The translations under genes were made by a program, and so were the position numbers. A DNA stretch of 64,000 nucleotides, taken from positions 23,235 to 87,234 of the forward strand of contig JBKHII010000002.1 in the NCBI GenBank assembly GCA_046538735.1, given 5' to 3'. Numbering within the stretch: position 1 is the first letter of the stretch; every line of letters begins with the position of its first letter. Below the pieces are notes generated by a model. It was not told the DNA's origin, did no database searches, and saw nothing but the letters and a program-made list of their open reading frames with translations. This stretch comes from Spirochaetales bacterium (lineage in GTDB: Bacteria > Spirochaetota > Spirochaetia > DSM-27196 > SLST01). Below are positions 1 through 64,000 of the stretch, piece after piece.

Positions 1-3
1 ATC

Positions 4-852
4 GTGGCCGCGAGCGGCGAGACCCTCGTCTTCAGCTACGGCAAAGAGTCGATCGAACCGATGTACTGCTGCACGGTGGGCGGCACCGAGCGACTGGTCA
101 CGCTGACCGGCTATCGCGCGTCCGAGCTGCGGACGAGCGACCCGGAGGAAGCGTTCGGCTTCATTCGGGCCGCCGTCGATGCGGGGCGAGGGCTCTTCGT
201 CGCCGGCCCGGAGGCAGGACTCTGCTACGGATACGAGGACGGAGGCGAACCGCTCGAGCGGATCGTCCATGGGGCGTCGCCGTCCGGCGGTCCGGCGATC
301 AACGGAGCCGTCCCGTGGGAGCCGTTCTCGCGCTTCGTACGCGCATTCGGCGAGGCCGAAGGCTACGCCTACGTTGAACGCGTGTCGGGACCGGAGTCCG
401 CCGAGCACATCGTCGATCTGCTCGCGGAGACCGTCGTGACGTGGCAGGACCACCATCCGGGCGCCGATCTCGGGCAGCGACAGGAGTGCTACGGAGTTGC
501 GGCATTCAGGCGCTTCGTTGAGGACGTGCGGGACCCTGAGAGGCGGAGCAAGATCGACGATGCGTACACGAGGTGCCATCTTATCGAGTTCCAGATCGGC
601 GGCCGCTACTGGCTCGGCCACTACCTGGAACGTCTGGCGTCCGCCTGCGCGGAGCCGGTACGCGAGCGGGTTGCCGAGATCGGCGCGAGGTACGTGGACA
701 CCGCGATGCTTCTCTCCCGGTTCAAGGAATCCAAGGTGAGCCACTCGAACGGCGAGCGGCGCGTTCAGGAGGCGGTTCTCACGCTCGAGCAGGCGTGCGA
801 GACCGAAGCGCGGATCGTGGATGGTTTTGCTTCGCTGCGCGGAATCGTCTGA
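4..852 (+). CDS. hypothetical protein, possibly 5'-truncated by the window edge
   Basis: 282-aa ORF with strong G/C third-position bias. The frame is open from nt 1 and the first codon is GTG. No family recognised from the sequence. Confidence 0.5.
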   Translation: MAASGETLVFSYGKESIEPMYCCTVGGTERLVTLTGYRASELRTSDPEEAFGFIRAAVDAGRGLFVAGPEAGLCYGYEDGGEPLERIVHGASPSGGPAINGAVPWEPFSRFVRAFGEAEGYAYVERVSGPESAEHIVDLLAETVVTWQDHHPGADLGQRQECYGVAAFRRFVEDVRDPERRSKIDDAYTRCHLIEFQIGGRYWLGHYLERLASACAEPVRERVAEIGARYVDTAMLLSRFKESKVSHSNGERRVQEAVLTLEQACETEARIVDGFASLRGIV

Positions 853-946
853 GCCGGCGCGAAGTCGTGGCCGGTATGAGTGACCGCGGACCGCCGCGGT
901 TGAGCTCGGCCACGGCCTGCGCCACCACCCGACGCGCCGCGACTGC

Positions 947-975
947 TTGACGAACGCGATCCTCCGAGGTACTCT
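947..975 (+). promoter_or_regulatory. candidate sigma70-type promoter (TTGACG-17-TACTCT) for the membrane protein/wHTH/ABC operon
   Basis: TTGACG at 947-952, a 17-nt spacer, then TACTCT at 970-975. It lies about 40 nt upstream of the ATG at 1017, which has a GGAGGG Shine-Dalgarno. Confidence 0.3.
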
Positions 976-1016
976 CTTCTCAAGGTTTGCAAAGCAGACC
1001 AGTTTGCGGAGGGTCA

Positions 1017-1667
1017 ATGACAAACAACGGCATCGAAACCATGCAACGACGAGGGCAGGCGTACTGGTACGAGGACGGTATCTGGGAGCTCGTCCTCGGT
1101 GTCCTCTTCGCAGCGTACGCCGTCTACTACGGCGTCGTCGGATTGCTGCCGGAGGACAACACGGTCGGCCGGATCCTCACCGTGGGGTACATCGCGATCA
1201 TTCCCGGCGGGATGCTGCTCGCGTCGCGAATCGTGGCGAGGCTCAAGAGCCGGATCAGCGCTCCGCGAACGGGATACGTCTCGTTCCGGAGATCGCCCCG
1301 ACGCTGGGTGCGATCTGCCGCGGTCGCAGCGGCCGCAGCGATCGTCTCGGTTGTTGGGTTCCTCCTCGTGGATCTGGTCTACGTACCGGTGCTGGTCGGC
1401 GGCGCCGGACTGGCGGTCGCGCTCGGCTGGGTCGGAGTGCGACTCGGACTCGTACGAATCGTGGTTGTCGGTGCGATCTCGGCGGTGTTCGCCGTCGCGC
1501 TGAGCCTCGTGACGGACGACCCGGAGGTCGCGTTCTCGACGCTCTTCGGTGCGACGGGTGTCGCGAGCGCGATCGCGGGCGCGGGCGCGCTGGTGCGCTA
1601 CCTGCGAGAACATCCCCGCCCGGCGGAGGGCGAGCCCGCCTCCGAAGACGGGAGGAAAGAGGAATGA
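1017..1667 (+). CDS. integral membrane protein, family not recognised
   Basis: ATG at 1017 follows GGAGGG. The translation has several long hydrophobic segments (LVLGVLFAAYAVYYGVVGLL, AAAAAIVSVVGFLLVDLVYVPVLVGGAGLAVALGWV). Its stop overlaps the next gene's start (ATGA at 1664). Confidence 0.6.
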   Translation: MTNNGIETMQRRGQAYWYEDGIWELVLGVLFAAYAVYYGVVGLLPEDNTVGRILTVGYIAIIPGGMLLASRIVARLKSRISAPRTGYVSFRRSPRRWVRSAAVAAAAAIVSVVGFLLVDLVYVPVLVGGAGLAVALGWVGVRLGLVRIVVVGAISAVFAVALSLVTDDPEVAFSTLFGATGVASAIAGAGALVRYLREHPRPAEGEPASEDGRKEE

Positions 1668-2014
1668 AGAGGCGCGAGCGCGAGCGAGCGAAGGCTCCGG
1701 GCGAGGAACGTCCGTCGGTCGCGAGCGTGGACCGCATCATCCACGAGCCGGCGAGACTGATGATCTGCGCCCTCCTCTCGGGCGTGGATCGCGCCGACTT
1801 CCTCTTCGTCCAGCGGGAAACGGAGCTCACGAAGGGGAACCTCTCGTCGCATCTCAGCAAGTTGGAAGATGCAGGGTACGTGGAGGTCACCAAGACGTAC
1901 GAGGGCAAGCGCCCGCTCACACTCGTCACGCTCACGGACGCGGGGCGGGTAGCCTTCGCGGAGTACCGAGCGCTCATGGGCAGTTTCATGGACGGAATCG
2001 GAGGAGCAACATGA
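1664..2014 (+). CDS. winged-helix (ArsR/MarR-like) transcriptional regulator
   Basis: 116 aa containing IIHEPARLMICALLS...TELTKGNLSSHLSKLEDAGYVEV...LTDAGRVAF, a typical wHTH layout. ATGA overlaps on both sides place it in an operon with the ABC exporter. Confidence 0.75.
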   Translation: MKRRERERAKAPGEERPSVASVDRIIHEPARLMICALLSGVDRADFLFVQRETELTKGNLSSHLSKLEDAGYVEVTKTYEGKRPLTLVTLTDAGRVAFAEYRALMGSFMDGIGGAT

Positions 2015-2970
2015 CATACGCGATCAAGACTCACGGACTGAACAAGACGTTCGGCTCGCTGCGGGCGGTGGACGGCCTGAACCTCGGCGTGAAGCCGGCC
2101 GGTATCTACGGGTTTCTCGGACCGAACGGCGCGGGAAAGACGACGACAATCAGGCTCCTGCTCGGACTCGTGACGCCCGATTCCGGGGATGCGGAGGTAT
2201 TCGGGATCGACGTGCGACACGACGCGGACTCCGTCCGCGCGCAGTGCGGTGCGCTCCTCGAGCACGACGGGCTGTACGAGCGGTTGAGCGCGGAGACGAA
2301 CCTCGACCTCGCCGGCCGCATCTGGAAGATGGACCGTGACGAGCGCGCTGCGCGGACGGGCGAGCTCCTGGATCGCCTCGGTCTCTCGGAGCGAAAGACC
2401 GATCCGGTCGGCGACTGGAGCCGAGGTATGAAGCGCAAGCTCGCCGTCGCGCGCGCTCTCTACCATCGGCCCCGCCTCGCGTTCCTGGACGAGCCCACGT
2501 CCGGCCTCGATCCGGTCGCCTCCGCCGCGCTCGTCCGAGATCTGCGAGAGCTCGTGAGCAAGGACGAAACCACGGTGTTCCTGACGACGCACAACCTCGG
2601 CGAAGCGGAGAAGCTCTGCGACGTGATCGGAGTGCTCCGCGACGGACGTCTCGTGGCCGAGGGAACGCCGGACGAGATCCGCGGTCTCGCGGGCGGACGA
2701 CGGGTGGAGGTCGTGGCCCCGCATCCGAGCGATTCCGAACGACGGCGCGCGATCGCGGACGAGCTTGCGACACTCGCCGGCGTGCGCGAGGTCAGAACAG
2801 AGCGCGCCGGCTTCACGATCACGTTGGATCAGAACACGCCCGCTGCACCGATCGTGAAGCTCCTGGTGTCGCGGGGCGTGGACATTGAAGAAGTACGCAA
2901 GGGGACCGCGAGCCTGGAGGAAGCGTTTCTGGCGCTCGTTGAGCCTGAAGGAGGAGAGGATGTTGCGTGA
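2011..2970 (+). CDS. ABC transporter ATP-binding protein (ABC-2/DrrA-like exporter)
   Basis: Walker A GPNGAGKTT, signature-like SRGMKRKL, Walker B LAFLDEPTSGLD, H-loop TTHNL. Confidence 0.9.
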   Translation: MTYAIKTHGLNKTFGSLRAVDGLNLGVKPAGIYGFLGPNGAGKTTTIRLLLGLVTPDSGDAEVFGIDVRHDADSVRAQCGALLEHDGLYERLSAETNLDLAGRIWKMDRDERAARTGELLDRLGLSERKTDPVGDWSRGMKRKLAVARALYHRPRLAFLDEPTSGLDPVASAALVRDLRELVSKDETTVFLTTHNLGEAEKLCDVIGVLRDGRLVAEGTPDEIRGLAGGRRVEVVAPHPSDSERRRAIADELATLAGVREVRTERAGFTITLDQNTPAAPIVKLLVSRGVDIEEVRKGTASLEEAFLALVEPEGGEDVA

Positions 2971-3685
2971 CATTGGAACCATTATCTGGAAAGACCTCGG
3001 CGAGTGGCTCGGCGCTTCGGGCAAGCGTTCGAAGGTCACGCTGGCCGTATTCTGCCTCGTCTTCGGTGTCGTCATGCCGCTCGAGTGGGGAACGGAGTGG
3101 GTCTCGTCCCCCGTCTCGCTCTTCTCGTGGGCGTGGCTCCCCTTTCTGCTCGTCACCTCGTCGATCGCGGATGCGATCGCCGGCGAGCGGGAACGACATA
3201 CGCTGGAGACGCTCCTCGCGACACGCCTCTCGGACGACGCAATCCTCCTCGGGAAGATGGCCGCGGCCGTCGTCTACGCGGTTGGTCAGTTGTGGATCGT
3301 CGCGCTCGTCGCGGCGGTCACGGTGAACGTCGCACACTGGGAGGGCGCGGTAGCGTTCTACGCGCCGCCGATCCTGGCCGGACTCATCGCCTTTCCGCTG
3401 CTCGTGGCCGGACTGGCGGCCGGAATCGGGACGCTCGTCTCGATGAGGGCACCAACCGCCAGGGCGGCCCAGCAGTCGCTGACGATCGCGATGTTCGTCT
3501 TCGTACTGCCGCTGTTCGCGGTCGGCTTTCTGCCCGACTCGATCACGGCAGGGCTCAACGCGCTCGTGTCCGGGGCGAACCTCGCGGCTCTTCCCGTTGC
3601 GCTCGCGGGCGTTCTTGCCGCGACGGATGCGGTACTCGTGGCGATCGCGAGACGCCGGTTCAGCCGGGCGCGGCTGGCCCTGTGA
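2960..3685 (+). CDS. ABC-2 family transporter permease
   Basis: ATG at 2960 overlaps the ATPase gene's 3' end. Multi-pass hydrophobic protein carrying the GERERHTLETLLATRLS loop motif typical of ABC-2 permeases. Confidence 0.75.
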   Translation: MLRDIGTIIWKDLGEWLGASGKRSKVTLAVFCLVFGVVMPLEWGTEWVSSPVSLFSWAWLPFLLVTSSIADAIAGERERHTLETLLATRLSDDAILLGKMAAAVVYAVGQLWIVALVAAVTVNVAHWEGAVAFYAPPILAGLIAFPLLVAGLAAGIGTLVSMRAPTARAAQQSLTIAMFVFVLPLFAVGFLPDSITAGLNALVSGANLAALPVALAGVLAATDAVLVAIARRRFSRARLAL

Positions 3686-3729
3686 TAGAACCAGGTTTTC
3701 GCCGACGACAGCCACACCTCGTGGCAGCC

Positions 3730-4010
3730 TGATTCAAACGCGATGTCAACGCGTGTTGATCTCCCCCGAATGGAGCGACTTCTCGATCAGCAGGACGCGA
3801 AGCTTCGTGGGCTACTTGCGCGGGCGGTTCGATCGCAACGCAGTGATCGTGGAGACCGGCTACCCGTGGACGGCGCGATCGAGCCGGCCTACGGCGACCC
3901 GCTCGCCGTGGACGCCGCCGGTGACGCCTTCTCCGGCGATTCGTCCCTCGATCTCGTGAGCCTCCATGCGTACCTCGAACCAGACTATGTCAATGTCGCG
4001 GTCTCCGCGG
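3730..4010 (+). pseudogene. possible relic of a clan GH-A (GH53-like) glycoside hydrolase C-terminus
   Basis: One frame reads ...ISPEWSDF...GYLRGRFDRNAVIVETGYPWT. This resembles the nucleophile-Glu strand of GH53 galactanases. After a frame change, ...SLHAYLEPDYV resembles the GvFYWEPaW strand. No start codon, no N-terminal half, and at least one frameshift. Confidence 0.3.
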
Positions 4011-4132
4011 TATCGGTCGGTCCCGGCCGCGCACGGAGCGGCGGACATCTTCGACCCGACTCATCCTCCCGAGCGATGGAGCACCGGGACGACGCTTTCG
4101 GAGTTCTACGAGATTCGGTAGACGTGCGTCGG

Positions 4133-5809
4133 CTACCGGCGAGCCGTTGCTTTCTGTGAGAGGAAGAGGTCGAACTCCGCCGGTGGAACCGCGGGCCCGA
4201 AGTAGTCTCCCTGGAGCAAATCGAAGCCCAGCCTGACCGCATCGCGGGCTTCCTCCGGGCTCTCCACGCCTTCCAGAACGATGATCTTGGAGAGGCTCTT
4301 CATTGCCGCGATCATGTGACCCAGGAAGGAGTGCCCGGTATCCGGGTCGGCGAGGTCGGCGGTGAACGACTGATCGAGTTTGAGGATGCGGGCGGGAAGG
4401 TTCCTCAGGTACGAGAGCGACGATTGACCGGTCCCGAAGTCGTCGATCAGGACGTCGACCCCGGCCGTCTGAAGAGTCTCGATCCGCTCGATCGCAGCCT
4501 CCGGATCGGCCATCGACTCGCTCTCCGTGATCTCCAGCTTGAGCTGTGAGGGCTCGATCCCGGAGCGGGTCATCGCCCGCTTCACGCTCTCGAGCATGTG
4601 GCGGTCCAGGAACTCGCCGGCCGTCATGTTCACGGTCACGAAAAAGTCGCGATCGCGCGACCACCGCTTGACCTGATTGCATGCCTCAAAGAGGACCCAT
4701 CGTCCGATTGAAACCATGAGCTCCGACTCCACGGCAATCGGAATGACCTCGTTCGGCATGAGCAGACCCCGATCGGGATGGTGCCACCGCAGGAGCGCTT
4801 CGGCCCCGATCGCCGTCCCCTTCGTGTTCACGATCGGTTGGAAGTTGAGCTGAAACTGGCCGTCCTTGACCGCCGATCCGAGCTCGGCCCCGAGCGCCAG
4901 CCGAGCCTGAATCGCCCGGTGCAACTCAGAGTCGAAGAACACGTAGGGGGCACGGCGTTGCCTCGCATCGGACATCGCAACGTGCGCGTTCCGCACGAGC
5001 TCTTCCCGGGTCTTCCCGTCGTTCGGGAAAATCGCGATGCCTATTCGAGCCCCTACTGCGAGCGTCGCGCCGCCGTACTGGTACGGGAGCGTGATCTCGT
5101 GGAGTATCCTCGTCGCGGTCGTGGCGAGCTCGACCCGGTCCCGGATCGTGGTGATGAGGACCGCGAGCTCGTTGCCGTCCGAACGGAAGGCATAGTCGCC
5201 GCTCTCGAGACACCTCGCGACACGCAGCCCCGTGTTCTCCAGTAGAAGGTCGCCCGTTTGATGACCGTAGAGGTCGATGATCTGGCTAAGATTGTCCACG
5301 AATATGAACATCACGGCTCGCGGCGAGCTATCGGTGCGGCGGGCCTGCTCGAGCTCCTTATCCACGATGATCTCCATCGATCTCCGGTTGAACAAGCCGG
5401 TCGTGGAATCGCGGAGCTCGTAGTTGGTCAGTTTCTCCTCGACCTGACTCAGTCGCGTGATGTCGTGCGAGAAGACGAGCACATGGGTCGTCATACCGTC
5501 CCGCATGTACGGAAAGAACGAGACGTGGATACTCCGCTCGATCTCACCGAAGGTGAACCTGTCCACGTAGTTCACTTGCTCGCCACCGAAGCAGCGGTCG
5601 AGATTCGGTCGGATAGCGGAGTCGAACCGGTCGTAACCCCACACCTCGGCAACGGTGTGACCCACGACCTGTTCGCGTGATCGACCGATCTGCCGGCAGT
5701 ACGCGTCGTTGGCGATCTCGTAGACGTAGTCCCGGTTGATGAGCGTGATGTAGTCGCTCGATCGGTTTACGATCTCCTCGTACGCGTTCACGTCTGTACT
5801 ATACTTCAT
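4133..5809 (-). CDS. PAS - degenerate GGDEF - EAL c-di-GMP phosphodiesterase
   Basis: PAS-like N-terminus. GGDEF fold (LFNRRSME...) with DGNEL in place of GGDEF. EAL domain has all motifs (EALLRW, KLEITE, DDFGTGQSSLSYL, KLDQSF, EGVES, QG). Start taken at MKYS (5809); an upstream ATG at 5941 is also possible. Confidence 0.9.
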   Translation of the reverse strand: MKYSTDVNAYEEIVNRSSDYITLINRDYVYEIANDAYCRQIGRSREQVVGHTVAEVWGYDRFDSAIRPNLDRCFGGEQVNYVDRFTFGEIERSIHVSFFPYMRDGMTTHVLVFSHDITRLSQVEEKLTNYELRDSTTGLFNRRSMEIIVDKELEQARRTDSSPRAVMFIFVDNLSQIIDLYGHQTGDLLLENTGLRVARCLESGDYAFRSDGNELAVLITTIRDRVELATTATRILHEITLPYQYGGATLAVGARIGIAIFPNDGKTREELVRNAHVAMSDARQRRAPYVFFDSELHRAIQARLALGAELGSAVKDGQFQLNFQPIVNTKGTAIGAEALLRWHHPDRGLLMPNEVIPIAVESELMVSIGRWVLFEACNQVKRWSRDRDFFVTVNMTAGEFLDRHMLESVKRAMTRSGIEPSQLKLEITESESMADPEAAIERIETLQTAGVDVLIDDFGTGQSSLSYLRNLPARILKLDQSFTADLADPDTGHSFLGHMIAAMKSLSKIIVLEGVESPEEARDAVRLGFDLLQGDYFGPAVPPAEFDLFLSQKATARR

Positions 5810-5961
5810 GAGTCCGAATTGGGCCACGGAGGTTTCTTCCGGTGCCTGCCGGTGGAACAACGCTCGATCCGCTCTCACTACCGTGATAACGGACTTGTTC
5901 CGATGCAGAATTGAAAATCGCCGACTCTCCGACACTCTCATTTCGAACGGGAGGCGGGTTC

Positions 5962-6235
5962 ATGGCGAAACGAGTCGTTCTGTCGGGATTGGTCGTCCTC
6001 TTGCTCTCGCTCGCGGTTGGATACCGGCTTGACGGCCACGATACAGCCACGGAACGCCACGAATCGAGGCGTGATCTGGATATCCGGCGATCAGCGCGTG
6101 GCCGGCATGGTTGAGAACGCTGGGGGGCCTCAACGGAGACGTCACCTCGTGGGTTCCGGAGGTCCGACCTGCAAGCTTCCTGACATTTTCGAACGGCCCG
6201 CGGCGTGGCGAGCATGCGAGCGCCGCGCAGGTGCT
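5962..6235 (+). pseudogene. relic of a Big_2 (bacterial Ig-like) surface protein
   Basis: GGGAGG-N7-ATG at 5962 opens a signal anchor (MAKRVVLSGLVVLLLSLAVGY). The +1 frame then reads LTATIQPRNATNRGVIWISGDQRVAGMVENAGG, which closely matches the Big_2 core pattern LtAtv.P.nAtn..v.W.Ss...vA.V...G. The domain lacks its first strands, is frameshifted, and runs into the 3' end of the convergent prenyltransferase gene. Confidence 0.4.
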
Positions 6236-7162
6236 TCAGCTCACCGCGAGCGCCCCTGCATAGGCGATCGTAAAGACCGCAACGACGCGGATGATCGCGA
6301 CCATGTTCGGATGCTTCGTCGCGTGGCTGAATCCTCGCCGGTGCATCCCCACGAACAGAATCGTCGTTGCAACCGCGCCGGCACCCACGAACGTCGCCCC
6401 CACGGGCGGGAGCGCCGGCACGAGCGAGTCCGGCGGTATCAGTCCGGCATACCGACCGAGCGTCATGGAGAAGAGCAGGAGATACGCCGCGGCGCAGAGG
6501 ACGTCCATGACCACGACCGCCGCCGGTTTACCGAGCACGATCGAGAGCGTTCGCCTGCCGGCCGCCCGGTCGCCCTCGAGATCGCACGTATTGTTCACGG
6601 TCAGGACGAGCGCGATGACGAGCGTGCTCGGGACCGAGGCGACCACGCCCCCCACCGTCACCTCGCCGGTGTGAACGGCGACCACCACGAGGAAGAGTAC
6701 CGTGCCGAGGAACCCTCCGGCGAAGAGCTCCCCGAGCGGCGTGCGCGAGATCGGGAGCGGCCCGCCGTTGTAGAGAAAGCCCACCGCCATGCTGAGGATT
6801 CCCGCCGGCACGATCCACCAGGTGGAGATCGCAGCGACGGCGATCCCGGCCGCCGCTCCAAACACGTAGAGGCCCACGGAGACGAGGAAGGCGTGCGCGG
6901 GTGCCACCCCCTCGTGGACGAGCACCTTGCCCGGCTCCACGGTCAACACCGGCGAGTCCACGCCCCGGACGTAGTCGTAGAAGGTGTTGAAGGCGGTCGT
7001 CCCCATATCCACGCAGAGCACCGCCACGCCGAGCAGCGCGGCGTGGAGCCATGAGACATCGTGGCCGGCAGCGAGCGTGTACAGCGTCGCGAGCACGTAC
7101 GTGGAGACGCTGATCACCTTCGTTCGAATCTCAACGACCTCGAGAAACTGCCGCACGGTCAC
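6236..7162 (-). CDS. UbiA-family prenyltransferase, MenA-like
   Basis: Polytopic membrane protein with Asp-rich motifs NTFYDYVRGVD and NNTCDLEGDRAAGRRTLSIVLG, resembling MenA NNxRDxxxDxxxGkxTL. Start taken at GTG 7162; the ORF stays open up to 7234. Confidence 0.8.
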   Translation of the reverse strand: MTVRQFLEVVEIRTKVISVSTYVLATLYTLAAGHDVSWLHAALLGVAVLCVDMGTTAFNTFYDYVRGVDSPVLTVEPGKVLVHEGVAPAHAFLVSVGLYVFGAAAGIAVAAISTWWIVPAGILSMAVGFLYNGGPLPISRTPLGELFAGGFLGTVLFLVVVAVHTGEVTVGGVVASVPSTLVIALVLTVNNTCDLEGDRAAGRRTLSIVLGKPAAVVVMDVLCAAAYLLLFSMTLGRYAGLIPPDSLVPALPPVGATFVGAGAVATTILFVGMHRRGFSHATKHPNMVAIIRVVAVFTIAYAGALAVS

Positions 7163-7290
7163 GCACAAAGACTGCCCCGACTCCGCCGGGCGTGTCCAGA
7201 CCGCGACCTCCGGTCGGCCCGCTGATCGCGGCACCGTCGCCCCTGGCGTACCGGCTTCACCGGGCGTCCGTCGTGTCGTACAATCCCCAC

Positions 7291-8040
7291 ATGCCGATCC
7301 ACGAGTCGAGCGGCCCGATCAGAATCGTCTACTCGGACGACGACCTCGTCGTCGTCGACAAGCCGCCGGCGATGCTGACGCACGCGAACAGCTACGACCG
7401 CGGGAGCCCGACCGTCGTGATGGTCCTCGGAAGCCGCCTGGGGCAGTCAATCCACAACGTCCACCGCCTCGACCGGATGACGACCGGCGCGATGGTCCTC
7501 GCCCGCACGCGCGCGGCCGCGAGCGAGCTCTCTCGGCAGTTCCGGGAACGGGAGGTCGAGAAACGCTACCTCGCGATCGTCCGCGGCCACCTGGACGACG
7601 AAGGGACGATCGAGACGCCGATCGCGCACGCCACGCGCGACGAGGAGCGCCACGCGAGCACCGACTACCGGACGATCGTGCGAGGCAAGGTGCGCGAGCC
7701 GATCGGCCGCTACGGCGAGGGTTGGTTCAGCCTCGTGGAAGCGCGGCTGCACACCGGCCGCACGCACCAGGCGCGCAGACACCTGCACCGCGTCAACCAC
7801 CCGGTCATCGGCGACAACAAGCACGGCGACAAAACGTACAATCGCTGGGCGTGGGCGCGCGTCGGCGAGAAGCACCTCTTCCTGCGCGCGCGGATGCTCA
7901 CCTTCCGCCACCCGGCGGACGGGTCACCGGTGACCGTGCGTCTCGGCGTGCCGGACGTCTGGCTCGAGCTCGCCGCTCTTGTGGGCATCGAGATACCGGA
8001 CGAATACCAACGTGACGAGGTCCTCAGAGAGCCGGATTAG
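7291..8040 (+). CDS. truC: RluA-family pseudouridine synthase, TruC-like (no S4 domain)
   Basis: IRIVYSDDDLVVVDKPPAML, catalytic HRLDRMTTGAMVLA, KRYLAIVRG, GRTHQARRHL...HPVIGDNKHGD. Length and motif order resemble E. coli TruC. Confidence 0.8.
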   Translation: MPIHESSGPIRIVYSDDDLVVVDKPPAMLTHANSYDRGSPTVVMVLGSRLGQSIHNVHRLDRMTTGAMVLARTRAAASELSRQFREREVEKRYLAIVRGHLDDEGTIETPIAHATRDEERHASTDYRTIVRGKVREPIGRYGEGWFSLVEARLHTGRTHQARRHLHRVNHPVIGDNKHGDKTYNRWAWARVGEKHLFLRARMLTFRHPADGSPVTVRLGVPDVWLELAALVGIEIPDEYQRDEVLREPD

Positions 8041-8063
8041 GTCGACGGTTCACTCGCCGTTTG

Positions 8064-8570
8064 TCACGAACCTTGCTGCTCGGGCGTTCCGGTGGGCTGT
8101 TCGGCGTGTGCGGCGCTCTGCTGCGACGCCTCGGCCTGGTACCCCTGCGCGATCTGCTGCGGACCGCCGCCGAGCGTCTTCACGCTCCTGCGCCGCGAGA
8201 TCCACACGGCCCAGAGGAGCACGACCGCCGTGGTCGCGATAATCCCCGGCACGATCACGATCCACAGCATCTGGGCCGTGAACTCGCCGGTCACGAGCGA
8301 ATACCAAAGCACGCCGGTCTGGACCGTGGTCGCCAAGGCGATGATCCCGAGCAGCGGATTCGTGTCGCGCCGCCGGAACGCGATAAGCGCGAGCCCGAAG
8401 CCCTGCACGGAGACGAGGCTCGCGCCGAGGCTTCGCAACCAGGCGAGGTTCGCCGCTTCCGCCTGAGAGAAGGAGACGAAACCGCCCGGCACGAGCAGCA
8501 ACAGGCCTCCGAGCACCAAGGACAGCAACGCGAGGAGGACGAGCACGAACTTCACCATCGACTCTTGCAT
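8064..8570 (-). CDS. membrane protein with a Gln/Ala-rich C-terminal tail
   Basis: Four predicted hydrophobic helices. Start ambiguous (GTG 8585, ATG 8570 or ATG 8558). No family recognised. Confidence 0.55.
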   Translation of the reverse strand: MQESMVKFVLVLLALLSLVLGGLLLLVPGGFVSFSQAEAANLAWLRSLGASLVSVQGFGLALIAFRRRDTNPLLGIIALATTVQTGVLWYSLVTGEFTAQMLWIVIVPGIIATTAVVLLWAVWISRRRSVKTLGGGPQQIAQGYQAEASQQSAAHAEQPTGTPEQQGS

Positions 8571-8742
8571 GCCTAGAGAATACACCTGTGGCGCCGCAGA
8601 GGGAACCGAACCGCGGCCGCGCTCGGGGACGGTCGACAGGGCGTGCAGGCGCGGCGGCGGCCTCGGCCGTCCGCCGACATACGGGGAGCGCCCCTACCCG
8701 TTCTCGTGCATGCTCGCTACCTTTGAGATCGGAGGCACCACC

Positions 8743-8853
8743 ATGGGACGAGGCGACCGAAAGAGCAGGAAAGGCAAGATCTGGCGAGGCAGCTACGGCA
8801 AGCGCCGCCCGAAGAGCAAGCGCGTCCACGAACGCAACAAGGGCTCGTTCTAG
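8743..8853 (+). CDS. 30S ribosomal protein Thx (bTHX)
   Basis: 36-aa peptide MGRGDRKSRKGKIWRGSYGKRRPKSK..., nearly colinear with Thermus Thx ([26 protein letters not shown]). GGAGG lies 8 nt upstream of the ATG. Confidence 0.8.
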   Translation: MGRGDRKSRKGKIWRGSYGKRRPKSKRVHERNKGSF

Positions 8854-9608
8854 CGGGCGAACCACTTCACGATATCCTCCACGCCAATCTCGCTCATGTC
8901 GCTCACCACGCGGTGAGCGCCGCGTTCGAGTAGTCCCTCCGGGTCAACGCTCCGCGCGATCCCGAGCACGAATCCGAACGAGCCGTTCCGGCCGGCTTCC
9001 ACTCCCGAATAGGCATCCTCGACCATCATGCTTCGCGTGGGATCCGAATCCAGGCGCTCGCACGCCGTGACGAAAATGTCCGGGGCGGGCTTCCCGTTCA
9101 GACCGAGCTCGCGGCTGTCGGTGCCGTCCACGACGGTCTCGAACCGCGAGCGCAGCCCCGCCGACTCGAGCACGAACCGGCAGTTGCGGCTCGAGCTCGC
9201 AACGCCGCAGCGAACTCCCCGCTCGCGGAGCTCGTCCACGATCTTCACCGTGGACTCGAACACGGGAATATCGCCCCCAAGGACGATCTCCCGGAATCGC
9301 TTGTTCTTCGCGTTCCCGACCGCGCAGACGGTCGAATCGCCCGGCTCGTCGGAGGCGTCACCGTGCGGAAGCTCAATGCCGCGCGACTCGAGGAAGGCGG
9401 CTACGCCGTCGTAGCGTGGTTTGCCGTCCACGTACGGAACGTAATCGCGATCATGCTCGAAGGGGCGGAATCCCGGCCCCTCGCGCCGCTCGAGCAGCGC
9501 GTCGAACGTCTCCTTCCACGCTCGGAAGTGGATCACGGCGGTGTCCGTGATCACGCCGTCCAGATCGAAGATCGCTGCTTCCGGGACGCTCTTCTTCGTG
9601 GTGCTCAC
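8850..9608 (-). CDS. HAD-IA hydrolase, beta-phosphoglucomutase-like
   Basis: Motif I FDLDGVITDT, AWKETF cap, motif IV VEDAYSGVEAG. GTG start is preceded by AGGAGG and overlaps the upstream stop (GTGA). Confidence 0.85.
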   Translation of the reverse strand: MSTTKKSVPEAAIFDLDGVITDTAVIHFRAWKETFDALLERREGPGFRPFEHDRDYVPYVDGKPRYDGVAAFLESRGIELPHGDASDEPGDSTVCAVGNAKNKRFREIVLGGDIPVFESTVKIVDELRERGVRCGVASSSRNCRFVLESAGLRSRFETVVDGTDSRELGLNGKPAPDIFVTACERLDSDPTRSMMVEDAYSGVEAGRNGSFGFVLGIARSVDPEGLLERGAHRVVSDMSEIGVEDIVKWFAR

Positions 9609-10825
9609 TTCGTTCCTCCTCTGTCTGCCGCGCTACCGAGCGCCGCGACGAGAACGTCCGGCCCCGAGCAAAACGCCGACGCCGTTGCCCGCTCCCGTAC
9701 CACGCGCCGGAGCGCTTCGTCCTCGGTGGCGAAGACGGCGTGGGTGCGCGCTCCCGCCTCGGCCAGGGACTCGAGCATCGGCACATCGCCGGGAGTGTCG
9801 CCGCACACCAGCACGGGTACGCCGCGGAGATCGAGCGCGAGGCTGTCGACGAGGAAACGAACGCCGTCTCCCTTGTCGAATCCGCGCCTGCGATCACCCT
9901 CCGCCACCAGCGTGATCTCGACATCGAAACCCGTGTCGTCGATCTCGAACCGCGTGTGCTCGGGATCCACACGGCCAACGAGGCGACGAACATCGTGAAG
10001 GAACGCCCCGGAGAGGTCCTCCGGCACGCTGCGGTGGACGTCCTGACGGCTGACGGTCAGCTGACCGAACTTGCGCTGGTAGCCGGAGCCGATCGCGCTC
10101 AGGAGCCGGTACTCCGGTCGGTCGAGCAGCTCCTGCACGTCATGGTCGAGGCGGATGATCGCCGCGCGCTGCTCGTCCGAGAGCGGGTAGCTCCCGGTCT
10201 TGCCGTCGGCGAGCTTAAACTCGCGCCCCTTGCTCCCGGCGAGGTGAACCGTCTCGTCGGGGAACGAGCTCAACGAGAGGAGCCCGTGCCCGTAGAGCGG
10301 GCCCGAGGTGACGACGAAGAACTCGTCGCATCGGTCGCGGGCGAATCGCGCGATTTCGACTGCCGCGTACAGCGGCTGGTGCGACGAACGGTAACGACCG
10401 CAGTAATTCGTGATCGTGCCGTCGCGGTCGCTGAACGCCGCGGCGTAGGCGGTGTCGCCGAAGAGCTCGAGCATACCGTCGATCTGCTCACCGGAGGACT
10501 CGGGAGCCCACAACAGCCGAGAGACGGCGGCCGGACCGTCGCGCAGGCAGGTGACGTCGCGCTCGAGCTCGGTGATCTCGTAGTCGAGATTCAGGGTTGC
10601 ATGGCGCCCGTCAACGAGGAGCTCCCGCTGCGTCCCGGATCCCGGGAGCGACGCGAGCAGAGAAGAGGCAGACTCCAGCTCGTGGAGTGTCGCGCGGCAC
10701 GTCTCGCACGACCCGATCGGGAACGACGCGCCGCGCCCAAGCTCGTTGCGCAGCATCGCCGCCGCGGCACGGCGGCGGAAGGGCCGAAGCCGGTCGAAGA
10801 GATCGTAGAGCTCGTCCAGTTTCAT
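9605..10825 (-). CDS. HAD-IIB trehalose-phosphatase-like protein with a ~130-aa N-terminal extension
   Basis: FSDRDGTIT (motif I), VVTSGP (motif II), FDKGDGVRFL, LVCGDTPGDVPML (motif IV), an OtsB-like order. The N-terminal extension contains GSCETC. ATGA overlaps on both ends. Confidence 0.7.
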   Translation of the reverse strand: MKLDELYDLFDRLRPFRRRAAAAMLRNELGRGASFPIGSCETCRATLHELESASSLLASLPGSGTQRELLVDGRHATLNLDYEITELERDVTCLRDGPAAVSRLLWAPESSGEQIDGMLELFGDTAYAAAFSDRDGTITNYCGRYRSSHQPLYAAVEIARFARDRCDEFFVVTSGPLYGHGLLSLSSFPDETVHLAGSKGREFKLADGKTGSYPLSDEQRAAIIRLDHDVQELLDRPEYRLLSAIGSGYQRKFGQLTVSRQDVHRSVPEDLSGAFLHDVRRLVGRVDPEHTRFEIDDTGFDVEITLVAEGDRRRGFDKGDGVRFLVDSLALDLRGVPVLVCGDTPGDVPMLESLAEAGARTHAVFATEDEALRRVVRERATASAFCSGPDVLVAALGSAADRGGTK

Positions 10826-11835
10826 TGACCTGCCTGGTTGACGACGTTCTCGGGTCGACCGTCCACGAACGTCCGGATATTGCGAACGGTCGTGAGGAGA
10901 ATCCGCTCGACCGCTTCGCGGGTGTTGAAGGCGCTGTGCGGCGTGATGTAGACGTTTCGAAGCCGCAGCAGGATGTGGTCGGCGAAGAGCGTCTCCATGT
11001 GATGCTGCTCGCGAAACGCCTTGTGCAGAAGCTCCGCTTCCTCTCGGATCGTGGGTTCCTCGGGAAGGACGTCGAGGCCGACCGCACGGACCTTCTTCTT
11101 CGCGATCGCCTGGACGAGCGCCTTCACGTTCATCAACGGCCCGCGAGCCGTGTTGAGGAAGACGACGCCGTCCTTCATCTTCTCGAACTCCTCTTCGTCG
11201 ATGAGATGGTGCGTCTTCTCGGAGTACGGGACGTGGAGCGACACGACATCCGAGGTGGAAAGGAGATCATTCCACGATACGTAGCGGAAGCCGAGGGCCC
11301 GCGCGAGATCCTCGTTCGGCTTCACATCGAAGGCGACGACCTCCATATCGAAGCCGCGGGCCATCCGGATGACGTGCCGGCCGATGCTACCGGTCCCGAT
11401 CACGCCGAAGACCTTGTCGCGCAGATCGAATCCCTGCAGACCAACGAAGCTGAAGTCGCCCTTGCGCGTCCGATCGATCGCTTCCACGAGATTGTGACTG
11501 ATCGTGAGCAGCAACCCCATCGTATGCTCGGCGACGGTGTTGTCGCCGTACGTTGGGACGTTCGTGACCGGTACGCCGTGCTCGTCGCACCATGCCTGAT
11601 CGATGTGATCGTAGCCGGTCGATCGGGTCGCGACGAGCTTCACGCGCGGGAGCTTCGCGAGCACTTCGGCCGAAACCTTGGAGTAGATGAAGACGGAGAT
11701 CACCTCAGCGTCGCGGTACCCGTCCACGTTCGCCGCGGTAAGCGGCTCGCGGACGAAGGTCACGTGATGCCCGTCCGAGAGCTCCTTGAAGCACTCGCGT
11801 TCCCACTCCTCCACCTCGAAGACGACGATCTCCAT
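10822..11835 (-). CDS. D-isomer-specific 2-hydroxyacid dehydrogenase (D-lactate/glycerate dehydrogenase family)
   Basis: MEIVVFEV... N-terminus, NAD fold VFGVIGTGSIGRHV, catalytic-region motifs NTARG and ITPHSAF. Start taken at ATG 11835; a TTG at 11871 would overlap the upstream gene. Confidence 0.85.
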   Translation of the reverse strand: MEIVVFEVEEWERECFKELSDGHHVTFVREPLTAANVDGYRDAEVISVFIYSKVSAEVLAKLPRVKLVATRSTGYDHIDQAWCDEHGVPVTNVPTYGDNTVAEHTMGLLLTISHNLVEAIDRTRKGDFSFVGLQGFDLRDKVFGVIGTGSIGRHVIRMARGFDMEVVAFDVKPNEDLARALGFRYVSWNDLLSTSDVVSLHVPYSEKTHHLIDEEEFEKMKDGVVFLNTARGPLMNVKALVQAIAKKKVRAVGLDVLPEEPTIREEAELLHKAFREQHHMETLFADHILLRLRNVYITPHSAFNTREAVERILLTTVRNIRTFVDGRPENVVNQAGQ

Positions 11836-11863
11836 CTCTTCAATATCGGGCGAAGTGAACGGT

Positions 11864-12442
11864 TCAGGCAAACTGCGCGCGGTGGAAACGGACGACCATG
11901 TGGACGCGCGCGAGCTCGTCCGAGGGATTCTCGATGATGTGGTCCACGTCGCAGTGATAGACGATGAAGTCGCCCGGCCCGAGCTCGGCCTGGCGATCGC
12001 CGGCTTCCACGCGAATGCGTCCCTTGATCACGGTGAGAAACTCCTCCGACCGGGGCGCGTGCGCACGTGAGACGAGCGCGGTCCCGGGATCGAAGGTGAG
12101 GTAGTACATCTCCAGATCCTCCGCCATCGAGAGCGGGGAGTAGACCTGTATGTGCGGACCGTTCTCGGCGGTATCGAGTACGGCGACGTCCTGCGCTCGC
12201 GTGACCGCGAACTTCCGTGCCGGCTCCCACCCCCCCTTGAGAATCGCGTCCAGCTCGACTTCGAGTCCGCGGGCGATCTTCCAGATCGTGAGAACTGTGG
12301 GATTGACCTTCTCCGACTCGATCTGGCTGAGCATCGCCTTGGAGACACCGCTGCGTTCGGCGAGCGCGTCCAGCGTGAGGCCCTCCTCCTTGCGAATGCG
12401 CTGGATGTTCGACCCGATCTGGGGTGGCGGCACCGGTTTCAT
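11864..12442 (-). CDS. XRE-family HTH regulator with a C-terminal cupin domain
   Basis: IGSNIQRIRKEEGLTLDALAERSGVSKAMLSQIESEKVNPT (HTH_3) followed by a cupin-like region (GDFIVYHCDVDHIIENP). Confidence 0.85.
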   Translation of the reverse strand: MKPVPPPQIGSNIQRIRKEEGLTLDALAERSGVSKAMLSQIESEKVNPTVLTIWKIARGLEVELDAILKGGWEPARKFAVTRAQDVAVLDTAENGPHIQVYSPLSMAEDLEMYYLTFDPGTALVSRAHAPRSEEFLTVIKGRIRVEAGDRQAELGPGDFIVYHCDVDHIIENPSDELARVHMVVRFHRAQFA

Positions 12443-12533
12443 GCACTCTCCTCCGTTGACGATCGCCGCGCGATCATCATACTATACAGGCGAGTTCATT
12501 ATAGTGAACACACAGCGGAGCGTCAAAGGTACG

Positions 12534-13508
12534 ATGAGCGAGCGGATACTACTGACCGGCGGCCTCGGACAACTCGGCTCGGAACTCGCCGTGGAGTTGT
12601 GTCGGCACTACGGTGAGTCCGCAGTCACCATCACCGATGTCCGCGAACCGTCGACCCAGACCCCGGCACGTTTCTACCGGCTGGACGCCCGCGACGCATC
12701 CGCGCTGGCCAACGTCGTGAAGAACGAACGGATCACACGCATCTATCACCTCGCGGCGCTCCTCTCCGCAACGGCCGAGAACCGACCGCACGAGGCGTGG
12801 GAGATCAACATGGGCGGGCTCGTGAACGTGCTCGAGGTTGCGCGCGAGGTCGGTGCGAGCGTCTTCACACCCTCGTCCATCGGCGCATTCGGGCCTCAGA
12901 CGCCGAAAGACTTCACGCCCCAGGATACGATTCAACGTCCCACCTCGATGTACGGTGTCACGAAGGTTGCGGGCGAGCTGCTCTGCGACTACTACTACTT
13001 CAAGTTCGGTGTGGATACGCGTGGCGTCCGCTTTCCCGGCATCATCTCGAACGTGACTCCGCCCGGCGGCGGCACGACCGACTACGCGGTTGACATCTAC
13101 TACGCCGCGGTGCGCGACGAGCGCTACACGTGCTTCCTCCAGGGCGACACCTACCTGGACATGATCTACATGCCGGACGCGATCAAAGCTGCGATCGACG
13201 TGATGGAGGCCGATCCTGCACGGCTTCGTCACCGGAACGCGTTCAACGTCACCGCGATGAGCTTCTCGCCGGAGGACCAGGCGGCGTACATCAGACGCTA
13301 CATCCCGGAGTTCGAGATCGTCTACGACGTGGACCCGGTTCGCCAGGCCATCGCGAACAGCTGGCCCAACTCCTTGGAAGACTACGCGGCACGCGTGGAG
13401 TGGGACTGGGAACCCGAGTACGACCTGGACCGGATGACGGCAGATATGCTGCGAACGCTGAGCGGGCGGCGCGGAACCCTTCCATCACCCAGTAGAACGG
13501 CGAAATGA
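12534..13508 (+). CDS. tdh: NAD-dependent epimerase/dehydratase-fold L-threonine 3-dehydrogenase-like protein
   Basis: ILLTGGLGQLGSEL Rossmann motif and YGVTKVAGELLCDYYYFKFGVDTRGVRFPGIIS (YxxxK), characteristic of the short-chain GalE-like TDH group. Confidence 0.8.
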   Translation: MSERILLTGGLGQLGSELAVELCRHYGESAVTITDVREPSTQTPARFYRLDARDASALANVVKNERITRIYHLAALLSATAENRPHEAWEINMGGLVNVLEVAREVGASVFTPSSIGAFGPQTPKDFTPQDTIQRPTSMYGVTKVAGELLCDYYYFKFGVDTRGVRFPGIISNVTPPGGGTTDYAVDIYYAAVRDERYTCFLQGDTYLDMIYMPDAIKAAIDVMEADPARLRHRNAFNVTAMSFSPEDQAAYIRRYIPEFEIVYDVDPVRQAIANSWPNSLEDYAARVEWDWEPEYDLDRMTADMLRTLSGRRGTLPSPSRTAK

Positions 13509-14274
13509 CGGCGACTCGGCGCATGATGTCCGGGATGATTTCGATGTCGAGCGACCGCCAAGCGGGGCGAGCGTCATCGCGAGCACGAGCGGAGAGCTCC
13601 CGAAGTCGATTCCGAAGACCGCACCGAGTACGAGCCCGCTCCCGATCGCCACGCTGTATTGAGCGATACCGACAAGGAGTCGCCCGGTGATCTTCCCGGC
13701 AACGAACACGCCGCGCGAGACCGGAGCGATGAGCGTGCGCTGCAGCGTCCATCGCCGGCGGTCGCCCACCAGCATCGCCGCGACGGCGATCCTCGGTTCG
13801 GAGACGATTTCGCGCGCGCGATCGCGCGCGAGTCCGGCGGCTGCGTCTGCGTACCCGGCTGCGGCAAGATCCCGCGCGGCACGACCGGCCTCCACGAGCG
13901 TCGCGGTACGTCGCGCCGCGGAATCCACGAGCGGGTTGAGACGGCTTGAGAGCTGCGGGTCGCTCTCCGCAAAGACGAGCCGGACCACGGCGGAACCGTC
14001 GGCGGAGGCACGCTCGGAGAATCCACCCTGAACGATGATCGCGGCGTCCGCCGAGCCCGTACATGCGGCCGAAGTACTCGAGGTTCTGCCGCGCAGTCAG
14101 TCGCGGATAGAGCGCGACCTCCTGCGGCACGACTCCGATTCGCCGCTTCGCTTCGAGCGGATCGTCCACGAGCGAGATGCCGTCCACCGCCCGAACCGTC
14201 GTGGCGTTCCGCGATCCGGCGCCGCACGGCACGAACACCTTGACGAGATCGCTGACCTCAATCGCGCTCTTCAT
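13466..14274 (-). pseudogene. collapsed relic of an ABC-2 exporter operon (ATPase plus permease fragments)
   Basis: From ATG 14274: MKSAIEVSDLVKVF...VRAVDGISLV, then directly ...RRIGVVPQEVALYPRLTARQNLEYFGRMYGL. The Walker A block is deleted and there is no signature or Walker B. Other frames hold permease pieces (TLQRTLIAPVSRGVFVAGKITG..., then ...RRVAVISPFYWVMEGFRAA). About 0.8 kb remains where about 1.7-2 kb is expected. Confidence 0.6.
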
Positions 14275-14391
14275 GGCGAACCTCTTCCGCAGCCTATCGC
14301 GTTGTGCCCGACCCGCATCGCGTGGGAACGCGCGTGGACGGAGACCGCGTCTCCCTACACTCCTCGCGCGCGGGCAGGTACATTTGAGGCG

Positions 14392-15441
14392 ATGAACCTG
14401 TACGGTCGGACGATCGACGCACTCTCGCGGCTCGTGCTGAGCGAGGGCCTGCCCGCCTACCGCGCACGACAGATCGCCGAGTGGCTCTATCGTCATCACG
14501 CTGAGTCCGTTGCCTCGATGACGAATCTGCCCGCGCCGCTGCGCGACGCGTGGTCGAACGAGCACGAGGTTCGCGCGCCGTTACCGACTACGGCAGGCGT
14601 CAGCAGCGACGGAACGAAGAAGTACACGTGGCAGGCGTCTGACGGCGACGTGTTCGAGTCCGCCCTCATCCCGGATCGCGATCGACTGACGCTGTGCGTC
14701 TCGAGCCAGGCGGGCTGTCGTATCGGCTGCAAGTTCTGCCTGACCGCCCGCAAAGGACTGCGGCAGAACCTCTCGGCCGCCGAGATCTTGGGGCAGTACC
14801 GAAACCTGCCGGAGCGTGATCTGGTCACGCACTTCGTCTTCATGGGTATGGGCGAACCGCTGGACAACACCGCCGAGGTGCTGTCCACCCTGGAGGTTCT
14901 CACCGCCGATTGGGGCTACGGCTTCAGCCCGCGTAGAATCACGGTGTCGACCGTGGGTATCCTCCCCGATCTCGAGCGACTCATCGACTCCACGGACGCA
15001 AATATCGCAATCAGCATGCACGCGGCGAAACGCGAGGACCGGCTCCCGCTCGTCCCGTCCGAAAACCGGCACCCGATCGCGACGATCGTGGAGCTGCTCA
15101 GGCACCGGGCGCAACTCGCCTTGCCGCCGTTCACGGGTACCGGGAGGCGGCGTCTGTCGTTCGAGATCACGATGATCGACGGCGTCACCGACTCGCCCGC
15201 ACAGGCAGAGTCGGTGCGCGAACTGATCCGGGGAGTTCCTTCACGAGTGAATCTGATCCCGTGGAATCCCTTCCCGGGAGCGAGGTTCCGTCCGAGCACG
15301 AGACCGGCGATCGAACGCTTCCAGTCCGTCCTCAAGCGATCCGGAGTCACGACGACTATCAGAGAGTCGCGGGGTCAGGACATCGGTGCCGCCTGCGGTC
15401 TTCTCGCCGGCCGGAATGAGGCAGTCCGTACGGGTCGGTAA
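14392..15441 (+). CDS. rlmN: 23S rRNA/tRNA (adenine-C2)-methyltransferase RlmN (radical SAM)
   Basis: YRARQIAEWLY N-terminal domain, radical-SAM CRIGCKFCLT, MGMGEPLDN, a C-terminal catalytic Cys region (GAACGLL), and length typical of RlmN. Confidence 0.9.
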   Translation: MNLYGRTIDALSRLVLSEGLPAYRARQIAEWLYRHHAESVASMTNLPAPLRDAWSNEHEVRAPLPTTAGVSSDGTKKYTWQASDGDVFESALIPDRDRLTLCVSSQAGCRIGCKFCLTARKGLRQNLSAAEILGQYRNLPERDLVTHFVFMGMGEPLDNTAEVLSTLEVLTADWGYGFSPRRITVSTVGILPDLERLIDSTDANIAISMHAAKREDRLPLVPSENRHPIATIVELLRHRAQLALPPFTGTGRRRLSFEITMIDGVTDSPAQAESVRELIRGVPSRVNLIPWNPFPGARFRPSTRPAIERFQSVLKRSGVTTTIRESRGQDIGAACGLLAGRNEAVRTGR

Positions 15442-15447
15442 GGTCTA

Positions 15448-16407
15448 TCAGCAGAGAATCGCGCGGTTTCGACCGGCTTCCTTGGCGCGGTAGAGCGCCT
15501 TGTCCGCGGCCTGCTTGATCGTCTCGAGCGTGGAACCGTGGCGCGGGAACTCTGCGATCCCCTGGCTCGCGGTCACACGCACGATCCCGGACGGACCGAG
15601 CACCTCGAGCGACGCCACTGCCCGACGGATCGCCTCGGCGCTCTCGAGCGCCTCGTCCGCGGCTGCACCGGGCAGGATGATCGTGAACTCGTCGCCGCCG
15701 TACCGTGCCGCGATGCCCGTCGTGCCGAGTATGCTTCGCAGAGGCGGCGCGACCGAGGCGATCAATCGATCGCCGAACGGCTGCCCGTATGTGTCGTTGA
15801 TCGCGTGGAAGTGGTCGAGGTCCATCATGATGAGGCTGAAGATGCGGTTCTTCACGAGCGTCTCCGTGATCTGCTGCTCGAGCGCGCTGTCCAGGTAGCG
15901 TCGATTATAGAGCCCGGTGAGATCGTCGGTGATCGCTCGCCGCCGGGCGTTCTCGCCCCACTGCACGAGATCGGAGAGAAACGAGCTCGTCCGCGTGAGC
16001 CGTCCGGTCGTGATGTTCACCATCCGATGAAGAACCTTGGTCGCCGTGTGCGGATGCCTGCTCATGAGCGAGAAGAGGTGCTCCTTCTGGAGCCGGAAGA
16101 GCCGACCGCCGCCGGGCATGACGCAAGTGGCGGAACGAGGCGCGTCCTCGTAGATGGACATCTCACCGAAGAAGTCTCCCGGTCCGAGCTGGGCGACATC
16201 AACGTCCACACCGCCGTTCGCCCGGACGCGAACCGACACGGTGCCTTCCCCAACGATGTAGAGCTCATGCCCTTCGTCGCCCTGGCGGAAGACAACGCAG
16301 CCGGGATCGCACCTCACCTCCTCGAGGAAGCGGCGGAAGATGTCGAGCTCGTCGCTCGCCAGGTTCTCGAGGATCGCAACGCGGTGGAGCAAATCGGCGG
16401 AGATCAC
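15448..16407 (-). CDS. cNMP-binding domain - GGDEF diguanylate cyclase (canonical active site)
   Basis: CAP_ED motifs (FGEMSIYEDAPRSATCV), then LTGLYNRRYL...RYGGDEFTIILPG. No RxxD five residues upstream of GGDEF. GTG start overlaps the upstream stop (GTGA at 16404-16407), with GGAG upstream. Confidence 0.9.
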   Translation of the reverse strand: MISADLLHRVAILENLASDELDIFRRFLEEVRCDPGCVVFRQGDEGHELYIVGEGTVSVRVRANGGVDVDVAQLGPGDFFGEMSIYEDAPRSATCVMPGGGRLFRLQKEHLFSLMSRHPHTATKVLHRMVNITTGRLTRTSSFLSDLVQWGENARRRAITDDLTGLYNRRYLDSALEQQITETLVKNRIFSLIMMDLDHFHAINDTYGQPFGDRLIASVAPPLRSILGTTGIAARYGGDEFTIILPGAAADEALESAEAIRRAVASLEVLGPSGIVRVTASQGIAEFPRHGSTLETIKQAADKALYRAKEAGRNRAILC

Positions 16408-17387
16408 GAGGCGTGCTCCTGCGACTCCGTGACGAGCACACGGTTGCCGCCCGCATCGCGAGCTGCGAACACACGCTCGTGAGCCTTCGCGGAAAGCGTG
16501 GCGGCGTCCGTCCCGTGGTCCGGGGAGATTGCCACGCCCACGCTGAAGGTGAGCGGGATCTTGGCTTCTCCGGTCACCGGAGAGAGATCGGCTTCCGGCA
16601 TGCGTGCTCGAATGAGTTCGGCGCACTGCATCACGTCGTCCGCGCTCGTCGCGAGGAGAACCACGGCAAACTCGTTTCCGCGGTAGCGCACGGCGACATC
16701 CGAGTCGCGAAGGAGCGTCCGGAGATGATTCGCGAGGATCCGGAGCACGCGGTCGCCGACCTCGTGACCGAACGAGTCGTTGATGAGCTTGAAGTTGTCC
16801 GGCTTCACGAGCAGGACCCCCGCCCCGCCGCGGCTCCTGTCGAGTAAACCGTCGACCTCATCCTCCAGATAGCTCTTCGAATAGAGCCCGGTCAGTTTGT
16901 CGCCGAAAACCTGCTGACGGAGCTCTTGCACCCAGCTCGAGTTTTCGCTCACGAGCGCGTTCATCGACCTGATCCTGCCGGCCACGATCACCAGAAACTG
17001 ATGAAGCATACGAGCGTAGAGATTCGGGTGCTCGACCATGAGCTCGTCCAGCGAGGTACCGCGGGCAGGAAAGATGAGGATTCGGGTCTCGGCCTCGGCG
17101 ACGGCCCCTGCGGTGCGCGGGGCTTCGCTCAGGAAGTCCTGCTCACCGAAACTCTCGCCGCCAACGAAACGCGCGAGGTCGATCTCTCGACCGTCGTCGC
17201 CTTCCTTGACGATGCGCACCTCACCGTGGTCGATCACGAAGAGCTCTCGGTCGGCCGATCCGGCGCCGTAAACGATATCGCCGGGAGCGAAGTCGTAGAA
17301 CGCCGCGTGATCGGCGAGCAAGCTCAGGTCGCTCTGGGAAAGCTGCGAGAAGAGGTCAACTGACGCAAGAAGATCCAGCTTCTCCAT
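16404..17387 (-). CDS. cNMP-binding domain - degenerate GGDEF (RGNEF) protein with an intact I-site
   Basis: CAP_ED (FGEQDFLSEAPRTAGAV), then LTGLYSKSYL...RDSDVAVRYRGNEFAVVLL. RxxD is present five residues before RGNEF. Start taken at ATG 17387 (TTG 17399 also possible). Confidence 0.85.
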   Translation of the reverse strand: MEKLDLLASVDLFSQLSQSDLSLLADHAAFYDFAPGDIVYGAGSADRELFVIDHGEVRIVKEGDDGREIDLARFVGGESFGEQDFLSEAPRTAGAVAEAETRILIFPARGTSLDELMVEHPNLYARMLHQFLVIVAGRIRSMNALVSENSSWVQELRQQVFGDKLTGLYSKSYLEDEVDGLLDRSRGGAGVLLVKPDNFKLINDSFGHEVGDRVLRILANHLRTLLRDSDVAVRYRGNEFAVVLLATSADDVMQCAELIRARMPEADLSPVTGEAKIPLTFSVGVAISPDHGTDAATLSAKAHERVFAARDAGGNRVLVTESQEHAS

Positions 17388-17434
17388 CGAGATGGGCAAT
17401 TATGCCCGCAATCTGAAAGCGAAAGCAAGTAGCT

Positions 17435-18019
17435 CTAGCGCCCGGAATCGGCCAGGCGTGCGAGATCCCGGCCGATCCCGCGTTGGAGGAAGTAGACCAC
17501 CGCGTCGAACACGAGCAGGAAGCCGCCCTGGAGCATCAGCGCGTGCCCGAAACCGGTCAGCTGCGCCGTATCGGCGTCGTCGCGCCGCGCCAGCTCGGTC
17601 AGGTAGAAGCCTGCGGCGATGTACGCGAAGTCGATGCCGGCGTTGAAGAGCAGGATGTCCTCGAGACGGTTTTGCTCGACCAGCGCTTCGCCCAGCGAGA
17701 GCTCCGGCGGCGAGGAGAGACGCGCCTGCGCTCCGACCAGCGACGGGACGGCGAGCGCGGCGTTCACGATGTTCCATCCGGCGTTCATCTGGTGAAACGC
17801 GACCGCCTGAGGATCGTCCGAGGTGAACGAAAGCGCGGTGCCCGCGGCCATGTTCGTCACGCTCCACCCGGCGAGAACGCTCATCGCGAAGAGCGTGACC
17901 CGCTCGCGCCGGATGGTGTACGCTCGTACCGCAGCATCTTGGGCGTGAGCGACGGTTCCAGTCGTGAGGAGGACAAGAACACCGAGCGCGATCGCGGTGC
18001 CGGAGCGGGTTCGCATCAT
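17435..18019 (-). CDS. secreted/membrane protein, family not recognised
   Basis: Signal peptide MMRTRSGTAIALGVLVLLTTGTVAHA-QD followed by several hydrophobic helices. 194 aa. Confidence 0.55.
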   Translation of the reverse strand: MMRTRSGTAIALGVLVLLTTGTVAHAQDAAVRAYTIRRERVTLFAMSVLAGWSVTNMAAGTALSFTSDDPQAVAFHQMNAGWNIVNAALAVPSLVGAQARLSSPPELSLGEALVEQNRLEDILLFNAGIDFAYIAAGFYLTELARRDDADTAQLTGFGHALMLQGGFLLVFDAVVYFLQRGIGRDLARLADSGR

Positions 18020-18055
18020 GAGACCAAGGTACTGCCGGATGGAGAGACGGGGACT

Positions 18056-18595
18056 ATGAATACGGACGATTCCGGACGGGTCTATCGCTACGGCACGCAC
18101 GAGCCTGACATTCACGAGAGCGTCTTCCTCGCTCCGGGAGCGATCGTAATCGGAAACGTGACGATCGGTCCGCGCGCGAGCGTGTGGTTCAACACGACGG
18201 TGCGGGGGGACGTCCATTCGATCGAGATCGGCGAGGAGACCAACGTCCAGGACAACTCTACGCTCCACGTGACGCACGACACGCACCCGCTCGTGATCGG
18301 CGCGCGGGTCACGTGTGGACACGGCGTGAAGCTCCACGGGTGCACGATCGGCGACGAGTCGCTCATCGGTATCGGTGCGATCGTGCTGGACGGCGCGGTT
18401 GTGGAGCCCGGCTCGATGGTCGCGGCCGGTGCGCTCATTCCACCGGGGATGGTAGTCAAGTCCGGAACGCTTGTTGCGGGGGTCCCGGCGAAGACGATTC
18501 GGTCGCTGCGACCGGCCGAGCGTGAGGATCTCGCCGCCTCCGCGGCCCGATACGTGGAGTACGCGCTATCAATGCAAACTTCTCTGCAGCAGTAG
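18056..18595 (+). CDS. gamma-carbonic-anhydrase-like hexapeptide-repeat protein (YrdA/PaaY family)
   Basis: Left-handed beta-helix repeats. SVWFNTTVRGD...IGEETNVQDNSTLHV and HGCTIGDESLIGIGAIVLDGA are typical of the family. Confidence 0.85.
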   Translation: MNTDDSGRVYRYGTHEPDIHESVFLAPGAIVIGNVTIGPRASVWFNTTVRGDVHSIEIGEETNVQDNSTLHVTHDTHPLVIGARVTCGHGVKLHGCTIGDESLIGIGAIVLDGAVVEPGSMVAAGALIPPGMVVKSGTLVAGVPAKTIRSLRPAEREDLAASAARYVEYALSMQTSLQQ

Positions 18596-18668
18596 AGATT
18601 CTGATCATGGATTGATAGACTCGGTATCATCCGGCAACAGGCTCCCGCCGGGCAAGAAGGAGTTGTAA

Positions 18669-19328
18669 ATGAAACGTTCTCTCAAGATGGGTCTTGTCGT
18701 TGGGCTCTTGGTCATCGTGGCCGGCGGCGCGTTCGCCATCGACCCCGCCAATCTCAACCGGGTCACCTTCGTCAACGACACAGGCTACGATATCATCTAC
18801 CTGTTCTTCTCCCCCGGCGATTCCGAGTACTGGGGTGCGGACGTCCTGGGCACCACTCGCACGCTGGACGACGGTGAGAAGGTCGGCTTCTACATCCACT
18901 ACCCCGAGTACTCGAATAACTTCGACTTCATGGCGATCGATGAAGACGGTGACGCCTACCTGATCTGGGACTACGAGATCGACGACTCCGGTCCTGCGAC
19001 GATCGAGATCACGCTCGACCACCTCGAGGGCGGCTACGACATCCCCGAGCTCGCCACCGTCAACCTCGTGAACGAGAGCGGCTACGACATGTGGTACGTC
19101 TTCTTCTCCCCTGGCGACTCCAGCATGTGGGGCATCGACATGCTCGACGACGAGACGATCCTGGAGACCGGGGAGACGCTCAGTCTCTTCGTTCCGGTCT
19201 CGAGCAATACGACCCGCTACGACTTCCAGAGCGTGGACGAAGACGAGGACGTCTACATGTTCTCGGTCGAGCTCTCGAACGCGCAATCCGAGTACGCGTG
19301 GGCGATCGAGCTCTCCGACCTGCAGTAG
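18669..19328 (+). CDS. secreted protein made of two copies of an unrecognised ~95-aa module
   Basis: Signal peptide ...VAGGAFA-ID. Repeat 1: VTFVNDTGYDIIYLFFSPGDSEYWGADVLG...FDFMAIDEDGDAY. Repeat 2: VNLVNESGYDMWYVFFSPGDSSMWGIDMLD...YDFQSVDEDEDVY. Confidence 0.75.
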   Translation: MKRSLKMGLVVGLLVIVAGGAFAIDPANLNRVTFVNDTGYDIIYLFFSPGDSEYWGADVLGTTRTLDDGEKVGFYIHYPEYSNNFDFMAIDEDGDAYLIWDYEIDDSGPATIEITLDHLEGGYDIPELATVNLVNESGYDMWYVFFSPGDSSMWGIDMLDDETILETGETLSLFVPVSSNTTRYDFQSVDEDEDVYMFSVELSNAQSEYAWAIELSDLQ

Positions 19329-19340
19329 AAACGCCAAGGC

Positions 19341-19384
19341 GTGAACGAGCGCGGGACCCCGTCCGGGGTCCCGCGCTCGTTCAC
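19341..19384 (+). terminator. perfect 20-bp GC-rich hairpin (4-nt loop) between the two repeat-module genes
   Basis: GTGAACGAGCGCGGGACCCC-gtcc-GGGGTCCCGCGCTCGTTCAC, starting 13 nt after the stop at 19328. No U-tract follows. Confidence 0.55.
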
Positions 19385-19454
19385 GGCCCGTCCTGTCACC
19401 CTGCCCCCAGACCCCTCCGCACGAGACCGAGTCTTCCGAGTTCCGACATTTCCG

Positions 19455-19934
19455 TTGTCGACCTGTCCTCTCGGGCGATACCTTAGGCCGACGATCACCG
19501 GGCTCTCGCACGTGACCTTCGTGAATCGAACCGGACTCGAGATTGGACCGCTCTTCTTCTCGCACAGCAACTCGCCGTGGGGCCCGGATCTCCTCGGCGT
19601 GGACGAGTTTCTCGCCGACGGCGAGGAGATCTCGTTCTACGTGGCACATCCGAGCGAGACCGACTCGTTCGACGTACGCGCCGTGGACTCGGAGTTCTCC
19701 GCCTACGACCGCTACGAACTCGGGATTGGTGGGTCCGAGGGCATCGCGACGGTCAATCTGACGAACCGGACCGGCGACACGATCAGCTTTCAGGTCGAGA
19801 CGTTCGAGGCGCCGATCCCGTACCAGGTCATCTGCATCGACGAGGAAGGAGACGAGTACGAGTTCGACATGGAGCTTTCGACCGAGGAGACCGAGTACTC
19901 GCGCGAAATCGTAATCGGGGACCTGCACTACTGA
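19455..19934 (+). CDS. paralog of the 18669 repeat-module protein, no signal peptide visible
   Basis: VTFVNRTGLEIGPLFFSHSNSPWGPDLLG...FDVRAVDSEFSAY, plus a shortened second copy (VNLTNRTGDTISF...YQVICIDEEGDEY). The start is uncertain: TTG 19455 or GTG 19512. The annotated ORF start at 19341 lies inside the hairpin. Confidence 0.5.
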   Translation: MSTCPLGRYLRPTITGLSHVTFVNRTGLEIGPLFFSHSNSPWGPDLLGVDEFLADGEEISFYVAHPSETDSFDVRAVDSEFSAYDRYELGIGGSEGIATVNLTNRTGDTISFQVETFEAPIPYQVICIDEEGDEYEFDMELSTEETEYSREIVIGDLHY

Positions 19935-20028
19935 CTCAGCGTCTGCCAGGCCCCAGACTTCGCGGCAGTTCACGAAAGTAGCGTGCGCCGCTTTGTGCGG
20001 CGGGCGTTTTCCTGCTATAGTCGGCGTG

Positions 20029-20943
20029 ATGCGCGACCTGATCATCATCGGCGCCGGCCCGGCGGGCCTTGCAGCCTCCCTCTACGCAACGAAGAAACGG
20101 CTCGACTACGTCGTTCTCGCCGAGGACCTCGGTGGGAAAAGCAACTACTCGATCGACCTTCCGGACACCGACCCGGGTGAACAGATACGCGCGAGCGAGT
20201 TGGTCACGGTGTACAAGACGCGGCTCCAGTACCTCCGGAACTCGCATGCGATCACGGGCGTCTGCGGGGTCAGGGCGGGCAACGGCTCCTTCACGGTCGA
20301 GACGGTCAAGGGCTCGAACGAGGAGGCGCGCGCGGTGATCGTGGCAACGGGGACCCGAATCGACCGCGATCCGGTCCCGGGCGAGGCGGAGTTCCTCTCG
20401 CGGGGACTCGGCTACTCGTCCGGCAGCTACTCGCATCTGCTGCGCGGAAAGCGCGTCTTCATCGCGGGCGAGACCGACCGCGCGCTCAGCTCGGCGCTCG
20501 AAATCTCCATACACGCCGACTCCGTAACGGTTGCGCTTCTCGAGGGCGGCAGCTTCAGTCCGCCCCTCCTGGAACGCGTCCGCTCGCTCGACCGCGTGTC
20601 GCTCGTGGACAGGGCGACGCTCACGGCGTTCGAAGGCGACGAGTACGCACGATCGGTGACAATCGCCTCCTCAGGGAGCGAACGGAAGATCGAGGCCGAC
20701 GGTTTCTTCATCGAGCCCGAGCCGATCCCGAACACCGAGTTCCTCGGCGACTCGCCGGCGACAGACGACCGTGGCTACCTCCCGGTCAACGGCGCCAACA
20801 TGACGGCGGTAGACGGGCTCTTCGCCGCCGGCGACGTTACCGGCAGCGGGTTCGAGCAGGTTCTCGTCGCACTCGGCGACGGAGGCAAGGCGTCGTTGTC
20901 CGTGTACCGCTATTTGATCGAGCACGGCCTCACGGCCGGTTAG
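20029..20943 (+). CDS. thioredoxin-reductase-fold flavoprotein lacking the CxxC and the NAD(P)H glycine motif
   Basis: FAD motifs IIIGAGPAGLAASLYA and GLFAAGDV are present. Where TrxB has CATC...GGGNSA, this protein has SSGS...AGETDRA. Confidence 0.8.
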   Translation: MRDLIIIGAGPAGLAASLYATKKRLDYVVLAEDLGGKSNYSIDLPDTDPGEQIRASELVTVYKTRLQYLRNSHAITGVCGVRAGNGSFTVETVKGSNEEARAVIVATGTRIDRDPVPGEAEFLSRGLGYSSGSYSHLLRGKRVFIAGETDRALSSALEISIHADSVTVALLEGGSFSPPLLERVRSLDRVSLVDRATLTAFEGDEYARSVTIASSGSERKIEADGFFIEPEPIPNTEFLGDSPATDDRGYLPVNGANMTAVDGLFAAGDVTGSGFEQVLVALGDGGKASLSVYRYLIEHGLTAG

Positions 20944-20993
20944 CCCGCGACGCATCTATTCCATCCCAATCTCCGTATCTCCGCGCTTTTCCT

Positions 20994-21023
20994 TTGACAG
21001 CACGCGAATACCCGTCATACAAT
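20994..21023 (+). promoter_or_regulatory. candidate promoter of the hydrogenase operon (TTGACA-18-TACAAT)
   Basis: TTGACA at 20994-20999 and TACAAT at 21018-21023, about 77 nt upstream of the ATG at 21100. A 10-bp palindrome ATATCGATAT sits at 21035-21044 just downstream. Confidence 0.35.
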
Positions 21024-21099
21024 TCGATGAGATAATATCGATATCAGGGGCTCTATTCAGTCATCGCTGCTTCTCCTGGAGTCCGTCCAAGGAGGCCTC

Positions 21100-21615
21100 A
21101 TGGAGCTGGAACAGGTTCGCACCCAGTCGGACGAGATCGAGGACGGCGCTACGCGTGCCGAGCTCGATCGCTACATCAACGATCACCTCACGATGGAGGG
21201 CAATCTCATCCCCGTCCTCCAGCACGCACAGCAGCTCTACGGCTACCTTCCCAAGTCGGTCCTGAAGCACATCAGCGAGCGACTCGATATCTCGTACAGC
21301 GAGGTCGCCGGCGTTGTCACGTTCTACTCGTTCTTCTCCACCGTCCCGCGCGGCAAGCACGTCATCCGCGTCTGCCTCGGAACGGCGTGCTACGTCCGTG
21401 GCGGCAAGGAAGTACTCGCGGCGTTCCAGAACGAGCTGGGGATCGACGTGGGAGAGACCACGGAGGACCGGCTCTTCTCGCTCGAAGTCGGCCGCTGCTT
21501 CGGCGCGTGCGGTCTCGCACCGGTCGTCATGATCGACGATGAGGTCCATCAGCGCGTGAAACCCGCGAAGGTGCGCGAGCTGCTCGCCGGATACCGCATG
21601 GAGGACCAGGCATGA
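21100..21615 (+). CDS. NuoE/HydC/HndA-like [2Fe-2S] subunit of an NAD(P)H-linked [FeFe]-hydrogenase
   Basis: IPVLQHAQQLYGYLP, CLGTACYVRGG, CFGACGLAPVVMIDD. GGAGG Shine-Dalgarno. The stop overlaps the next start (ATGA). Confidence 0.9.
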   Translation: MELEQVRTQSDEIEDGATRAELDRYINDHLTMEGNLIPVLQHAQQLYGYLPKSVLKHISERLDISYSEVAGVVTFYSFFSTVPRGKHVIRVCLGTACYVRGGKEVLAAFQNELGIDVGETTEDRLFSLEVGRCFGACGLAPVVMIDDEVHQRVKPAKVRELLAGYRMEDQA

Positions 21616-24600
21616 AACCGATCCGAAGCCGCAAGGACCTGGAGAACGTAGCCGCGGAGCGCTCCGCGGCCGCAAGCAAGAGAAAGGTTCGATTCCACGT
21701 CTGCATGGGCGCAAGTTGCATCGCGTCCGGTGCGGACGACGTACTGGCCGCGCTCGAGAGCGAGCTCGCCGAGCGCAACGGTACCGTTGAGGTGACCGGG
21801 ACCGGCTGCATGGGTCCGTGCGTCCGCGGTCCCCTCATTCGCGTCGTGGGCGAGCACGAGACGACGTACACACACGTCACCGTGGACGAGGTTCCCGCGA
21901 TCGTGTCGCAGGCGTTCGGCGTGACCGCTTCGGCGGGCGACACGGCTACCACCGAGCCGGACGGGGAGCTCGAGTCTTTCTTCGCCGCGCAGGAGCGCAT
22001 CGTGCTCCGCAACTGCGGGATCGTGGATCCTGCGAAGATCGACGACGCGATCGCGCACGGCGGCTACGCCGCGCTCGAGCGCGTGCTCCGGGAGCTCTCA
22101 CCCGAGGAGATCGTTTCCGAGCTCAAGACCTCGGGGCTCCGCGGCCGCGGAGGGGCAGGATTCCCGACTTGGCTCAAGTGGCAGCTCACGCAGCAGGCGC
22201 CGGGAGACGAGAAGTTCGTCCTCTGCAACGCGGACGAAGGCGACCCCGGCGCGTTCATGGACCGGAGCGTCCTCGAGGGCGATCCGCACTCGCTCATCGA
22301 AGGCATGGCGATCGCCGCACGCTGCGTGGGCGCCCGGCGCGGCGTCGTCTACGTGCGGGCCGAATACCCGCTCGCGATCGAGCGACTCGAGCACGCGATC
22401 CGCGAGGCTCGCGAGGCCGGGCTTCTCGGCGAGTCGATCCTGGGCAGCGACTTCTCGTTCGACCTCGAGATCAGACGAGGCTCGGGCGCGTTCGTCTGCG
22501 GCGAGGAGACCGCGCTCATCCACTCGATCGAGGGCAAGCGCGGCGAGCCGAGGCCGCGACCGCCGTTCCCGGCGCAGAAAGGACTCTGGGGCAAGCCGAG
22601 CCTCCTCAACAACGTTGAGACCTATGCGAACATCGCGTCGATCTTCACACGAGGCGGCGAGTGGTTCGCCTCGCACGGCACGCCCGAGAGCCGCGGCACG
22701 AAGGTGTTCGCGCTCGCCGGCGCGATCGAGAACACCGGGCTCGTGGAGGTGCCGATCGGCACCACGCTCGGCGAGCTCGTCTACGACATCGGCGGCGGCA
22801 TCAAGGGAGGCCGCCCGTTCAAGGCGGCGCAGATCGGCGGGCCCTCCGGCGGCTGCGTGCCGAAGAGCAACCTGGACGTACCGCTGGACTACGAGTCGCT
22901 CCAGGAAATCGGCGCGATCATGGGCTCGGGCGGGCTCATCGTGATGGACGACGAGACGTGCATGGTGGACGTCGCCCGATTCTTCCTCGAGTTCGTGCAG
23001 GAGGAGTCGTGCGGGAAGTGCGTCCCGTGCCGCGTGGGCACGAAGCGGATGCTCGAAATCCTCAACCGGATCGTCTCCGGCGACGGCGAGATGGAGGACA
23101 TCGACCGGCTGATCGAGCTCGGGAAGCAAATCAAGGAGACCGCGCTCTGCGGCCTCGGCCAGACGGCGCCGAACCCGGTCCTCTCCACGATTCGCCACTT
23201 CCGGAACGAGTACGAAGAGCACATCCGAGACCGCCACTGCGCCGCGGGCGTCTGTCCCGGCCTGGTACGGGCGCCGTGCCAGAGCGCCTGCCCGGCGGGT
23301 GTGGACGTTCCCGGCTTCGTCGCGCTCGTGGGCGAGAAGCGGTACGCGGAGGCGCTTGCCCTCCATCGGAACCGCAATCCGTTTGCGGCGGTCTGCGCGC
23401 GCGTCTGCTTCCATACCTGCGAAGACCACTGTCGCCGGGCATCGCTGGACGACTCCGTGGCGATCCGCGGCGTGAAGCGGTTCATGGTCGACCAGGAGGT
23501 CGTCGTCCAGCTGCCAACGGTCCGCGAGAACCCTGAGAACGCCGGGCGTCGCGTGGCGATCGTGGGCGCTGGGCCGGCGGGCCTCTCGTGCGCGTACTTC
23601 CTCGCGCGGCTCGGCTACCGTCCCACGGTCTTCGAGGCGGAGTCGCGGCCGGGCGGCATGCTCGTGCAGACGATCCCCGCCTACCGCCTGCCGCGCGAGA
23701 CGCTCGCGAGAGAGATTCGCATGATCGAGCAACTCGGCGTGGACATCCGCACCGAGCAACGGCTCGGGCGCGACATCACGATCGACGGTCTCAAGGAAGC
23801 GGGCTACGAGGCGCTCTTCCTCGGTATGGGCGCGCCGGAGTGCATGGAGATGGGCATCCCGGGAGAGGAGAGCTCGGGCGTCATCAAGGCGGGTGAGTTC
23901 CTGCGGACCTACAACATCCGCGGGTCGGTCCCGGTCGGCAAGCAGGTCGTCGTGGTCGGCGGCGGGAACGCGGCGGTGGACGCCGCGCGGACCGCGCTCC
24001 GGCTCGGAGCAGAGCGCGTGACGATCATCTACCGGCGCACGCGCGAGCAGATGCCCGCGTACGAAGAGGAGATCGAGGAAGCGCTCCACGAGGGAGTCGA
24101 GCTCAGGACGCTCGTGCAGCCCACGGAAGTCGTCGCCAGGAAGGGCGCGGTAGCGGGCCTGCGCTGCGAGGCGATGACGCTCGGCGAGTTCGACCGCAGC
24201 GGACGCAGACGCCCCACGCGATCCGGCGACGAGAGCTTCGTGATGGAGGCCGACCAGGTAATCGTGGCGATCGGGCAGAAACTGGAAACCTCGTCGATTG
24301 CCGAGCTCGGCGAGCTCGAACGCAACGACTGGGGATTTATAGCAGCCGATCCGCTCACCGGACAGACCAGCGTTCCGTGGGTCTTCGCCGGAGGTGACGC
24401 GGCAAGCGGACCTGCCTCGGTCGTCACGGCGATCGCGGCCGGCGAACGAGCCGCGGTCGGCATCAACCTCCTCCTGACCGGACGCGCGGACGCGTTCTGG
24501 CGCGAGGAACAGGAAGTAGACACGAGCTACGACCCGGACGCCGAGCCGGCTCCGTATCCCCGGGAGGCGTACCGTACGATCGCCGTGGACCGCAGGCGCC

Positions 24601-24776
24601 ACAACTTCGACGAAGTCGAACAGCCGTGGTGCGAGGCGGTTGCGCTTCGCCAGGCTCACCGCTGCCTGCGCTGCGACTACGGGAAGCAGATCGCGAAGCC
24701 GGTCGTCCCAACGGGACTCCGGTCTGACGAGAAGGGAGCGGACACCGCGCGAACGAAGGAGGAGCTCCATGCATAA
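21612..24776 (+). CDS. fused flavoprotein subunit: Trx-like [2Fe-2S] + NuoF/HydB core + GltD/NfnB-like FAD/NAD(P)H oxidoreductase
   Basis: N-terminus CMGASC...GCMGPC. NuoF core GRGGAGFPTWLKW, CGKCVPCRVG, CGLGQTAPNP. From about nt 23230: Cys-rich CPGLVRAPCQSACPAG...CARVCFHTCEDHC, then VAIVGAGPAGLSCAYFLARLG and VVVVGGGNAAVDAAR dinucleotide folds, as in the glutamate synthase small subunit. Confidence 0.9.
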   Translation: MKPIRSRKDLENVAAERSAAASKRKVRFHVCMGASCIASGADDVLAALESELAERNGTVEVTGTGCMGPCVRGPLIRVVGEHETTYTHVTVDEVPAIVSQAFGVTASAGDTATTEPDGELESFFAAQERIVLRNCGIVDPAKIDDAIAHGGYAALERVLRELSPEEIVSELKTSGLRGRGGAGFPTWLKWQLTQQAPGDEKFVLCNADEGDPGAFMDRSVLEGDPHSLIEGMAIAARCVGARRGVVYVRAEYPLAIERLEHAIREAREAGLLGESILGSDFSFDLEIRRGSGAFVCGEETALIHSIEGKRGEPRPRPPFPAQKGLWGKPSLLNNVETYANIASIFTRGGEWFASHGTPESRGTKVFALAGAIENTGLVEVPIGTTLGELVYDIGGGIKGGRPFKAAQIGGPSGGCVPKSNLDVPLDYESLQEIGAIMGSGGLIVMDDETCMVDVARFFLEFVQEESCGKCVPCRVGTKRMLEILNRIVSGDGEMEDIDRLIELGKQIKETALCGLGQTAPNPVLSTIRHFRNEYEEHIRDRHCAAGVCPGLVRAPCQSACPAGVDVPGFVALVGEKRYAEALALHRNRNPFAAVCARVCFHTCEDHCRRASLDDSVAIRGVKRFMVDQEVVVQLPTVRENPENAGRRVAIVGAGPAGLSCAYFLARLGYRPTVFEAESRPGGMLVQTIPAYRLPRETLAREIRMIEQLGVDIRTEQRLGRDITIDGLKEAGYEALFLGMGAPECMEMGIPGEESSGVIKAGEFLRTYNIRGSVPVGKQVVVVGGGNAAVDAARTALRLGAERVTIIYRRTREQMPAYEEEIEEALHEGVELRTLVQPTEVVARKGAVAGLRCEAMTLGEFDRSGRRRPTRSGDESFVMEADQVIVAIGQKLETSSIAELGELERNDWGFIAADPLTGQTSVPWVFAGGDAASGPASVVTAIAAGERAAVGINLLLTGRADAFWREEQEVDTSYDPDAEPAPYPREAYRTIAVDRRRHNFDEVEQPWCEAVALRQAHRCLRCDYGKQIAKPVVPTGLRSDEKGADTARTKEELHA

Positions 24777-26595
24777 GGTCACGATCAACGGACGCGAGCT
24801 CGTCGTGGAGCCAGGTGCGACGATCCTGGAGGCGGCCAAGGGAGCCGGTATCCATATTCCAACGCTTTGCCACCTCGAGCATCACGCCCCGCAGGGAGCG
24901 TGCCGCGTTTGCGTGGTAGAGGTAGAGGGCGCGCGCACGCTCCAGGCGGCGTGCGCGACACCGGTGCGAGACGGCATGATCGTGAAGACGAACAGCGCGC
25001 GCGTGCGCGCCGCCCGGAAGACGGTCGTGGACCTGCTCCTGAGCGAGCACGAGGGGAACTGCCAGTACTGCGATCGGAGCGTCGACTGCGAGCTTCAGGA
25101 CCTCGCGTACTCGCTGGGTGTGGACGCGCCCCGCTACACGGGCGAGAAGCCGGCCGTGCTGTTTGACCGGAGCACGCCGGCGCTCGAGCGCGACAGCGGC
25201 AAGTGCATCAAGTGCCGCCGGTGCGTGACCGCGTGCAACGACGTTCAGCAGGTGGGCGCACTCTTCCCGCAGTACCGGGGCTACCAGACGCTCGTCGCGC
25301 CTGCCTTCGCCTCGGACCTCGCAGACGTCGCCTGCGTGCAGTGCGGCCAGTGCGCGGCGGTCTGCCCCGTGGGCGCGATCTCGGAGCGCAGCCACATCGA
25401 GCAGGTTTGGCGCGCGCTCGAAGATCCCGATCGCCACGTCGTCGTGCAGACCGCACCTGCCGTTCGGGCCGCGCTCGGAGAGTGCTTCGGGAACGATCCC
25501 GGCACGCTCGTCACCGGCAAGATGGTGAGCGCGCTCCGCGAGCTCGGTTTCAACGCCGTGTTCGACACAAACTTCACCGCCGACCTCACGATCATGGAGG
25601 AGGGCACCGAGCTGTTGATGCGCCTCAAGCAGGCGCTCGTGGGAGACGCGGCGACCCCGGGTGACGCATCCTCCGCGGCGGACGCGCACGGCGCCGACCA
25701 CGCCTTCGGCCCGCTGCCGCAGTTCACGAGCTGTTCGCCGGGCTGGATCAAGTTCGCCGAGCACTTCTTCCCGGAGTACCTCCCGAACGTATCGACCTGC
25801 AAGTCGCCGCAGCAGATGTTCGGCGCGCTTGCGAAGACGTACTACGCGGAGACCGCCGGCGTGGATCCGAACAAGATGGTCGTGGTTTCGATCATGCCGT
25901 GCACCGCCAAGAAGTTCGAGGCGGTGCGCGACGAGATGACCGACAGCGGCTTCCAGGACGTGGATTACGTACTCACGACGAGAGAGCTCGGGCGCATGGT
26001 CCACTCTGCCGGTATCGACTTCAACGCGCTTCCGGACGGCGAGATGGACGCGCCCATGGGCTTCTCCAGCGGCGCGGCGGACATCTTCGCGAACACCGGC
26101 GGCGTCATGGAGGCGGCGCTCCGGACGGCGTGGGAGATCGTGACCGGCAAGGAGCTCCCGCTCGAGGGACTCCACGTGAAGCCCGTCGTCGGGCTCGAAG
26201 GAATCAAGGAAGCCTCGCTCGTCGTCTCCGATCCGCTGCCGGAGTGGTCGTTCCTGGACGAGGTCGAGCTCAAGGTGGCCGTCGCGCACGGGCTCGGCAA
26301 TGCGGCGAAGCTGATCGAGGAGATCAAGGCAGGCCGACGCGCGTATCACTTCGTGGAGATCATGACCTGTCCCGGAGGATGCATCGGCGGCGGCGGCCAG
26401 CCGCGAATGACGACGGACGATGTGCGGCGGGCCCGGATCGATGCGATCTACCGCGAAGACGAGGGAAAGCCGGTGCGCAAGTCGCACCTCAACCCGCAGA
26501 TCGCCGAGATCTACGAGAAGTACCTGGGCAAGCCGCTCGGCGACCGCTCGCACCACCTGCTCCACACGGAGTACGTGGCGCGCTCGCGAGTGTAG
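24769..26595 (+). CDS. hydA: [FeFe]-hydrogenase catalytic subunit (M3 architecture)
   Basis: N-terminal 2Fe-2S (CRVC), His-ligated cluster (HEGNCQYC...C), 2x CxxCxxCxxxC. H-domain motifs FTSCSPGW (L1 variant), MPCTAKKFE (L2), EIMTCPGGCIGGGGQP (L3). 8-nt overlap with the upstream gene. Confidence 0.92.
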   Translation: MHKVTINGRELVVEPGATILEAAKGAGIHIPTLCHLEHHAPQGACRVCVVEVEGARTLQAACATPVRDGMIVKTNSARVRAARKTVVDLLLSEHEGNCQYCDRSVDCELQDLAYSLGVDAPRYTGEKPAVLFDRSTPALERDSGKCIKCRRCVTACNDVQQVGALFPQYRGYQTLVAPAFASDLADVACVQCGQCAAVCPVGAISERSHIEQVWRALEDPDRHVVVQTAPAVRAALGECFGNDPGTLVTGKMVSALRELGFNAVFDTNFTADLTIMEEGTELLMRLKQALVGDAATPGDASSAADAHGADHAFGPLPQFTSCSPGWIKFAEHFFPEYLPNVSTCKSPQQMFGALAKTYYAETAGVDPNKMVVVSIMPCTAKKFEAVRDEMTDSGFQDVDYVLTTRELGRMVHSAGIDFNALPDGEMDAPMGFSSGAADIFANTGGVMEAALRTAWEIVTGKELPLEGLHVKPVVGLEGIKEASLVVSDPLPEWSFLDEVELKVAVAHGLGNAAKLIEEIKAGRRAYHFVEIMTCPGGCIGGGGQPRMTTDDVRRARIDAIYREDEGKPVRKSHLNPQIAEIYEKYLGKPLGDRSHHLLHTEYVARSRV

Positions 26596-26612
26596 ACCGA
26601 AGCGGGGGCCGT

Positions 26613-26639
26613 CCGTCGCCGCACTCGCTGCGGCGACGG
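26613..26639. terminator. GC-rich hairpin between convergent hydA and the GH13 gene
   Basis: CCGTCGCCGCA-ctcgc-TGCGGCGACGG, an 11-bp stem in the 73-nt gap between two convergent stops. No U-tract on either side. Confidence 0.45.
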
Positions 26640-26668
26640 GCCGCGACGGCGCCCGCGCGCGTCGTCCA

Positions 26669-28051
26669 TCACGCCTCGCGCCGAAGAATCCTCGAACCGA
26701 ATCCCGGCACGTCCAGCACGGGCGAGCCGGCGCCGAGCTCCACCTGCTCACCACCGTACAGGCAGCGGTACGAACCGGCGTACTCGGCAGACAACGACAC
26801 CGTGATCGGTTCGGGATCGGCGTTCACGGCGACGAGCACGCGCTCCGCCGTGCCGCCGAACGCGAACCGCTCGAACACGAGCGAGCCGCTCGCCACGGCA
26901 ATCTGACGGTACGCTCCCGAACGCAACGCCTCGCTGGTCCCGCGCACCGCATTGAGCTCGCGGATGTAGCGCGCAAGCGCCCGCCCCCGATCGTGGTGAC
27001 GCGCCTGCTCGATCGCAGCCTTCCGCGGCCGGAGCTCATGATCCCCGTCGTGCTTCCGCCCCTCCATTCCGTACTCGCTGCCGTAGTAGACGGAAGGGAT
27101 CCCGGGCATCGTCCACAGCAGCGCGTACGCCGGATACACGTGCTCGTACGTGGTGAGCTTGGTCGCGAGGCGGCTCACGTCGTGGTTGTCCGCGAAGTTG
27201 AGCGGTGCATGACCGCGCCGCAGCGCGGGCTCGAGCAGCCCGCCGTCGCCGAAGAGCCGGTTCAGCGAGTAGCCGATCTCGTGCATGTTGTGGTCGTTGA
27301 ACGACGACCAGAGTCCCTTGTAGCACTCGTAGTTCGTGATGCCGTGCAGGCGTCCGTCCCGGACGAAGGCTGGATAGTCGCCGTGGATCACCTCCCCTAC
27401 GAGCCGGACGTCCGGCTTCTTCTCGCGCAGACGGTGCGAGAGCTCGTCCAGGAAGTCGAGCGGCAGCGAGTAGGCGACGTCCAGGCGGATCCCATCCACG
27501 CCGTAGCGATCGAGCGCGTGTCCGGCCGCCTCAAACAGGTGCTCGCGAACGGCGGGCTGCGAGTGGTCGAGCGCGACGAGCTCGTCGACTCCCTCCCAGC
27601 CCTCGTAGACGAATCCGTCGCCGAAGCGGTTGTCGCGCGTAAAATCGACGCCGCGAAACCAGCTCCGGTACTCGGAGGCCTCCCCGCCCCTTCGGAGCCG
27701 CTCGAACGCCCGGAAGCCGCGCCCCACGTGGTTGTAGACTCCGTCCAGGACGACCCGAATGCCGCGCTCGTGCGCCGCGCGTACGAGCGCGGCGAGATCG
27801 TCGTCCGTTCCGAGCCTGCGATCGACCGAGAAGTAGTCGTGCGTGTCGTAACCGTGCGAGCCCGACTCGAAGACCGGGCTCAGGTAGAGCGCGGAAAAGC
27901 CGAGATCCGCGATTCGCTCCAGGTCGGACGCGATGAGCTCGATCCGGGAGGTCGGCGCGGACGTTCCGTCGTTCACTCGAGGGGCATCGCAGTAGCCGAG
28001 GGGATAGATGGAGTAGAAGGTGGCGTCCTGCCACCACGCAGTCGTCGTCAT
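26669..28051 (-). CDS. GH13 alpha-amylase-family glycosidase (cytoplasmic)
   Basis: WWQDATFYSIYP, DGVYNHVG, GIRLDVAYSL, LVGEVIHG, FADNHDVSR: conserved regions I-IV of GH13. No signal peptide. Confidence 0.9.
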   Translation of the reverse strand: MTTTAWWQDATFYSIYPLGYCDAPRVNDGTSAPTSRIELIASDLERIADLGFSALYLSPVFESGSHGYDTHDYFSVDRRLGTDDDLAALVRAAHERGIRVVLDGVYNHVGRGFRAFERLRRGGEASEYRSWFRGVDFTRDNRFGDGFVYEGWEGVDELVALDHSQPAVREHLFEAAGHALDRYGVDGIRLDVAYSLPLDFLDELSHRLREKKPDVRLVGEVIHGDYPAFVRDGRLHGITNYECYKGLWSSFNDHNMHEIGYSLNRLFGDGGLLEPALRRGHAPLNFADNHDVSRLATKLTTYEHVYPAYALLWTMPGIPSVYYGSEYGMEGRKHDGDHELRPRKAAIEQARHHDRGRALARYIRELNAVRGTSEALRSGAYRQIAVASGSLVFERFAFGGTAERVLVAVNADPEPITVSLSAEYAGSYRCLYGGEQVELGAGSPVLDVPGFGSRILRREA

Positions 28052-28078
28052 TGAGAACCGTCCTTCCTGTCCTGGTCG

Positions 28079-28645
28079 CTACGAGTAGATGCCGTAGCTG
28101 AACTGCCGCATGATCTCGTGCGCACGGGTCGGATCGTGCCCGAGCTTATTCTCGAGTCGCAGCACGGCGTAGGCGAACACCACGCCGAGGAGCGACACCG
28201 TGTACTCACGCTCGCGTCCGCGCATGTTTCCGTGATCGCCGGACGCCGCGAGAAAGAACTGCTCGACCTCGCGCGAAAGGCGATCCCACACCGGCAAGAG
28301 TGCCCCGCGCGCCTCGCTCGCGACCGGGCCGTTCTGGGCAGCGAGCAGCAGCCTCGCCTCGATCGGGTACCGCTCGCTGAAGGCGAGCAGCCGCTCGATC
28401 AGGCGCTCGAGGTCGCGAGGCGCGTCTCCGTCGTAGGCGGCCGCATCGCCGATCGTCTCGAACAGGCAGGTCGCCACCCGTCCCGCGATGTCGGTGAGCA
28501 CGCCGCGCTTGTTCCCGAAGTGGTGGTAGAGCGTCGGCTTGGTCAGGCCGGATTGCTCAACGATCTCCTGGACGCTCACCGCGTCGTATCCGCGAGCGAC
28601 GAACAATTCCATGGCCGTGCGTGCGAGCCGTTCCCGTGCTTCCAC
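28079..28645 (-). CDS. TetR/AcrR-family transcriptional regulator
   Basis: ARERLARTAMELFVARGYDAVSVQEIVEQSGLTKPTLYHHFGNKRGVL. Start taken at GTG 28645, because upstream in-frame starts would overlap the divergent PEBP gene. Confidence 0.85.
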   Translation of the reverse strand: MEARERLARTAMELFVARGYDAVSVQEIVEQSGLTKPTLYHHFGNKRGVLTDIAGRVATCLFETIGDAAAYDGDAPRDLERLIERLLAFSERYPIEARLLLAAQNGPVASEARGALLPVWDRLSREVEQFFLAASGDHGNMRGREREYTVSLLGVVFAYAVLRLENKLGHDPTRAHEIMRQFSYGIYS

Positions 28646-28652
28646 GCGAGAT

Positions 28653-28672
28653 AGTATACCGCTCGGTATACT
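28653..28672. promoter_or_regulatory. candidate TetR operator: perfect 9-bp inverted repeat AGTATACCG-ct-CGGTATACT
   Basis: Located in the 103-nt divergent gap between the TetR gene (GTG 28645) and the PEBP gene (ATG 28749). Each half contains a TATACT -10-like hexamer, one per strand. Confidence 0.5.
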
Positions 28673-28748
28673 GCGAGTCAAACGTCGGTTTTTCTTTTGC
28701 TCCCAAGACCCGTATGCTGAGTATGTGGGAGACGACGAGGAGGGAATC

Positions 28749-29219
28749 ATGGCTATGGAGACGATCACGGTCGAGAGCGGCGCATTCGAGCACCAGGGCC
28801 CGATCCCGGCAAAGTACACGTGCGACGGGGCGAACGCTTCGCCGGCCCTCTCGTGGACCGGGGCGCCGGAGGCAACGAAGAGCTACGCGCTCATCGTGGA
28901 CGACCCGGACGCGCCAGGCAAGACGTTCGTGCACTGGGTCTACTACGATATCCCGGAGTCGGTAGCGTCGCTTCCGGAGGGAGTGCCTGCGGTCGATCGC
29001 CCGTCGCAGGGCGGCACCCAAGGCGTGAACGACTTCGGAAAGGCCGGGTTCGGCGGGCCATGTCCGCCGGGAGGCACGCATCGCTACTTCTTCAAGGTCT
29101 ACGCGCTCGACACCCGGCTCGGATTGGTGGCGGGAGCGACGAAACAAGAAGTAGTCACGGCGATGGAGACGCACGTCCTGGCCCAGGGGACGCTCATGGG
29201 GACCTACGGACGGAAGTAG
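28749..29219 (+). CDS. YbhB/YbcL-family PEBP (Raf-kinase-inhibitor-like) protein
   Basis: IPAKYTCDGANASPALSW, ALIVDDPDAP, FVHWVYYDIP, GPCPPGGTHRYFFKVYALD. GAGGAGG Shine-Dalgarno. Confidence 0.9.
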   Translation: MAMETITVESGAFEHQGPIPAKYTCDGANASPALSWTGAPEATKSYALIVDDPDAPGKTFVHWVYYDIPESVASLPEGVPAVDRPSQGGTQGVNDFGKAGFGGPCPPGGTHRYFFKVYALDTRLGLVAGATKQEVVTAMETHVLAQGTLMGTYGRK

Positions 29220-29311
29220 GCCTGAGCTCCGGGCGTCGGTTTCGGGCGCCGCGCCCCGGTGATGCTGAGAAAACAGTTTGAAAACTCACGTGAGCACGCG
29301 ATATACTCGGA

Positions 29312-30157
29312 GTGCACGTGACGACGCAACAGGTTCCAGCCACACCACGTGAATGCACCAATGAGCTACGGGACTCCGCGCACGCGAACACACTCGGCTT
29401 CCGGTTCGCGCTCCTCATTCCCCTCGTGATGCTCTTCCTGACGAGCGGATGTGCCACGCCGGCGGGCCAGTGGACACCCGGCCCGAGCGGCGAACGCTCA
29501 GACATCGGACCATTCGGCACCGCTGGTCCGGCCGAGGTCGGAACGCCCGAACGCGACAACGCTGAATCCGAGCGGCCCCTCCGGACCGACCAAACGGACG
29601 CACGCTACACCGAGAGACAGGAACGGATTGTGCGTGCCGCGCACGAGATTCTCCGTACGCAGGACTTCGTCGTGGACGGGTACCGATACTCGTACGACTG
29701 CACCGGCACGATTCTCGCGATCTACGCGATGGCCGGGATCCGACTTGTGGACCTCTTCCCGAACTACGCCGGCAACGGCGTGCGCCGGCTCTACGGCATC
29801 GCGGACGACTATGAGCTCCTGTACCACACGGAGTTACCGCAGCCCGGAGACCTCATCTTCTGGGACAACACGTACGACAAGAACGGCGACACGCAGTGGA
29901 ACGACTGGCTCACCCACGTGGGCCTCGTCCTTTCGGTCGACTCGGACGGGACGATCGAGTACCTGCACCACCACTACACCGAGGGCGTCGTCACCGCGCG
30001 CATGAACCTCACCAACCCACAGACCTACATGACGAGCGACGGCGTCATCGTGAACTCACCCATGCGAATGCGCAGCCATCGATACCTCAACCCGGACGAG
30101 TGGCTCTCCAGCCAGCTCTATCGCGAGTTGGGAGCGATGCACAAGATCCAGTTGTAG
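29312..30157 (+). CDS. NlpC/P60 (C40) family peptidase lipoprotein
   Basis: Signal peptide with lipobox LFLTSGC. Catalytic-Cys context YSYDCTGTILAIY and THVGLVLS...HH. GTG start, exact position uncertain. Confidence 0.7.
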   Translation: MHVTTQQVPATPRECTNELRDSAHANTLGFRFALLIPLVMLFLTSGCATPAGQWTPGPSGERSDIGPFGTAGPAEVGTPERDNAESERPLRTDQTDARYTERQERIVRAAHEILRTQDFVVDGYRYSYDCTGTILAIYAMAGIRLVDLFPNYAGNGVRRLYGIADDYELLYHTELPQPGDLIFWDNTYDKNGDTQWNDWLTHVGLVLSVDSDGTIEYLHHHYTEGVVTARMNLTNPQTYMTSDGVIVNSPMRMRSHRYLNPDEWLSSQLYRELGAMHKIQL

Positions 30158-30187
30158 ACGTGGGCCGACGGTCGCTCGACGCAGCGA

Positions 30188-31234
30188 CTAGGGAAGTCGC
30201 TGCGAGTGCCTCGGCTCGAACTCCGCGTGCTTGAACGTGTCCGGGAACTGCGTGTCCATCCAGTCCTTCGGATACCCGTGCCTCATCGGCATCGCTTCCG
30301 TGAGCCGATCGCGGAGCTCCGCGGGTAGATCGTAGTCGCCGGCAACGAGATTGTCCTTGATCTGCTCGACCGTCCGCGCGCCGGCGATGGGAGCCGTAAC
30401 CCGATGGTCGCCGAGGAGCCACGAAAGCGCGACCTGAGCGGGGCTCTTCCCGACCTCCTCGGCTACCGCCACGACTTCGTCCACGAGCCCGAGCGCCTCA
30501 TCCCACCAGTAGCGCGGAAGGTAGACCTGCGAGTTCTTCCCGAAGCGGGAGTTCGGATCGGGCTTCTCCTGATCCCGGTACTTGCCGGTCAGCAATCCGC
30601 TGCCCAGCGGGCTCCAGCAGAGCATCCCCATCCCCTGATCGTCGCATGCGGGCAGAATCTCGCGCTCGATGTCGCGACGTACGAGGTTGTAGAGGTGCTG
30701 TCCCGATATGAACCGCGGACCCCCGAGCTGCTCGCTCGTCATGTTCGCCTTTACTATCTGCCAGCCGTAGAGATTGCTGCAGCCGATGTAGCGAACCTTG
30801 CCGCTCTGCACGAGCCCGGACAACGCGTCCATCGTCTCCTCAACCGGTGTGTAGGGGTCGGGACCGTGAATCTGGTAGAGATCGATGTAGTCGAGGCCCA
30901 TGCGGGCGAGGCTCGCGTCGCAGGCCTCCTCGATGTGCTTGCGCGACAGCGCGCGCGCGTTCGGCGTGTCCCCGGTGGGAAACCAGCACTTGCTTGCGAT
31001 CACGAGCTCGTCCCGCTTCTTGTCGGCGATCGCCTTACCGAGCATCTCCTCCGAGACCCCGGAGCTGTAGAGGTCGGCGGTATCGATGAAGTTCCCGCCC
31101 GCGTCCAGGAAGGCTTCGACGATCGCAGTCGAGGTCGCCTGATCGCAGCCCCACTCCTTGTTGCCGAACGTCATCGTTCCCAGGCAGACTCGCGACACGA
31201 GCAGACCGGAACGTCCGAGATATCTGTACTTCAT
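30188..31234 (-). CDS. aldo/keto reductase
   Basis: MKYRYLGRSGLLVSRVCLGTMTFG, IDTADLYSSG, SNLYGWQ, and a C-terminal IAGARTVEQIKDNL. Confidence 0.9.
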   Translation of the reverse strand: MKYRYLGRSGLLVSRVCLGTMTFGNKEWGCDQATSTAIVEAFLDAGGNFIDTADLYSSGVSEEMLGKAIADKKRDELVIASKCWFPTGDTPNARALSRKHIEEACDASLARMGLDYIDLYQIHGPDPYTPVEETMDALSGLVQSGKVRYIGCSNLYGWQIVKANMTSEQLGGPRFISGQHLYNLVRRDIEREILPACDDQGMGMLCWSPLGSGLLTGKYRDQEKPDPNSRFGKNSQVYLPRYWWDEALGLVDEVVAVAEEVGKSPAQVALSWLLGDHRVTAPIAGARTVEQIKDNLVAGDYDLPAELRDRLTEAMPMRHGYPKDWMDTQFPDTFKHAEFEPRHSQRLP

Positions 31235-31308
31235 GCTATCCCCTTTTGAAGAGGATACTCACTCTCGCCGGGAGCGTCGAGAAACGCGGCGTGGCCGCGG
31301 TCGCGGGG

Positions 31309-32634
31309 TTACCCCCGGTACCGCAGCCACTTCACAATCTCGCCGAACGAGAATCGTTTGCCGGTCATGAGAATGCCGACGCGGAAAATCTTCGCCGCGA
31401 GCATCGCCACGAGCGCGATCGTGCCGAGCAGGAGCCCAAGGCAAAGCGCAACCTCCCAGATCGCGGGAGAGCCGATCAGAAGCCGCTGGAACATCACGAT
31501 CGGCGAGGTCAACGGGAAGATCGAGAGGATCTGGGGCAGCGTGCCGTCCGGGTTCGAAGTCGTCGCACCGATCATGACCATCGGTATGACGAGGAAGAAG
31601 ATGACCGGCCACGCCAGCTGGCTCATGTGCTGCTCGTCTTCGGAGGCGGCTCCGAATGCCGCGTAGATCGTGGAGTAGAGGAAGAACGCCAAGAGGAAGA
31701 ACCCCACGAGATAGAAGTAGTTCGTCTGGCCCCCGGCGAGCGAGATCTGGATGTTGAACATCGGCCCGAGAACCTGAAGGAACAGCACCGCCATTCCGAT
31801 CCAGATCGCGTACTGGAGCAGACTCGCGACCGCCTTTCCCGCGATCTTGCCAACGAGGAGCTCCCGCGGGCTCATCGACGAGAGCATGATCTCCACCGTC
31901 TTGGACGTTTTCTCGCGCAGGACGGACGTGCCGATCGACTGCCCATAGAGCAGGATCGTCATGTAGAGCAGGAAGGTGAACGCCAGCGTCGTGAACATGA
32001 CGCTCATCACGTCCTGCGTCTCTTCCCTGCCCTCGGCGTCTATGCGACGCACATCCAGACTCGGCGGTCTCGTCAGACTCTGCACCCGCTGCGCATCGAA
32101 TCCCGCCTCGGAGAGCCTGCGCGCGACGATCGCCTGCCCGATCACGCCTTCGAGCGTGCCGATCAACTGGAAGTTCGTACCGCCGGAGGTCACGTAGCGC
32201 AGCGTATCGACTTCGGTGACGTTGTTGGGCAGCACGACGTAGCCGTCCAGCCGGTCGGTACGAAGCGCCTCGCGCAGCAGCTGCTCGGTCGCGTCGGTGT
32301 CTGCCGACGCGGCGGTCGCGCTCGCACCGAGCTCGGCCGGGTCAACGAGCTGCACGGCGGAACTCTCGAACGCGGGCTCGAGCGCCGCCTGGAGATCGGC
32401 ATTGCCCACGAGCGCGACGCGACTCGGATCGCCGCCACCGGCGTCTCCCATCGCGAGAAGCGACGGCAAGATGCTCATCGCGACGATGAGGAACGGCCCA
32501 ATGATCGTGATGACAACGAATGCCTTGTTCGCGGCCGTCAGCCGGAACTCCATCCCTGCCACCCGCAGCATCTTCTTCGTAAAGGTCCGCGCTCCGGGGG
32601 TCCTCGGCGCGCGCACCTGACTACCGTTACTCAT
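31309..32634 (-). CDS. ABC-2 permease, NatB-like (Na+/unknown-substrate exporter)
   Basis: N-terminal TM, a large extracytoplasmic loop, then five C-terminal TMs. The ATG at 32634 overlaps the ATPase gene's 3' end by 8 nt. Confidence 0.8.
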   Translation of the reverse strand: MSNGSQVRAPRTPGARTFTKKMLRVAGMEFRLTAANKAFVVITIIGPFLIVAMSILPSLLAMGDAGGGDPSRVALVGNADLQAALEPAFESSAVQLVDPAELGASATAASADTDATEQLLREALRTDRLDGYVVLPNNVTEVDTLRYVTSGGTNFQLIGTLEGVIGQAIVARRLSEAGFDAQRVQSLTRPPSLDVRRIDAEGREETQDVMSVMFTTLAFTFLLYMTILLYGQSIGTSVLREKTSKTVEIMLSSMSPRELLVGKIAGKAVASLLQYAIWIGMAVLFLQVLGPMFNIQISLAGGQTNYFYLVGFFLLAFFLYSTIYAAFGAASEDEQHMSQLAWPVIFFLVIPMVMIGATTSNPDGTLPQILSIFPLTSPIVMFQRLLIGSPAIWEVALCLGLLLGTIALVAMLAAKIFRVGILMTGKRFSFGEIVKWLRYRG

Positions 32635-33544
32635 TGACGGCCTCCTCCTCGTCCGGCGTCCCGCCGAGCTCATCTACGAAGATCTTGTGCAGCGACGGTA
32701 GAACCACCTCGAATCGGCGCACCGATACTTTGCCGGCCAGCGCCACGAATACCTCGTCCGGCGCGTGACCGTCCTCGAGCTCGATCTCGACCCAGCGCGG
32801 ATAATGGATGACGCTCTTCACTGCGTCGTGTTTATTCACGAAGTCGATGTCCCCGTCGAACTCGACGACCACGCTGCGCTTCCCGTAGCGCTCCTTGATC
32901 TCCTTGAGCGGCCCCTCCACGAGCTTCCGCCCCTTGTTGAGAATGAGCACGCGGTGACAGATCCGCTCGGCCTGCTCCATGTTGTGCGTGGAGAAGAGCA
33001 GCGTCTTGCCCGCGCGGTTGAGATCGAGGATCGCCTTGCGGAGCACCTCGGTGCTCACGGGATCGAGACCCGAGAACGGCTCGTCCAGGAAGACGAAGTC
33101 GGGGTCGTGGATGATCGCACCGATGAGCTGGATCTTCTGGGCCATGCCCTTTGAGAGCTCCTCTACCTTGCGGTCCTTCCAGTCGGCCAGATCGAACCGC
33201 TTGAGCCACTCCTTCATGCGCGGCTCCGCGTCCGCGCGACTCACGTTCTTGAGCGACGCGAGGTAGAGGATCATGTCGGCTACGGTCACCTTCTTGTAGA
33301 GCCCGCGCTCCTCGGGAAGATAGCCGATACGGTTCTTGTCGTTCTCGGTGAGCGGGCTGCCCCGAAACCAGATCGTGCCGGAATCGGGACCGATGATGTT
33401 CATGATCATCCTGATGGTCGTCGACTTCCCGGCGCCGTTCGGTCCGAGCAGTCCGTAGATTTCGCCCGGTTCACTCCGGAACGAAAGCGAGTCCACCGCC
33501 TGCGTTTTTCCATACGCCTTGGAAATCTCGGTTACTTCGAGCAT
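32627..33544 (-). CDS. ABC transporter ATP-binding protein, NatA-like
   Basis: GLLGPNGAGKSTT, LSKGMAQK, FVFLDEPFSGLD, STHNM. Confidence 0.9.
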   Translation of the reverse strand: MLEVTEISKAYGKTQAVDSLSFRSEPGEIYGLLGPNGAGKSTTIRMIMNIIGPDSGTIWFRGSPLTENDKNRIGYLPEERGLYKKVTVADMILYLASLKNVSRADAEPRMKEWLKRFDLADWKDRKVEELSKGMAQKIQLIGAIIHDPDFVFLDEPFSGLDPVSTEVLRKAILDLNRAGKTLLFSTHNMEQAERICHRVLILNKGRKLVEGPLKEIKERYGKRSVVVEFDGDIDFVNKHDAVKSVIHYPRWVEIELEDGHAPDEVFVALAGKVSVRRFEVVLPSLHKIFVDELGGTPDEEEAVNE

Positions 33545-33676
33545 GGGCACTCCTTCTGAGTTGGAACAACGTACCAGAGGATCGACCGTCGCGCCAATGG
33601 TACGAACGGGCAATGGGCGGCCGTTCGTGGGAGGTGCCGAAACCCCTGAAGGTCCGGACGATGCCCTTGCTCCGAT

Positions 33677-34438
33677 CTACGACACCATCTCGGCCAACCG
33701 CGCGGCGTCGCGCGGCGCCGCGGCCTCCTGATCGTTGTCGAAGTAGAGATAGACGTCCTTGCCGCTGCGCCGCCACGCGGTAATCGCGCCGGTCCAGCCG
33801 GCGAGGTCTTCGCTCGCGTACGACCCTTCGTACCCGGCGCCGGCGCCGTGCAGCCGGACGTAGACGAAGTCGGCGGTGACGACCTTGGGCGAGAGGTGGC
33901 CCGCGAGGTGGTAGATGCAGAAGGCCGCGCCGTGGTCGCGCAGGAGATCGTAGACGCGGTCGTTGTACCAGCTCGGGTCGCGAAACTCGAACGCGTATCG
34001 GTAGCGATCTGGGAGCTCATCCAGAACGGCTGCGAGCCGGTCGGGGTTCGAGCGCCAGTGCGGGGGGAGCTGGAACAGGACGACTTCCAGCGAGTCGCCG
34101 AACGGCGAAATCGAATCGAAGAGGCGATCGAGCGGCTCGGCCGCGTCTTTCAGCTTCTTCATATGCGTGAGATAGCGGCTCGCCTTCACCGAGAAGACGA
34201 ACTCACGGTCGCGGACCTGCGCGGTCCACGCGTCGACCGACTCACGATCCGGCAGTCCGTAGAAGGTGCTGTTCACCTCGACCGTGCGGAAGTGAGCGGC
34301 GTACTCCTTGAGCGTTGCGGGGCGTCCGCCGTAGAATGAACCGACCCAGGAATCGTACTGCCACCCGGAGGTTCCGATGAGCGCGCGTCCTGCCGAGCGG
34401 TCGTCATGCGCCACGAGTCTAACGTACCTCTCGCACAC
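33677..34438 (-). CDS. DUF72 (YecE-like) family protein
   Basis: IGTSGWQYDSWVGSFY, FRTVEVNSTFY, FVFSVKASRYLTH, LFQLPP: the standard DUF72 motif order. The start (GTG 34438 or a downstream GTG) is uncertain. Confidence 0.85.
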   Translation of the reverse strand: MCERYVRLVAHDDRSAGRALIGTSGWQYDSWVGSFYGGRPATLKEYAAHFRTVEVNSTFYGLPDRESVDAWTAQVRDREFVFSVKASRYLTHMKKLKDAAEPLDRLFDSISPFGDSLEVVLFQLPPHWRSNPDRLAAVLDELPDRYRYAFEFRDPSWYNDRVYDLLRDHGAAFCIYHLAGHLSPKVVTADFVYVRLHGAGAGYEGSYASEDLAGWTGAITAWRRSGKDVYLYFDNDQEAAAPRDAARLAEMVS

Positions 34439-34522
34439 CGACCCCGACCAGCACCACGGTCAACTCGGCGACGATGTGGACACGAGACGCGGCCTCTGTC
34501 ACGATGGATTCGGAGGCGCGCA

Positions 34523-35425
34523 ATGGACACGCACGAGCACACGACGGAGGATCCCGGATTCGGCGAGCGCCCGCGGGTCGTCCTGGATACGGACACGTAC
34601 AACGAGATCGACGATCAGTTCGCACTTGCGTACCTCGCGCGAGCGACCGACGCGGCACGGCTGGAGGCGATCTACGCCGCACCTTTTCACAACGATCGAT
34701 CGAACTCACCGGGCGACGGGATGGAGAAGAGCTTCCTCGAGATTCAGCGCCTGCTCGCGCGCCTCGATCTCGAGAGACTGCCGCACTTCCGAGGCTCGGA
34801 CCGGGTTCTCGCGGATCCGGGCGACCGAATCGAGAGCGACGCGGTGCGGGACCTCATCGAGCGCGGGATGAGCGCGACCGCCTCCGAGCGGCTGACGGTG
34901 ATCGCGATCGGAGCCATCACGAACGTCGCGTCGGCCCTGCTCCAGGAGCCCCGGCTCGCCGAGCGGTGCAACGTGATCTGGCTCGGCGGCACGTATCCCT
35001 ACTGGCCGTACAACCAGGAGTTCAACCTGAACGGAGACGTCGCGGCCGCGCAGGTGGTGTTCGACTCCGGCGTACCGCTCTTCGTGATGCCCACCCTCGG
35101 CGTCTCGAGCCACCTCACGACGAGCCGCGAAGAGCTCTCGGCGTACCTGGACCTGGACGACGCGCTCTGCGAGTTCCTCTATCGGCGCTTCGCCGAGTAC
35201 GGCCCCGGCGAGGGCGTCTGGACGAAGGAGATTTGGGACGTCGCCGCCGTGGCGTGGGTCGTTCTCCCGAGCGCGGTACACAGCTTCCGGATACCGGCGC
35301 CGAGAGTGGCGGAGGACGGCTCGTACGTGCACGATCCTCGGCGACATCTGTGCCGGTTCGCCTACGGGCTCGACCGCGACGCGATCTACCGGGACATGTA
35401 CCGTAGGTTGGCTCCAGCGACATGA
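34523..35425 (+). CDS. inosine/uridine-preferring nucleoside hydrolase family protein
   Basis: VVLDTDTYNEIDDQFALAYL (DxDxxxDD fingerprint), VIAIGAITNVA. GGAGG Shine-Dalgarno. The stop overlaps the next gene's ATG (ATGA). Confidence 0.85.
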   Translation: MDTHEHTTEDPGFGERPRVVLDTDTYNEIDDQFALAYLARATDAARLEAIYAAPFHNDRSNSPGDGMEKSFLEIQRLLARLDLERLPHFRGSDRVLADPGDRIESDAVRDLIERGMSATASERLTVIAIGAITNVASALLQEPRLAERCNVIWLGGTYPYWPYNQEFNLNGDVAAAQVVFDSGVPLFVMPTLGVSSHLTTSREELSAYLDLDDALCEFLYRRFAEYGPGEGVWTKEIWDVAAVAWVVLPSAVHSFRIPAPRVAEDGSYVHDPRRHLCRFAYGLDRDAIYRDMYRRLAPAT

Positions 35426-36972
35426 ACTACGACGTAGCGATCGTGGGGGCCGGCATCGCCGGCCAGGTCTGCGCGAACTACCTCGCGCGAGAAGGCCGCA
35501 ACGTGATCATGCTCGAGCAGAATCACCACGCGGGCGGCAACATGTCCGGCTTCGAGCGCAAGGGCTTCTCCTTCGACGGTGGAGACCAATCGTTCGAGAG
35601 CCTGGGCATCGTCCTTCCGATCCTTCGCGACCTGATCGGCGTGGGACCGGACGACTTCGTCAAGGCTCGCTACCGAATGGTCTCGGACGACTTCGACTTC
35701 TTCGTCGAGTCACCCGAGCAAGTGGAGCACGAGCTCCAGTCTGCCTTCCCGAACGAACCGGGAATCGCGCCGCTGTTCCGCGAGATCAAGGAGGTGTCGC
35801 GCTTCCTCGGCGCGAACTACGATCCCTGGGACTTCCCGCTCCTCAACCGGACGGGCTTCTCGAGTCTGGGCCGAATCTCGCCGTGGCTGCCCAAGCTCAA
35901 GAAGTGGTCGACCTTCCGCTACCGCGAGAAGGCGTGTTCGGTCGTACGCGACCCGGGCCTGCGCACCTGGTTCACACAGGTCGGCTACTACCGCATGCCC
36001 TACCTCTTCTTCGCCGGGTTCTGGCATATCTGGTCGTACGACTACTGGTATCCCCTCGGCGGAATGCAGCGTCTTCACGACCGGCTGACCGAGCAGTTCC
36101 GGGAGCACGGAGGCACGGCCCGGTTCAACACGGAGGTGGAGAAGATCGACGTTGACTCCCGGAGCGGCCGGGCGTGCGGGGTCGTCACCGCGGACGGCGA
36201 GCGCATCGGCGCGGACACCGTGGTGTACGCCGCGGACTATCGTCGGCTCGTCAACACGATCCTCGGCCCCGACCACTTCGCTCCCCGGTTCGTGAAGCGC
36301 GTGAACAACGCCCGCCTCACGGAGGAGATCCTCGGCGTCTACCTCGGACTCTCCATGAGCAACGACGAGTTGAGCGGCCACCTCGGCGGGGCGCAGCACC
36401 CGTTCTACTTCCCCAACTACAACGTCATCTTCCCGGAACCGAGCTCGCCGGAAGACGTCCATCGCAGTATGTGGGTCGCGCTCAACCACTTCGGGGCAGA
36501 GAGTCCCTCCGCGCCGGAAGGGAAGTCCACGCTCACGCTCCAGACGTACAGCTCGTATCGGTGGCAGAACTACTGGCGGAACAACGGCGAATCGCACCGG
36601 CGTACGGCCGAGTATCGGGAGTTCAAGCAGAAGGTCGGGATGGAGCTGGTGGAGCTCGCCGAACATCTCGTGCCGGGATTGCGCGACCGCATTGAGTACA
36701 TGGAGGTCGGCACGCCGCTCTCGATCGAGCGCTTCTCCCGGAACACGAACGGTTCGACCGGCGGGTGGTGCTACGACGACCAGGTGTCGCCGGTGTGGCG
36801 CTTCCCGAACCTGAACCGGATCAAGACGCGCGTACCGAACGTCCTCGCGGCGGGGCACTACGCGCTGTGGCCCGGAGGCGTGATCTCGGCGTCGCTCTGC
36901 GGGCGGCTCGTCGCGAACATGCTCAACGGCCGTTCCGCGCTCGCCCACCTCGGGGAGCCTACGACACGGTGA
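35422..36972 (+). CDS. phytoene-desaturase-family (CrtI-like) FAD-dependent oxidoreductase
   Basis: YDVAIVGAGIAGQVCANYLAREGRNVIMLEQNHHAGG dinucleotide fold, 516 aa, C-terminal ...AAGHYALWPGG. Confidence 0.85.
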   Translation: MNYDVAIVGAGIAGQVCANYLAREGRNVIMLEQNHHAGGNMSGFERKGFSFDGGDQSFESLGIVLPILRDLIGVGPDDFVKARYRMVSDDFDFFVESPEQVEHELQSAFPNEPGIAPLFREIKEVSRFLGANYDPWDFPLLNRTGFSSLGRISPWLPKLKKWSTFRYREKACSVVRDPGLRTWFTQVGYYRMPYLFFAGFWHIWSYDYWYPLGGMQRLHDRLTEQFREHGGTARFNTEVEKIDVDSRSGRACGVVTADGERIGADTVVYAADYRRLVNTILGPDHFAPRFVKRVNNARLTEEILGVYLGLSMSNDELSGHLGGAQHPFYFPNYNVIFPEPSSPEDVHRSMWVALNHFGAESPSAPEGKSTLTLQTYSSYRWQNYWRNNGESHRRTAEYREFKQKVGMELVELAEHLVPGLRDRIEYMEVGTPLSIERFSRNTNGSTGGWCYDDQVSPVWRFPNLNRIKTRVPNVLAAGHYALWPGGVISASLCGRLVANMLNGRSALAHLGEPTTR

Positions 36973-37708
36973 TGCGACCCAGAATATCGATGACGCCGCG
37001 CACGTCCGCGTGCGGCGACACGTAGTCTGCACGCGCCTTGACGTCCGCAGTGGCGTTGGCGGGTACGGCGAAGAAGGCCGCTTCCTCCCGAAGCGGGAGG
37101 TCGCCGGCCGTGTCTCCGATCGCGGCAATCTCCTCGCGCGCGACCCCGATCTCCGACACGAGCTGCCGCAGCGCGCTTCCCTTCGTGACGCCGGACAGCG
37201 AGATGTTCAGATAGTAGTGACTCGAACCGATCTCGATCGCCTCGTCGCCGAACCGTCTCACAAACGCGCGAATCTCATCGGCCAACGGAGCGAGTCGGTC
37301 GGGATTCTCGGAAAAGAGACTGAGGTGCGCCTCCTTGCCGAACTGATAGGAGGCGTACGGACACCTCGGGACGAGGTCGTGAACGATGAACCGCTTGATT
37401 TCCCGAAGCTGCGACAGCCCTTCTTCGGTCACTCCGGGACCGAAGCGGCACCGATTGTCGTGCAGCGTGTAGATCACCGCACCGCTCTCGCAGATCGCGG
37501 GGAACCGCACGTCCAGGAGCTTCATGAGCACTTCCACGTACGGCTGCGGACGACCGGTACAGAGTACGAGCGGCAACGGCGCGCCACCCTCTCGGCCGCG
37601 CACGAGCGCCGCGAGACGGCCGAACGCGGCAAGGTCCCACGCTGCGGACTCCTCCGGCGCGATACAACCATCAACGTCCGAGACGATGAGCTTGTACGGA
37701 CCACTCAC
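36959..37708 (-). CDS. HAD-IIB (Cof-type) phosphatase
   Basis: LIVSDVDGCI (motif I), LCTGRP (motif II), KGSAL, AIGDTAGDLPL (motif IV). GTG start overlaps the upstream stop (GTGA). Confidence 0.8.
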   Translation of the reverse strand: MSGPYKLIVSDVDGCIAPEESAAWDLAAFGRLAALVRGREGGAPLPLVLCTGRPQPYVEVLMKLLDVRFPAICESGAVIYTLHDNRCRFGPGVTEEGLSQLREIKRFIVHDLVPRCPYASYQFGKEAHLSLFSENPDRLAPLADEIRAFVRRFGDEAIEIGSSHYYLNISLSGVTKGSALRQLVSEIGVAREEIAAIGDTAGDLPLREEAAFFAVPANATADVKARADYVSPHADVRGVIDILGRITVS

Positions 37709-38700
37709 TCCGTCTGCTCCTGCACCTGCTCGGTGGCGCCACCCGCGAGCCACGGAACGATCGCGGAGGTCCGCTGCCGGTACTCGGTATACCGCGGGTA
37801 GCGCGCGCCGGAGATCGACTCCGTGAACCACGTTGAGCCCACGAAGAGGAGCGTGAGAAGGAGCACACCGAGGCCGCTCCACTGAACGAGCTCGCCGGAC
37901 GCGACGACGGCGAGCAGGTAGAGCGTCCACCAGACGGCGAGCTCCCCGAAGTAGTTCGGATGGCGACTGTACCGGAAGAGGCCGTGCGTCAGAAAGCCGC
38001 GTTCGAGATCGGCTTCCAGCCGCGCACGGCGCGTGCCGGCATCGGGGCCCATCCAGGCCGGGGGCGGATTGGCCGGAATGGCCCCGTGCTTGACGTTCTG
38101 GAAGACCCACTGCTGCTGATCGGCGACGGTCTCGTACGCGAGAAAAAGCAGGAAGAGCGCCACGGCTGCGAGCGTCGTCGCGGGCGAGAGCGGCGCCGAA
38201 ATGGTCGCGAGCCGATGAACCGGCATAGTGAAGAGCACGAACAGAAGAATCTGATACCCGCAGATGAAGAGCAGGTTGAAAAGCTGCCACACGAGCGGAC
38301 TCTTCATGCGGTTCCGGAGGATCGGCCACCGGTAGTCTTCCATCGTGGTGTACCCGCCCCGTCGTGCGAAGTTGTACGTGAGCCGCAAGCCCCATGCGGA
38401 CACGAGGAGCGCGGCAACGGTTGGCGCGGGTGCGAGATCGGCGCGCACGGCGTGAATCCAGGCGAAGAGAACCGGGGCGGTGCTCCAGAGCCGATCGACC
38501 CACGAATAGTCGCCGGTGACCGCGCCGAGCAGATACGATGCCGGCGCGAAGCCCACGGCGATCGTAGCTACGACGACGAGCGGATGCATCGAGAAGAAGA
38601 ACGCACCCACGGACGGCAGGTCCACGACGACGGCTCCCGCCCACAGCGAGCCAACGGCTGCGAGCGGATAGATGACGAGGAAGAGCAGCAGCTTCTTCAT
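37705..38700 (-). CDS. DUF1295 / steroid 5-alpha-reductase-superfamily membrane protein
   Basis: Polytopic. C-terminal GLFRYSRHPNYFGELAVWW motif is characteristic of DUF1295 and the ICMT-like reductase superfamily. Confidence 0.8.
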   Translation of the reverse strand: MKKLLLFLVIYPLAAVGSLWAGAVVVDLPSVGAFFFSMHPLVVVATIAVGFAPASYLLGAVTGDYSWVDRLWSTAPVLFAWIHAVRADLAPAPTVAALLVSAWGLRLTYNFARRGGYTTMEDYRWPILRNRMKSPLVWQLFNLLFICGYQILLFVLFTMPVHRLATISAPLSPATTLAAVALFLLFLAYETVADQQQWVFQNVKHGAIPANPPPAWMGPDAGTRRARLEADLERGFLTHGLFRYSRHPNYFGELAVWWTLYLLAVVASGELVQWSGLGVLLLTLLFVGSTWFTESISGARYPRYTEYRQRTSAIVPWLAGGATEQVQEQTE

Positions 38701-38783
38701 GCGAGATACTCTACCACCGAGCCGTGCAAGCGAACAGAGTCACGCGCTTGCTATGACTGCACCGGCCGTGTATCTTGCGCCTC

Positions 38784-39494
38784 ATGAGCAATGCCAGACC
38801 GTTCGAGTCCAACGGGATGCGGGCCTACATCGTGCTCGCGTCGATCTTCACCGGAGCCATCGTCGCGGCGAACCTGATGGGAACGAAGGTGATCCCCTTC
38901 TTCTCGATCGGCGGCTTCCAGTTCACGGGATCGGTCGGGATCTTCCTGTTCCCGCTCACCTTCCTCATTACGGACATCGTGGCCGAAGTGTACGGACCGC
39001 GCGCAACGCGAGCCATCGTTACCGGCACGCTCATCGTGCTCGCAGCCGTGCTTGCGGTCACCGCGCTCGCGACGGTGCTGCGGCCCGCCGCTCGGTTCGC
39101 TCAGCAGAACGACGCGTACGTCGCGGTATTCCGGAGCTCGCTGCGAATCCTGTTCGCGAGCATCGTGGGATTCAGCTTCTCGCAGTACCACGACGTGTGG
39201 GCGTTCGAGTTTTGGAAGAAGAAGACGAACGGTAAGTTCCTCTGGCTCCGGAACAACGCCTCAACGATCGTCAGTCAACTCATCGATACGGTCGTCTTCA
39301 TGCTCATCGCCTTCTGGGGAACGAACGAGCGATTCACGCTCGCGTTCGTGCTCGGCAGCATGGTACCGCCGTACTATCTCCTCAAGGTGCTCGCGGCGTT
39401 CGCGGATACTCCGCTCGTGTACCTGGGCGTCTCGATGTTGAAGAAGGCAGGAGTCGGACCGCTCGACCCGACTCCGAAGCCGGAAGCAGCCTAG
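38784..39494 (+). CDS. yhhQ: queuosine-precursor transporter (YhhQ/DUF165, VUT family)
   Basis: FLFPLTFLITDIVAEVYG, FSQYHDVWAFEFWKK, LWLRNNASTIVSQLIDTVVF. Start ATG 38784 (TTG 38775 and ATG 38817 are alternatives). Confidence 0.8.
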   Translation: MSNARPFESNGMRAYIVLASIFTGAIVAANLMGTKVIPFFSIGGFQFTGSVGIFLFPLTFLITDIVAEVYGPRATRAIVTGTLIVLAAVLAVTALATVLRPAARFAQQNDAYVAVFRSSLRILFASIVGFSFSQYHDVWAFEFWKKKTNGKFLWLRNNASTIVSQLIDTVVFMLIAFWGTNERFTLAFVLGSMVPPYYLLKVLAAFADTPLVYLGVSMLKKAGVGPLDPTPKPEAA

Positions 39495-40180
39495 TCGTTG
39501 TTGTTCTGTTTCTCCACGCGGCGGAACTGGTCCGCCCATCGGACGAAGGCGGGTGTCTTGCGCGTCTGGATCCAGACCTTGCCCGAACCGGTGAAGCGGC
39601 AGACGAGTCCTTCGCCGGAGAAGAAGACGCTCTTCAGTCCGGCAACACCTCGCACGTCGTACGAGAGCCCTTCCGTGAATCCCACGATGTGCCCCGTGTC
39701 CACGACGTAGTTGTCCGTGACGTCGATCTCGATCATTGCACCGAAGGTGTTGAACCAGAGATCGCCGCTTCCCGTGCAGCGGATCATGAAGAGCTTCTCG
39801 CCTGAGAAGAATCCCTTGAATCCCTGGAACTCGGGCTGCACGTCCAGGTCGGGGCTCGAGGCGAGATACGAGGAGTTCTGGAGGTAGATCGTCTCGTTCT
39901 CCAGGTAGACGTGCAGCAGGTCGCCGGGCGTCCCGGGCGCGATGCCGATCTCGCCACTCGTCTCGTTCGCGGTGAACTCGTTGATGAAAAGCTTCTCACC
40001 GGAAATCATGCGCTTGAGACCGCCCTTCATGCGCGTCTTCATCGCGAGCGACGAGTCCATGTACGCCATCGCGGACGCCTCGACCCGGAGCATCCGGCCG
40101 GCCGGTATGGTCACGTTCGCGATTCCGTAGTCGGGACGGGAAGAGATCGTGTGCGGATAATCGGTTCTATCAAAGTTCAT
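39491..40180 (-). CDS. AIM24/DUF124 (TIGR00266-like) family protein, paralog 3 of 3
   Basis: LRVEASAMAYMDSSL, GEKLFINEFT, LQNSSYLASS, FFSGEGLVCRFTGSGKVWIQT: shared family pattern with the two upstream genes. Confidence 0.8.
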   Translation of the reverse strand: MNFDRTDYPHTISSRPDYGIANVTIPAGRMLRVEASAMAYMDSSLAMKTRMKGGLKRMISGEKLFINEFTANETSGEIGIAPGTPGDLLHVYLENETIYLQNSSYLASSPDLDVQPEFQGFKGFFSGEKLFMIRCTGSGDLWFNTFGAMIEIDVTDNYVVDTGHIVGFTEGLSYDVRGVAGLKSVFFSGEGLVCRFTGSGKVWIQTRKTPAFVRWADQFRRVEKQNNND

Positions 40181-40190
40181 CGTCTCCTCC

Positions 40191-40883
40191 TCAGTTCTTC
40201 TTGGGCGTGAGATGGGGCGTCAGCTTCGCACCGAATACGCGATCCGCGTGTGTCTGACACCATACGGTCCCGCTCCCGCTGAATCGGCAGACCAGACCCT
40301 CGCCGCCTGCGATCGCCGTTCCCCAGCTCTTCCCGGCTTTCGTGATCGTGAAGTCGAGCGACGTGGTGAACGCGGCGATGTTTCCGGTATCCACGACGTA
40401 TTCGCCGTTCACCTGCACCGGATAGATCGCTCCGAACGCGTTGATGACGACCTTGCCGCGACCGGAAAGCTCGAGCCAGATCAGGCTCTCGCCGGAGACC
40501 ACGTTCTTGAGCCCGCCCCACTTGATGTTCAGATCCACACCGCTCTCGTGCGCCACGAAGGAGCTGTTCTGCACCTGCAAGGTCGTTGACCCGTCGAGCT
40601 CGATCACTTCCATGTCGCCGGGAAGCGTCGTCGCGAGGTAGATCTCGCCGCCCCGGCTCCCTGCGGTGAAGTAGTTCATGAAGATCCCTTCGCCGCCGAG
40701 CCGCCGGGCGAGCCCCTTGAGCAGGCCTCCCCCTCCCTTCTCGTTCTTCCGGATCCGGGTATCCACGCTCATGTCGTCCGACATCGCGATCATCGCCCCG
40801 CCCTCGGCGGTGAGCGTCTCCCCGGGGCCGAGCATGACCTTTGCCGCCGCATTGGACGGGCGTGAAAGCACTTCAACGTTCAT
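40191..40883 (-). CDS. AIM24/DUF124 (TIGR00266-like) family protein, paralog 2 of 3
   Basis: LTAEGGAMIAMSDDM, GEGIFMNYFT, VQNSSFVAHE, IAGGEGLVCRFSGSGTVWCQT. 10-nt gap to the next gene. Confidence 0.8.
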   Translation of the reverse strand: MNVEVLSRPSNAAAKVMLGPGETLTAEGGAMIAMSDDMSVDTRIRKNEKGGGGLLKGLARRLGGEGIFMNYFTAGSRGGEIYLATTLPGDMEVIELDGSTTLQVQNSSFVAHESGVDLNIKWGGLKNVVSGESLIWLELSGRGKVVINAFGAIYPVQVNGEYVVDTGNIAAFTTSLDFTITKAGKSWGTAIAGGEGLVCRFSGSGTVWCQTHADRVFGAKLTPHLTPKKN

Positions 40884-40892
40884 CTCGACCTC

Positions 40893-41558
40893 CTACCGGA
40901 ACTTCGGGTTGAGCCACGCCGCGAGGCCTCGGACGCTCCGCGTCTGGATGTACGCGGTCCCGTTTCCAACGAGCCGCGTCACGAGCCCTTCGCCGCCGAA
41001 GAGACTCGAGAAGAAGCCGCCGGCCATCGCGATCTTCAGCTTGAGCGAGGGGTCGTACGCCACGAGGTGACCGTCATCCACCTTCAGCTCGCCCCGCACC
41101 TCGCGCTTCAGCATGCCGCCGTACGCGCCGTACCAGAGTGTGCCGCTCCCGGACGCTTTGAGCTTCACGAGCCCTTCGCCCAATACCCAGGACGCGAATC
41201 CCGCCCACGCGGTGGTGAGCTTCACGTTCCCTGCGTGCGCGAGATACGCGCCCTTCTGGAGACAGATCTCCTGCCCTTCTCTCAGGGACAGCTCCACGAT
41301 CTCTCCCGGCACGTCTTGCGCGATCGTGACCCGCCGCGGACCCGACGAGCCGTTGGAGAAGCGGTTCACGAAGAACGACTCCCCTCCAAACAGCTTCTTC
41401 CCGAGCGCCGAGAAGAAACTGCCGTTCGTCACGGCCTTCATGTCCAACTCGGGCGACATCGATTGCATCGCGCCGGCCTCGACCGTCAGCTCTTCGCCGG
41501 GCGAGATATCAACGTGCACATGGCTGAACGACGGACTGCCAAGAATCTCCGTTCTCAT
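40893..41558 (-). CDS. AIM24/DUF124 (TIGR00266-like) family protein, paralog 1 of 3
   Basis: LTVEAGAMQSMSPEL, GESFFVNRFS, LQKGAYLAHA, LFGGEGLVTRLVGNGTAYIQT. The ATG at 41558 is preceded by GGAGAGG. Confidence 0.8.
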   Translation of the reverse strand: MRTEILGSPSFSHVHVDISPGEELTVEAGAMQSMSPELDMKAVTNGSFFSALGKKLFGGESFFVNRFSNGSSGPRRVTIAQDVPGEIVELSLREGQEICLQKGAYLAHAGNVKLTTAWAGFASWVLGEGLVKLKASGSGTLWYGAYGGMLKREVRGELKVDDGHLVAYDPSLKLKIAMAGGFFSSLFGGEGLVTRLVGNGTAYIQTRSVRGLAAWLNPKFR

Positions 41559-41602
41559 GGACCTCTCCTTCCATTGCTTCGTTCGACAGATGCCTGCAGC
41601 GG

Positions 41603-41630
41603 ATTCTACCATGCCGACCGCACGGATCAA
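41603..41630 (-). promoter_or_regulatory. candidate promoter of the AIM24 triplet (TTGATC-16-TGgTAGAAT, extended -10)
   Basis: On the minus strand: TTGATC (41630-41625), 16 nt, TAGAAT (41608-41603) preceded by TGg. It lies about 45 nt upstream of the ATG at 41558. Confidence 0.45.
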
Positions 41631-41698
41631 GGAGAATAGCCTCGGCGCCGATCCTGAGCGGCAAGACACGCTCCCGCGAAGGTGATACGGTCTCCCAC

Positions 41699-42679
41699 GT
41701 GACACCGCTGCACCATCGCTCTGCCCGCCGATCGGCTTCCATCGTTCCCACGCGCAGCCGTGCCCGGACGCTCGTGGTCCTCCTCACGGCGCCGCTCCTC
41801 GCGACAACGGCGCTCTCGGGATGCGCCGGCACCCCGCCCACCGTGGAGAGCTACCCGGAATGGAGCGCTCGCCGCATGAAGCTCAACGAGATCGAGGTCC
41901 ACTACTTCGATTTCTTCGCGCAGGAGCCCGCGACCCCGGTCGTGTGGATCCACGGCTACTCGGGATGCGCCTTCGAAACCTATTTCGTCAAGGACCATCT
42001 CGCCCCGCGGCGCCGGCTCATCGCGCCCGACCTCCCCGGCAACGGCTACTCGGACAAGCCGGACATCGACTACACGCTCGAGTACTACGTCGGCTTTCTT
42101 CATGACTTCATCGGCGAGCTCGGGCTGGACGAGTACATCCTGGTCGGCCATTCGATGGGCGGCCTCATCGCATCAGCGTTCGCCGCCGAGCATCCGATCG
42201 GTCTGGAACGGCTCGTGCTCGTCGCGCCGTTCGGACTCGAAGGAGAGGCGGGTCCCGTGCTCGACTTCCTCGCGCGAACCGGGTTTCTCGTGGACGCCGG
42301 CCTGCAGCTCCACAACGAGACGATCCTGGGAATCGCGATCCGCGCCAACGTCTTCCACGAGCCCGACCGCATTCCGGACGACCTCGTCAACTATCTCGCG
42401 GTCGGCACCTTCCACACCGAGAACGGCGTGGAAGCGATCGCCAACGTCACGCAGAACATCATCGGCGTCACGCACGACCCGTCGATCCTGGAAGAGGTCC
42501 TGGTACCCACGCTCATCGTGTGGGGATCCCAGGATCGCATCCTCGAGTACCGCTTCGCGACCGAGTTCGACCGCCTCATCCCGAACAGCTACCTCCAGAC
42601 GGTCCCGGACTGCGGCCACATGCCTCACGTGGAGCTGCCCGAGGTCACGGGAGCGATCATGAGCATCTTCCTGAAGTAG
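41699..42679 (+). CDS. alpha/beta-fold hydrolase lipoprotein
   Basis: Lipobox TTALSGC after a hydrophobic signal. HGYSG oxyanion region, nucleophile elbow GHSMGG, C-terminal CGHMPH. GTG start. Confidence 0.85.
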   Translation: MTPLHHRSARRSASIVPTRSRARTLVVLLTAPLLATTALSGCAGTPPTVESYPEWSARRMKLNEIEVHYFDFFAQEPATPVVWIHGYSGCAFETYFVKDHLAPRRRLIAPDLPGNGYSDKPDIDYTLEYYVGFLHDFIGELGLDEYILVGHSMGGLIASAFAAEHPIGLERLVLVAPFGLEGEAGPVLDFLARTGFLVDAGLQLHNETILGIAIRANVFHEPDRIPDDLVNYLAVGTFHTENGVEAIANVTQNIIGVTHDPSILEEVLVPTLIVWGSQDRILEYRFATEFDRLIPNSYLQTVPDCGHMPHVELPEVTGAIMSIFLK

Positions 42680-42753
42680 ATCGACGTCGTACTCGCGGCC
42701 TCCGCTCGTCCCGGCGTCGTGGACTCGCTTCCACCGAAAGGGCGGCCGACTAC

Positions 42754-42782
42754 TTGACAAATACTTAATTCGCTTTAATATT
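42754..42782 (+). promoter_or_regulatory. candidate promoter (TTGACA-17-AATATT) placed for a leaderless XRE-cupin transcript
   Basis: TTGACA at 42754-42759 and AATATT at 42777-42782. Only 6 nt lie between the -10 and the ATG at 42789, and there is no Shine-Dalgarno. Confidence 0.35.
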
Positions 42783-42788
42783 TACTCA

Positions 42789-43409
42789 ATGCCGGACGCA
42801 CCGCGCGCGAGCTCCAAACCCAAACACCTCTTCGGCGGCAAGCTCCGCACGGTCCGGCAACGCAAGGCGATGACGCTCAAGACGGTCGCGTCCGCTGCGG
42901 GAATCAGCGAGGGCTTGCTGAGTCAGATCGAGCGAAACAAGGTTTCGCCCTCCATCGACACGCTCCTCTCGATCGCCGAGGTGCTGGACATTGACCTCGA
43001 CTACCTGTTTCGCGAGGTGAAGCGCACGAAACCGGTCGAGGTCACTCGGCGCGGCGAGCGAGCGACCGAACGAGAGGACGGGGTCGTCTTCCATCGCTTG
43101 TCGCGACTGACGGACACCGATCGCAAACACTCGATCGAGGCGGTCTACCTGGAGATCGAACCGGGCGGCTCCACCGGACACGGAGAGTACGGGCACCCGG
43201 GGCGCGAGCTTGGATACATCGAGGCGGGGATCGCCGAGCTCGAGTACGGGACGGAGACGTACCGCCTGCGCGACGGCGACTGCGTCTCGTTCAGCTCGGA
43301 TATTCCCCATACGCTCCGGAACCCGGGCGATCAGCCCCTGCGCGCGGTCTGGGTGAACACACCGCCCCGCGCCGGTCGGGGAGCGGGTTACCGAATGGAG
43401 GAATCGTAG
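42789..43409 (+). CDS. XRE-family HTH regulator with a C-terminal cupin domain
   Basis: LRTVRQRKAMTLKTVASAAGISEGLLSQIERNKVSPS plus cupin (GDCVSFSSDIPHTLRNPG). Same architecture as the gene at 11864. Its stop overlaps the next GTG by 1 nt. Confidence 0.85.
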   Translation: MPDAPRASSKPKHLFGGKLRTVRQRKAMTLKTVASAAGISEGLLSQIERNKVSPSIDTLLSIAEVLDIDLDYLFREVKRTKPVEVTRRGERATEREDGVVFHRLSRLTDTDRKHSIEAVYLEIEPGGSTGHGEYGHPGRELGYIEAGIAELEYGTETYRLRDGDCVSFSSDIPHTLRNPGDQPLRAVWVNTPPRAGRGAGYRMEES

Positions 43410-44608
43410 TGGGCAAGACGATTGTGGAACGGATTCTCTCGCGGGCCGGCGGTGCGGACGCCCACGCAGGAGACATCGTGGACGCGTCGGTCTCGTACGT
43501 CATGACGAACGACGCAGTCGGTGAGCTCACGATCAAGGCGTTCGAGGAGCTCGGACGCGGGATGTGGGATCCCGGGCGGACCGTGGTGATTCTCGACCAC
43601 TACATCCCGGCATCGTCGCCGAACGCGGCTCGTGTCCATGCTCTTCTGCGACGCTTCGCCCGGAACCACGGAGCGCACCTCTTCGATCAGACCGGTGTCT
43701 GCCACCAGATCATGCTCGAGCAGTTCGTTCGTCCCGGCGATCTCGTCATCGGCACCGACTCGCACACGTGCACGTACGGCGGAGTCGGCGCATTCGGGAC
43801 CGGCGTGGGCTCAACGGACGGGGCCGCGGCCATGGCAACGGGACACCTGTGGCTGAAGGTTCCCGAGACCGTGCGGATCGAGCTCCGCGGTGCGCTGCGG
43901 CCCAACGTGTCCGCGAAGGACGTTGCGCTTCACCTGGTGGGCACGCTGGGAGCGGACGGGGCGACGTACCAGGCGTTGGAGCTCGGCGGTCCGGGCGCAG
44001 ATGGAATCACGACCGAGGGACGTTGCACGATCTGCAACATGGCGATCGAAGCCGGCGCAAAGACCGGGATCTTCGAGACCGGCGACATAGCCCCGGATCC
44101 GGACGCCGTGTACTCCCGGACGATCACGGTGGAACTGGAAGTGGTCGAACCGATGATCGCGATTCCGTATGCCGTGGATAACGTTCGCCCCGCCCGCGAC
44201 CTCGCCGGGACGCGGATCGACCAGGCGTTCGTGGGATCGTGCACGAACGGGCGCATCGAGGATCTTCGCGCGGCGGCCGCGCAGCTTGCCGGGAAGCATG
44301 TGCACCCGCGCGTTCGGCTTCTCGTGACGCCGGCTTCCAGCGACGTCTACCTCCAGGCGACGACCGAGGGGCTGATCGAAACGTTCATCCGGGCCGGCGC
44401 GATCGTCTGCAATCCGGGCTGCTCGGCGTGCTTCGGCGGCCAGGGAATGCTCGATGCGGGAGAGGTCTGCATCGGGTCGCACAACCGGAACTTCCGGGGA
44501 CGGATGGGCCACCCGGACGCGAAGGTCTACCTCGCGTCCCCGGAGACCGTGGCGCTCTCGGCGATCGCGGGAGAAATCGTCGACCTAACTCAAGGAGGCA
44601 CTCCATGA
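43409..44608 (+). CDS. aconitase-superfamily dehydratase large subunit (LeuC/HacA type)
   Basis: MTNDAVGE, GTDSHTCTYGGVGAFGTGVGSTD, CTICNMAIEAGA, GSCTNGRIEDL, CNPGCSACFG, SHNRNFRGRMG. 399 aa, GTG start. Confidence 0.85.
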   Translation: MGKTIVERILSRAGGADAHAGDIVDASVSYVMTNDAVGELTIKAFEELGRGMWDPGRTVVILDHYIPASSPNAARVHALLRRFARNHGAHLFDQTGVCHQIMLEQFVRPGDLVIGTDSHTCTYGGVGAFGTGVGSTDGAAAMATGHLWLKVPETVRIELRGALRPNVSAKDVALHLVGTLGADGATYQALELGGPGADGITTEGRCTICNMAIEAGAKTGIFETGDIAPDPDAVYSRTITVELEVVEPMIAIPYAVDNVRPARDLAGTRIDQAFVGSCTNGRIEDLRAAAAQLAGKHVHPRVRLLVTPASSDVYLQATTEGLIETFIRAGAIVCNPGCSACFGGQGMLDAGEVCIGSHNRNFRGRMGHPDAKVYLASPETVALSAIAGEIVDLTQGGTP

Positions 44609-45102
44609 AGTCGCTCCGAGGGACGGCTCGCGTGTTCGGCGACAACGTGGACACGGACATCATCATCCCCGCCCGGCACCTCGTCCTGCCGTTGGAGGAG
44701 ATGAAGGCGTTTGCGATGGAGCCCGTTCGCCCCGGCTTCGCCGCAGAGGTCGTGCCCGGAGACGTGATCGTTGCGGGGCGCAACTTCGGCTGCGGATCGA
44801 GCCGAGAGCAGGCTCCGGCCGTCCTGAGGGCGCTCGGGATCCGGGCGATCGTCGCGGAGAGCTTCGCACGCATTTTCTTCCGAAACGCAATCAACCTGGG
44901 GATCCCGGTGCTCGAGTGCTCCGGCCTCCATGGAGCTGTTACCGAAGGAGACGAGATCGAGGTCGACCCGGCCGAGGGCGCGGTCCGCGTGCACTACGCG
45001 GATGGGTCGGCACTCTTCGAGGCGACCCGGCTTCCCGCCTTCCTGCTCGAAGTGATCCGGGACGGCGGGTTGATCGCGCACCTCAGGCAGGGCGGCGCGT
45101 AG
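44605..45102 (+). CDS. aconitase-superfamily dehydratase small subunit (LeuD/HacB type)
   Basis: FGDNVDTDIIIPARHL, AGRNFGCGSSREQAPAVL, ESFARIFFRNAINLG. ATGA overlap with the large subunit gene. Confidence 0.85.
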   Translation: MKSLRGTARVFGDNVDTDIIIPARHLVLPLEEMKAFAMEPVRPGFAAEVVPGDVIVAGRNFGCGSSREQAPAVLRALGIRAIVAESFARIFFRNAINLGIPVLECSGLHGAVTEGDEIEVDPAEGAVRVHYADGSALFEATRLPAFLLEVIRDGGLIAHLRQGGA

Positions 45103-46000
45103 AGCCGGCGTCCGCCTCCGTCTCTTCCTCCGGCTTCCCAGCCGGGGCCGCATTCGCCGGGCGCTTGCGGGCGAACGCGTTCGTGATGCGATCGATGATG
45201 ATCGCGAGGAAGACGATTGCCAGGCCGGCTTCGAAGCCGGTACCGATATCCACACGGTTGATCGAGAGGAGCACCTGCATCCCGAGACCGCGATTTCCGA
45301 TCATCGAGCCGATGACGACCATCGCGAGCGCCATCATCGTGGTCTGGTTCACACCGACCATGATCGAAGGACGCGCCAGCGGGAGCTGGACGTCGAAGAG
45401 CAGATTCCACCGGTTCGCACCGAACGCCTCGGCAGCCTCGATCGTGTCCGGGGAGACCTCGCGAATCCCCACGTCGGTCAGTCGGATGACGGGGGGAATC
45501 GCGTAGATGAGCGTCGCGAAGGTCGCGGGCACGCGCCCCAATCCAAAGAGCATCAGCGCCGGGATCAGGTAGACGAAGGAGGGCATCGTCTGCATCGCGT
45601 CCAGAACGGGGGTGAGTACGCGTTTCACCGGCGTGCTCCACGCCATGATGATGCCGACCGGGATCCCGATGCCGACTGATATCACCACCGATACGATCAC
45701 GACGGAGAGCGTGGTCATCGCCTCGCCCCAGTAACCGAATGCGCCAACGAGCAGGAGCATGATTGCCATGGAGACGCCGTGCTTCCATGTGCCGATCATG
45801 CGCCACGCGACGACGCCTACGGCGGCGACGAGCACGAACCACGGGACGAAGAGCAGACCGCGCTCAACGGCGATGAGCACCTGGAGCCCCACGCCACCGA
45901 TCCACTCGAAGAGACCACCGAGGTTGTCCAGGACCCAGTCCATCGCCGCATCGACCCATCCGGCAAGCGGGACTCGGAGCCATTCTGGAAACTCAAGCAT
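45083..46000 (-). CDS. proW: glycine betaine/proline ABC transporter permease
   Basis: LDAMQTMPSFVYLIPALMLFGLG, EAAEAFGANRWNLLFDVQLPLARPSIMVG: ProW/OpuAB pattern. 8-nt overlap with proV. The 3' end overlaps the convergent leuD-like gene by 20 nt. Confidence 0.9.
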   Translation of the reverse strand: MLEFPEWLRVPLAGWVDAAMDWVLDNLGGLFEWIGGVGLQVLIAVERGLLFVPWFVLVAAVGVVAWRMIGTWKHGVSMAIMLLLVGAFGYWGEAMTTLSVVIVSVVISVGIGIPVGIIMAWSTPVKRVLTPVLDAMQTMPSFVYLIPALMLFGLGRVPATFATLIYAIPPVIRLTDVGIREVSPDTIEAAEAFGANRWNLLFDVQLPLARPSIMVGVNQTTMMALAMVVIGSMIGNRGLGMQVLLSINRVDIGTGFEAGLAIVFLAIIIDRITNAFARKRPANAAPAGKPEEETEADAGSTRRPA

Positions 46001-47282
46001 CTGCGCTGTCCTCCTCCGGAGTGTGCAACACTTCGAGAATCGCGCGGGGTCGGATGACTCCGAGGAGTCTCCCCGCCTCATCGGTGACGGGAAGCGGGTA
46101 GCTTTCGGCGCTCACGAGACCGAAGAGATCCTCAATGAGCACCTCGGGCCGAACCGGCTCCGGGCGAACGAGATTCGATTCGTCGATCGACTTGACCTGG
46201 TCCTTGATGAGCGCATTCACGTGATCGCGGGTGCAGATTCCGAGGTAGCAGTGTTTCTTGTCCACCATGAACGCCCACTCTCGCTTCGTGTGCTCAAGCT
46301 CCGCGAGAGCGGCACGCGGCCCCTGCCACCGGTAGAGCAGCACTTCCGGATCGTCCATGACGGTCGCGGCGCAATAGACGCGCGCCGCGGAGGCGTCCCG
46401 CGTGAACGCGCGAACGTAGTCGTCGTGCGGGTTGCTGAGGATCGCCTCCGGCTCCGCGACTTGAACGATCTCGCCGTCGCGCATGATGGCGATCCGATCG
46501 CCGAGCTTGAGTGCTTCGTGCAGATCGTGCGTCACGAAGACGATCGTCTTCCCGAGTTGGTCCTGCAGGTCGATGAACTCGTCCTGCAGCTGGCGACGGA
46601 TGAGCGGGTCGAGCCCGCTGAACGGCTCGTCCATGAGGAGGATGTCGGGATCGGTCGCGAGCGCTCGGGCGAGGCCGACGCGCTGCTGCATGCCGCCGGA
46701 CAAGGCAGCCGGGTGATACGACTCCCATCCGGTGAGGCCAACGGTTGCCAGCGCGGTACGAGCGCGCTCTTCACGACGATCCTGGTCCTCGCCGCGGAGC
46801 TTCAGCCCGTAGGCTGCGTTCTCGAGCACAGTGTAGTGCGGCAGCAGCCCGTAGTTCTGGAAGACCATGCTGATGGACCGACGCCTGAACTCGAGCAGCT
46901 CGTGCGAGCTCATGCCGAGCACGTCGGCGCCGTCAACCCGGAGGGTTCCGGTCGTCGGTTCGACGAGACGAATCAGCGTCCGAATGAGCGTCGATTTCCC
47001 GCTCCCCGATAGCCCCATCAGAACGAACAGCTCACCCGACTTGACCTCGAAGCTGACGTCTCGCAGACCCACGACGTTCCCGGTCCGCTCCTGGATCTGC
47101 GACTTCGAGAGATCGCGGAGGCCGGGAGCAAGAACCTGTTCGGGATTGCGCCCGAAAACCTTCCAGAGCCCGTCAACCCGGACAGCGACATCGCTGTCCG
47201 GGGCGGATGGGGCGTCGCCGAGAGATGACGAGTCGGGCCGGCCGGCGGAGGCCGACGGAGCGTCGGTATCAGTGTCGGACAT
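45993..47282 (-). CDS. proV: glycine betaine/proline ABC transporter ATPase with tandem CBS domains
   Basis: GLSGSGKST, LSGGMQQRVGLARAL, LLMDEPFSGLDP, VTHDL. The C-terminal ~120 aa are CBS-like. Start at ATG 47282 (MSDTDTD...). Confidence 0.9.
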   Translation of the reverse strand: MSDTDTDAPSASAGRPDSSSLGDAPSAPDSDVAVRVDGLWKVFGRNPEQVLAPGLRDLSKSQIQERTGNVVGLRDVSFEVKSGELFVLMGLSGSGKSTLIRTLIRLVEPTTGTLRVDGADVLGMSSHELLEFRRRSISMVFQNYGLLPHYTVLENAAYGLKLRGEDQDRREERARTALATVGLTGWESYHPAALSGGMQQRVGLARALATDPDILLMDEPFSGLDPLIRRQLQDEFIDLQDQLGKTIVFVTHDLHEALKLGDRIAIMRDGEIVQVAEPEAILSNPHDDYVRAFTRDASAARVYCAATVMDDPEVLLYRWQGPRAALAELEHTKREWAFMVDKKHCYLGICTRDHVNALIKDQVKSIDESNLVRPEPVRPEVLIEDLFGLVSAESYPLPVTDEAGRLLGVIRPRAILEVLHTPEEDSADA

Positions 47283-47290
47283 GACGGCGG

Positions 47291-48271
47291 TCACTCCACG
47301 GAGAGCGCGTCTCGAACGTTGTCGGCCACCGCGTCGCCGACCCACTCCGTCCAGACGTCGTCGCGGTTCTCGAGGAACCACAACGCTGCCTCCTGCGCAT
47401 CCTCGGCCTCGGTACTCAGGATGTTGAGGAACTCGTTGTTGACCTCAACGCTCGTATGGTAGTTCGCGAGGAACTCGGCGACTTCCGGCATCTCCTCGTA
47501 ACTCTCCGCGTTCATCAGAACGTCAACATCCGCTGCCGGGAACTCGCTGCCTTCGAGTCGAACCATATCCAGCTGATACATGATCGCCGTCGGCGCCCAG
47601 TAGTACCCGACCCATGGCTCTCCCTGCTCGTACGCCCCGCGCATGGAAGCGGCGAGCGACGCGCCGGAGCCGGGCAGGAAGGCCGTGTAGTACTCGTACA
47701 GGCCGTGCTCTTCCATCAGTTCTTCGCTGATCTGCGTCGCGAGCCATCCCGGAGGACCGACGAGAATTCGACCCATCCCGGGATTTTCGGGATCCGGAAA
47801 GAGATCGGCGTACTCGGGAAGGTCGTCGATCGAGCGGAGATCGGGAGCGGATGCCTCGATACCGCGTTCCGGATCGCCCTCGAGCATGTAGCGCGGAATC
47901 CACCATCCTTGAGGACCGTCCGGAAGGTTCTCGCCCAGATTGACGATCGTTCCGTCCTCGAGCTGCTCGGCGTACGCCTCAGGGTAGTTCGAATGCCAGG
48001 ACTCCATCATGACGTCCACATCGCCGGAGGCCACACCGTTGAAGAGCGGGACCGTGTCTCCGGGCACGTAGTCGGCGACGTAGTCGCCGTAGCCGTTCTC
48101 GAGAATGAATGCTGCGATCCGGTTGTGCACGAGGATGCTATCCCACGACGCGTCTGCGAAAACGACCGTGGTGACATCCTCGCCCGCCTCGCCCTGACAA
48201 CCGGCAAAGAACAGCGCCAGTACCAGAAGCGAGACGACCACCGGAATCCGTGCTCCCATGATAGGTTTCAT
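47291..48271 (-). CDS. proX: glycine betaine ABC transporter substrate-binding lipoprotein
   Basis: Lipobox LFFAGC, then an acidic, aromatic-rich ProX/OpuAC-like domain (WDSILVHN, WWIPRY). AAGGAG Shine-Dalgarno. Confidence 0.8.
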   Translation of the reverse strand: MKPIMGARIPVVVSLLVLALFFAGCQGEAGEDVTTVVFADASWDSILVHNRIAAFILENGYGDYVADYVPGDTVPLFNGVASGDVDVMMESWHSNYPEAYAEQLEDGTIVNLGENLPDGPQGWWIPRYMLEGDPERGIEASAPDLRSIDDLPEYADLFPDPENPGMGRILVGPPGWLATQISEELMEEHGLYEYYTAFLPGSGASLAASMRGAYEQGEPWVGYYWAPTAIMYQLDMVRLEGSEFPAADVDVLMNAESYEEMPEVAEFLANYHTSVEVNNEFLNILSTEAEDAQEAALWFLENRDDVWTEWVGDAVADNVRDALSVE

Positions 48272-48300
48272 CGATGACTCCTTGAGCTGTGATCTTTTGG

Positions 48301-48329
48301 ACCATATGGAAATAAGGGTGTCCCGTCAA
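48301..48329 (-). promoter_or_regulatory. candidate promoter of proXVW (TTGACG-17-TATGGT)
   Basis: On the minus strand: TTGACG (48329-48324), 17 nt, TATGGT (48306-48301). It lies about 30 nt upstream of the ATG at 48271. Confidence 0.35.
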
Positions 48330-48489
48330 CTGCGGTAGCTGCCGAGAGTCACGAGGAGCGCGGGTCAAGCGATGATGCGATTATTAAATAATTAGCAGGA
48401 AGAGGTTTATATGATCGGTGTCCGGATGTTGTCATATGGAGGCCACGAAAGATAACGAGCCGAAATATTTGAACACAAATTTTGATAGA

Positions 48490-48532
48490 TGTCACGAACG
48501 GCGGTTCCGTGTGGCGCCCAACGTTCGTGACA
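48490..48532 (-). terminator. 11-bp inverted repeat immediately downstream of the flavoprotein gene's stop
   Basis: TGTCACGAACG (48490-48500) and CGTTCGTGACA (48522-48532) with a 21-nt loop. It starts 3 nt after the stop at 48535 and is followed on the minus strand by an A/T-rich tract. Confidence 0.4.
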
Positions 48533-48534
48533 GA

Positions 48535-49125
48535 TCACGAGCGCAGCGCGCCCGCGAGCCGGGTCCGGTAGTCGCGAACTCGCGCGTGGTCCCGTCCGAG
48601 TGCACCGGGCCCGAAGTAGCCGCGAAACCGCACGGTGCACGCGAGACCCACGCCGAGCGCCTCCAGTGGACGCGTGAGCGCCTCGGAGGCGAAGCCGAGG
48701 TCGTGATCGCTCAGTTGCTCGCCGGTCACGGCGGTGACGGCTCGGATTCCACGATCGGCGATGCGCGATGACCACCGGTGACGGTCTGCGGGATCGAAGT
48801 CGTAGAAGCAGTAGAGACGATCGATGAACGCCTTCATCCAGCTCGTGACGTTGTAGTTGTAGACGGGTGAGGCGAGGACCCAGACCTCCGCGGCGAGCAG
48901 GCGCGGGTACCACGGCGTCAGGTCGTCGTCCAGTCCGGTGCACACCCCGTCGCGACGGCACCGCTCACACGCGATGCACGAGCCGAAATCGATCGCGGAG
49001 AGCTGCAAGCGCCGGGTTCGGTATCCGAGCTCGGTCAGGGTCTCCCCGGCGACGCCGAGCGCGAACGCGGTATTGCCGTGAGTTCTCGGGCTCCCCGAGA
49101 CGAGTACTGCCGACCGTTCGTTCAT
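48535..49125 (-). CDS. iron-sulfur flavoprotein (Isf-like, NADPH-dependent FMN reductase fold)
   Basis: VLVSGSPRTHGNT flavodoxin-like N-terminus, and the compact cluster motif CIACERCRRDGVC (CxxCxxCx5C) known from Isf proteins. Confidence 0.8.
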   Translation of the reverse strand: MNERSAVLVSGSPRTHGNTAFALGVAGETLTELGYRTRRLQLSAIDFGSCIACERCRRDGVCTGLDDDLTPWYPRLLAAEVWVLASPVYNYNVTSWMKAFIDRLYCFYDFDPADRHRWSSRIADRGIRAVTAVTGEQLSDHDLGFASEALTRPLEALGVGLACTVRFRGYFGPGALGRDHARVRDYRTRLAGALRS

Positions 49126-49586
49126 GGCTCTACCATAGCACGGGGTGCGCCGATCAGGTCGGTGCGCCACAGGTCACGAGTGACGCCTGTGACGAGTACA
49201 GTCGTCATCCCGGCTTCTCCGGCGTCGCGCAGCTCCTCGCTGCCCCCGTCCCCCACGAACGCACCCTCCTCGGCACGCACCCCCAGCCGTTCGAGACAGA
49301 GCTCGTAGATCTCGGGATCGGGCTTCGCGCATCCAACGTCGCACGAGAAGACGGCCTCGTGAAAGTACTCGGACGCCGGGCTCTCGTCCCACCGGGCGGC
49401 TTCCGTCACGTCGGCGTTGCTGACCAGCGCGAGGTGCTTCCCTGCTGCTCGCAACGCCCGAAGAACCTCAAGGTTCTCCGGGGGAATGACGTCGTCCGCT
49501 ACGGGGGATCGATGGCGTGAGCCATTCCGCGAACGATCGTGAGCGACGCCGCCCGCGTCGGCATCGTTCGGATCGTGCAGGTTCAT
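49122..49586 (-). CDS. HAD-like hydrolase lacking the N-terminal catalytic motif I (truncated, possibly non-functional)
   Basis: Motifs II-IV are present (LALVSN, AKPDPEIY, VGDGGSEEL). No DxDxT and no first cap segment in any upstream frame. ATGA overlap with the downstream flavoprotein gene. Confidence 0.55.
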   Translation of the reverse strand: MNLHDPNDADAGGVAHDRSRNGSRHRSPVADDVIPPENLEVLRALRAAGKHLALVSNADVTEAARWDESPASEYFHEAVFSCDVGCAKPDPEIYELCLERLGVRAEEGAFVGDGGSEELRDAGEAGMTTVLVTGVTRDLWRTDLIGAPRAMVEP

Positions 49587-49741
49587 CGGGTGGCAGTATC
49601 GCACGGAAGTGTGGTGCGCCGCAGCCCGGGCGACATCCCGGGGCACGGGAGGGAGCAACGCGATTCGTCATGACCGGTGGCTCCCATTCGGGTCCGGACG
49701 TATCTTGGTCCGGCGGAGTCCGGATCGGAAAGGGAGCCTTC

Positions 49742-50030
49742 ATGCGAAAACACGTGTACGTGTCAGTCACATGCCTCGGGATCGCGGCGCTGGCGATCGG
49801 GTGTGCCTCGAGTCCGTCCGACCCACCGAACCAACGCCGAGGCGCTCGCAACGCACACGTCGGGACTGCCCGACCTGCCTCCCAACCTGGTGCGCGCGCT
49901 CGGGTGGCTTTCGGGTCAGGCCGACGATCCGTTCGCGAGCTCCGATCGGGCCGCGCTGGAGCAGTCTCTTGAGCAGGCGCGTCCTCCGGCCCCTACAAGC
50001 CGGTCTCTTCAATCAACCGGCGCATCATGA
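49742..50030 (+). pseudogene. small lipoprotein gene with an apparent 1-nt frameshift
   Basis: ATG 49742 opens MRKHVYVSVTCLGIAALAIGCASSPSDPP (lipobox AIGC). From about 49827 the coding-like, G/C3-rich frame is the neighbouring one (TNAEALATHTSGLPDLPPNLVRALGWLSGQADDPF...). Removing one A in CCGAACC joins the two. Confidence 0.3.
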
Positions 50031-51204
50031 GCCAGAGATTCAGCACCCGGAGATTGATCGCCGGAGACGAGTTCATGAGCACGACGAGACCGGTACGCCT
50101 GACGGGATTGAACATCGCCACCGTGAAGACCCCGGGGTCACCTCCGGTGTGGCCGAGCACCTCGCCGTCCGGAGCGTAGAGACCAAGATCACCGAGGGGA
50201 TCCGGATGCCAGGTGAGCGGCGTGCCGCCTCCGGGTGATCCGCCTCCGAGCATGAGATGCACGGTCTCCGGTTCGAGGATTCGATTGCCGTGCAGCGCAC
50301 CGCCGTTCAACATCGCGATCAGGAACGCCGCGTAGTCCTCGGCCGTCGCTCGAAGCGTGCCGTCCGGGTAGGTCGCGAACGAGTAGAACGGCAGCCGCTC
50401 GGATCGGCCCTCGTAGGGAACCGCGAGGCGATCGAGATCGGTGTCCGCGAGCATCCAGGTAGCGGAATCCATGCCGAGAGGTTCGAAGATGTTCTCACGG
50501 CAGTAGTCGGGAAACGAGTCTCGCGATACGACTTCCACGATGTACCCAAGCAGGGCGTAGCCCACGTTCGAGTAGGCGCGCGCGGTTCCCGGCGCGGTGT
50601 CGGCGAAGTTGGCGCCGTCTGCGTACCAGCGACCGCCTTCCGTCAGGAAGCCTCGAGCGACCTCTTCGAGGGTGACCGGAGAATCGCCTCCCCCGGAGCC
50701 GATCGTGTAGAGCGATTCGTACGGCTCCGACTGCTCGCTGATGCTCGAGCTGTGCGTCAGGAGCATGCGGATGGTGATTGGTACATCGGGATGCTCGGGG
50801 TGGACGATCGCGAACGGAAGCACCGTGGAGATGTCCTGATCGAGCCCCACGAGTCCGCGCTCCGCGAGCTGCATCACCGCGGTGCCGGTAACGGTCTTTG
50901 AAACGGACGCGAGCTGGAATCGCGTCTCCGCGGTGACCGGCCGTTCGTGTTCCACGTCGGCATAGCCGAATGAAGACGTCCACGCGATCTCCTCGCCTGA
51001 CGTCATGACGATCGCCGCGCCCGGTACGCCGGCCCGCGCGAGCTTGGTCCGGACGAACTCGGCGGTGTCCGCCTGGTTACGGAAGCTGACGGTTGCCAGG
51101 AGCACAGCCGCGGCGACCACGACAGCAACTCCAAGAACGATCAGCGCGATTCGGACGATCCGCGCCCAGAGCGGTCGCCCGCCTTGTCCGGAAGGCAGTC
51201 TCAT
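49993..51204 (-). CDS. serine hydrolase of the class-C beta-lactamase/PBP family, membrane-anchored
   Basis: N-terminal TM anchor, SVSK (SxxK) active-site motif in FQLASVSKTVTG, YSNVGY (YxN), HTGG near the C-terminus. Confidence 0.9.
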   Translation of the reverse strand: MRLPSGQGGRPLWARIVRIALIVLGVAVVVAAAVLLATVSFRNQADTAEFVRTKLARAGVPGAAIVMTSGEEIAWTSSFGYADVEHERPVTAETRFQLASVSKTVTGTAVMQLAERGLVGLDQDISTVLPFAIVHPEHPDVPITIRMLLTHSSSISEQSEPYESLYTIGSGGGDSPVTLEEVARGFLTEGGRWYADGANFADTAPGTARAYSNVGYALLGYIVEVVSRDSFPDYCRENIFEPLGMDSATWMLADTDLDRLAVPYEGRSERLPFYSFATYPDGTLRATAEDYAAFLIAMLNGGALHGNRILEPETVHLMLGGGSPGGGTPLTWHPDPLGDLGLYAPDGEVLGHTGGDPGVFTVAMFNPVRRTGLVVLMNSSPAINLRVLNLWLMMRRLIEETGL

Positions 51205-51231
51205 TCGGTTCTTCTCCTCTCTAGAGCGCGG

Positions 51232-52053
51232 TCATCCTACCAGGAACCCGCGAAGGTCGGACGGATAGGACGGGTGGGAAGCCGCATTCGCATGGCCTCG
51301 TCCCGGATAGAGAATGAGCCGAGATCCGGGGATAAGCGCCGCGGTCTTCTCCTGTAGATCCTTCGGAAAGCAGAGGTCCGCGTCGCCTCCGATCACTACC
51401 ACCGGATCGCGAACGGAGCCGAGGTCGGCTTCGGCATCGTGAAGCCTGCACGCCTCGGCCTCGACGAGAACGTCCGATGCGAAGTGCTCGTGATGCTTCT
51501 CGGCCAGGATCGGGCTCATCGCGCGCATGAGAACACTCAGAAACATCCGGCGCACGCCCGGCGGGTAGAGATAGCCCATCACTGCGGCGTACGCGCGTCC
51601 GTGTCTGCCCGCCGCGAGGTGTGCGGCGAATTGCCGGTCGAGCTCCGCTGCGCGCGGATCGCCGCGATACGCCGTGGAGAGGAGGACGAGTCGATCGGCG
51701 CAGCCGGGATGGTCGGCGGCGAGGTACTGCGCGATCATACCGCCCATCGACATACCGATCACCGCGTCCACGCGTCCTCCGAACTCCTCGGCGATGACGC
51801 GCGCGACATCGCCGGCCATCGCCCGCGTAGTGAAGCCCGGCGGTTGGCCGATGCGCCGGGTAACGATCCAGACGGTGTACTCATCGCCGACCGGCACTGC
51901 GGGCTTGGAGTACATCGTGAACGACAGCCCACGAGGCGCATCGTTTCCCGGTCCACCGGCGAGCATAAGCAGCGTGCGCGGGCCGTTGCCGAATCTCGCA
52001 TACGGTATGCCCTGGGGAAAGATGCCGGTCGCTACGTTGCGAAGACGAGACAC
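51232..52053 (-). CDS. alpha/beta-fold hydrolase
   Basis: LLMLAGGPG, nucleophile elbow GMSMGG, C-terminal GRGHA. GTG 52053 is preceded by GGAGG. Confidence 0.8.
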   Translation of the reverse strand: MSRLRNVATGIFPQGIPYARFGNGPRTLLMLAGGPGNDAPRGLSFTMYSKPAVPVGDEYTVWIVTRRIGQPPGFTTRAMAGDVARVIAEEFGGRVDAVIGMSMGGMIAQYLAADHPGCADRLVLLSTAYRGDPRAAELDRQFAAHLAAGRHGRAYAAVMGYLYPPGVRRMFLSVLMRAMSPILAEKHHEHFASDVLVEAEACRLHDAEADLGSVRDPVVVIGGDADLCFPKDLQEKTAALIPGSRLILYPGRGHANAASHPSYPSDLRGFLVG

Positions 52054-52112
52054 GCGATACCTCCAATGTGAGCAACAGTCTACAGCGGGCCGGTCCGGGC
52101 AACCAGAGCGGC

Positions 52113-53192
52113 TTAGTACACCCCCGGAACAATCTTCCAAGGGACGCGGTCCTCGTACTCCTGCCACAACGGACCGTACTTCTCGCGACACCGGCGGTCG
52201 TCATCCGTCTGGCGCGTGGCGAGCAGCAGCACGTAGTAGAGCGGATAGAGCCACGCGACGAGCACGCCGGGGTACCCGAGCGCAAGCGTCAGTCCGGTCG
52301 CCATCAGAACCTCACCGAGGTAGTTGATGTGGCGCGAGAGGCCCCAGAATCCGCTGCAGAGAACTCGTCGCTCGCCGTCCGAGATGGCCTGCGGTTCGAT
52401 CACTCCAAGAAAGGTCCGATCGGGGTCGCGCTTGAAGACGTACTTCTGCATGTTCGCTCCCCGAGCGAGGATCCACCCGGCGAGAAAGACGATCACGACC
52501 AAGGTGGCGGCAACGCCCCCCATCGCGGCCGGAGCTCGGTGTGCGACGGCCCAGAGCCCCACCGGATAGAAGTAGGCGTAGAAGGTCAGACAGCCGAAGA
52601 CGAGCTTGAAGCCCACACGCTCGGCGACGAGGTCGTACGTGTAGAGATGGACGTGCTCGAAGACCAGGTAGTCCACGAGAAACCAGAAGAAGAGGCCCGA
52701 ATAGAGGAGGATCGGAAGCGACGGACCGTAGACGGTGATGTTGTGAGCGGCGAAGGAGAGGATGTTCAGCGCAAGCATCGTCGCGCCGGCGAGGTAGAGG
52801 AACATCTTCGCATCCACGCGTCCGCCGAAGAACTGCGGAGCGAACCGTCGGCCCAGAAAGAAGTCGGCCAGGGCATTGCGACGCACTCGCGGCGCACCGG
52901 CGACGATCAGCACGCTTGCGACTACGCCGAGGGTCGACGCTCCCGCGAGGCTCGCCCACCGGTTCCGATACAGCCAGTCGTACGGCACGACGCCCGACCG
53001 GCCGAGCAGCGCCCATCCGACGACGGCGACAAGCAGGACGAAGAAGCCGTTCAGCCGATAGGTGTAGGGCGTGCCGGTGGTCGGATCGGTCACGTAGCCC
53101 GGCACCGTTCTCGCCGGTATCGCGAGATGGAGCACGAGAATGAGCGCGTAGAGTATCCACGACGAGAAGAAGCCGAGCAGGCTTTCGTACAT
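52113..53192 (-). CDS. ERG4/ERG24-family sterol-reductase homolog (delta14/7-DHC-reductase-like)
   Basis: Polytopic, 359 aa. C-terminal GLSRHINYLGEVL...LLLATRQTDDDRRCREKYGPLWQEYEDRVPWKIVPGVY fits the ERG4/ERG24 signature (R-x2-[RD]-D-x3-C-x2-KYG-x2-W-x2-Y ... iPgiy). ADFFLGRRFAPQ resembles signature 1. Confidence 0.85.
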   Translation of the reverse strand: MYESLLGFFSSWILYALILVLHLAIPARTVPGYVTDPTTGTPYTYRLNGFFVLLVAVVGWALLGRSGVVPYDWLYRNRWASLAGASTLGVVASVLIVAGAPRVRRNALADFFLGRRFAPQFFGGRVDAKMFLYLAGATMLALNILSFAAHNITVYGPSLPILLYSGLFFWFLVDYLVFEHVHLYTYDLVAERVGFKLVFGCLTFYAYFYPVGLWAVAHRAPAAMGGVAATLVVIVFLAGWILARGANMQKYVFKRDPDRTFLGVIEPQAISDGERRVLCSGFWGLSRHINYLGEVLMATGLTLALGYPGVLVAWLYPLYYVLLLATRQTDDDRRCREKYGPLWQEYEDRVPWKIVPGVY

Positions 53193-53352
53193 GACCGTCC
53201 CCCCGAGCCGGCAGTATACGATACCTCAGGGCATCTGCGAAACGCCGGTCGCTCGCGGCTCAGCCGGACCGGGGTATTCGGACGACCCGATTCGTGCGAC
53301 ACTACGAGCATTCACGAACCGAATCCCCATCCATGCTCCAGAAGGATTTCCT

Positions 53353-54696
53353 ATGCATACGACCCGCCTCGATAGCGCCATGTCGGCGCTCAAGCACCTG
53401 GCCGAAGAGCTGCGGCTGGCGCTCCCGCTCGATAGTCTTCGCGAACAGATCAACAGACTCGGGTTTCCGAGACTCGGCCGGCCGAGTCTCCGAATCGGCC
53501 GCCGAACGGCGCGAGTACCGGTCATCCAGGGAGGCATGGGAGTCGGAATCTCGCTATCCGGCCTCGCTTCCGCGGTCGCGAATGCCGGCGGAATCGGCGT
53601 AATCGCCGCGAACGCGATCGGCCTCCTCGAGAGGGACTACTTCAGGGACGGCCGCGCGGCGAATCTTCGCGCGCTACGGCGCGAGATTCGCGAAGCGCGC
53701 CGGAAGTCGAAGGGAGTGATCGGCGTGAACATCATGGTCGCCGTAAACGACTTCCACGAGCTTCTGGACGTCGCGATCGAAGAACGCGTGGATCTCGTCC
53801 TCATGGGCGCCGGGCTGCCGGTGAAGAACATCCCGGTCGAGCGCATGCGCGCCGCGGGTGTGGCTGCCGTGCCGATCGTCAGCTCCGCGCGGGCGGTGGA
53901 GATGATCTTCCGCATGTGGAAGAAGCTTTACGACGACGTGCCCGATGCGGTCGTCTGCGAGGGCCCGAAGGCGGGGGGACACCTCGGATTCTCCGAGGAG
54001 CAGATCAACGATCCCGACCACGCGCTGGAAACGCTGATACCGCCGATCGTGGAAGCCGTTCGACCGTACGAGCAGGAGCTCGGTCGCAGGATTCCTGTAA
54101 TCGCCGCAGGCGGCGTCTACGACGGCAGCGACGTCTTCAACATGGTCGAGATGGGCGCGGGCGGCGTTCAGATGGGCACGCGCTTCGTCGCTACCGACGA
54201 ATGCGATGCCGACGATCGGTTCAAGCAGGCGTACGTGGAGTGCACCGAGGATCAGATCGGGATCATCAAGAGCCCGGTGGGCATGCCCGGACGAGCGATC
54301 CGCAACGAGTTCATCGCGGCGGTGGAGCGGGGCGAGAGTCCCGACTTCCGCTGCGCGTGGCAGTGCCTGTCCAGCTGCAAAGCAGATGACGCCCGCTACT
54401 GCATCTCGCTTGCGCTCAACAATGCGCGGAAGGGAAGGCTCGAGCGGGGTTTCGTCTTCGCGGGATCGAACGCACACCGGATCACGAAGATCGTGCCGGT
54501 GGCGGCGCTGGTAAGCGAGCTCGCCGACGGCTTCGCCCAACGAGCCCGCGAGGCGCTGTCTCAACGGCTGGACGCAATCGCGGACCGGATCAACGAGGCC
54601 CGCGATGCCGGCCGTGCGCACATCCGGCGCCGATACGACGAGCTTGTCGCCCGCATAGGTGATCTGAAGACAGCGCTCGTCGACGCGCGAGCTTGA
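53353..54696 (+). CDS. nitronate monooxygenase/NAD(P)H-flavin oxidoreductase family protein (FabK/NPD-like) with terminal extensions
   Basis: VPVIQGGMGVGISLSGLASAVANAGGIGVIA, GGHLG, AAGGVYDG, VQMGTRF. About 40 extra aa at the N-terminus and a heptad-like C-terminal tail. Confidence 0.85.
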   Translation: MHTTRLDSAMSALKHLAEELRLALPLDSLREQINRLGFPRLGRPSLRIGRRTARVPVIQGGMGVGISLSGLASAVANAGGIGVIAANAIGLLERDYFRDGRAANLRALRREIREARRKSKGVIGVNIMVAVNDFHELLDVAIEERVDLVLMGAGLPVKNIPVERMRAAGVAAVPIVSSARAVEMIFRMWKKLYDDVPDAVVCEGPKAGGHLGFSEEQINDPDHALETLIPPIVEAVRPYEQELGRRIPVIAAGGVYDGSDVFNMVEMGAGGVQMGTRFVATDECDADDRFKQAYVECTEDQIGIIKSPVGMPGRAIRNEFIAAVERGESPDFRCAWQCLSSCKADDARYCISLALNNARKGRLERGFVFAGSNAHRITKIVPVAALVSELADGFAQRAREALSQRLDAIADRINEARDAGRAHIRRRYDELVARIGDLKTALVDARA

Positions 54697-54794
54697 TCCC
54701 GCCGCGCCGCTTGTAGCACCGTCCCGGATTCCGGCTCTCGAGCTTCGCGCCAACGTGGAATCCGAGACGGCGTGAGAGCGCGGGATACCGCACG

Positions 54795-55583
54795 TCAGAC
54801 ACAGATCTCTCCGGTGAGGTAAAGCGCGGCTTCACCGGCGATCGTCACCCGCTCTCCCCGCGCCTCCAAGAAGAGCTCGCCGCCCCGAGCCGAAACCTGC
54901 CGAGCCTCCAACACCGTCTTGCCGAGCCGTTCGGACCAATACGGTACGAGCGTGCAGTGGGCCGATCCGGTGACGGGGTCCTCCAGGATGCCGAGGTCGG
55001 GAGCGAAGAATCGGGAGACAAAGTCGACGTTGGTTCCCGGGGCGGTGATGATGATCCCGTTCTTCTCGCCTGCGAGCCCGGCAAGCGCGGCGCCGTCCGG
55101 TCGGTAGGCTCGCACCGCCTCCTCGTCCGGAAGGACCGCCATCCAGTCGCGCGAGCGGTAGAGCTCCAGCGGCCGGAGTCCCAGCGCATTCGTCGCCTCC
55201 TCGGTGATCGGCTGCGACGTTCCCGGCCGCGCCGGGAAATCCATCACGAGTCTCCGGTCCGCACGAGTGACGAAGAGCTCGCCCGCCCGGCGCGTCCGGA
55301 AGCGGATCTGCGCCGTGCGCGGGGCGAGCTCGTTGAACACGACCCAGGCGGAGGCGAGCGTAGGGTGTCCGGCAAGATCGATCTCGTGGGCGGGTGTGAA
55401 CCACCGGATGTCGTAGTAGCCGTCGCGCGGAATCACGTACGCCGTTTCGGAGAGATTGTTTTCCTGCGCAATGCTCTGGAGCGTCTCGTCGTCAAGCCAC
55501 GCCTTGAGCAGACAGACCGCCGCCGGGTTGCCGCCGAACACGCGCGTTGTGAACGCGTCCACCTGGTACATCGGAATCTTCAT
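54795..55583 (-). CDS. PhzF-family isomerase
   Basis: MYQVDAFTTRVFGGNPAAV, ENNLSETAY, RWFTP..EIDLAGHPTLA, DPVTGSAHC. Confidence 0.9.
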   Translation of the reverse strand: MKIPMYQVDAFTTRVFGGNPAAVCLLKAWLDDETLQSIAQENNLSETAYVIPRDGYYDIRWFTPAHEIDLAGHPTLASAWVVFNELAPRTAQIRFRTRRAGELFVTRADRRLVMDFPARPGTSQPITEEATNALGLRPLELYRSRDWMAVLPDEEAVRAYRPDGAALAGLAGEKNGIIITAPGTNVDFVSRFFAPDLGILEDPVTGSAHCTLVPYWSERLGKTVLEARQVSARGGELFLEARGERVTIAGEAALYLTGEICV

Positions 55584-55651
55584 GCTTGCTCCTCGACTCG
55601 ATGGTACACCGTGCGATACGATGGTGACAGATACAGCAGGTAGGGAATCGC

Positions 55652-57097
55652 ATGGGTACAGAAACGCCGGCCTGGAGAGCCCTTGCCGACGACATCGAGC
55701 AGAAGACCGCGTTGGGGGTGTGGGCGTGCGGCGAACGGCTCCCGTCGCTCCGCGAGGTGAAGGCGACGAGTGGACGAAGCATGAACACTGTGGTCCGCGC
55801 CTTTCGCGAGCTCGAGCAACGCGGGGTGATCGAGGCGCGCGATCGGTCCGGTTACTACATCACCCACGACCTCGAGCTCGAACCGCCGCGCGCGACCGGG
55901 GTCATCACCGGCCCCGCCGAGGTCGAGGTCAGCTCGCTGACCGAGACCGTCGTGACCGATTCGCTCGATCCGTCCATGGTTCCGATCGGTGCGTCCACGC
56001 TCGACCCCGCCCTTCTACCGGTCCGGGCGCTCGGGAGGATCATCCGGCAGCTTACGCACGGCGACTGGTTCGCGGTCTCCAACTACGCGCCGAGCGCCGG
56101 TCTCGACTCGTTGCGAAAGCGCATCGCGGCACGCTACCTCGGACTGATCCCGAATATCACTCCGGACAACGTTGTCGTGACCGGCGGCTGTTCCGAAGCG
56201 CTCGCGCTCGCGCTGCAGTCGCTCGCGTCGCCACCGGCAGTGGTCGCGGTGGAGTCGCCTACGCACTTTGGGACGCTCCAGATGCTGCGTGACCGAGGGT
56301 ACCGCGTGGTGGAGGTACCGATCGACCCCTCGCTCGGAGTCGATCCGGACGAGCTCTCCGGGTTGTTCCAAAGCCGACGCGTGGACGCGTGCATCCTCAC
56401 CCCCACGGCGCACAACCCGACCGGAGCCGTCCTGAGCAAGGAGCGCGCACGCGCGATCGCGCGGGTACTCGCCGAACACGGCGTACCCGCGGTGGAGGAC
56501 GACGTCTACGCGGAACTCGTTCACGACGGTCCACGAGGATGCCCGATCGCGCACTGGGCCGGGGAGACCGGAGCGCGAATCGTGACGTGCGGGTCGTATT
56601 CGAAGGTGATCGCCCCCGGGTTCAGACTCGGATGGGCGATCGCCGAACCCGCGCTCGCCCACGCGGTAGCGCAGCTCAAGGCGGGACTCTCGCTCGCGGC
56701 CCCAACGCTCCAGCAGCATGTGCTCGCGCGATACCTGGCGGGGGGCGACTTCGACCGACACATGGTTCGACTGCGCGCCAGGGTGAAGACGCAGATCGGC
56801 GCGTTCGCCCGGGAGATCGCTCGCTCGTTTCCGGAGGGGACCCGGCTCGCCGTACCGCGGGCGGCCAACTTCCTGTGGATCGAGCTCCCGGTGGGCACCG
56901 ACTCGGTGGAGGTTCACGCCCGGGCGCGCGACGCGGGTATCGTGGTCGTGCCCGGGCCGGCCTTCTCCGCGTCCGGCGGCTACCGCAACTACCTCAGGCT
57001 GAGCGCGCCTGGTCCGATGGACGACCGGTACCGGCACGCGATTACGGTGCTGGGAGACATCGTGAAGGACGCCCGTTCGAACGACCGTCGACCTTGA
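55652..57097 (+). CDS. MocR/PdxR-type regulator (GntR HTH fused to a fold-type-I aminotransferase domain)
   Basis: GERLPSLREVKATSGRSMNTVVRAFRELEQRGVIEARDRSGYYI, followed by an aminotransferase-like domain (TPTAHNPTG, SYSKVIAPGFRLGW with the PLP-lysine context). Divergent from the PhzF gene. Confidence 0.9.
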   Translation: MGTETPAWRALADDIEQKTALGVWACGERLPSLREVKATSGRSMNTVVRAFRELEQRGVIEARDRSGYYITHDLELEPPRATGVITGPAEVEVSSLTETVVTDSLDPSMVPIGASTLDPALLPVRALGRIIRQLTHGDWFAVSNYAPSAGLDSLRKRIAARYLGLIPNITPDNVVVTGGCSEALALALQSLASPPAVVAVESPTHFGTLQMLRDRGYRVVEVPIDPSLGVDPDELSGLFQSRRVDACILTPTAHNPTGAVLSKERARAIARVLAEHGVPAVEDDVYAELVHDGPRGCPIAHWAGETGARIVTCGSYSKVIAPGFRLGWAIAEPALAHAVAQLKAGLSLAAPTLQQHVLARYLAGGDFDRHMVRLRARVKTQIGAFAREIARSFPEGTRLAVPRAANFLWIELPVGTDSVEVHARARDAGIVVVPGPAFSASGGYRNYLRLSAPGPMDDRYRHAITVLGDIVKDARSNDRRP

Positions 57098-57277
57098 CCC
57101 GAGTCCGAATGGGTGTGACGATAGCTCGATCTCTCCCCCCGACCGAAAGGACGTCCGGTGAAGCCCGTGTCGGAAAACGTGATTGGCGGGCGAGGACCTC
57201 TCCGGCGTACTCGAAGCGCTCGACGACACGCTCGTGCGAGTGGACGAGCTCGAGACGCAGGTGCCGGAGCCGGTTGC

Positions 57278-58612
57278 CTAGTTGAACTGCTCGAGCGCTC
57301 GTTCGGCCTCCTGCTGGATCTTCGCAGCCGTCTCCTCCGCGGTGTACTGGTCACCGGTCAGGAAGGCCATCACGTTGTCCGCGACGACGGTACCGATCGC
57401 GTTTCCCGCGGCGGTCGGAGTAGTGATCCGGGCGGCAGGAAAAACCTCGGTGAACGCCTGGCCCTTCTGCGGCCATTCGGCGTAATTGCGGCTGAGGATC
57501 GCCGTGTCCTGCGACGAGTAGCGAGCGGGGAAGTATCCGGTCCGCGCACCGTAGATCGCCTGGCCGTCCGTTCCGGCGAAGTAGTCCATGAAGACCCACG
57601 AGGCAAGCTCCTCTTCGGGGGTCGACGCGAACATCACGTGATTGCCACCCCACAGACCGGTCGATGGGTTCGACGGATCTCCCTGGGGGATGAGGGTGAT
57701 GCCCCAGTCGAAGGTGTCGCCGATCAACTCGGCCTTCGTGCTCGTCCGGGCGGTCGTGCTGATCTCGAACGCGGATCGACCGTTCGTGAACTCCTGCTCG
57801 GTGTCCTCCACGAACGGCATCGTTCCTGCCTCGTGGAGACGCTCCATCATACGGAGAAGCTCGACCGCGGCGTCGTTATTGAAGTTGACGGAGGTCGCAT
57901 CGGCGGATATCGGCTCCTCGCCGAACGTACGCATCCACAGCATCAGGTGTCCCTGGTTACCGTACGCACCAACACCAAACACGAGCGCGGGAACGCCCGT
58001 CTGCTCGTAGATGTCGATCGCCTGGGCCTCGAACTCTTCCCACGTCTCCGCCGGACGGTCGTAGCCGGCCCGGGCGAGGATATCCTTGTTGTAGTAGATG
58101 CCCATCGAGCTGTTGCCGTGCGGCCAACTCATTGTGTTGTTGTTGTACTGCTCGATCTGCTGTCGTGCGAGGACGCCGGGAATCATATCGTCGAAATCGT
58201 CCTGTACGAGTCCGTACTCGGGATGGTCGAAGAATGGCTCGAGCGGTCGGATCACATTGGCCTTCATGTATTCAAGCGTGTCGTTCTCGTACGCCATGGC
58301 TACGTTCGGCAGTCCGCCGCCTTGGATCGCGGCGCGTATCTTCTTGTTCAGGTCGCTGTAGGTTCCCTGGAAGACCTCGTTCACGTGGACGAGCCCTTCG
58401 TACTCCTCGTTGAACTGCGCGACGATCTCACTCACGGCCTCGCCGTAGATCGTTGCCTGCATGTGCCAGAAGTCGATCTCGACCGGGCCGACCTTGGCCA
58501 GATCGATGCTGTTGATGTCCGCCTGCTCCACTCCCTCCGACCGGCCGGTGGCGAAGGCTCCGAGGATCCCGAGTATTGTCATCAGCAGAATGCTTGCAGC
58601 GATTCTCTTCAT
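57278..58612 (-). CDS. ABC transporter extracellular solute-binding protein (family 1, sugar-type)
   Basis: Signal peptide MKRIAASILLMTILGILGAFA. About 445 aa with an aromatic-rich bilobal pattern (FWHMQ, YNKDIL, WGGNH). Last gene of the operon. Confidence 0.8.
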   Translation of the reverse strand: MKRIAASILLMTILGILGAFATGRSEGVEQADINSIDLAKVGPVEIDFWHMQATIYGEAVSEIVAQFNEEYEGLVHVNEVFQGTYSDLNKKIRAAIQGGGLPNVAMAYENDTLEYMKANVIRPLEPFFDHPEYGLVQDDFDDMIPGVLARQQIEQYNNNTMSWPHGNSSMGIYYNKDILARAGYDRPAETWEEFEAQAIDIYEQTGVPALVFGVGAYGNQGHLMLWMRTFGEEPISADATSVNFNNDAAVELLRMMERLHEAGTMPFVEDTEQEFTNGRSAFEISTTARTSTKAELIGDTFDWGITLIPQGDPSNPSTGLWGGNHVMFASTPEEELASWVFMDYFAGTDGQAIYGARTGYFPARYSSQDTAILSRNYAEWPQKGQAFTEVFPAARITTPTAAGNAIGTVVADNVMAFLTGDQYTAEETAAKIQQEAERALEQFN

Positions 58613-58720
58613 CTGTAAGACTCCTTTGTTTGTTCGCCGGACGAGTGCCGGCGGCACTCCTCAGAGGTCGGGTGCGACTCCGTGCAAAGGGCACTCGACC
58701 CCTCCTCGTTCAGGCTCAGC

Positions 58721-60142
58721 TCAGTGCGCTCCAGTGCTTCCGATTCGTTCACCTCCTTTCGCTTTGAGGGCCGATAGCCGAATACTCTCTCCCGCAACGG
58801 GCAAGTAGCGTGCGATGCCGTCGGTCGCCAGCAGGGACGGTTGCCTGCTGTGAAGCGGCACGACCACTTTCGGTTTGACTCGCCGGACCATATCCCGGAT
58901 TGACTCGGGGTCGGCATGGCCGCCGGTGGACCGGTTCTCGTAGTCGATTCCATAGCGATAGAACCATCGATGCAACAACGGATCGGAGTCGGAGAGCGGA
59001 TTACCGTCGGCATGGAAGTAGACGGATCGGCCGACCGAGGCGGGCCGCGCGGTCTCGATGTCCGCTATCCGATACGTGTACTCGAGCGTGATGTAATACG
59101 CGAAATCGCAGGGACGCCCGGCGATCTCGGACAGGGCGACTCGCGGGTATGGGAGATCCCCACGGTGATCGCCTTCGGTCACAATACGGATTGAGGCTTC
59201 GCACGCGCGATCATATCGCTCGAGTGCCTCCATCCCCTCGCTCAGTGCAGTGTGCCAGAATCGGGCGGTTGGGATGTCCATCGCGAGCTGTCTGCCGGCT
59301 TCGTGCGTCGCCGTGACCACGTCGGCGACGCGCTCCGTGTTCCGAGCGAGCACGTTCACGTAGACGAGACCCTCCGCACGGGCAAGCAACCGGCGGTAGT
59401 GTTCTGCGACCTCGAGCTCGGTGACGGGAGAGCTGCTCCTGCCCCAAGGCGCCGCGTTCAGCGTGGTCCCCTCCGTGATCAAGACATCGCAGTCCGCCGC
59501 GTCACACGCATCGATGAACCGATCGACTCGATCGGGGTGGCGACCGTGCCGCCTCCAGTCCCCGGTGAACGCGATCGTGCCGTCCGGTGTTTCGAGCAGG
59601 AAGCCCGAGGCACCGGGCGTATCGTGATCGTGCTCGAGGAGCGTGAGGCGAAACGAACCTATCCGCGCCTGCTCTCGATGACCCAACGCGCGGATGTCCG
59701 CCTGTGTTCCGTAGTACTCGCCGCTCTCCTGCACGCACCTGTACACGATCTCCGCGTCCCGGTGCATGAATACCGGCAGACCGGGCGCTGCGAACCGAAG
59801 GAGCGTCATGTGGTCCTGGTGGATGTGGCTCACGAAGACCGCTCGTTCCGTGCTCGGCCGCGGAAGCGCGCAGTCGCCCCAGATTCGGGCCAACTGATTC
59901 CGGTCAACGCCCGCGAGATGGTCCGGCGAGTAGAGGTCGAGAACCGGCGGCGCAATCTTCGTATAGAGGTACGCCCTCAGTAGCTCGGGCAGGGGAGGTT
60001 GCACTCGTGACCCGAACAGCCCGTTCAAGTCGACGGGTACACCGAAGTCGAAGAGGAGGCTCGCCCCGTCGCCTTCCACCAGCACGTGTACCCCACCGAT
60101 GGTGGTGAGTCCGCCGTAGAAACTGACTGCCGTATCACTCAT
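58721..60142 (-). CDS. MBL-fold metallo-hydrolase (long form, 473 aa)
   Basis: YGGLTTIGGVHVLVE...LLFDFG and the HxHxDH motif SHIHQDHM, with later His/Asp ligand candidates (FTGDW, TEGT, HAD). 8-nt overlap with the upstream HAD gene. Confidence 0.8.
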   Translation of the reverse strand: MSDTAVSFYGGLTTIGGVHVLVEGDGASLLFDFGVPVDLNGLFGSRVQPPLPELLRAYLYTKIAPPVLDLYSPDHLAGVDRNQLARIWGDCALPRPSTERAVFVSHIHQDHMTLLRFAAPGLPVFMHRDAEIVYRCVQESGEYYGTQADIRALGHREQARIGSFRLTLLEHDHDTPGASGFLLETPDGTIAFTGDWRRHGRHPDRVDRFIDACDAADCDVLITEGTTLNAAPWGRSSSPVTELEVAEHYRRLLARAEGLVYVNVLARNTERVADVVTATHEAGRQLAMDIPTARFWHTALSEGMEALERYDRACEASIRIVTEGDHRGDLPYPRVALSEIAGRPCDFAYYITLEYTYRIADIETARPASVGRSVYFHADGNPLSDSDPLLHRWFYRYGIDYENRSTGGHADPESIRDMVRRVKPKVVVPLHSRQPSLLATDGIARYLPVAGESIRLSALKAKGGERIGSTGAH

Positions 60143-61028
60143 TGCACGCCTCCCGTGGTTCGTTCTTACTGGTCGCGGAGACGCTCGCGCTCCGGACGAG
60201 CCCCGCCAGCTCGTCGAGCGTCCGAAGGCGAAGGTCCCACACGCCGTCCGGCATGCCGGGGTATGGGGAGATCAAGACCGTCCGACAGCCGAGGTCGTGC
60301 GCCGGCTTGAGATCGTTCCATGGGTGATCGCCGACCGTCAGGATCTCGTTCGGCCGCACGCCACCCCCGATCAGCCGCTTCAGCAGCTCGCGAAGACCGC
60401 GGGGCTTTCCCGCGTCACACCAGATTTCATGAAACGATGCCGGCTCGAGCAACGCGCTCACGAACTCGGTTCCCGTGTCTTCGGGAGAGTTCGTCTGGAG
60501 GATCTTGTAGAGACGACTCGACCGAAGCGCGCGGTTGAGCTCCTCGTGGGGCTCGAGCCGCTCCAGCATCATGCTCCGCACCGCGTAGAAGACGCGACGA
60601 CGATCGACGTCGGTCAGGTCGAAGAGGCGCAGTACGGCGAACGTCACGGACCACGCATCTGCGAGAGACACGAGATCCTCTGCCGACGCATCGATTGGCG
60701 GCAGCGGGTCCGTACGCAGCACCTGCGCCCGGAGAAAGAGCACCGAAGGGTCCGCCCGTGAGCACCGAGCGGCATCCCGGCCCGGTGGCGTGGGCGGTAT
60801 GATCCGCTCGAGGTGCCGGAGTCGCACGAAGTCCGGCATCCGCAGCTTAGGGTGTCCGGCAAGAATTTGCTCGATCATGGATACGGTGAGATCAATCGTC
60901 CGGCAGTCCCACCGCTTACCGAGAGCAAGCAGACAGAGCTCCCGATGGAACTCCAGGTCCTGGTACACCGTGCCGTCGAGATCGAGAATCAGGAACCGAA
61001 CGTCTGAGAGCCACGACGGATAGTGCAT
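60135..61028 (-). CDS. HAD-superfamily hydrolase with a large cap insertion
   Basis: Motif I FLILDLDGTVY, motif III/IV region GKPRG...TVGDHPWNDL. About 150 aa lie between motif I and motif II. Confidence 0.7.
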   Translation of the reverse strand: MHYPSWLSDVRFLILDLDGTVYQDLEFHRELCLLALGKRWDCRTIDLTVSMIEQILAGHPKLRMPDFVRLRHLERIIPPTPPGRDAARCSRADPSVLFLRAQVLRTDPLPPIDASAEDLVSLADAWSVTFAVLRLFDLTDVDRRRVFYAVRSMMLERLEPHEELNRALRSSRLYKILQTNSPEDTGTEFVSALLEPASFHEIWCDAGKPRGLRELLKRLIGGGVRPNEILTVGDHPWNDLKPAHDLGCRTVLISPYPGMPDGVWDLRLRTLDELAGLVRSASVSATSKNEPREACNE

Positions 61029-61032
61029 ATCT

Positions 61033-61953
61033 TCAGCCCTTGATGCCCGAGCTCGCGATCGCATCGTTGAACGACCGGCTCATCGCGAAGTAGATGCCCA
61101 CGATGGGAAGAACCGTGAACGTTGCCGCCGCCATGAGATGATGGTAGTAGTGACCTTCCTCGCTGATGAAGTACAGCAGGCCAACCTGCAACGGCCGAAG
61201 ATGCTCGCTCGACGTGATCAAGAGCGGCCAGAGCACGCCGTTCCACTTCACGATGAAGCTGAGGAGTCCGGCGGTGATCACGCTCGGAGCCGCGATCGGG
61301 ACGAGCACCCTCCACAGGTATCCGGGGTTGGACATCCCGTCCACTTGTGCGGCGCTCCAGAAATCCTTCGGTACACCGAGGAATGCTTGTCTGAGAAGAA
61401 ACACGGTGAATCCGTCGGCAAAGAATGGAAGCATCATTCCCATGTAGCTGTCGTAGAAGCCTTGACCGCCGCGCCCGAAGACGTTGTTGCCCCCCGCGAG
61501 GGGAAAGCGGCGTACCGTGATGAAATTCGGAATCAACGTGACGTCGTACGGGATCATCATCGTTGCGAGCACAAGCACGAATACGAGATCGCGACCCGGG
61601 TAGCGGAAATGCGACACGGAGAACGCCAGCATCACGCAGATGGTGAGCTGCACGGCAGTCCCGAGTCCTGCGACCACGAGTGTATTCCAGAAGTACCGGC
61701 CGAAGGTAGACTCTGGTTTCTCCCATGCGCGAATGTAGTTCTCGAGTCGCCACTCCTCGGGAAAGAACGAAGGCGGCATCAAGTTGATCTCGGCGCGTGA
61801 CTTGAACGATGTGAGTATCATCCAGAAGAAGGGGAACACCGCAACCAAGGCGAGCGAGACCATCGCAACCGTGACGACGATCCGCCATGGAGGGATCCTT
61901 CTCGGAGACTGGAAGACACCGTCGTGGAGCACACCGCGGTTAACCGTGCTCAT
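61033..61953 (-). CDS. ABC sugar-transporter permease (MalG/BPD type)
   Basis: FPFFWMILTSFK, EAA-loop region WSAAQVDGMSNPGYLWRVLVPIAAP. Six hydrophobic segments. Confidence 0.85.
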   Translation of the reverse strand: MSTVNRGVLHDGVFQSPRRIPPWRIVVTVAMVSLALVAVFPFFWMILTSFKSRAEINLMPPSFFPEEWRLENYIRAWEKPESTFGRYFWNTLVVAGLGTAVQLTICVMLAFSVSHFRYPGRDLVFVLVLATMMIPYDVTLIPNFITVRRFPLAGGNNVFGRGGQGFYDSYMGMMLPFFADGFTVFLLRQAFLGVPKDFWSAAQVDGMSNPGYLWRVLVPIAAPSVITAGLLSFIVKWNGVLWPLLITSSEHLRPLQVGLLYFISEEGHYYHHLMAAATFTVLPIVGIYFAMSRSFNDAIASSGIKG

Positions 61954-63034
61954 AGTGAACCCGCCTTTCGGCAATCCTGCGTTGGAGGAGCGTGAGAGCC
62001 AGCAGTATCACGAACAGGACAACCGACAGCGCGCTTGCGTACCCCGCTCGGCCGTAGACATAGAAGTTGCGGAAGATGTAGAGCGGCAACGCCATCGTAG
62101 TTCCAAGCGGTGTGCCTTCACCGCTAGAGAAGACGTAGAAGGCGCTGAACGACTCGAAACTCGCGATCACCGAGACAACGCTCAGAAAGAAGATTGTGGG
62201 TGAGAGGAGCGGAATGACCACGTAGCGTATTCGAGCCCAGCCACCGGCTCCGTCTATCCGGGCGGCGTCCATGAGTTCTTTCGGCATTCCGCTGAACCCG
62301 GCGAGGAAGACAACTGTGTTGAAGCCGATGCTATGCCAGATCGAGAAGACCATGATGATCAGCAGCGCAAGACTCGGCCCGCCGAGCTCGGTTGGGACAC
62401 CGTCAGGCCACGCACCCCCGAGGACGGAGAGGAGCTTGCTCACGATCGGCTCCGGATCGCTCAGCCACTCCTGCGCACCGATCGGTGTGCCCGAGAGCAG
62501 CGCGTTGGCGATACCGACCTGCGGATGGAAGATCCACTTGAATACCATCATCGATGCGACCTGGGAGGTGATGTACGGCAGGAAGAAGATGGTTCTCAGG
62601 AACGATCGCCCCGCGCTGCGGAAGTGGTAGAAAAGGGAGTACGCGATGAGGAACGCAGCGGCGATCGCTATCGGTATCGTGCCGATTGTGTAGTACACGG
62701 TGACCAGCAGACTCTGCCCGAAACCGCCGACCTGCAGCCCGAACATTGGATCGTTGTAGATCAGATCCTCAGTGAGTATCGACGCGTAGTTCTGCAGCCC
62801 CACAAAGCGTTCCTGGACGAATCCCCACTTGAAGAAGCTGATGTACGTTCCGAAGACCATCGGCCAGAAGCGGAAGAGCGCAAGGAGGAGCATCCCCGGA
62901 AGCGCATAGGCGAGGCCCTCCAGAGCGTGTCTGCGTCGGCGTCGAGCCCCGGCCAGGCTGACCTGGCTTGCCACGTCCTTCGACTTCCGCACGGGTTGTG
63001 GAACCTCTTCGATCACGGTGCGCACATCTGCCAT
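61940..63034 (-). CDS. ABC sugar-transporter permease (MalF/BPD type)
   Basis: LPGMLLLALFRFWPMVFGTYISF, EAA-loop MDAARIDGAGGWARIRYVVIPLLSP. First gene of the operon, with a 14-nt overlap with the next permease gene. Confidence 0.85.
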   Translation of the reverse strand: MADVRTVIEEVPQPVRKSKDVASQVSLAGARRRRRHALEGLAYALPGMLLLALFRFWPMVFGTYISFFKWGFVQERFVGLQNYASILTEDLIYNDPMFGLQVGGFGQSLLVTVYYTIGTIPIAIAAAFLIAYSLFYHFRSAGRSFLRTIFFLPYITSQVASMMVFKWIFHPQVGIANALLSGTPIGAQEWLSDPEPIVSKLLSVLGGAWPDGVPTELGGPSLALLIIMVFSIWHSIGFNTVVFLAGFSGMPKELMDAARIDGAGGWARIRYVVIPLLSPTIFFLSVVSVIASFESFSAFYVFSSGEGTPLGTTMALPLYIFRNFYVYGRAGYASALSVVLFVILLALTLLQRRIAERRVHYEHG

Positions 63035-63196
63035 CGATGCCTCACTTCGTGCGCAAGGTACGGGCATCAGTTAAGAATTGCGTTACACAACGATGAGATT
63101 ACGATGAGCCCGACCGCCGCCAGATCGGACGCGTGTGTGAGGAGCTTGGCTACGGATTCCGGCATCGTGCCACCTCGGTGCGGTGACCCGGCCGCA

Positions 63197-64000
63197 TCAC
63201 ATCGCGCCCTCGCGCACGAAGACGCGAAACACCCGGTCGTACCGCTCCGACCATGAGACGAAGAGACGCTCGCCGTCGCTCACGAGGTGCGGGTACTCCG
63301 CCGCATGCGTCGCCCCGGCATTGAGACCGGAGGGCGGGTCCAAGCGGTACCACGTGCCCGCGCCCGGGTCGTAGGCCGACGCGCGAATCCGGTACGGTCC
63401 GGCGTCGTTCTCGGACCACGCCACGACGAGATAGCTGCCGTGCGAGACCGCCCTCGCCCACCACGCGCGCGTGCCCGTCCCGCGGTCGAGCCCGTCCGGA
63501 CCGCCGCCGTCCACGAGCCCCCACTCCGGAGTCGCGTCGTCACCGTTGTACCGGGCGACGCGCACCGTGCCGCCGCTCGTCGCGTCTTCTTCGTACCACA
63601 CGGCGTACATCGCGCCGCCGTGCGAGAGCAGCTGCGGACCGCGGGCACCCGCTCCCGTATCGTAGTTGAGGCCGCGCGCGCCGCCGCGGTCCACGAGCGA
63701 CCACGCCGGATTGACGTCGTCTCCGTTGAAGACGGCGACGCGGAGCTGGCGCGCGGTTCCGTTGCGCTCGTACCACGCGGCGTAGAGCCGACCGGCGTAT
63801 ACGTGGAGCTTCGGGTAGTACGCATCCGCGGCAATGTCGCGGTTGATGCCGTGGCTGCCGCCGTCCACGAGGCGCCACTCGGGATCGGAGACGTCCCCGA
63901 GGAGGACGGCGACGCGGATCTGGTATGCGCTTCCGTTCGAGCTTCGCCAGGCGGCGTAGAGCGAGCCGTCGTACGAGGCAAGCGAGGCGTAGTCCGAGCC
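63197..64000 (-). CDS. repeat (beta-propeller-like) protein, 5' part outside the window
   Basis: The frame stays open to nt 64000. At least five ~56-aa repeats share the pattern G.LYAAW.E.....(I/L)RVA...G......W.LVDGGG..G(L/I)N.D. Stop at 63197. Confidence 0.65.
   Translation of the reverse strand, partial: GSDYASLASYDGSLYAAWRSSNGSAYQIRVAVLLGDVSDPEWRLVDGGSHGINRDIAADAYYPKLHVYAGRLYAAWYERNGTARQLRVAVFNGDDVNPAWSLVDRGGARGLNYDTGAGARGPQLLSHGGAMYAVWYEEDATSGGTVRVARYNGDDATPEWGLVDGGGPDGLDRGTGTRAWWARAVSHGSYLVVAWSENDAGPYRIRASAYDPGAGTWYRLDPPSGLNAGATHAAEYPHLVSDGERLFVSWSERYDRVFRVFVREGAM

Follow-up and report, generated by a model that had tools for sequence, protein, structure and literature searches.

The window analysed here, a stretch of 64,000 nt, carries at 21100-26595 on the forward strand a three-gene [FeFe]-hydrogenase operon of the order hydC-hydB-hydA (Table 1). 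The genes are translationally coupled: direct reading places an ATGA overlap at 21612 at the hydC/hydB junction, with nothing encoded in between, and an 8-nt overlap (24769-24776) at the hydB/hydA junction, exactly at the coordinates given for the three coupled ORFs in the original prediction, and a strong Shine-Dalgarno sequence precedes each of the three starts (AAGGAGG, GGAGGA and GAAGGAGGAG). A promoter-like site lies in the 156-nt gap 5' of hydC; one such sigma-70-like site was seen, and 0.3 were expected from shuffled sequences. Pfam scans of the 59 further ORFs of the window detected no hydE, hydF or hydG gene, as had been claimed, the sole radical-SAM match being an RlmN-like protein, and neither the operon nor the rest of the window gave a match to an NfnA/NfnS-like partner. 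When all six frames of the window were searched, the motif CxxCxxCxxxCP was not found outside hydA; because the only match falls inside hydA, the window holds no separate ferredoxin gene.

Table 1. Features of the hydC-hydB-hydA operon (positions of the window)
Feature	Position	Strand	Basis or remark
Promoter-like site, sigma-70-like TTGACA-18-TACAAT, 11/12	20994..21023	+	consensus match only
hydC/bfuC, NuoE-like thioredoxin-fold [2Fe-2S] subunit, 171 aa	21100..21615	+	PF01257
hydB/bfuB fusion, 1054 aa: NuoF-type flavoprotein core + predicted GltD/Stn-type NADPH-FAD module	21612..24776	+	
HydB N-terminal thioredoxin-like [2Fe-2S], B5 site, Cys31, 36, 66, 70	21681..21911	+	PF01257, residues 24-100
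HydB NuoF core: FMN/NADH site GRGGAGFPT, SLBB, four-helix bundle, B1 [4Fe-4S] Cys467, 470, 473, 513	21999..23231	+	PF01512, PF10589
Fourth putative B2/Zn ligand Cys450, upstream of hinge	22959-22961	+	
Hinge, putative B2/Zn ligands His537, Cys543, Cys548	23220..23255	+	position-based mapping
DPD_II (Fer4_20) helical domain, Cys556, 560, 595, 599, 603, 607 + Lys622, two [4Fe-4S]	23244..23498	+	PF14691, 73 bits
FAD Rossmann fold G652-x-G654-x-x-G657 + NADPH Rossmann fold G783-G-G785-N-A-A788, Y807-R808-R809	23550..24443	+	PF07992, 127 bits
Permuted segment RRRHNFDEVEQPW...RC1018LRC1021, residues 992-1022	24585..24677	+	alignment
hydA/bfuA, M3-type [FeFe]-hydrogenase catalytic subunit, 608 aa, ATG at 24769	24769..26595	+	
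HydA P1 TSCSPGW	25726-25746	+	
HydA P2 MPCTAKKFE	25894-25920	+	canonical
HydA P3 EIMTCPGGCIGGGGQP	26356-26403	+	canonical

The subunit set is that of the bifurcating HydABC enzymes of Acetobacterium woodii, Thermoanaerobacter kivui and Thermotoga maritima and of the NiFe-HydABCSL enzyme of Acetomicrobium mobile (PDB 7q4v, 8a6t, 7p5h and 7t2r), and the operon is predicted to encode a soluble heterotrimeric [FeFe]-hydrogenase of this HydABC/Bfu lineage. HydC (172 bits to its Pfam family) contains the four ligands of the C1 [2Fe-2S] cluster, Cys92, 97, 133 and 137, as expected of a NuoE-like BfuC subunit of the Bfu family. The Pfam domains of HydA (Fer2_4, NADH-G_4Fe-4S_3, 2x4Fe-4S (Fer4_7), Fe_hyd_lg_C and Fe_hyd_SSU) follow the M3 layout, and together with the Cys pattern they account for the M3 accessory clusters, i.e. 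an N-terminal [2Fe-2S], a His-ligated [4Fe-4S] and two [4Fe-4S] domains. HydA scored 865 bits against NCBIfam NF040763 (cut-off 765) and 503 bits against TIGR02512 (cut-off 406), its best PDB match being A. woodii HydA1 (7q4v_A, 597 bits). Compared with the H-cluster consensus used (P1 TSCCPxW, P2 MPCxxKxxE, P3 ExMxCxxGCxxGxGQP), all three motifs were recognised in HydA, P1 as the variant TSCSPGW, which A. woodii HydA1, an active enzyme, shares. The Ser of P1 covaries with Cys344, an observation unreported by Zheng & Huang (2024; PMC11406978).

As the original prediction had stated, the 1054-aa HydB contains three modules, whose order agrees with the Pfam scan (2Fe-2S_thioredx 24-100, Complex1_51K 172-342, SLBB, NADH_4Fe-4S 453-537, Fer4_20 545-629 and Pyr_redox_2 647-944), and all the motif strings quoted for them are present in the translation. 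The first two modules form a core with the NuoF FMN, SLBB and NuoF [4Fe-4S] domains (IPR011538, IPR019554, IPR019575; Schut et al. 2022) of Bfu-family BfuB subunits, with 162 bits to PF01512, 124 to PF10589, 487 to TIGR01959 and, just below the cut-off of 27, 26.6 to SLBB. Residues 28-554 scored 694-707 bits against the HydB subunits of A. woodii and A. mobile; identity to the HydB subunits of the bifurcating enzymes is 46-57% over ~550 aligned columns and 65-66% for shorter entries of 412-436 columns. The hinge H-x5-C-x4-C aligns without gaps to the B subunits of four solved structures (A. woodii, T. kivui, A. mobile and Sporomusa ovata), and C450, H537, C543 and C548 are the probable B2/Zn ligands by position, the identity of these ligands being taken from Tsi NfnB (PMC12018979). 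Among 118 homologues the B1 cysteines and the hinge ligands are invariant and the four cysteines of B5 are 99-100% conserved, so that HydB has the hinge and B5 typical of BfuB. A rough NJ tree places the NuoF core within a set of B subunits whose tails hold two [4Fe-4S] clusters. These comparisons show HydB to have kept the predicted FMN/NADH site, B1, Zn (B2) hinge and B5 of bifurcating B subunits, a likeness to bifurcating HydABC that extends to C1 of HydC, the M3 layout of HydA and the P1 TSCSPGW of A. woodii.

The difference lies in the C-terminal part of HydB. The bifurcating enzymes end in a ferredoxin-like domain with two [4Fe-4S] clusters (B3/B4) that reduces ferredoxin, whereas the window HydB has instead a ~500-residue NADPH-FAD-2x[4Fe-4S] module. 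Pfam detected no Fer4-family domain (B3/B4, IPR017896) in HydB, in which CxxCxxCxxxCP is also absent; Fer4_20 and Pyr_redox_2 stand in place of the C-terminal ferredoxin-type domain of BfuB. The DPD_II domain occupies the position of B3/B4, its Cys556 lying 8 residues past the hinge Cys548. By homology to Csac NfnA, Cys556 would ligate the distal and Cys560 the proximal cluster. The FAD and NADPH folds align with the NADPH-binding modules of StnC, NfnA and NfnB, and motif homology suggests that the FAD site is specific for NADPH and not for NADH. The segment that follows (RRRHNFDEV...RCLRC) aligns with residues 13-43 of NfnB and with the post-module segment of NfnA/StnC, and supplies the CxxC that is N-terminal in canonical NfnB/GltD, which amounts to a circular permutation; the GltD-like module is complete only because segment 992-1022 supplies this canonical N-terminus. 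In the AlphaFold2 model of HydB (mean pLDDT 83.3, pTM 0.75) the segment reached a pLDDT of 84-88, and its Cys1018 and Cys1021 are invariant in the 118 homologues.

The eight Cys residues of the module, Lys622, GxGxxG, GxGxxA and YRR were 100% conserved in the same 118 homologues. The claim that the B3/B4 tail had been swapped for a second flavin/nicotinamide site therefore held, since the FAD and NAD(P)H binding residues are present and invariant in the alignment and no ferredoxin-type motif is left in HydB. The replacement module is, to judge from this conservation, intact and under selection, and its electron partners should differ, given that a ferredoxin-like tail has been exchanged for a flavin/nicotinamide site.

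The fusion junction was found in at least 580 species genomes, its carriers belonging to Spirochaetota, Omnitrophota, Kiritimatiellia, Lentisphaerota, Fibrobacterota, Hydrogenedentota and Planctomycetota, and two independent MAG assemblies encode an identical 1054-aa protein. The fusion is real and not a product of chance or misassembly, and its conservation in at least 580 genomes shows that the 1054-aa ORF is not split. In the homologous loci hydC lies directly 5' of hydB wherever the contig covers that region, and at loci L060 and L064, from Hydrogenedentota and Planctomycetota, BfuD lies between the two genes. The hydC-hydB-hydA order is kept across phyla, with no further universally conserved neighbour at 80 loci. 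A second hydA with a canonical CC P1 motif is present at 14 loci, and at locus L023 it belongs to a canonical hydC-hydD-hydB(Fd-type)-hydA cluster directly downstream; we count these CC-type loci in favour of a possible functional differentiation from the ferredoxin type.

In another reading, the GltD-like module hands electrons to another enzyme, e.g. a glutamate-synthase large subunit, instead of free NADP(H), or is a decaying relic. HydDB mentions that A2 hydrogenases possibly supply reductant to glutamate synthase (PMC5037454), which speaks for such a partner. However, no gltB-like or other conserved partner gene adjoins the operon at the 80 loci, the invariance of the NADPH/FAD motifs and of all cluster ligands is incompatible with decay, and the presence of NuoF excludes A2 by the HydDB rule, which makes this explanation very improbable. 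According to that rule, group A3 has a neighbouring subunit with a NuoF domain and group A2 has GltA/GltD "but not NuoF" (PMC5037454). The enzyme would be placed in A3 by the written rule, which reads the downstream protein, hydB lying upstream here. Group A2, to which the original prediction had linked the enzyme, was ruled out, NuoF being in the same protein as the GltD-like module.

The module had been described as Nfn-like, and this is apt for its GltD/NfnB-like fold and cofactors, but its type is that of the Stn/NfnABC transhydrogenases. It scored 381 bits against 9bov_A, 352 against 9n5u_A and 338 against 8oh5_C vs 304 for NfnB; the canonical-type chains gave 304 (4ylf_B), 286 (5jca_L, with a TM of 0.79) and 186 bits (2vdc_G). 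As in Stn/NfnABC, a Lys is found at the ligand position of the FAD-proximal [4Fe-4S], Lys622 aligning with the strictly conserved K170 of StnC, whereas the residue of NfnB is a Glu, and the permuted tail is common to both. The module is thus assigned, from its alignments, to the circularly permuted, Lys-ligated type of StnC/NfnA. The canonical NfnB/GltD type was ruled out by the Lys for Glu on the proximal cluster and by the permutation of the CxxC segment to the C-terminus. The large subunit of NfnSL (NfnAB), i.e. NfnB/NfnL, and GltD share with the module its fold, two [4Fe-4S], FAD and NADPH and differ in the canonical order, with the CxxC segment at the N-terminus; NfnB differs further in its Glu ligand on the proximal cluster, its NfnA/NfnS partner and its bifurcating FAD. 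The Glu ligand, N-terminal CxxC and NfnS partner of the NfnSL large subunit are all absent here, the operon containing no NfnS-like gene. StnABC/NfnABC (S. ovata 8oh5, C. saccharolyticus 9bov, T. sibiricus 9n5u) resemble the window enzyme in the BfuBC-type core, the permuted GltD-like module, the Lys ligand and the NADPH site. In contrast, their module is an insertion of the A subunit, a NuoG-like protein with no H-cluster, and feeds a mid-potential path while B3/B4 are kept, whereas in the window enzyme the module sits on the B subunit, replacing B3/B4, and the A subunit, with its complete H-cluster domain, is a true hydrogenase.

The architecture as such was already catalogued from sequence in 2024, as "sub-type I BfuABC", by Zheng & Huang (2024, mSystems, PMC11406978), a purely bioinformatic study centred on Hydrogenedentota. 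There, DPD_II and a FAD/NAD(P) domain at the C-terminus take the place of B3/B4, HydA is of type M3a with Ser at P1 position 5, and the sub-type, as a rule devoid of BfuD and reported to lack it in Spirochaetota, occurs in Spirochaetota, Planctomycetota, Verrucomicrobiota and Kiritimatiellota. The window operon has DPD_II and FAD/NAD(P) in place of B3/B4, TSCSPGW and no BfuD, and shows no architectural difference from this sub-type. That report does not mention that the module is permuted and of Stn type, nor Lys622 or the covariation noted above for P1. The archaeal group F hybrid [FeFe]/[NiFe] hydrogenases (Greening et al. 2024, Cell, PMC11216029) also have a NuoF-like HydB with a glutamate-synthase (GltA/GltD) domain, modelled there with 7E5Z_B and 7MFM_I; the likeness is by domain description, and these enzymes differ in their catalytic subunits, extra HyhL/HydD and archaeal lineages. 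In agreement with the claim that no enzyme of the same architecture has been characterised, structure comparison revealed no PDB chain covering both HydB halves, and no purification, assay or solved structure of any member was found in the literature.

In the most likely reading, to which we give about an even chance, the enzyme would couple H2/H+ to NAD(H) at the FMN and to NADP(H) at the FAD, the latter nucleotide standing in for ferredoxin. As in other HydABC enzymes, the clusters of HydA would relay electrons of H2 from the H-cluster to B1/FMN, and NAD+ would be reduced at the FMN. The low-potential branch has been modelled in Bfu enzymes as C1-B3-B4-Fd (PMC11829005); here it would become C1 -> distal [4Fe-4S] -> Lys-ligated proximal [4Fe-4S] -> FAD -> NADP+, where the link from C1 to DPD_II is proposed by analogy. 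The net reaction would be 2 H2 + NAD+ + NADP+ <-> NADH + NADPH + 2 H+, with no ferredoxin involved. The direction in fermenting cells would most likely be that of H2 formation, with NADH and NADPH discharged jointly. From potentials of about -280 mV for NADH and about -370 mV for NADPH, we calculate that H2 evolution by the pair could proceed up to roughly 100 Pa, against about 3 Pa with NADH alone.

The NfnSL subunit homologous to the module binds both NADPH and ferredoxin, which counts against a ferredoxin-free view. Ferredoxin might still be a partner, docking at the distal [4Fe-4S] of DPD_II as on NfnL, with the FAD perhaps a second, NfnB-like bifurcating centre; the reaction could then be 2 NADPH + NAD+ + 2 H+ <-> 2 NADP+ + NADH + H2, or that of a four-partner H2/NAD/NADP/Fd enzyme. 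Such a role would fit the possible second "FAD" bifurcation centre proposed by Zheng & Huang (PMC11406978), the assumption of Greening et al. that the GltA domain of the archaeal fused HydB reduces a low-potential acceptor, "likely ferredoxin" (PMC11216029), and the retention of the NfnB-like extra Cys595 and Val566 and of the conserved Arg692, the counterpart of R201 of NfnB. Nevertheless, the FAD-proximal cluster resembles that of StnC/NfnA in having Lys622 in place of the Glu of NfnB, and the FAD of the homologous Stn/NfnABC module is a non-bifurcating entry point at the end of the cluster wire (PMC10482914, PMC11829005), which argues against an NfnB-style bifurcating FAD in HydB. Moreover, the "tripod" that binds ferredoxin in Bfu enzymes includes the B3/B4 domain (PMC11829005), absent here, and neither an NfnA/NfnS-like partner nor a ferredoxin gene accompanies the operon in the window. 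We regard a ferredoxin partner as improbable.

A separate question, also raised for this architecture by Zheng & Huang (PMC11406978), is whether the nucleotide sites are coupled. Obligatory coupling is not required, because NAD+ and NADP+ are both downhill from H2 at high pH2 and the two sites might act independently. The enzyme would then be a non-bifurcating dual-cofactor hydrogenase whose FMN (NADH) and FAD (NADPH) each exchange with the H-cluster, comparable to the ferredoxin-independent Hyd1ABC of Syntrophomonas wolfei with an added NADPH port, and with NADPH:NAD+ transhydrogenase as a side activity. Independent sites would be consistent with the S. wolfei enzyme, whose HydB homologue without B3/B4 makes H2 from NADH with no bifurcation (PMC9304861, PMC11406978), with both NAD+ and NADP+ presumably lying above the H2 couple, so that coupling would not be thermodynamically needed, and with a Stn-type FAD that acts as a simple two-electron/one-electron converter. 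They are harder to reconcile with features typical of the bifurcating core, namely B5, C1 and the Zn hinge, which are kept and invariant here, unlike in the S. wolfei-type and "sub-type II" B subunits. The whole apparatus also seems to be in use, being conserved in at least 580 genomes; we judge such independence unlikely. The strictest version of NADH plus NADPH coupling, a ferredoxin-independent, obligatorily coupled con/bifurcating hydrogenase in which the B1-FMN-C1 flavobicluster would split electrons to NAD(H) and to the hard-wired FAD module, is put forward only tentatively, as a somewhat doubtful but possible case.

Metabolic reconstructions routinely label group A3 [FeFe]-hydrogenases as bifurcating enzymes that use NADH plus ferredoxin. 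HydB, which falls below the cut-offs of the NuoF and PRK12771 NCBIfam models, is merely annotated as "NuoF" in the sources, and this annotation gives no sign of the NADPH-FAD module. As the sub-type has no ferredoxin-docking domain and a predicted NADPH site instead, models of fermentation, H2 threshold and NADPH supply may be wrong for at least 580 carrier genomes. The low-potential acceptor of a Bfu enzyme would here be attached covalently, and could help settle how B1-FMN-C1 bifurcates. If obligatory coupling of NADH and NADPH were true, it would constitute a new coupling logic for hydrogenases, would open the Bfu mechanism to study in a tractable enzyme whose low-potential branch is built in, and would change the modelling of H2 thresholds and NADPH balance in anoxic habitats for hundreds of Spirochaetota, Omnitrophota and PVC/FCB-group anaerobes.

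The open reading frames of hydC, hydB and hydA, the three genes of the [FeFe]-hydrogenase operon, lie exactly where the original prediction had placed them, and the junctions that it described were also found: an ATGA is common to the hydC stop and the hydB start, and an 8-nt overlap joins hydB to hydA. A strong Shine-Dalgarno sequence precedes each of the three starts, the gap upstream of hydC holds a sigma-70-like site (TTGACA-18-TACAAT, 11/12 consensus match) that is promoter-like by consensus alone, and a convergent alpha-amylase gene downstream of hydA ends the unit. A perfect 10-bp palindrome, ATATCGATAT, closely follows the -10 element of this site; it is a possible operator with no resemblance to a Rex box. 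The gene preceding this gap encodes a TrxR-like flavoprotein that scores 172 bits with TIGR01292 (cut-off 343); in its translation, other residues (…GYSSGSYSH…) seem to take the place of the redox-active CxxC, and the glycine motif for NADPH appears degenerate. This gene was rejected as a fourth subunit because its conservation upstream of the operon is confined to the three closest loci (L004-L006) and because the promoter-like site separates it from hydC.

Features of the hydrogenase operon and of other genes in the window
Feature	Window position	Strand	Description
PAS-GGDEF-EAL gene	4133-5941		
cNMP-binding GGDEF diguanylate cyclase genes	15448-17399	-	tandem pair
TrxR-like flavoprotein gene	19993-20943	+	
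Palindrome	~21035-21044		candidate operator
hydC	21100-21615	+	ORF; NuoE-type 2Fe-2S thioredoxin-fold protein (Pfam)
hydB	21612-24776	+	ORF, 1054 aa
hydA	ATG 24769 to 26595	+	ORF; M3 [FeFe]-hydrogenase
HydA insertion	25632-25708		residues ~288-313
HydA P1 motif	25726-25746		TSCSPGW, Ser323
HydA Cys344	25798-25800		STCKSPQQ; covarying partner of P1 Ser323
AIM24-family genes	39491-41705	-	three in tandem (PF01987, ~200-208 bits each)

Pfam confirmed the proposed domain order of HydB, i.e. a Trx-like 2Fe-2S domain (24-100), Complex1_51K (172-342), SLBB, NADH_4Fe-4S (453-537), Fer4_20/DPD_II (545-629) and Pyr_redox_2 (647-944), as well as the M3 assignment of HydA, which also passed NCBIfam NF040763. 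Two independent MAG assemblies, GCA_048615395.1 and GCA_964518025.1, each encode the identical 1054-aa HydB.

On sequence evidence, the N-terminal 554 residues of HydB are a bona fide B subunit of the Bfu type, the bifurcating HydABC-type family. This core matched A. woodii HydB and the B subunit of the A. mobile NiFe-HydABCSL with 694-707 bits, and its target-normalised Foldseek TM-scores were 0.80-0.94. The hinge H537-x5-C543-x4-C548 and Cys450 aligned without gaps with Bfu B subunits, which makes these residues, by position, the probable equivalents of the Zn ligands (B2 site, His/Cys3) in solved Bfu enzymes (PMC12018979). Among 118 homologues, the B1 ligands (Cys467, 470, 473 and 513) and those of the hinge never vary, the B5 ligands (Cys31, 36, 66 and 70) are 99-100% conserved, and HydC has all four C1 cysteines; therefore, the flavobicluster B1-FMN-C1, now regarded as the bifurcating site (PMC11829005), is intact. 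HydB lacks the ferredoxin-like C-terminal domain that holds clusters B3 and B4, contributes to the ferredoxin-binding site and is one of the defining InterPro domains of BfuB (PMC9304861). Such a replacement of B3/B4 by DPD_II and an FAD/NAD(P) domain defines the 'sub-type I BfuB' of Zheng & Huang (mSystems 2024, PMC11406978), who divided the group A3 hydrogenases into sub-types. The A2 class, which the original prediction had named for GltD-linked [FeFe]-hydrogenases, does not fit, since the HydDB rule reserves A2 for cases where GltD is present without NuoF (PMC5037454), and the presence of both in HydB would therefore lead to an A3 call.

The replacement module (HydB ~550-1022) found its best matches in the GltD-like insert of the NfnABC/Stn A subunits (9bov_A, 9n5u_A and 8oh5_C, with 381, 352 and 338 bits), followed by NfnB/NfnL (304 and 286 bits) and then by DPD and GltD. 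In canonical NfnB, the aligned counterpart of the module's last conserved segment (residues 992-1022, RRRHNFDEVEQPW...RCLRC) is the N-terminus (residues 13-43), whereas in NfnA and StnC the equivalent segment is placed after the Rossmann folds; judged from these alignments, the module is circularly permuted in the same way as NfnA and StnC. Moreover, the FAD-proximal cluster of StnC has an unusual lysine ligand, K170 (PMC10482914), and at the aligned position HydB has Lys622, where NfnB has Glu. The permuted segment, this lysine and the overall scores place the module with the Stn type, and it keeps as NfnB-like features an extra Cys595 and a Val where StnC has C114. In the Stn-type transhydrogenases, for which the original prediction had named NuoF/GltD combinations, the GltD module sits on a NuoG-like subunit rather than on NuoF. 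Eight cysteines of the module (Cys556, 560, 595, 599, 603, 607, 1018 and 1021) are 100% conserved among the 118 homologues, as are Lys622, Arg692, the FAD GxGxxG, the NADPH GxGxxA and Tyr807-Arg808-Arg809. AlphaFold2 gave a confident model of HydB alone (mean pLDDT 83, pTM 0.75); its permuted tail has a folded structure at pLDDT 84-88, and values below 50 are limited to the ~15 C-terminal residues (1040-1054).

In Bfu enzymes, the A subunit brings the electrons of a third substrate to B1/FMN, NAD(H) reacts at the FMN, and low-potential electrons exit by way of C1, a mobile cluster, and pass on to B3, B4 and ferredoxin (PMC11829005). The original interpretation, that a second flavin/nicotinamide site would change the electron partners, for example to NADH plus NADPH (Nfn-like) in place of NADH plus ferredoxin, is partly supported. 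The A subunit here is the hydrogenase, with H2/H+ as the predicted third substrate, and the place behind the Zn hinge is occupied by a pair of [4Fe-4S] clusters on the way to FAD and NADPH; homology to Csac NfnA makes Cys556, 8 residues past the hinge, a predicted ligand of the distal cluster. In the simplest reading, electrons of this branch would pass from C1 to the distal cluster, the proximal cluster (Lys622), the FAD and NADP+, giving a net ferredoxin-free reaction 2 H2 + NAD+ + NADP+ <-> NADH + NADPH + 2 H+. The Stn-type features speak for the FAD being a simple entry/exit flavin and against an NfnB-like bifurcating one; alternatively, the DPD_II domain may remain a docking site for ferredoxin, whether the FAD bifurcates or not. 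From published values for the physiological potentials (~-280 mV for NADH, ~-370 mV for NADPH), we calculated that the joint oxidation of NADH and NADPH could sustain H2 to roughly 100 Pa, as against ~3 Pa for NADH alone. The NAD and NADP sites may also act independently, in which case the enzyme would be a non-bifurcating NAD(P)H hydrogenase. A hand-off of electrons to a GltB-like enzyme is unlikely because no such neighbour gene was found at the loci examined.

The HydA partners of sub-type I (loci L003-L083) all carry the P1 motif TSCSPGW, whose Ser occupies the position of CpI Cys300, a ligand of [4Fe-4S]H. This Ser pairs with a Cys ~20 residues downstream, in an x-K-S-P-Q context, in 67 of 67 cases, and the canonical-CC (TSCCP) HydAs have Ala or Ser at the Cys344 position (14/14). 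The active A. woodii HydA1 (7q4v) has the same Ser/Cys pair; Cys344 may be a relocated cluster ligand. A literature search for the HydA TSCSP variant found only unrelated papers. In the HydA of the window, the H-domain is also set off from the accessory-cluster domains by an Ala/Asp/Gly-rich insertion, QALVGDAATPGDASSAADAHGADHAF, which is unaligned in the HydA of A. woodii, T. kivui and CpI.

The fusion is widespread. The 90% cluster database holds more than 120 full-length HydB relatives at ≥65% identity, annotated at source simply as 'NuoF', and those named by taxon belong to Spirochaetota, Omnitrophota, Lentisphaerae, Chitinispirillaceae and one MAG with a truncated Verrucomicrobia label. 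A scan of one genome per GTDB species, with the alignment limited to the stretch from the NuoF end through DPD_II to the FAD fold, confirmed the junction at no fewer than 580 loci, and the whole junction was covered in each of the best 80 of them. Cultured carriers include Sediminispirochaeta bajacaliforniensis (P0086/L003) and Alkalispirochaeta americana (P0120). In a 50%-identity representative library, fused proteins reach down to 35% identity; the whole sub-type merges there into very few representatives, and this library therefore measures diversity, not abundance. A rough NJ distance tree of NuoF cores, which gives no basis for counting fusion events, tentatively places the window clade within the B subunits that have an Fd-type tail and points to further deep NuoF-GltD fusion lineages. 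The proteins P0209, P0210, P0218, P0221, P0251 and P0257, and P0130, P0136, P0140, P0141, P0158 and P0164, comprise forms of ~650 aa that start in the NuoF four-helix/B1 region (query ~418) and extend over a GltD-like (PRK12771-like) module, and also deep NuoF-GltD fusion lineages of 35-42% identity, in some of which the Trx domain is missing.

The order hydC-hydB-hydA is kept in every examined locus with enough contig. When all ORFs of 81 loci were clustered, no conserved accessory gene extended beyond ~16 loci, aside from hydCBA and antisense shadow ORFs, and the 16-locus set is an Omnitrophota block of Rex-like, CMD-like and second-hydABCD genes. At 14 loci, among them L009, L013, L014, L018, L022, L023, L024, L025, L028 and L033, there is an additional hydA whose P1 motif is of the canonical CC form; the 10 among the matches listed are all from Omnitrophota. 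In L023, the one locus whose gene layout was read, the sub-type I hydCBA is immediately followed (3677-8820) by genes for a Rex-like repressor and a CMD-like protein and by an entire canonical Fd-type cluster, hydC-hydD-hydB (2x[4Fe-4S] tail)-hydA (TTCCPSW). The Rex-like gene separates the two adjoining paralogous hydrogenases, an arrangement that fits two enzymes with different partners. In the operons from Hydrogenedentota and Planctomycetaceae, hydC and the fused hydB are separated by one more gene, which encodes a ~125-aa thioredoxin-like [2Fe-2S] protein, BfuD (L060, 6125-6502; L064, 6104-6475); this gene is absent from the window. Pfam scans of the 59 further ORFs across the 64 kb detected no hydEFG, as anticipated, and neither rnf nor a second hydrogenase; nor does the window hold a separate ferredoxin, the sole CxxCxxCxxxCP motif in six frames lying within hydA.

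The HydB fusion architecture is already known from the literature. Zheng & Huang 2024 noted that the coexistence of FAD with an FMN-FeS centre had never before been reported and needed study (PMC11406978), and Greening et al. (Cell 2024, PMC11216029) modelled an archaeal hybrid hydrogenase with a GltA domain in HydB, which they guessed reduces ferredoxin. In agreement with the original prediction, to which no biochemically resolved enzyme with this exact fusion was known, literature searches yielded only bioinformatic descriptions and no biochemically characterised enzyme of this architecture, and Foldseek against the PDB found no chain spanning both HydB halves. The window enzyme is thus a further example of a catalogued, biochemically uncharacterised kind, and the class is a worthwhile target to which the window contributes an example rather than a discovery.
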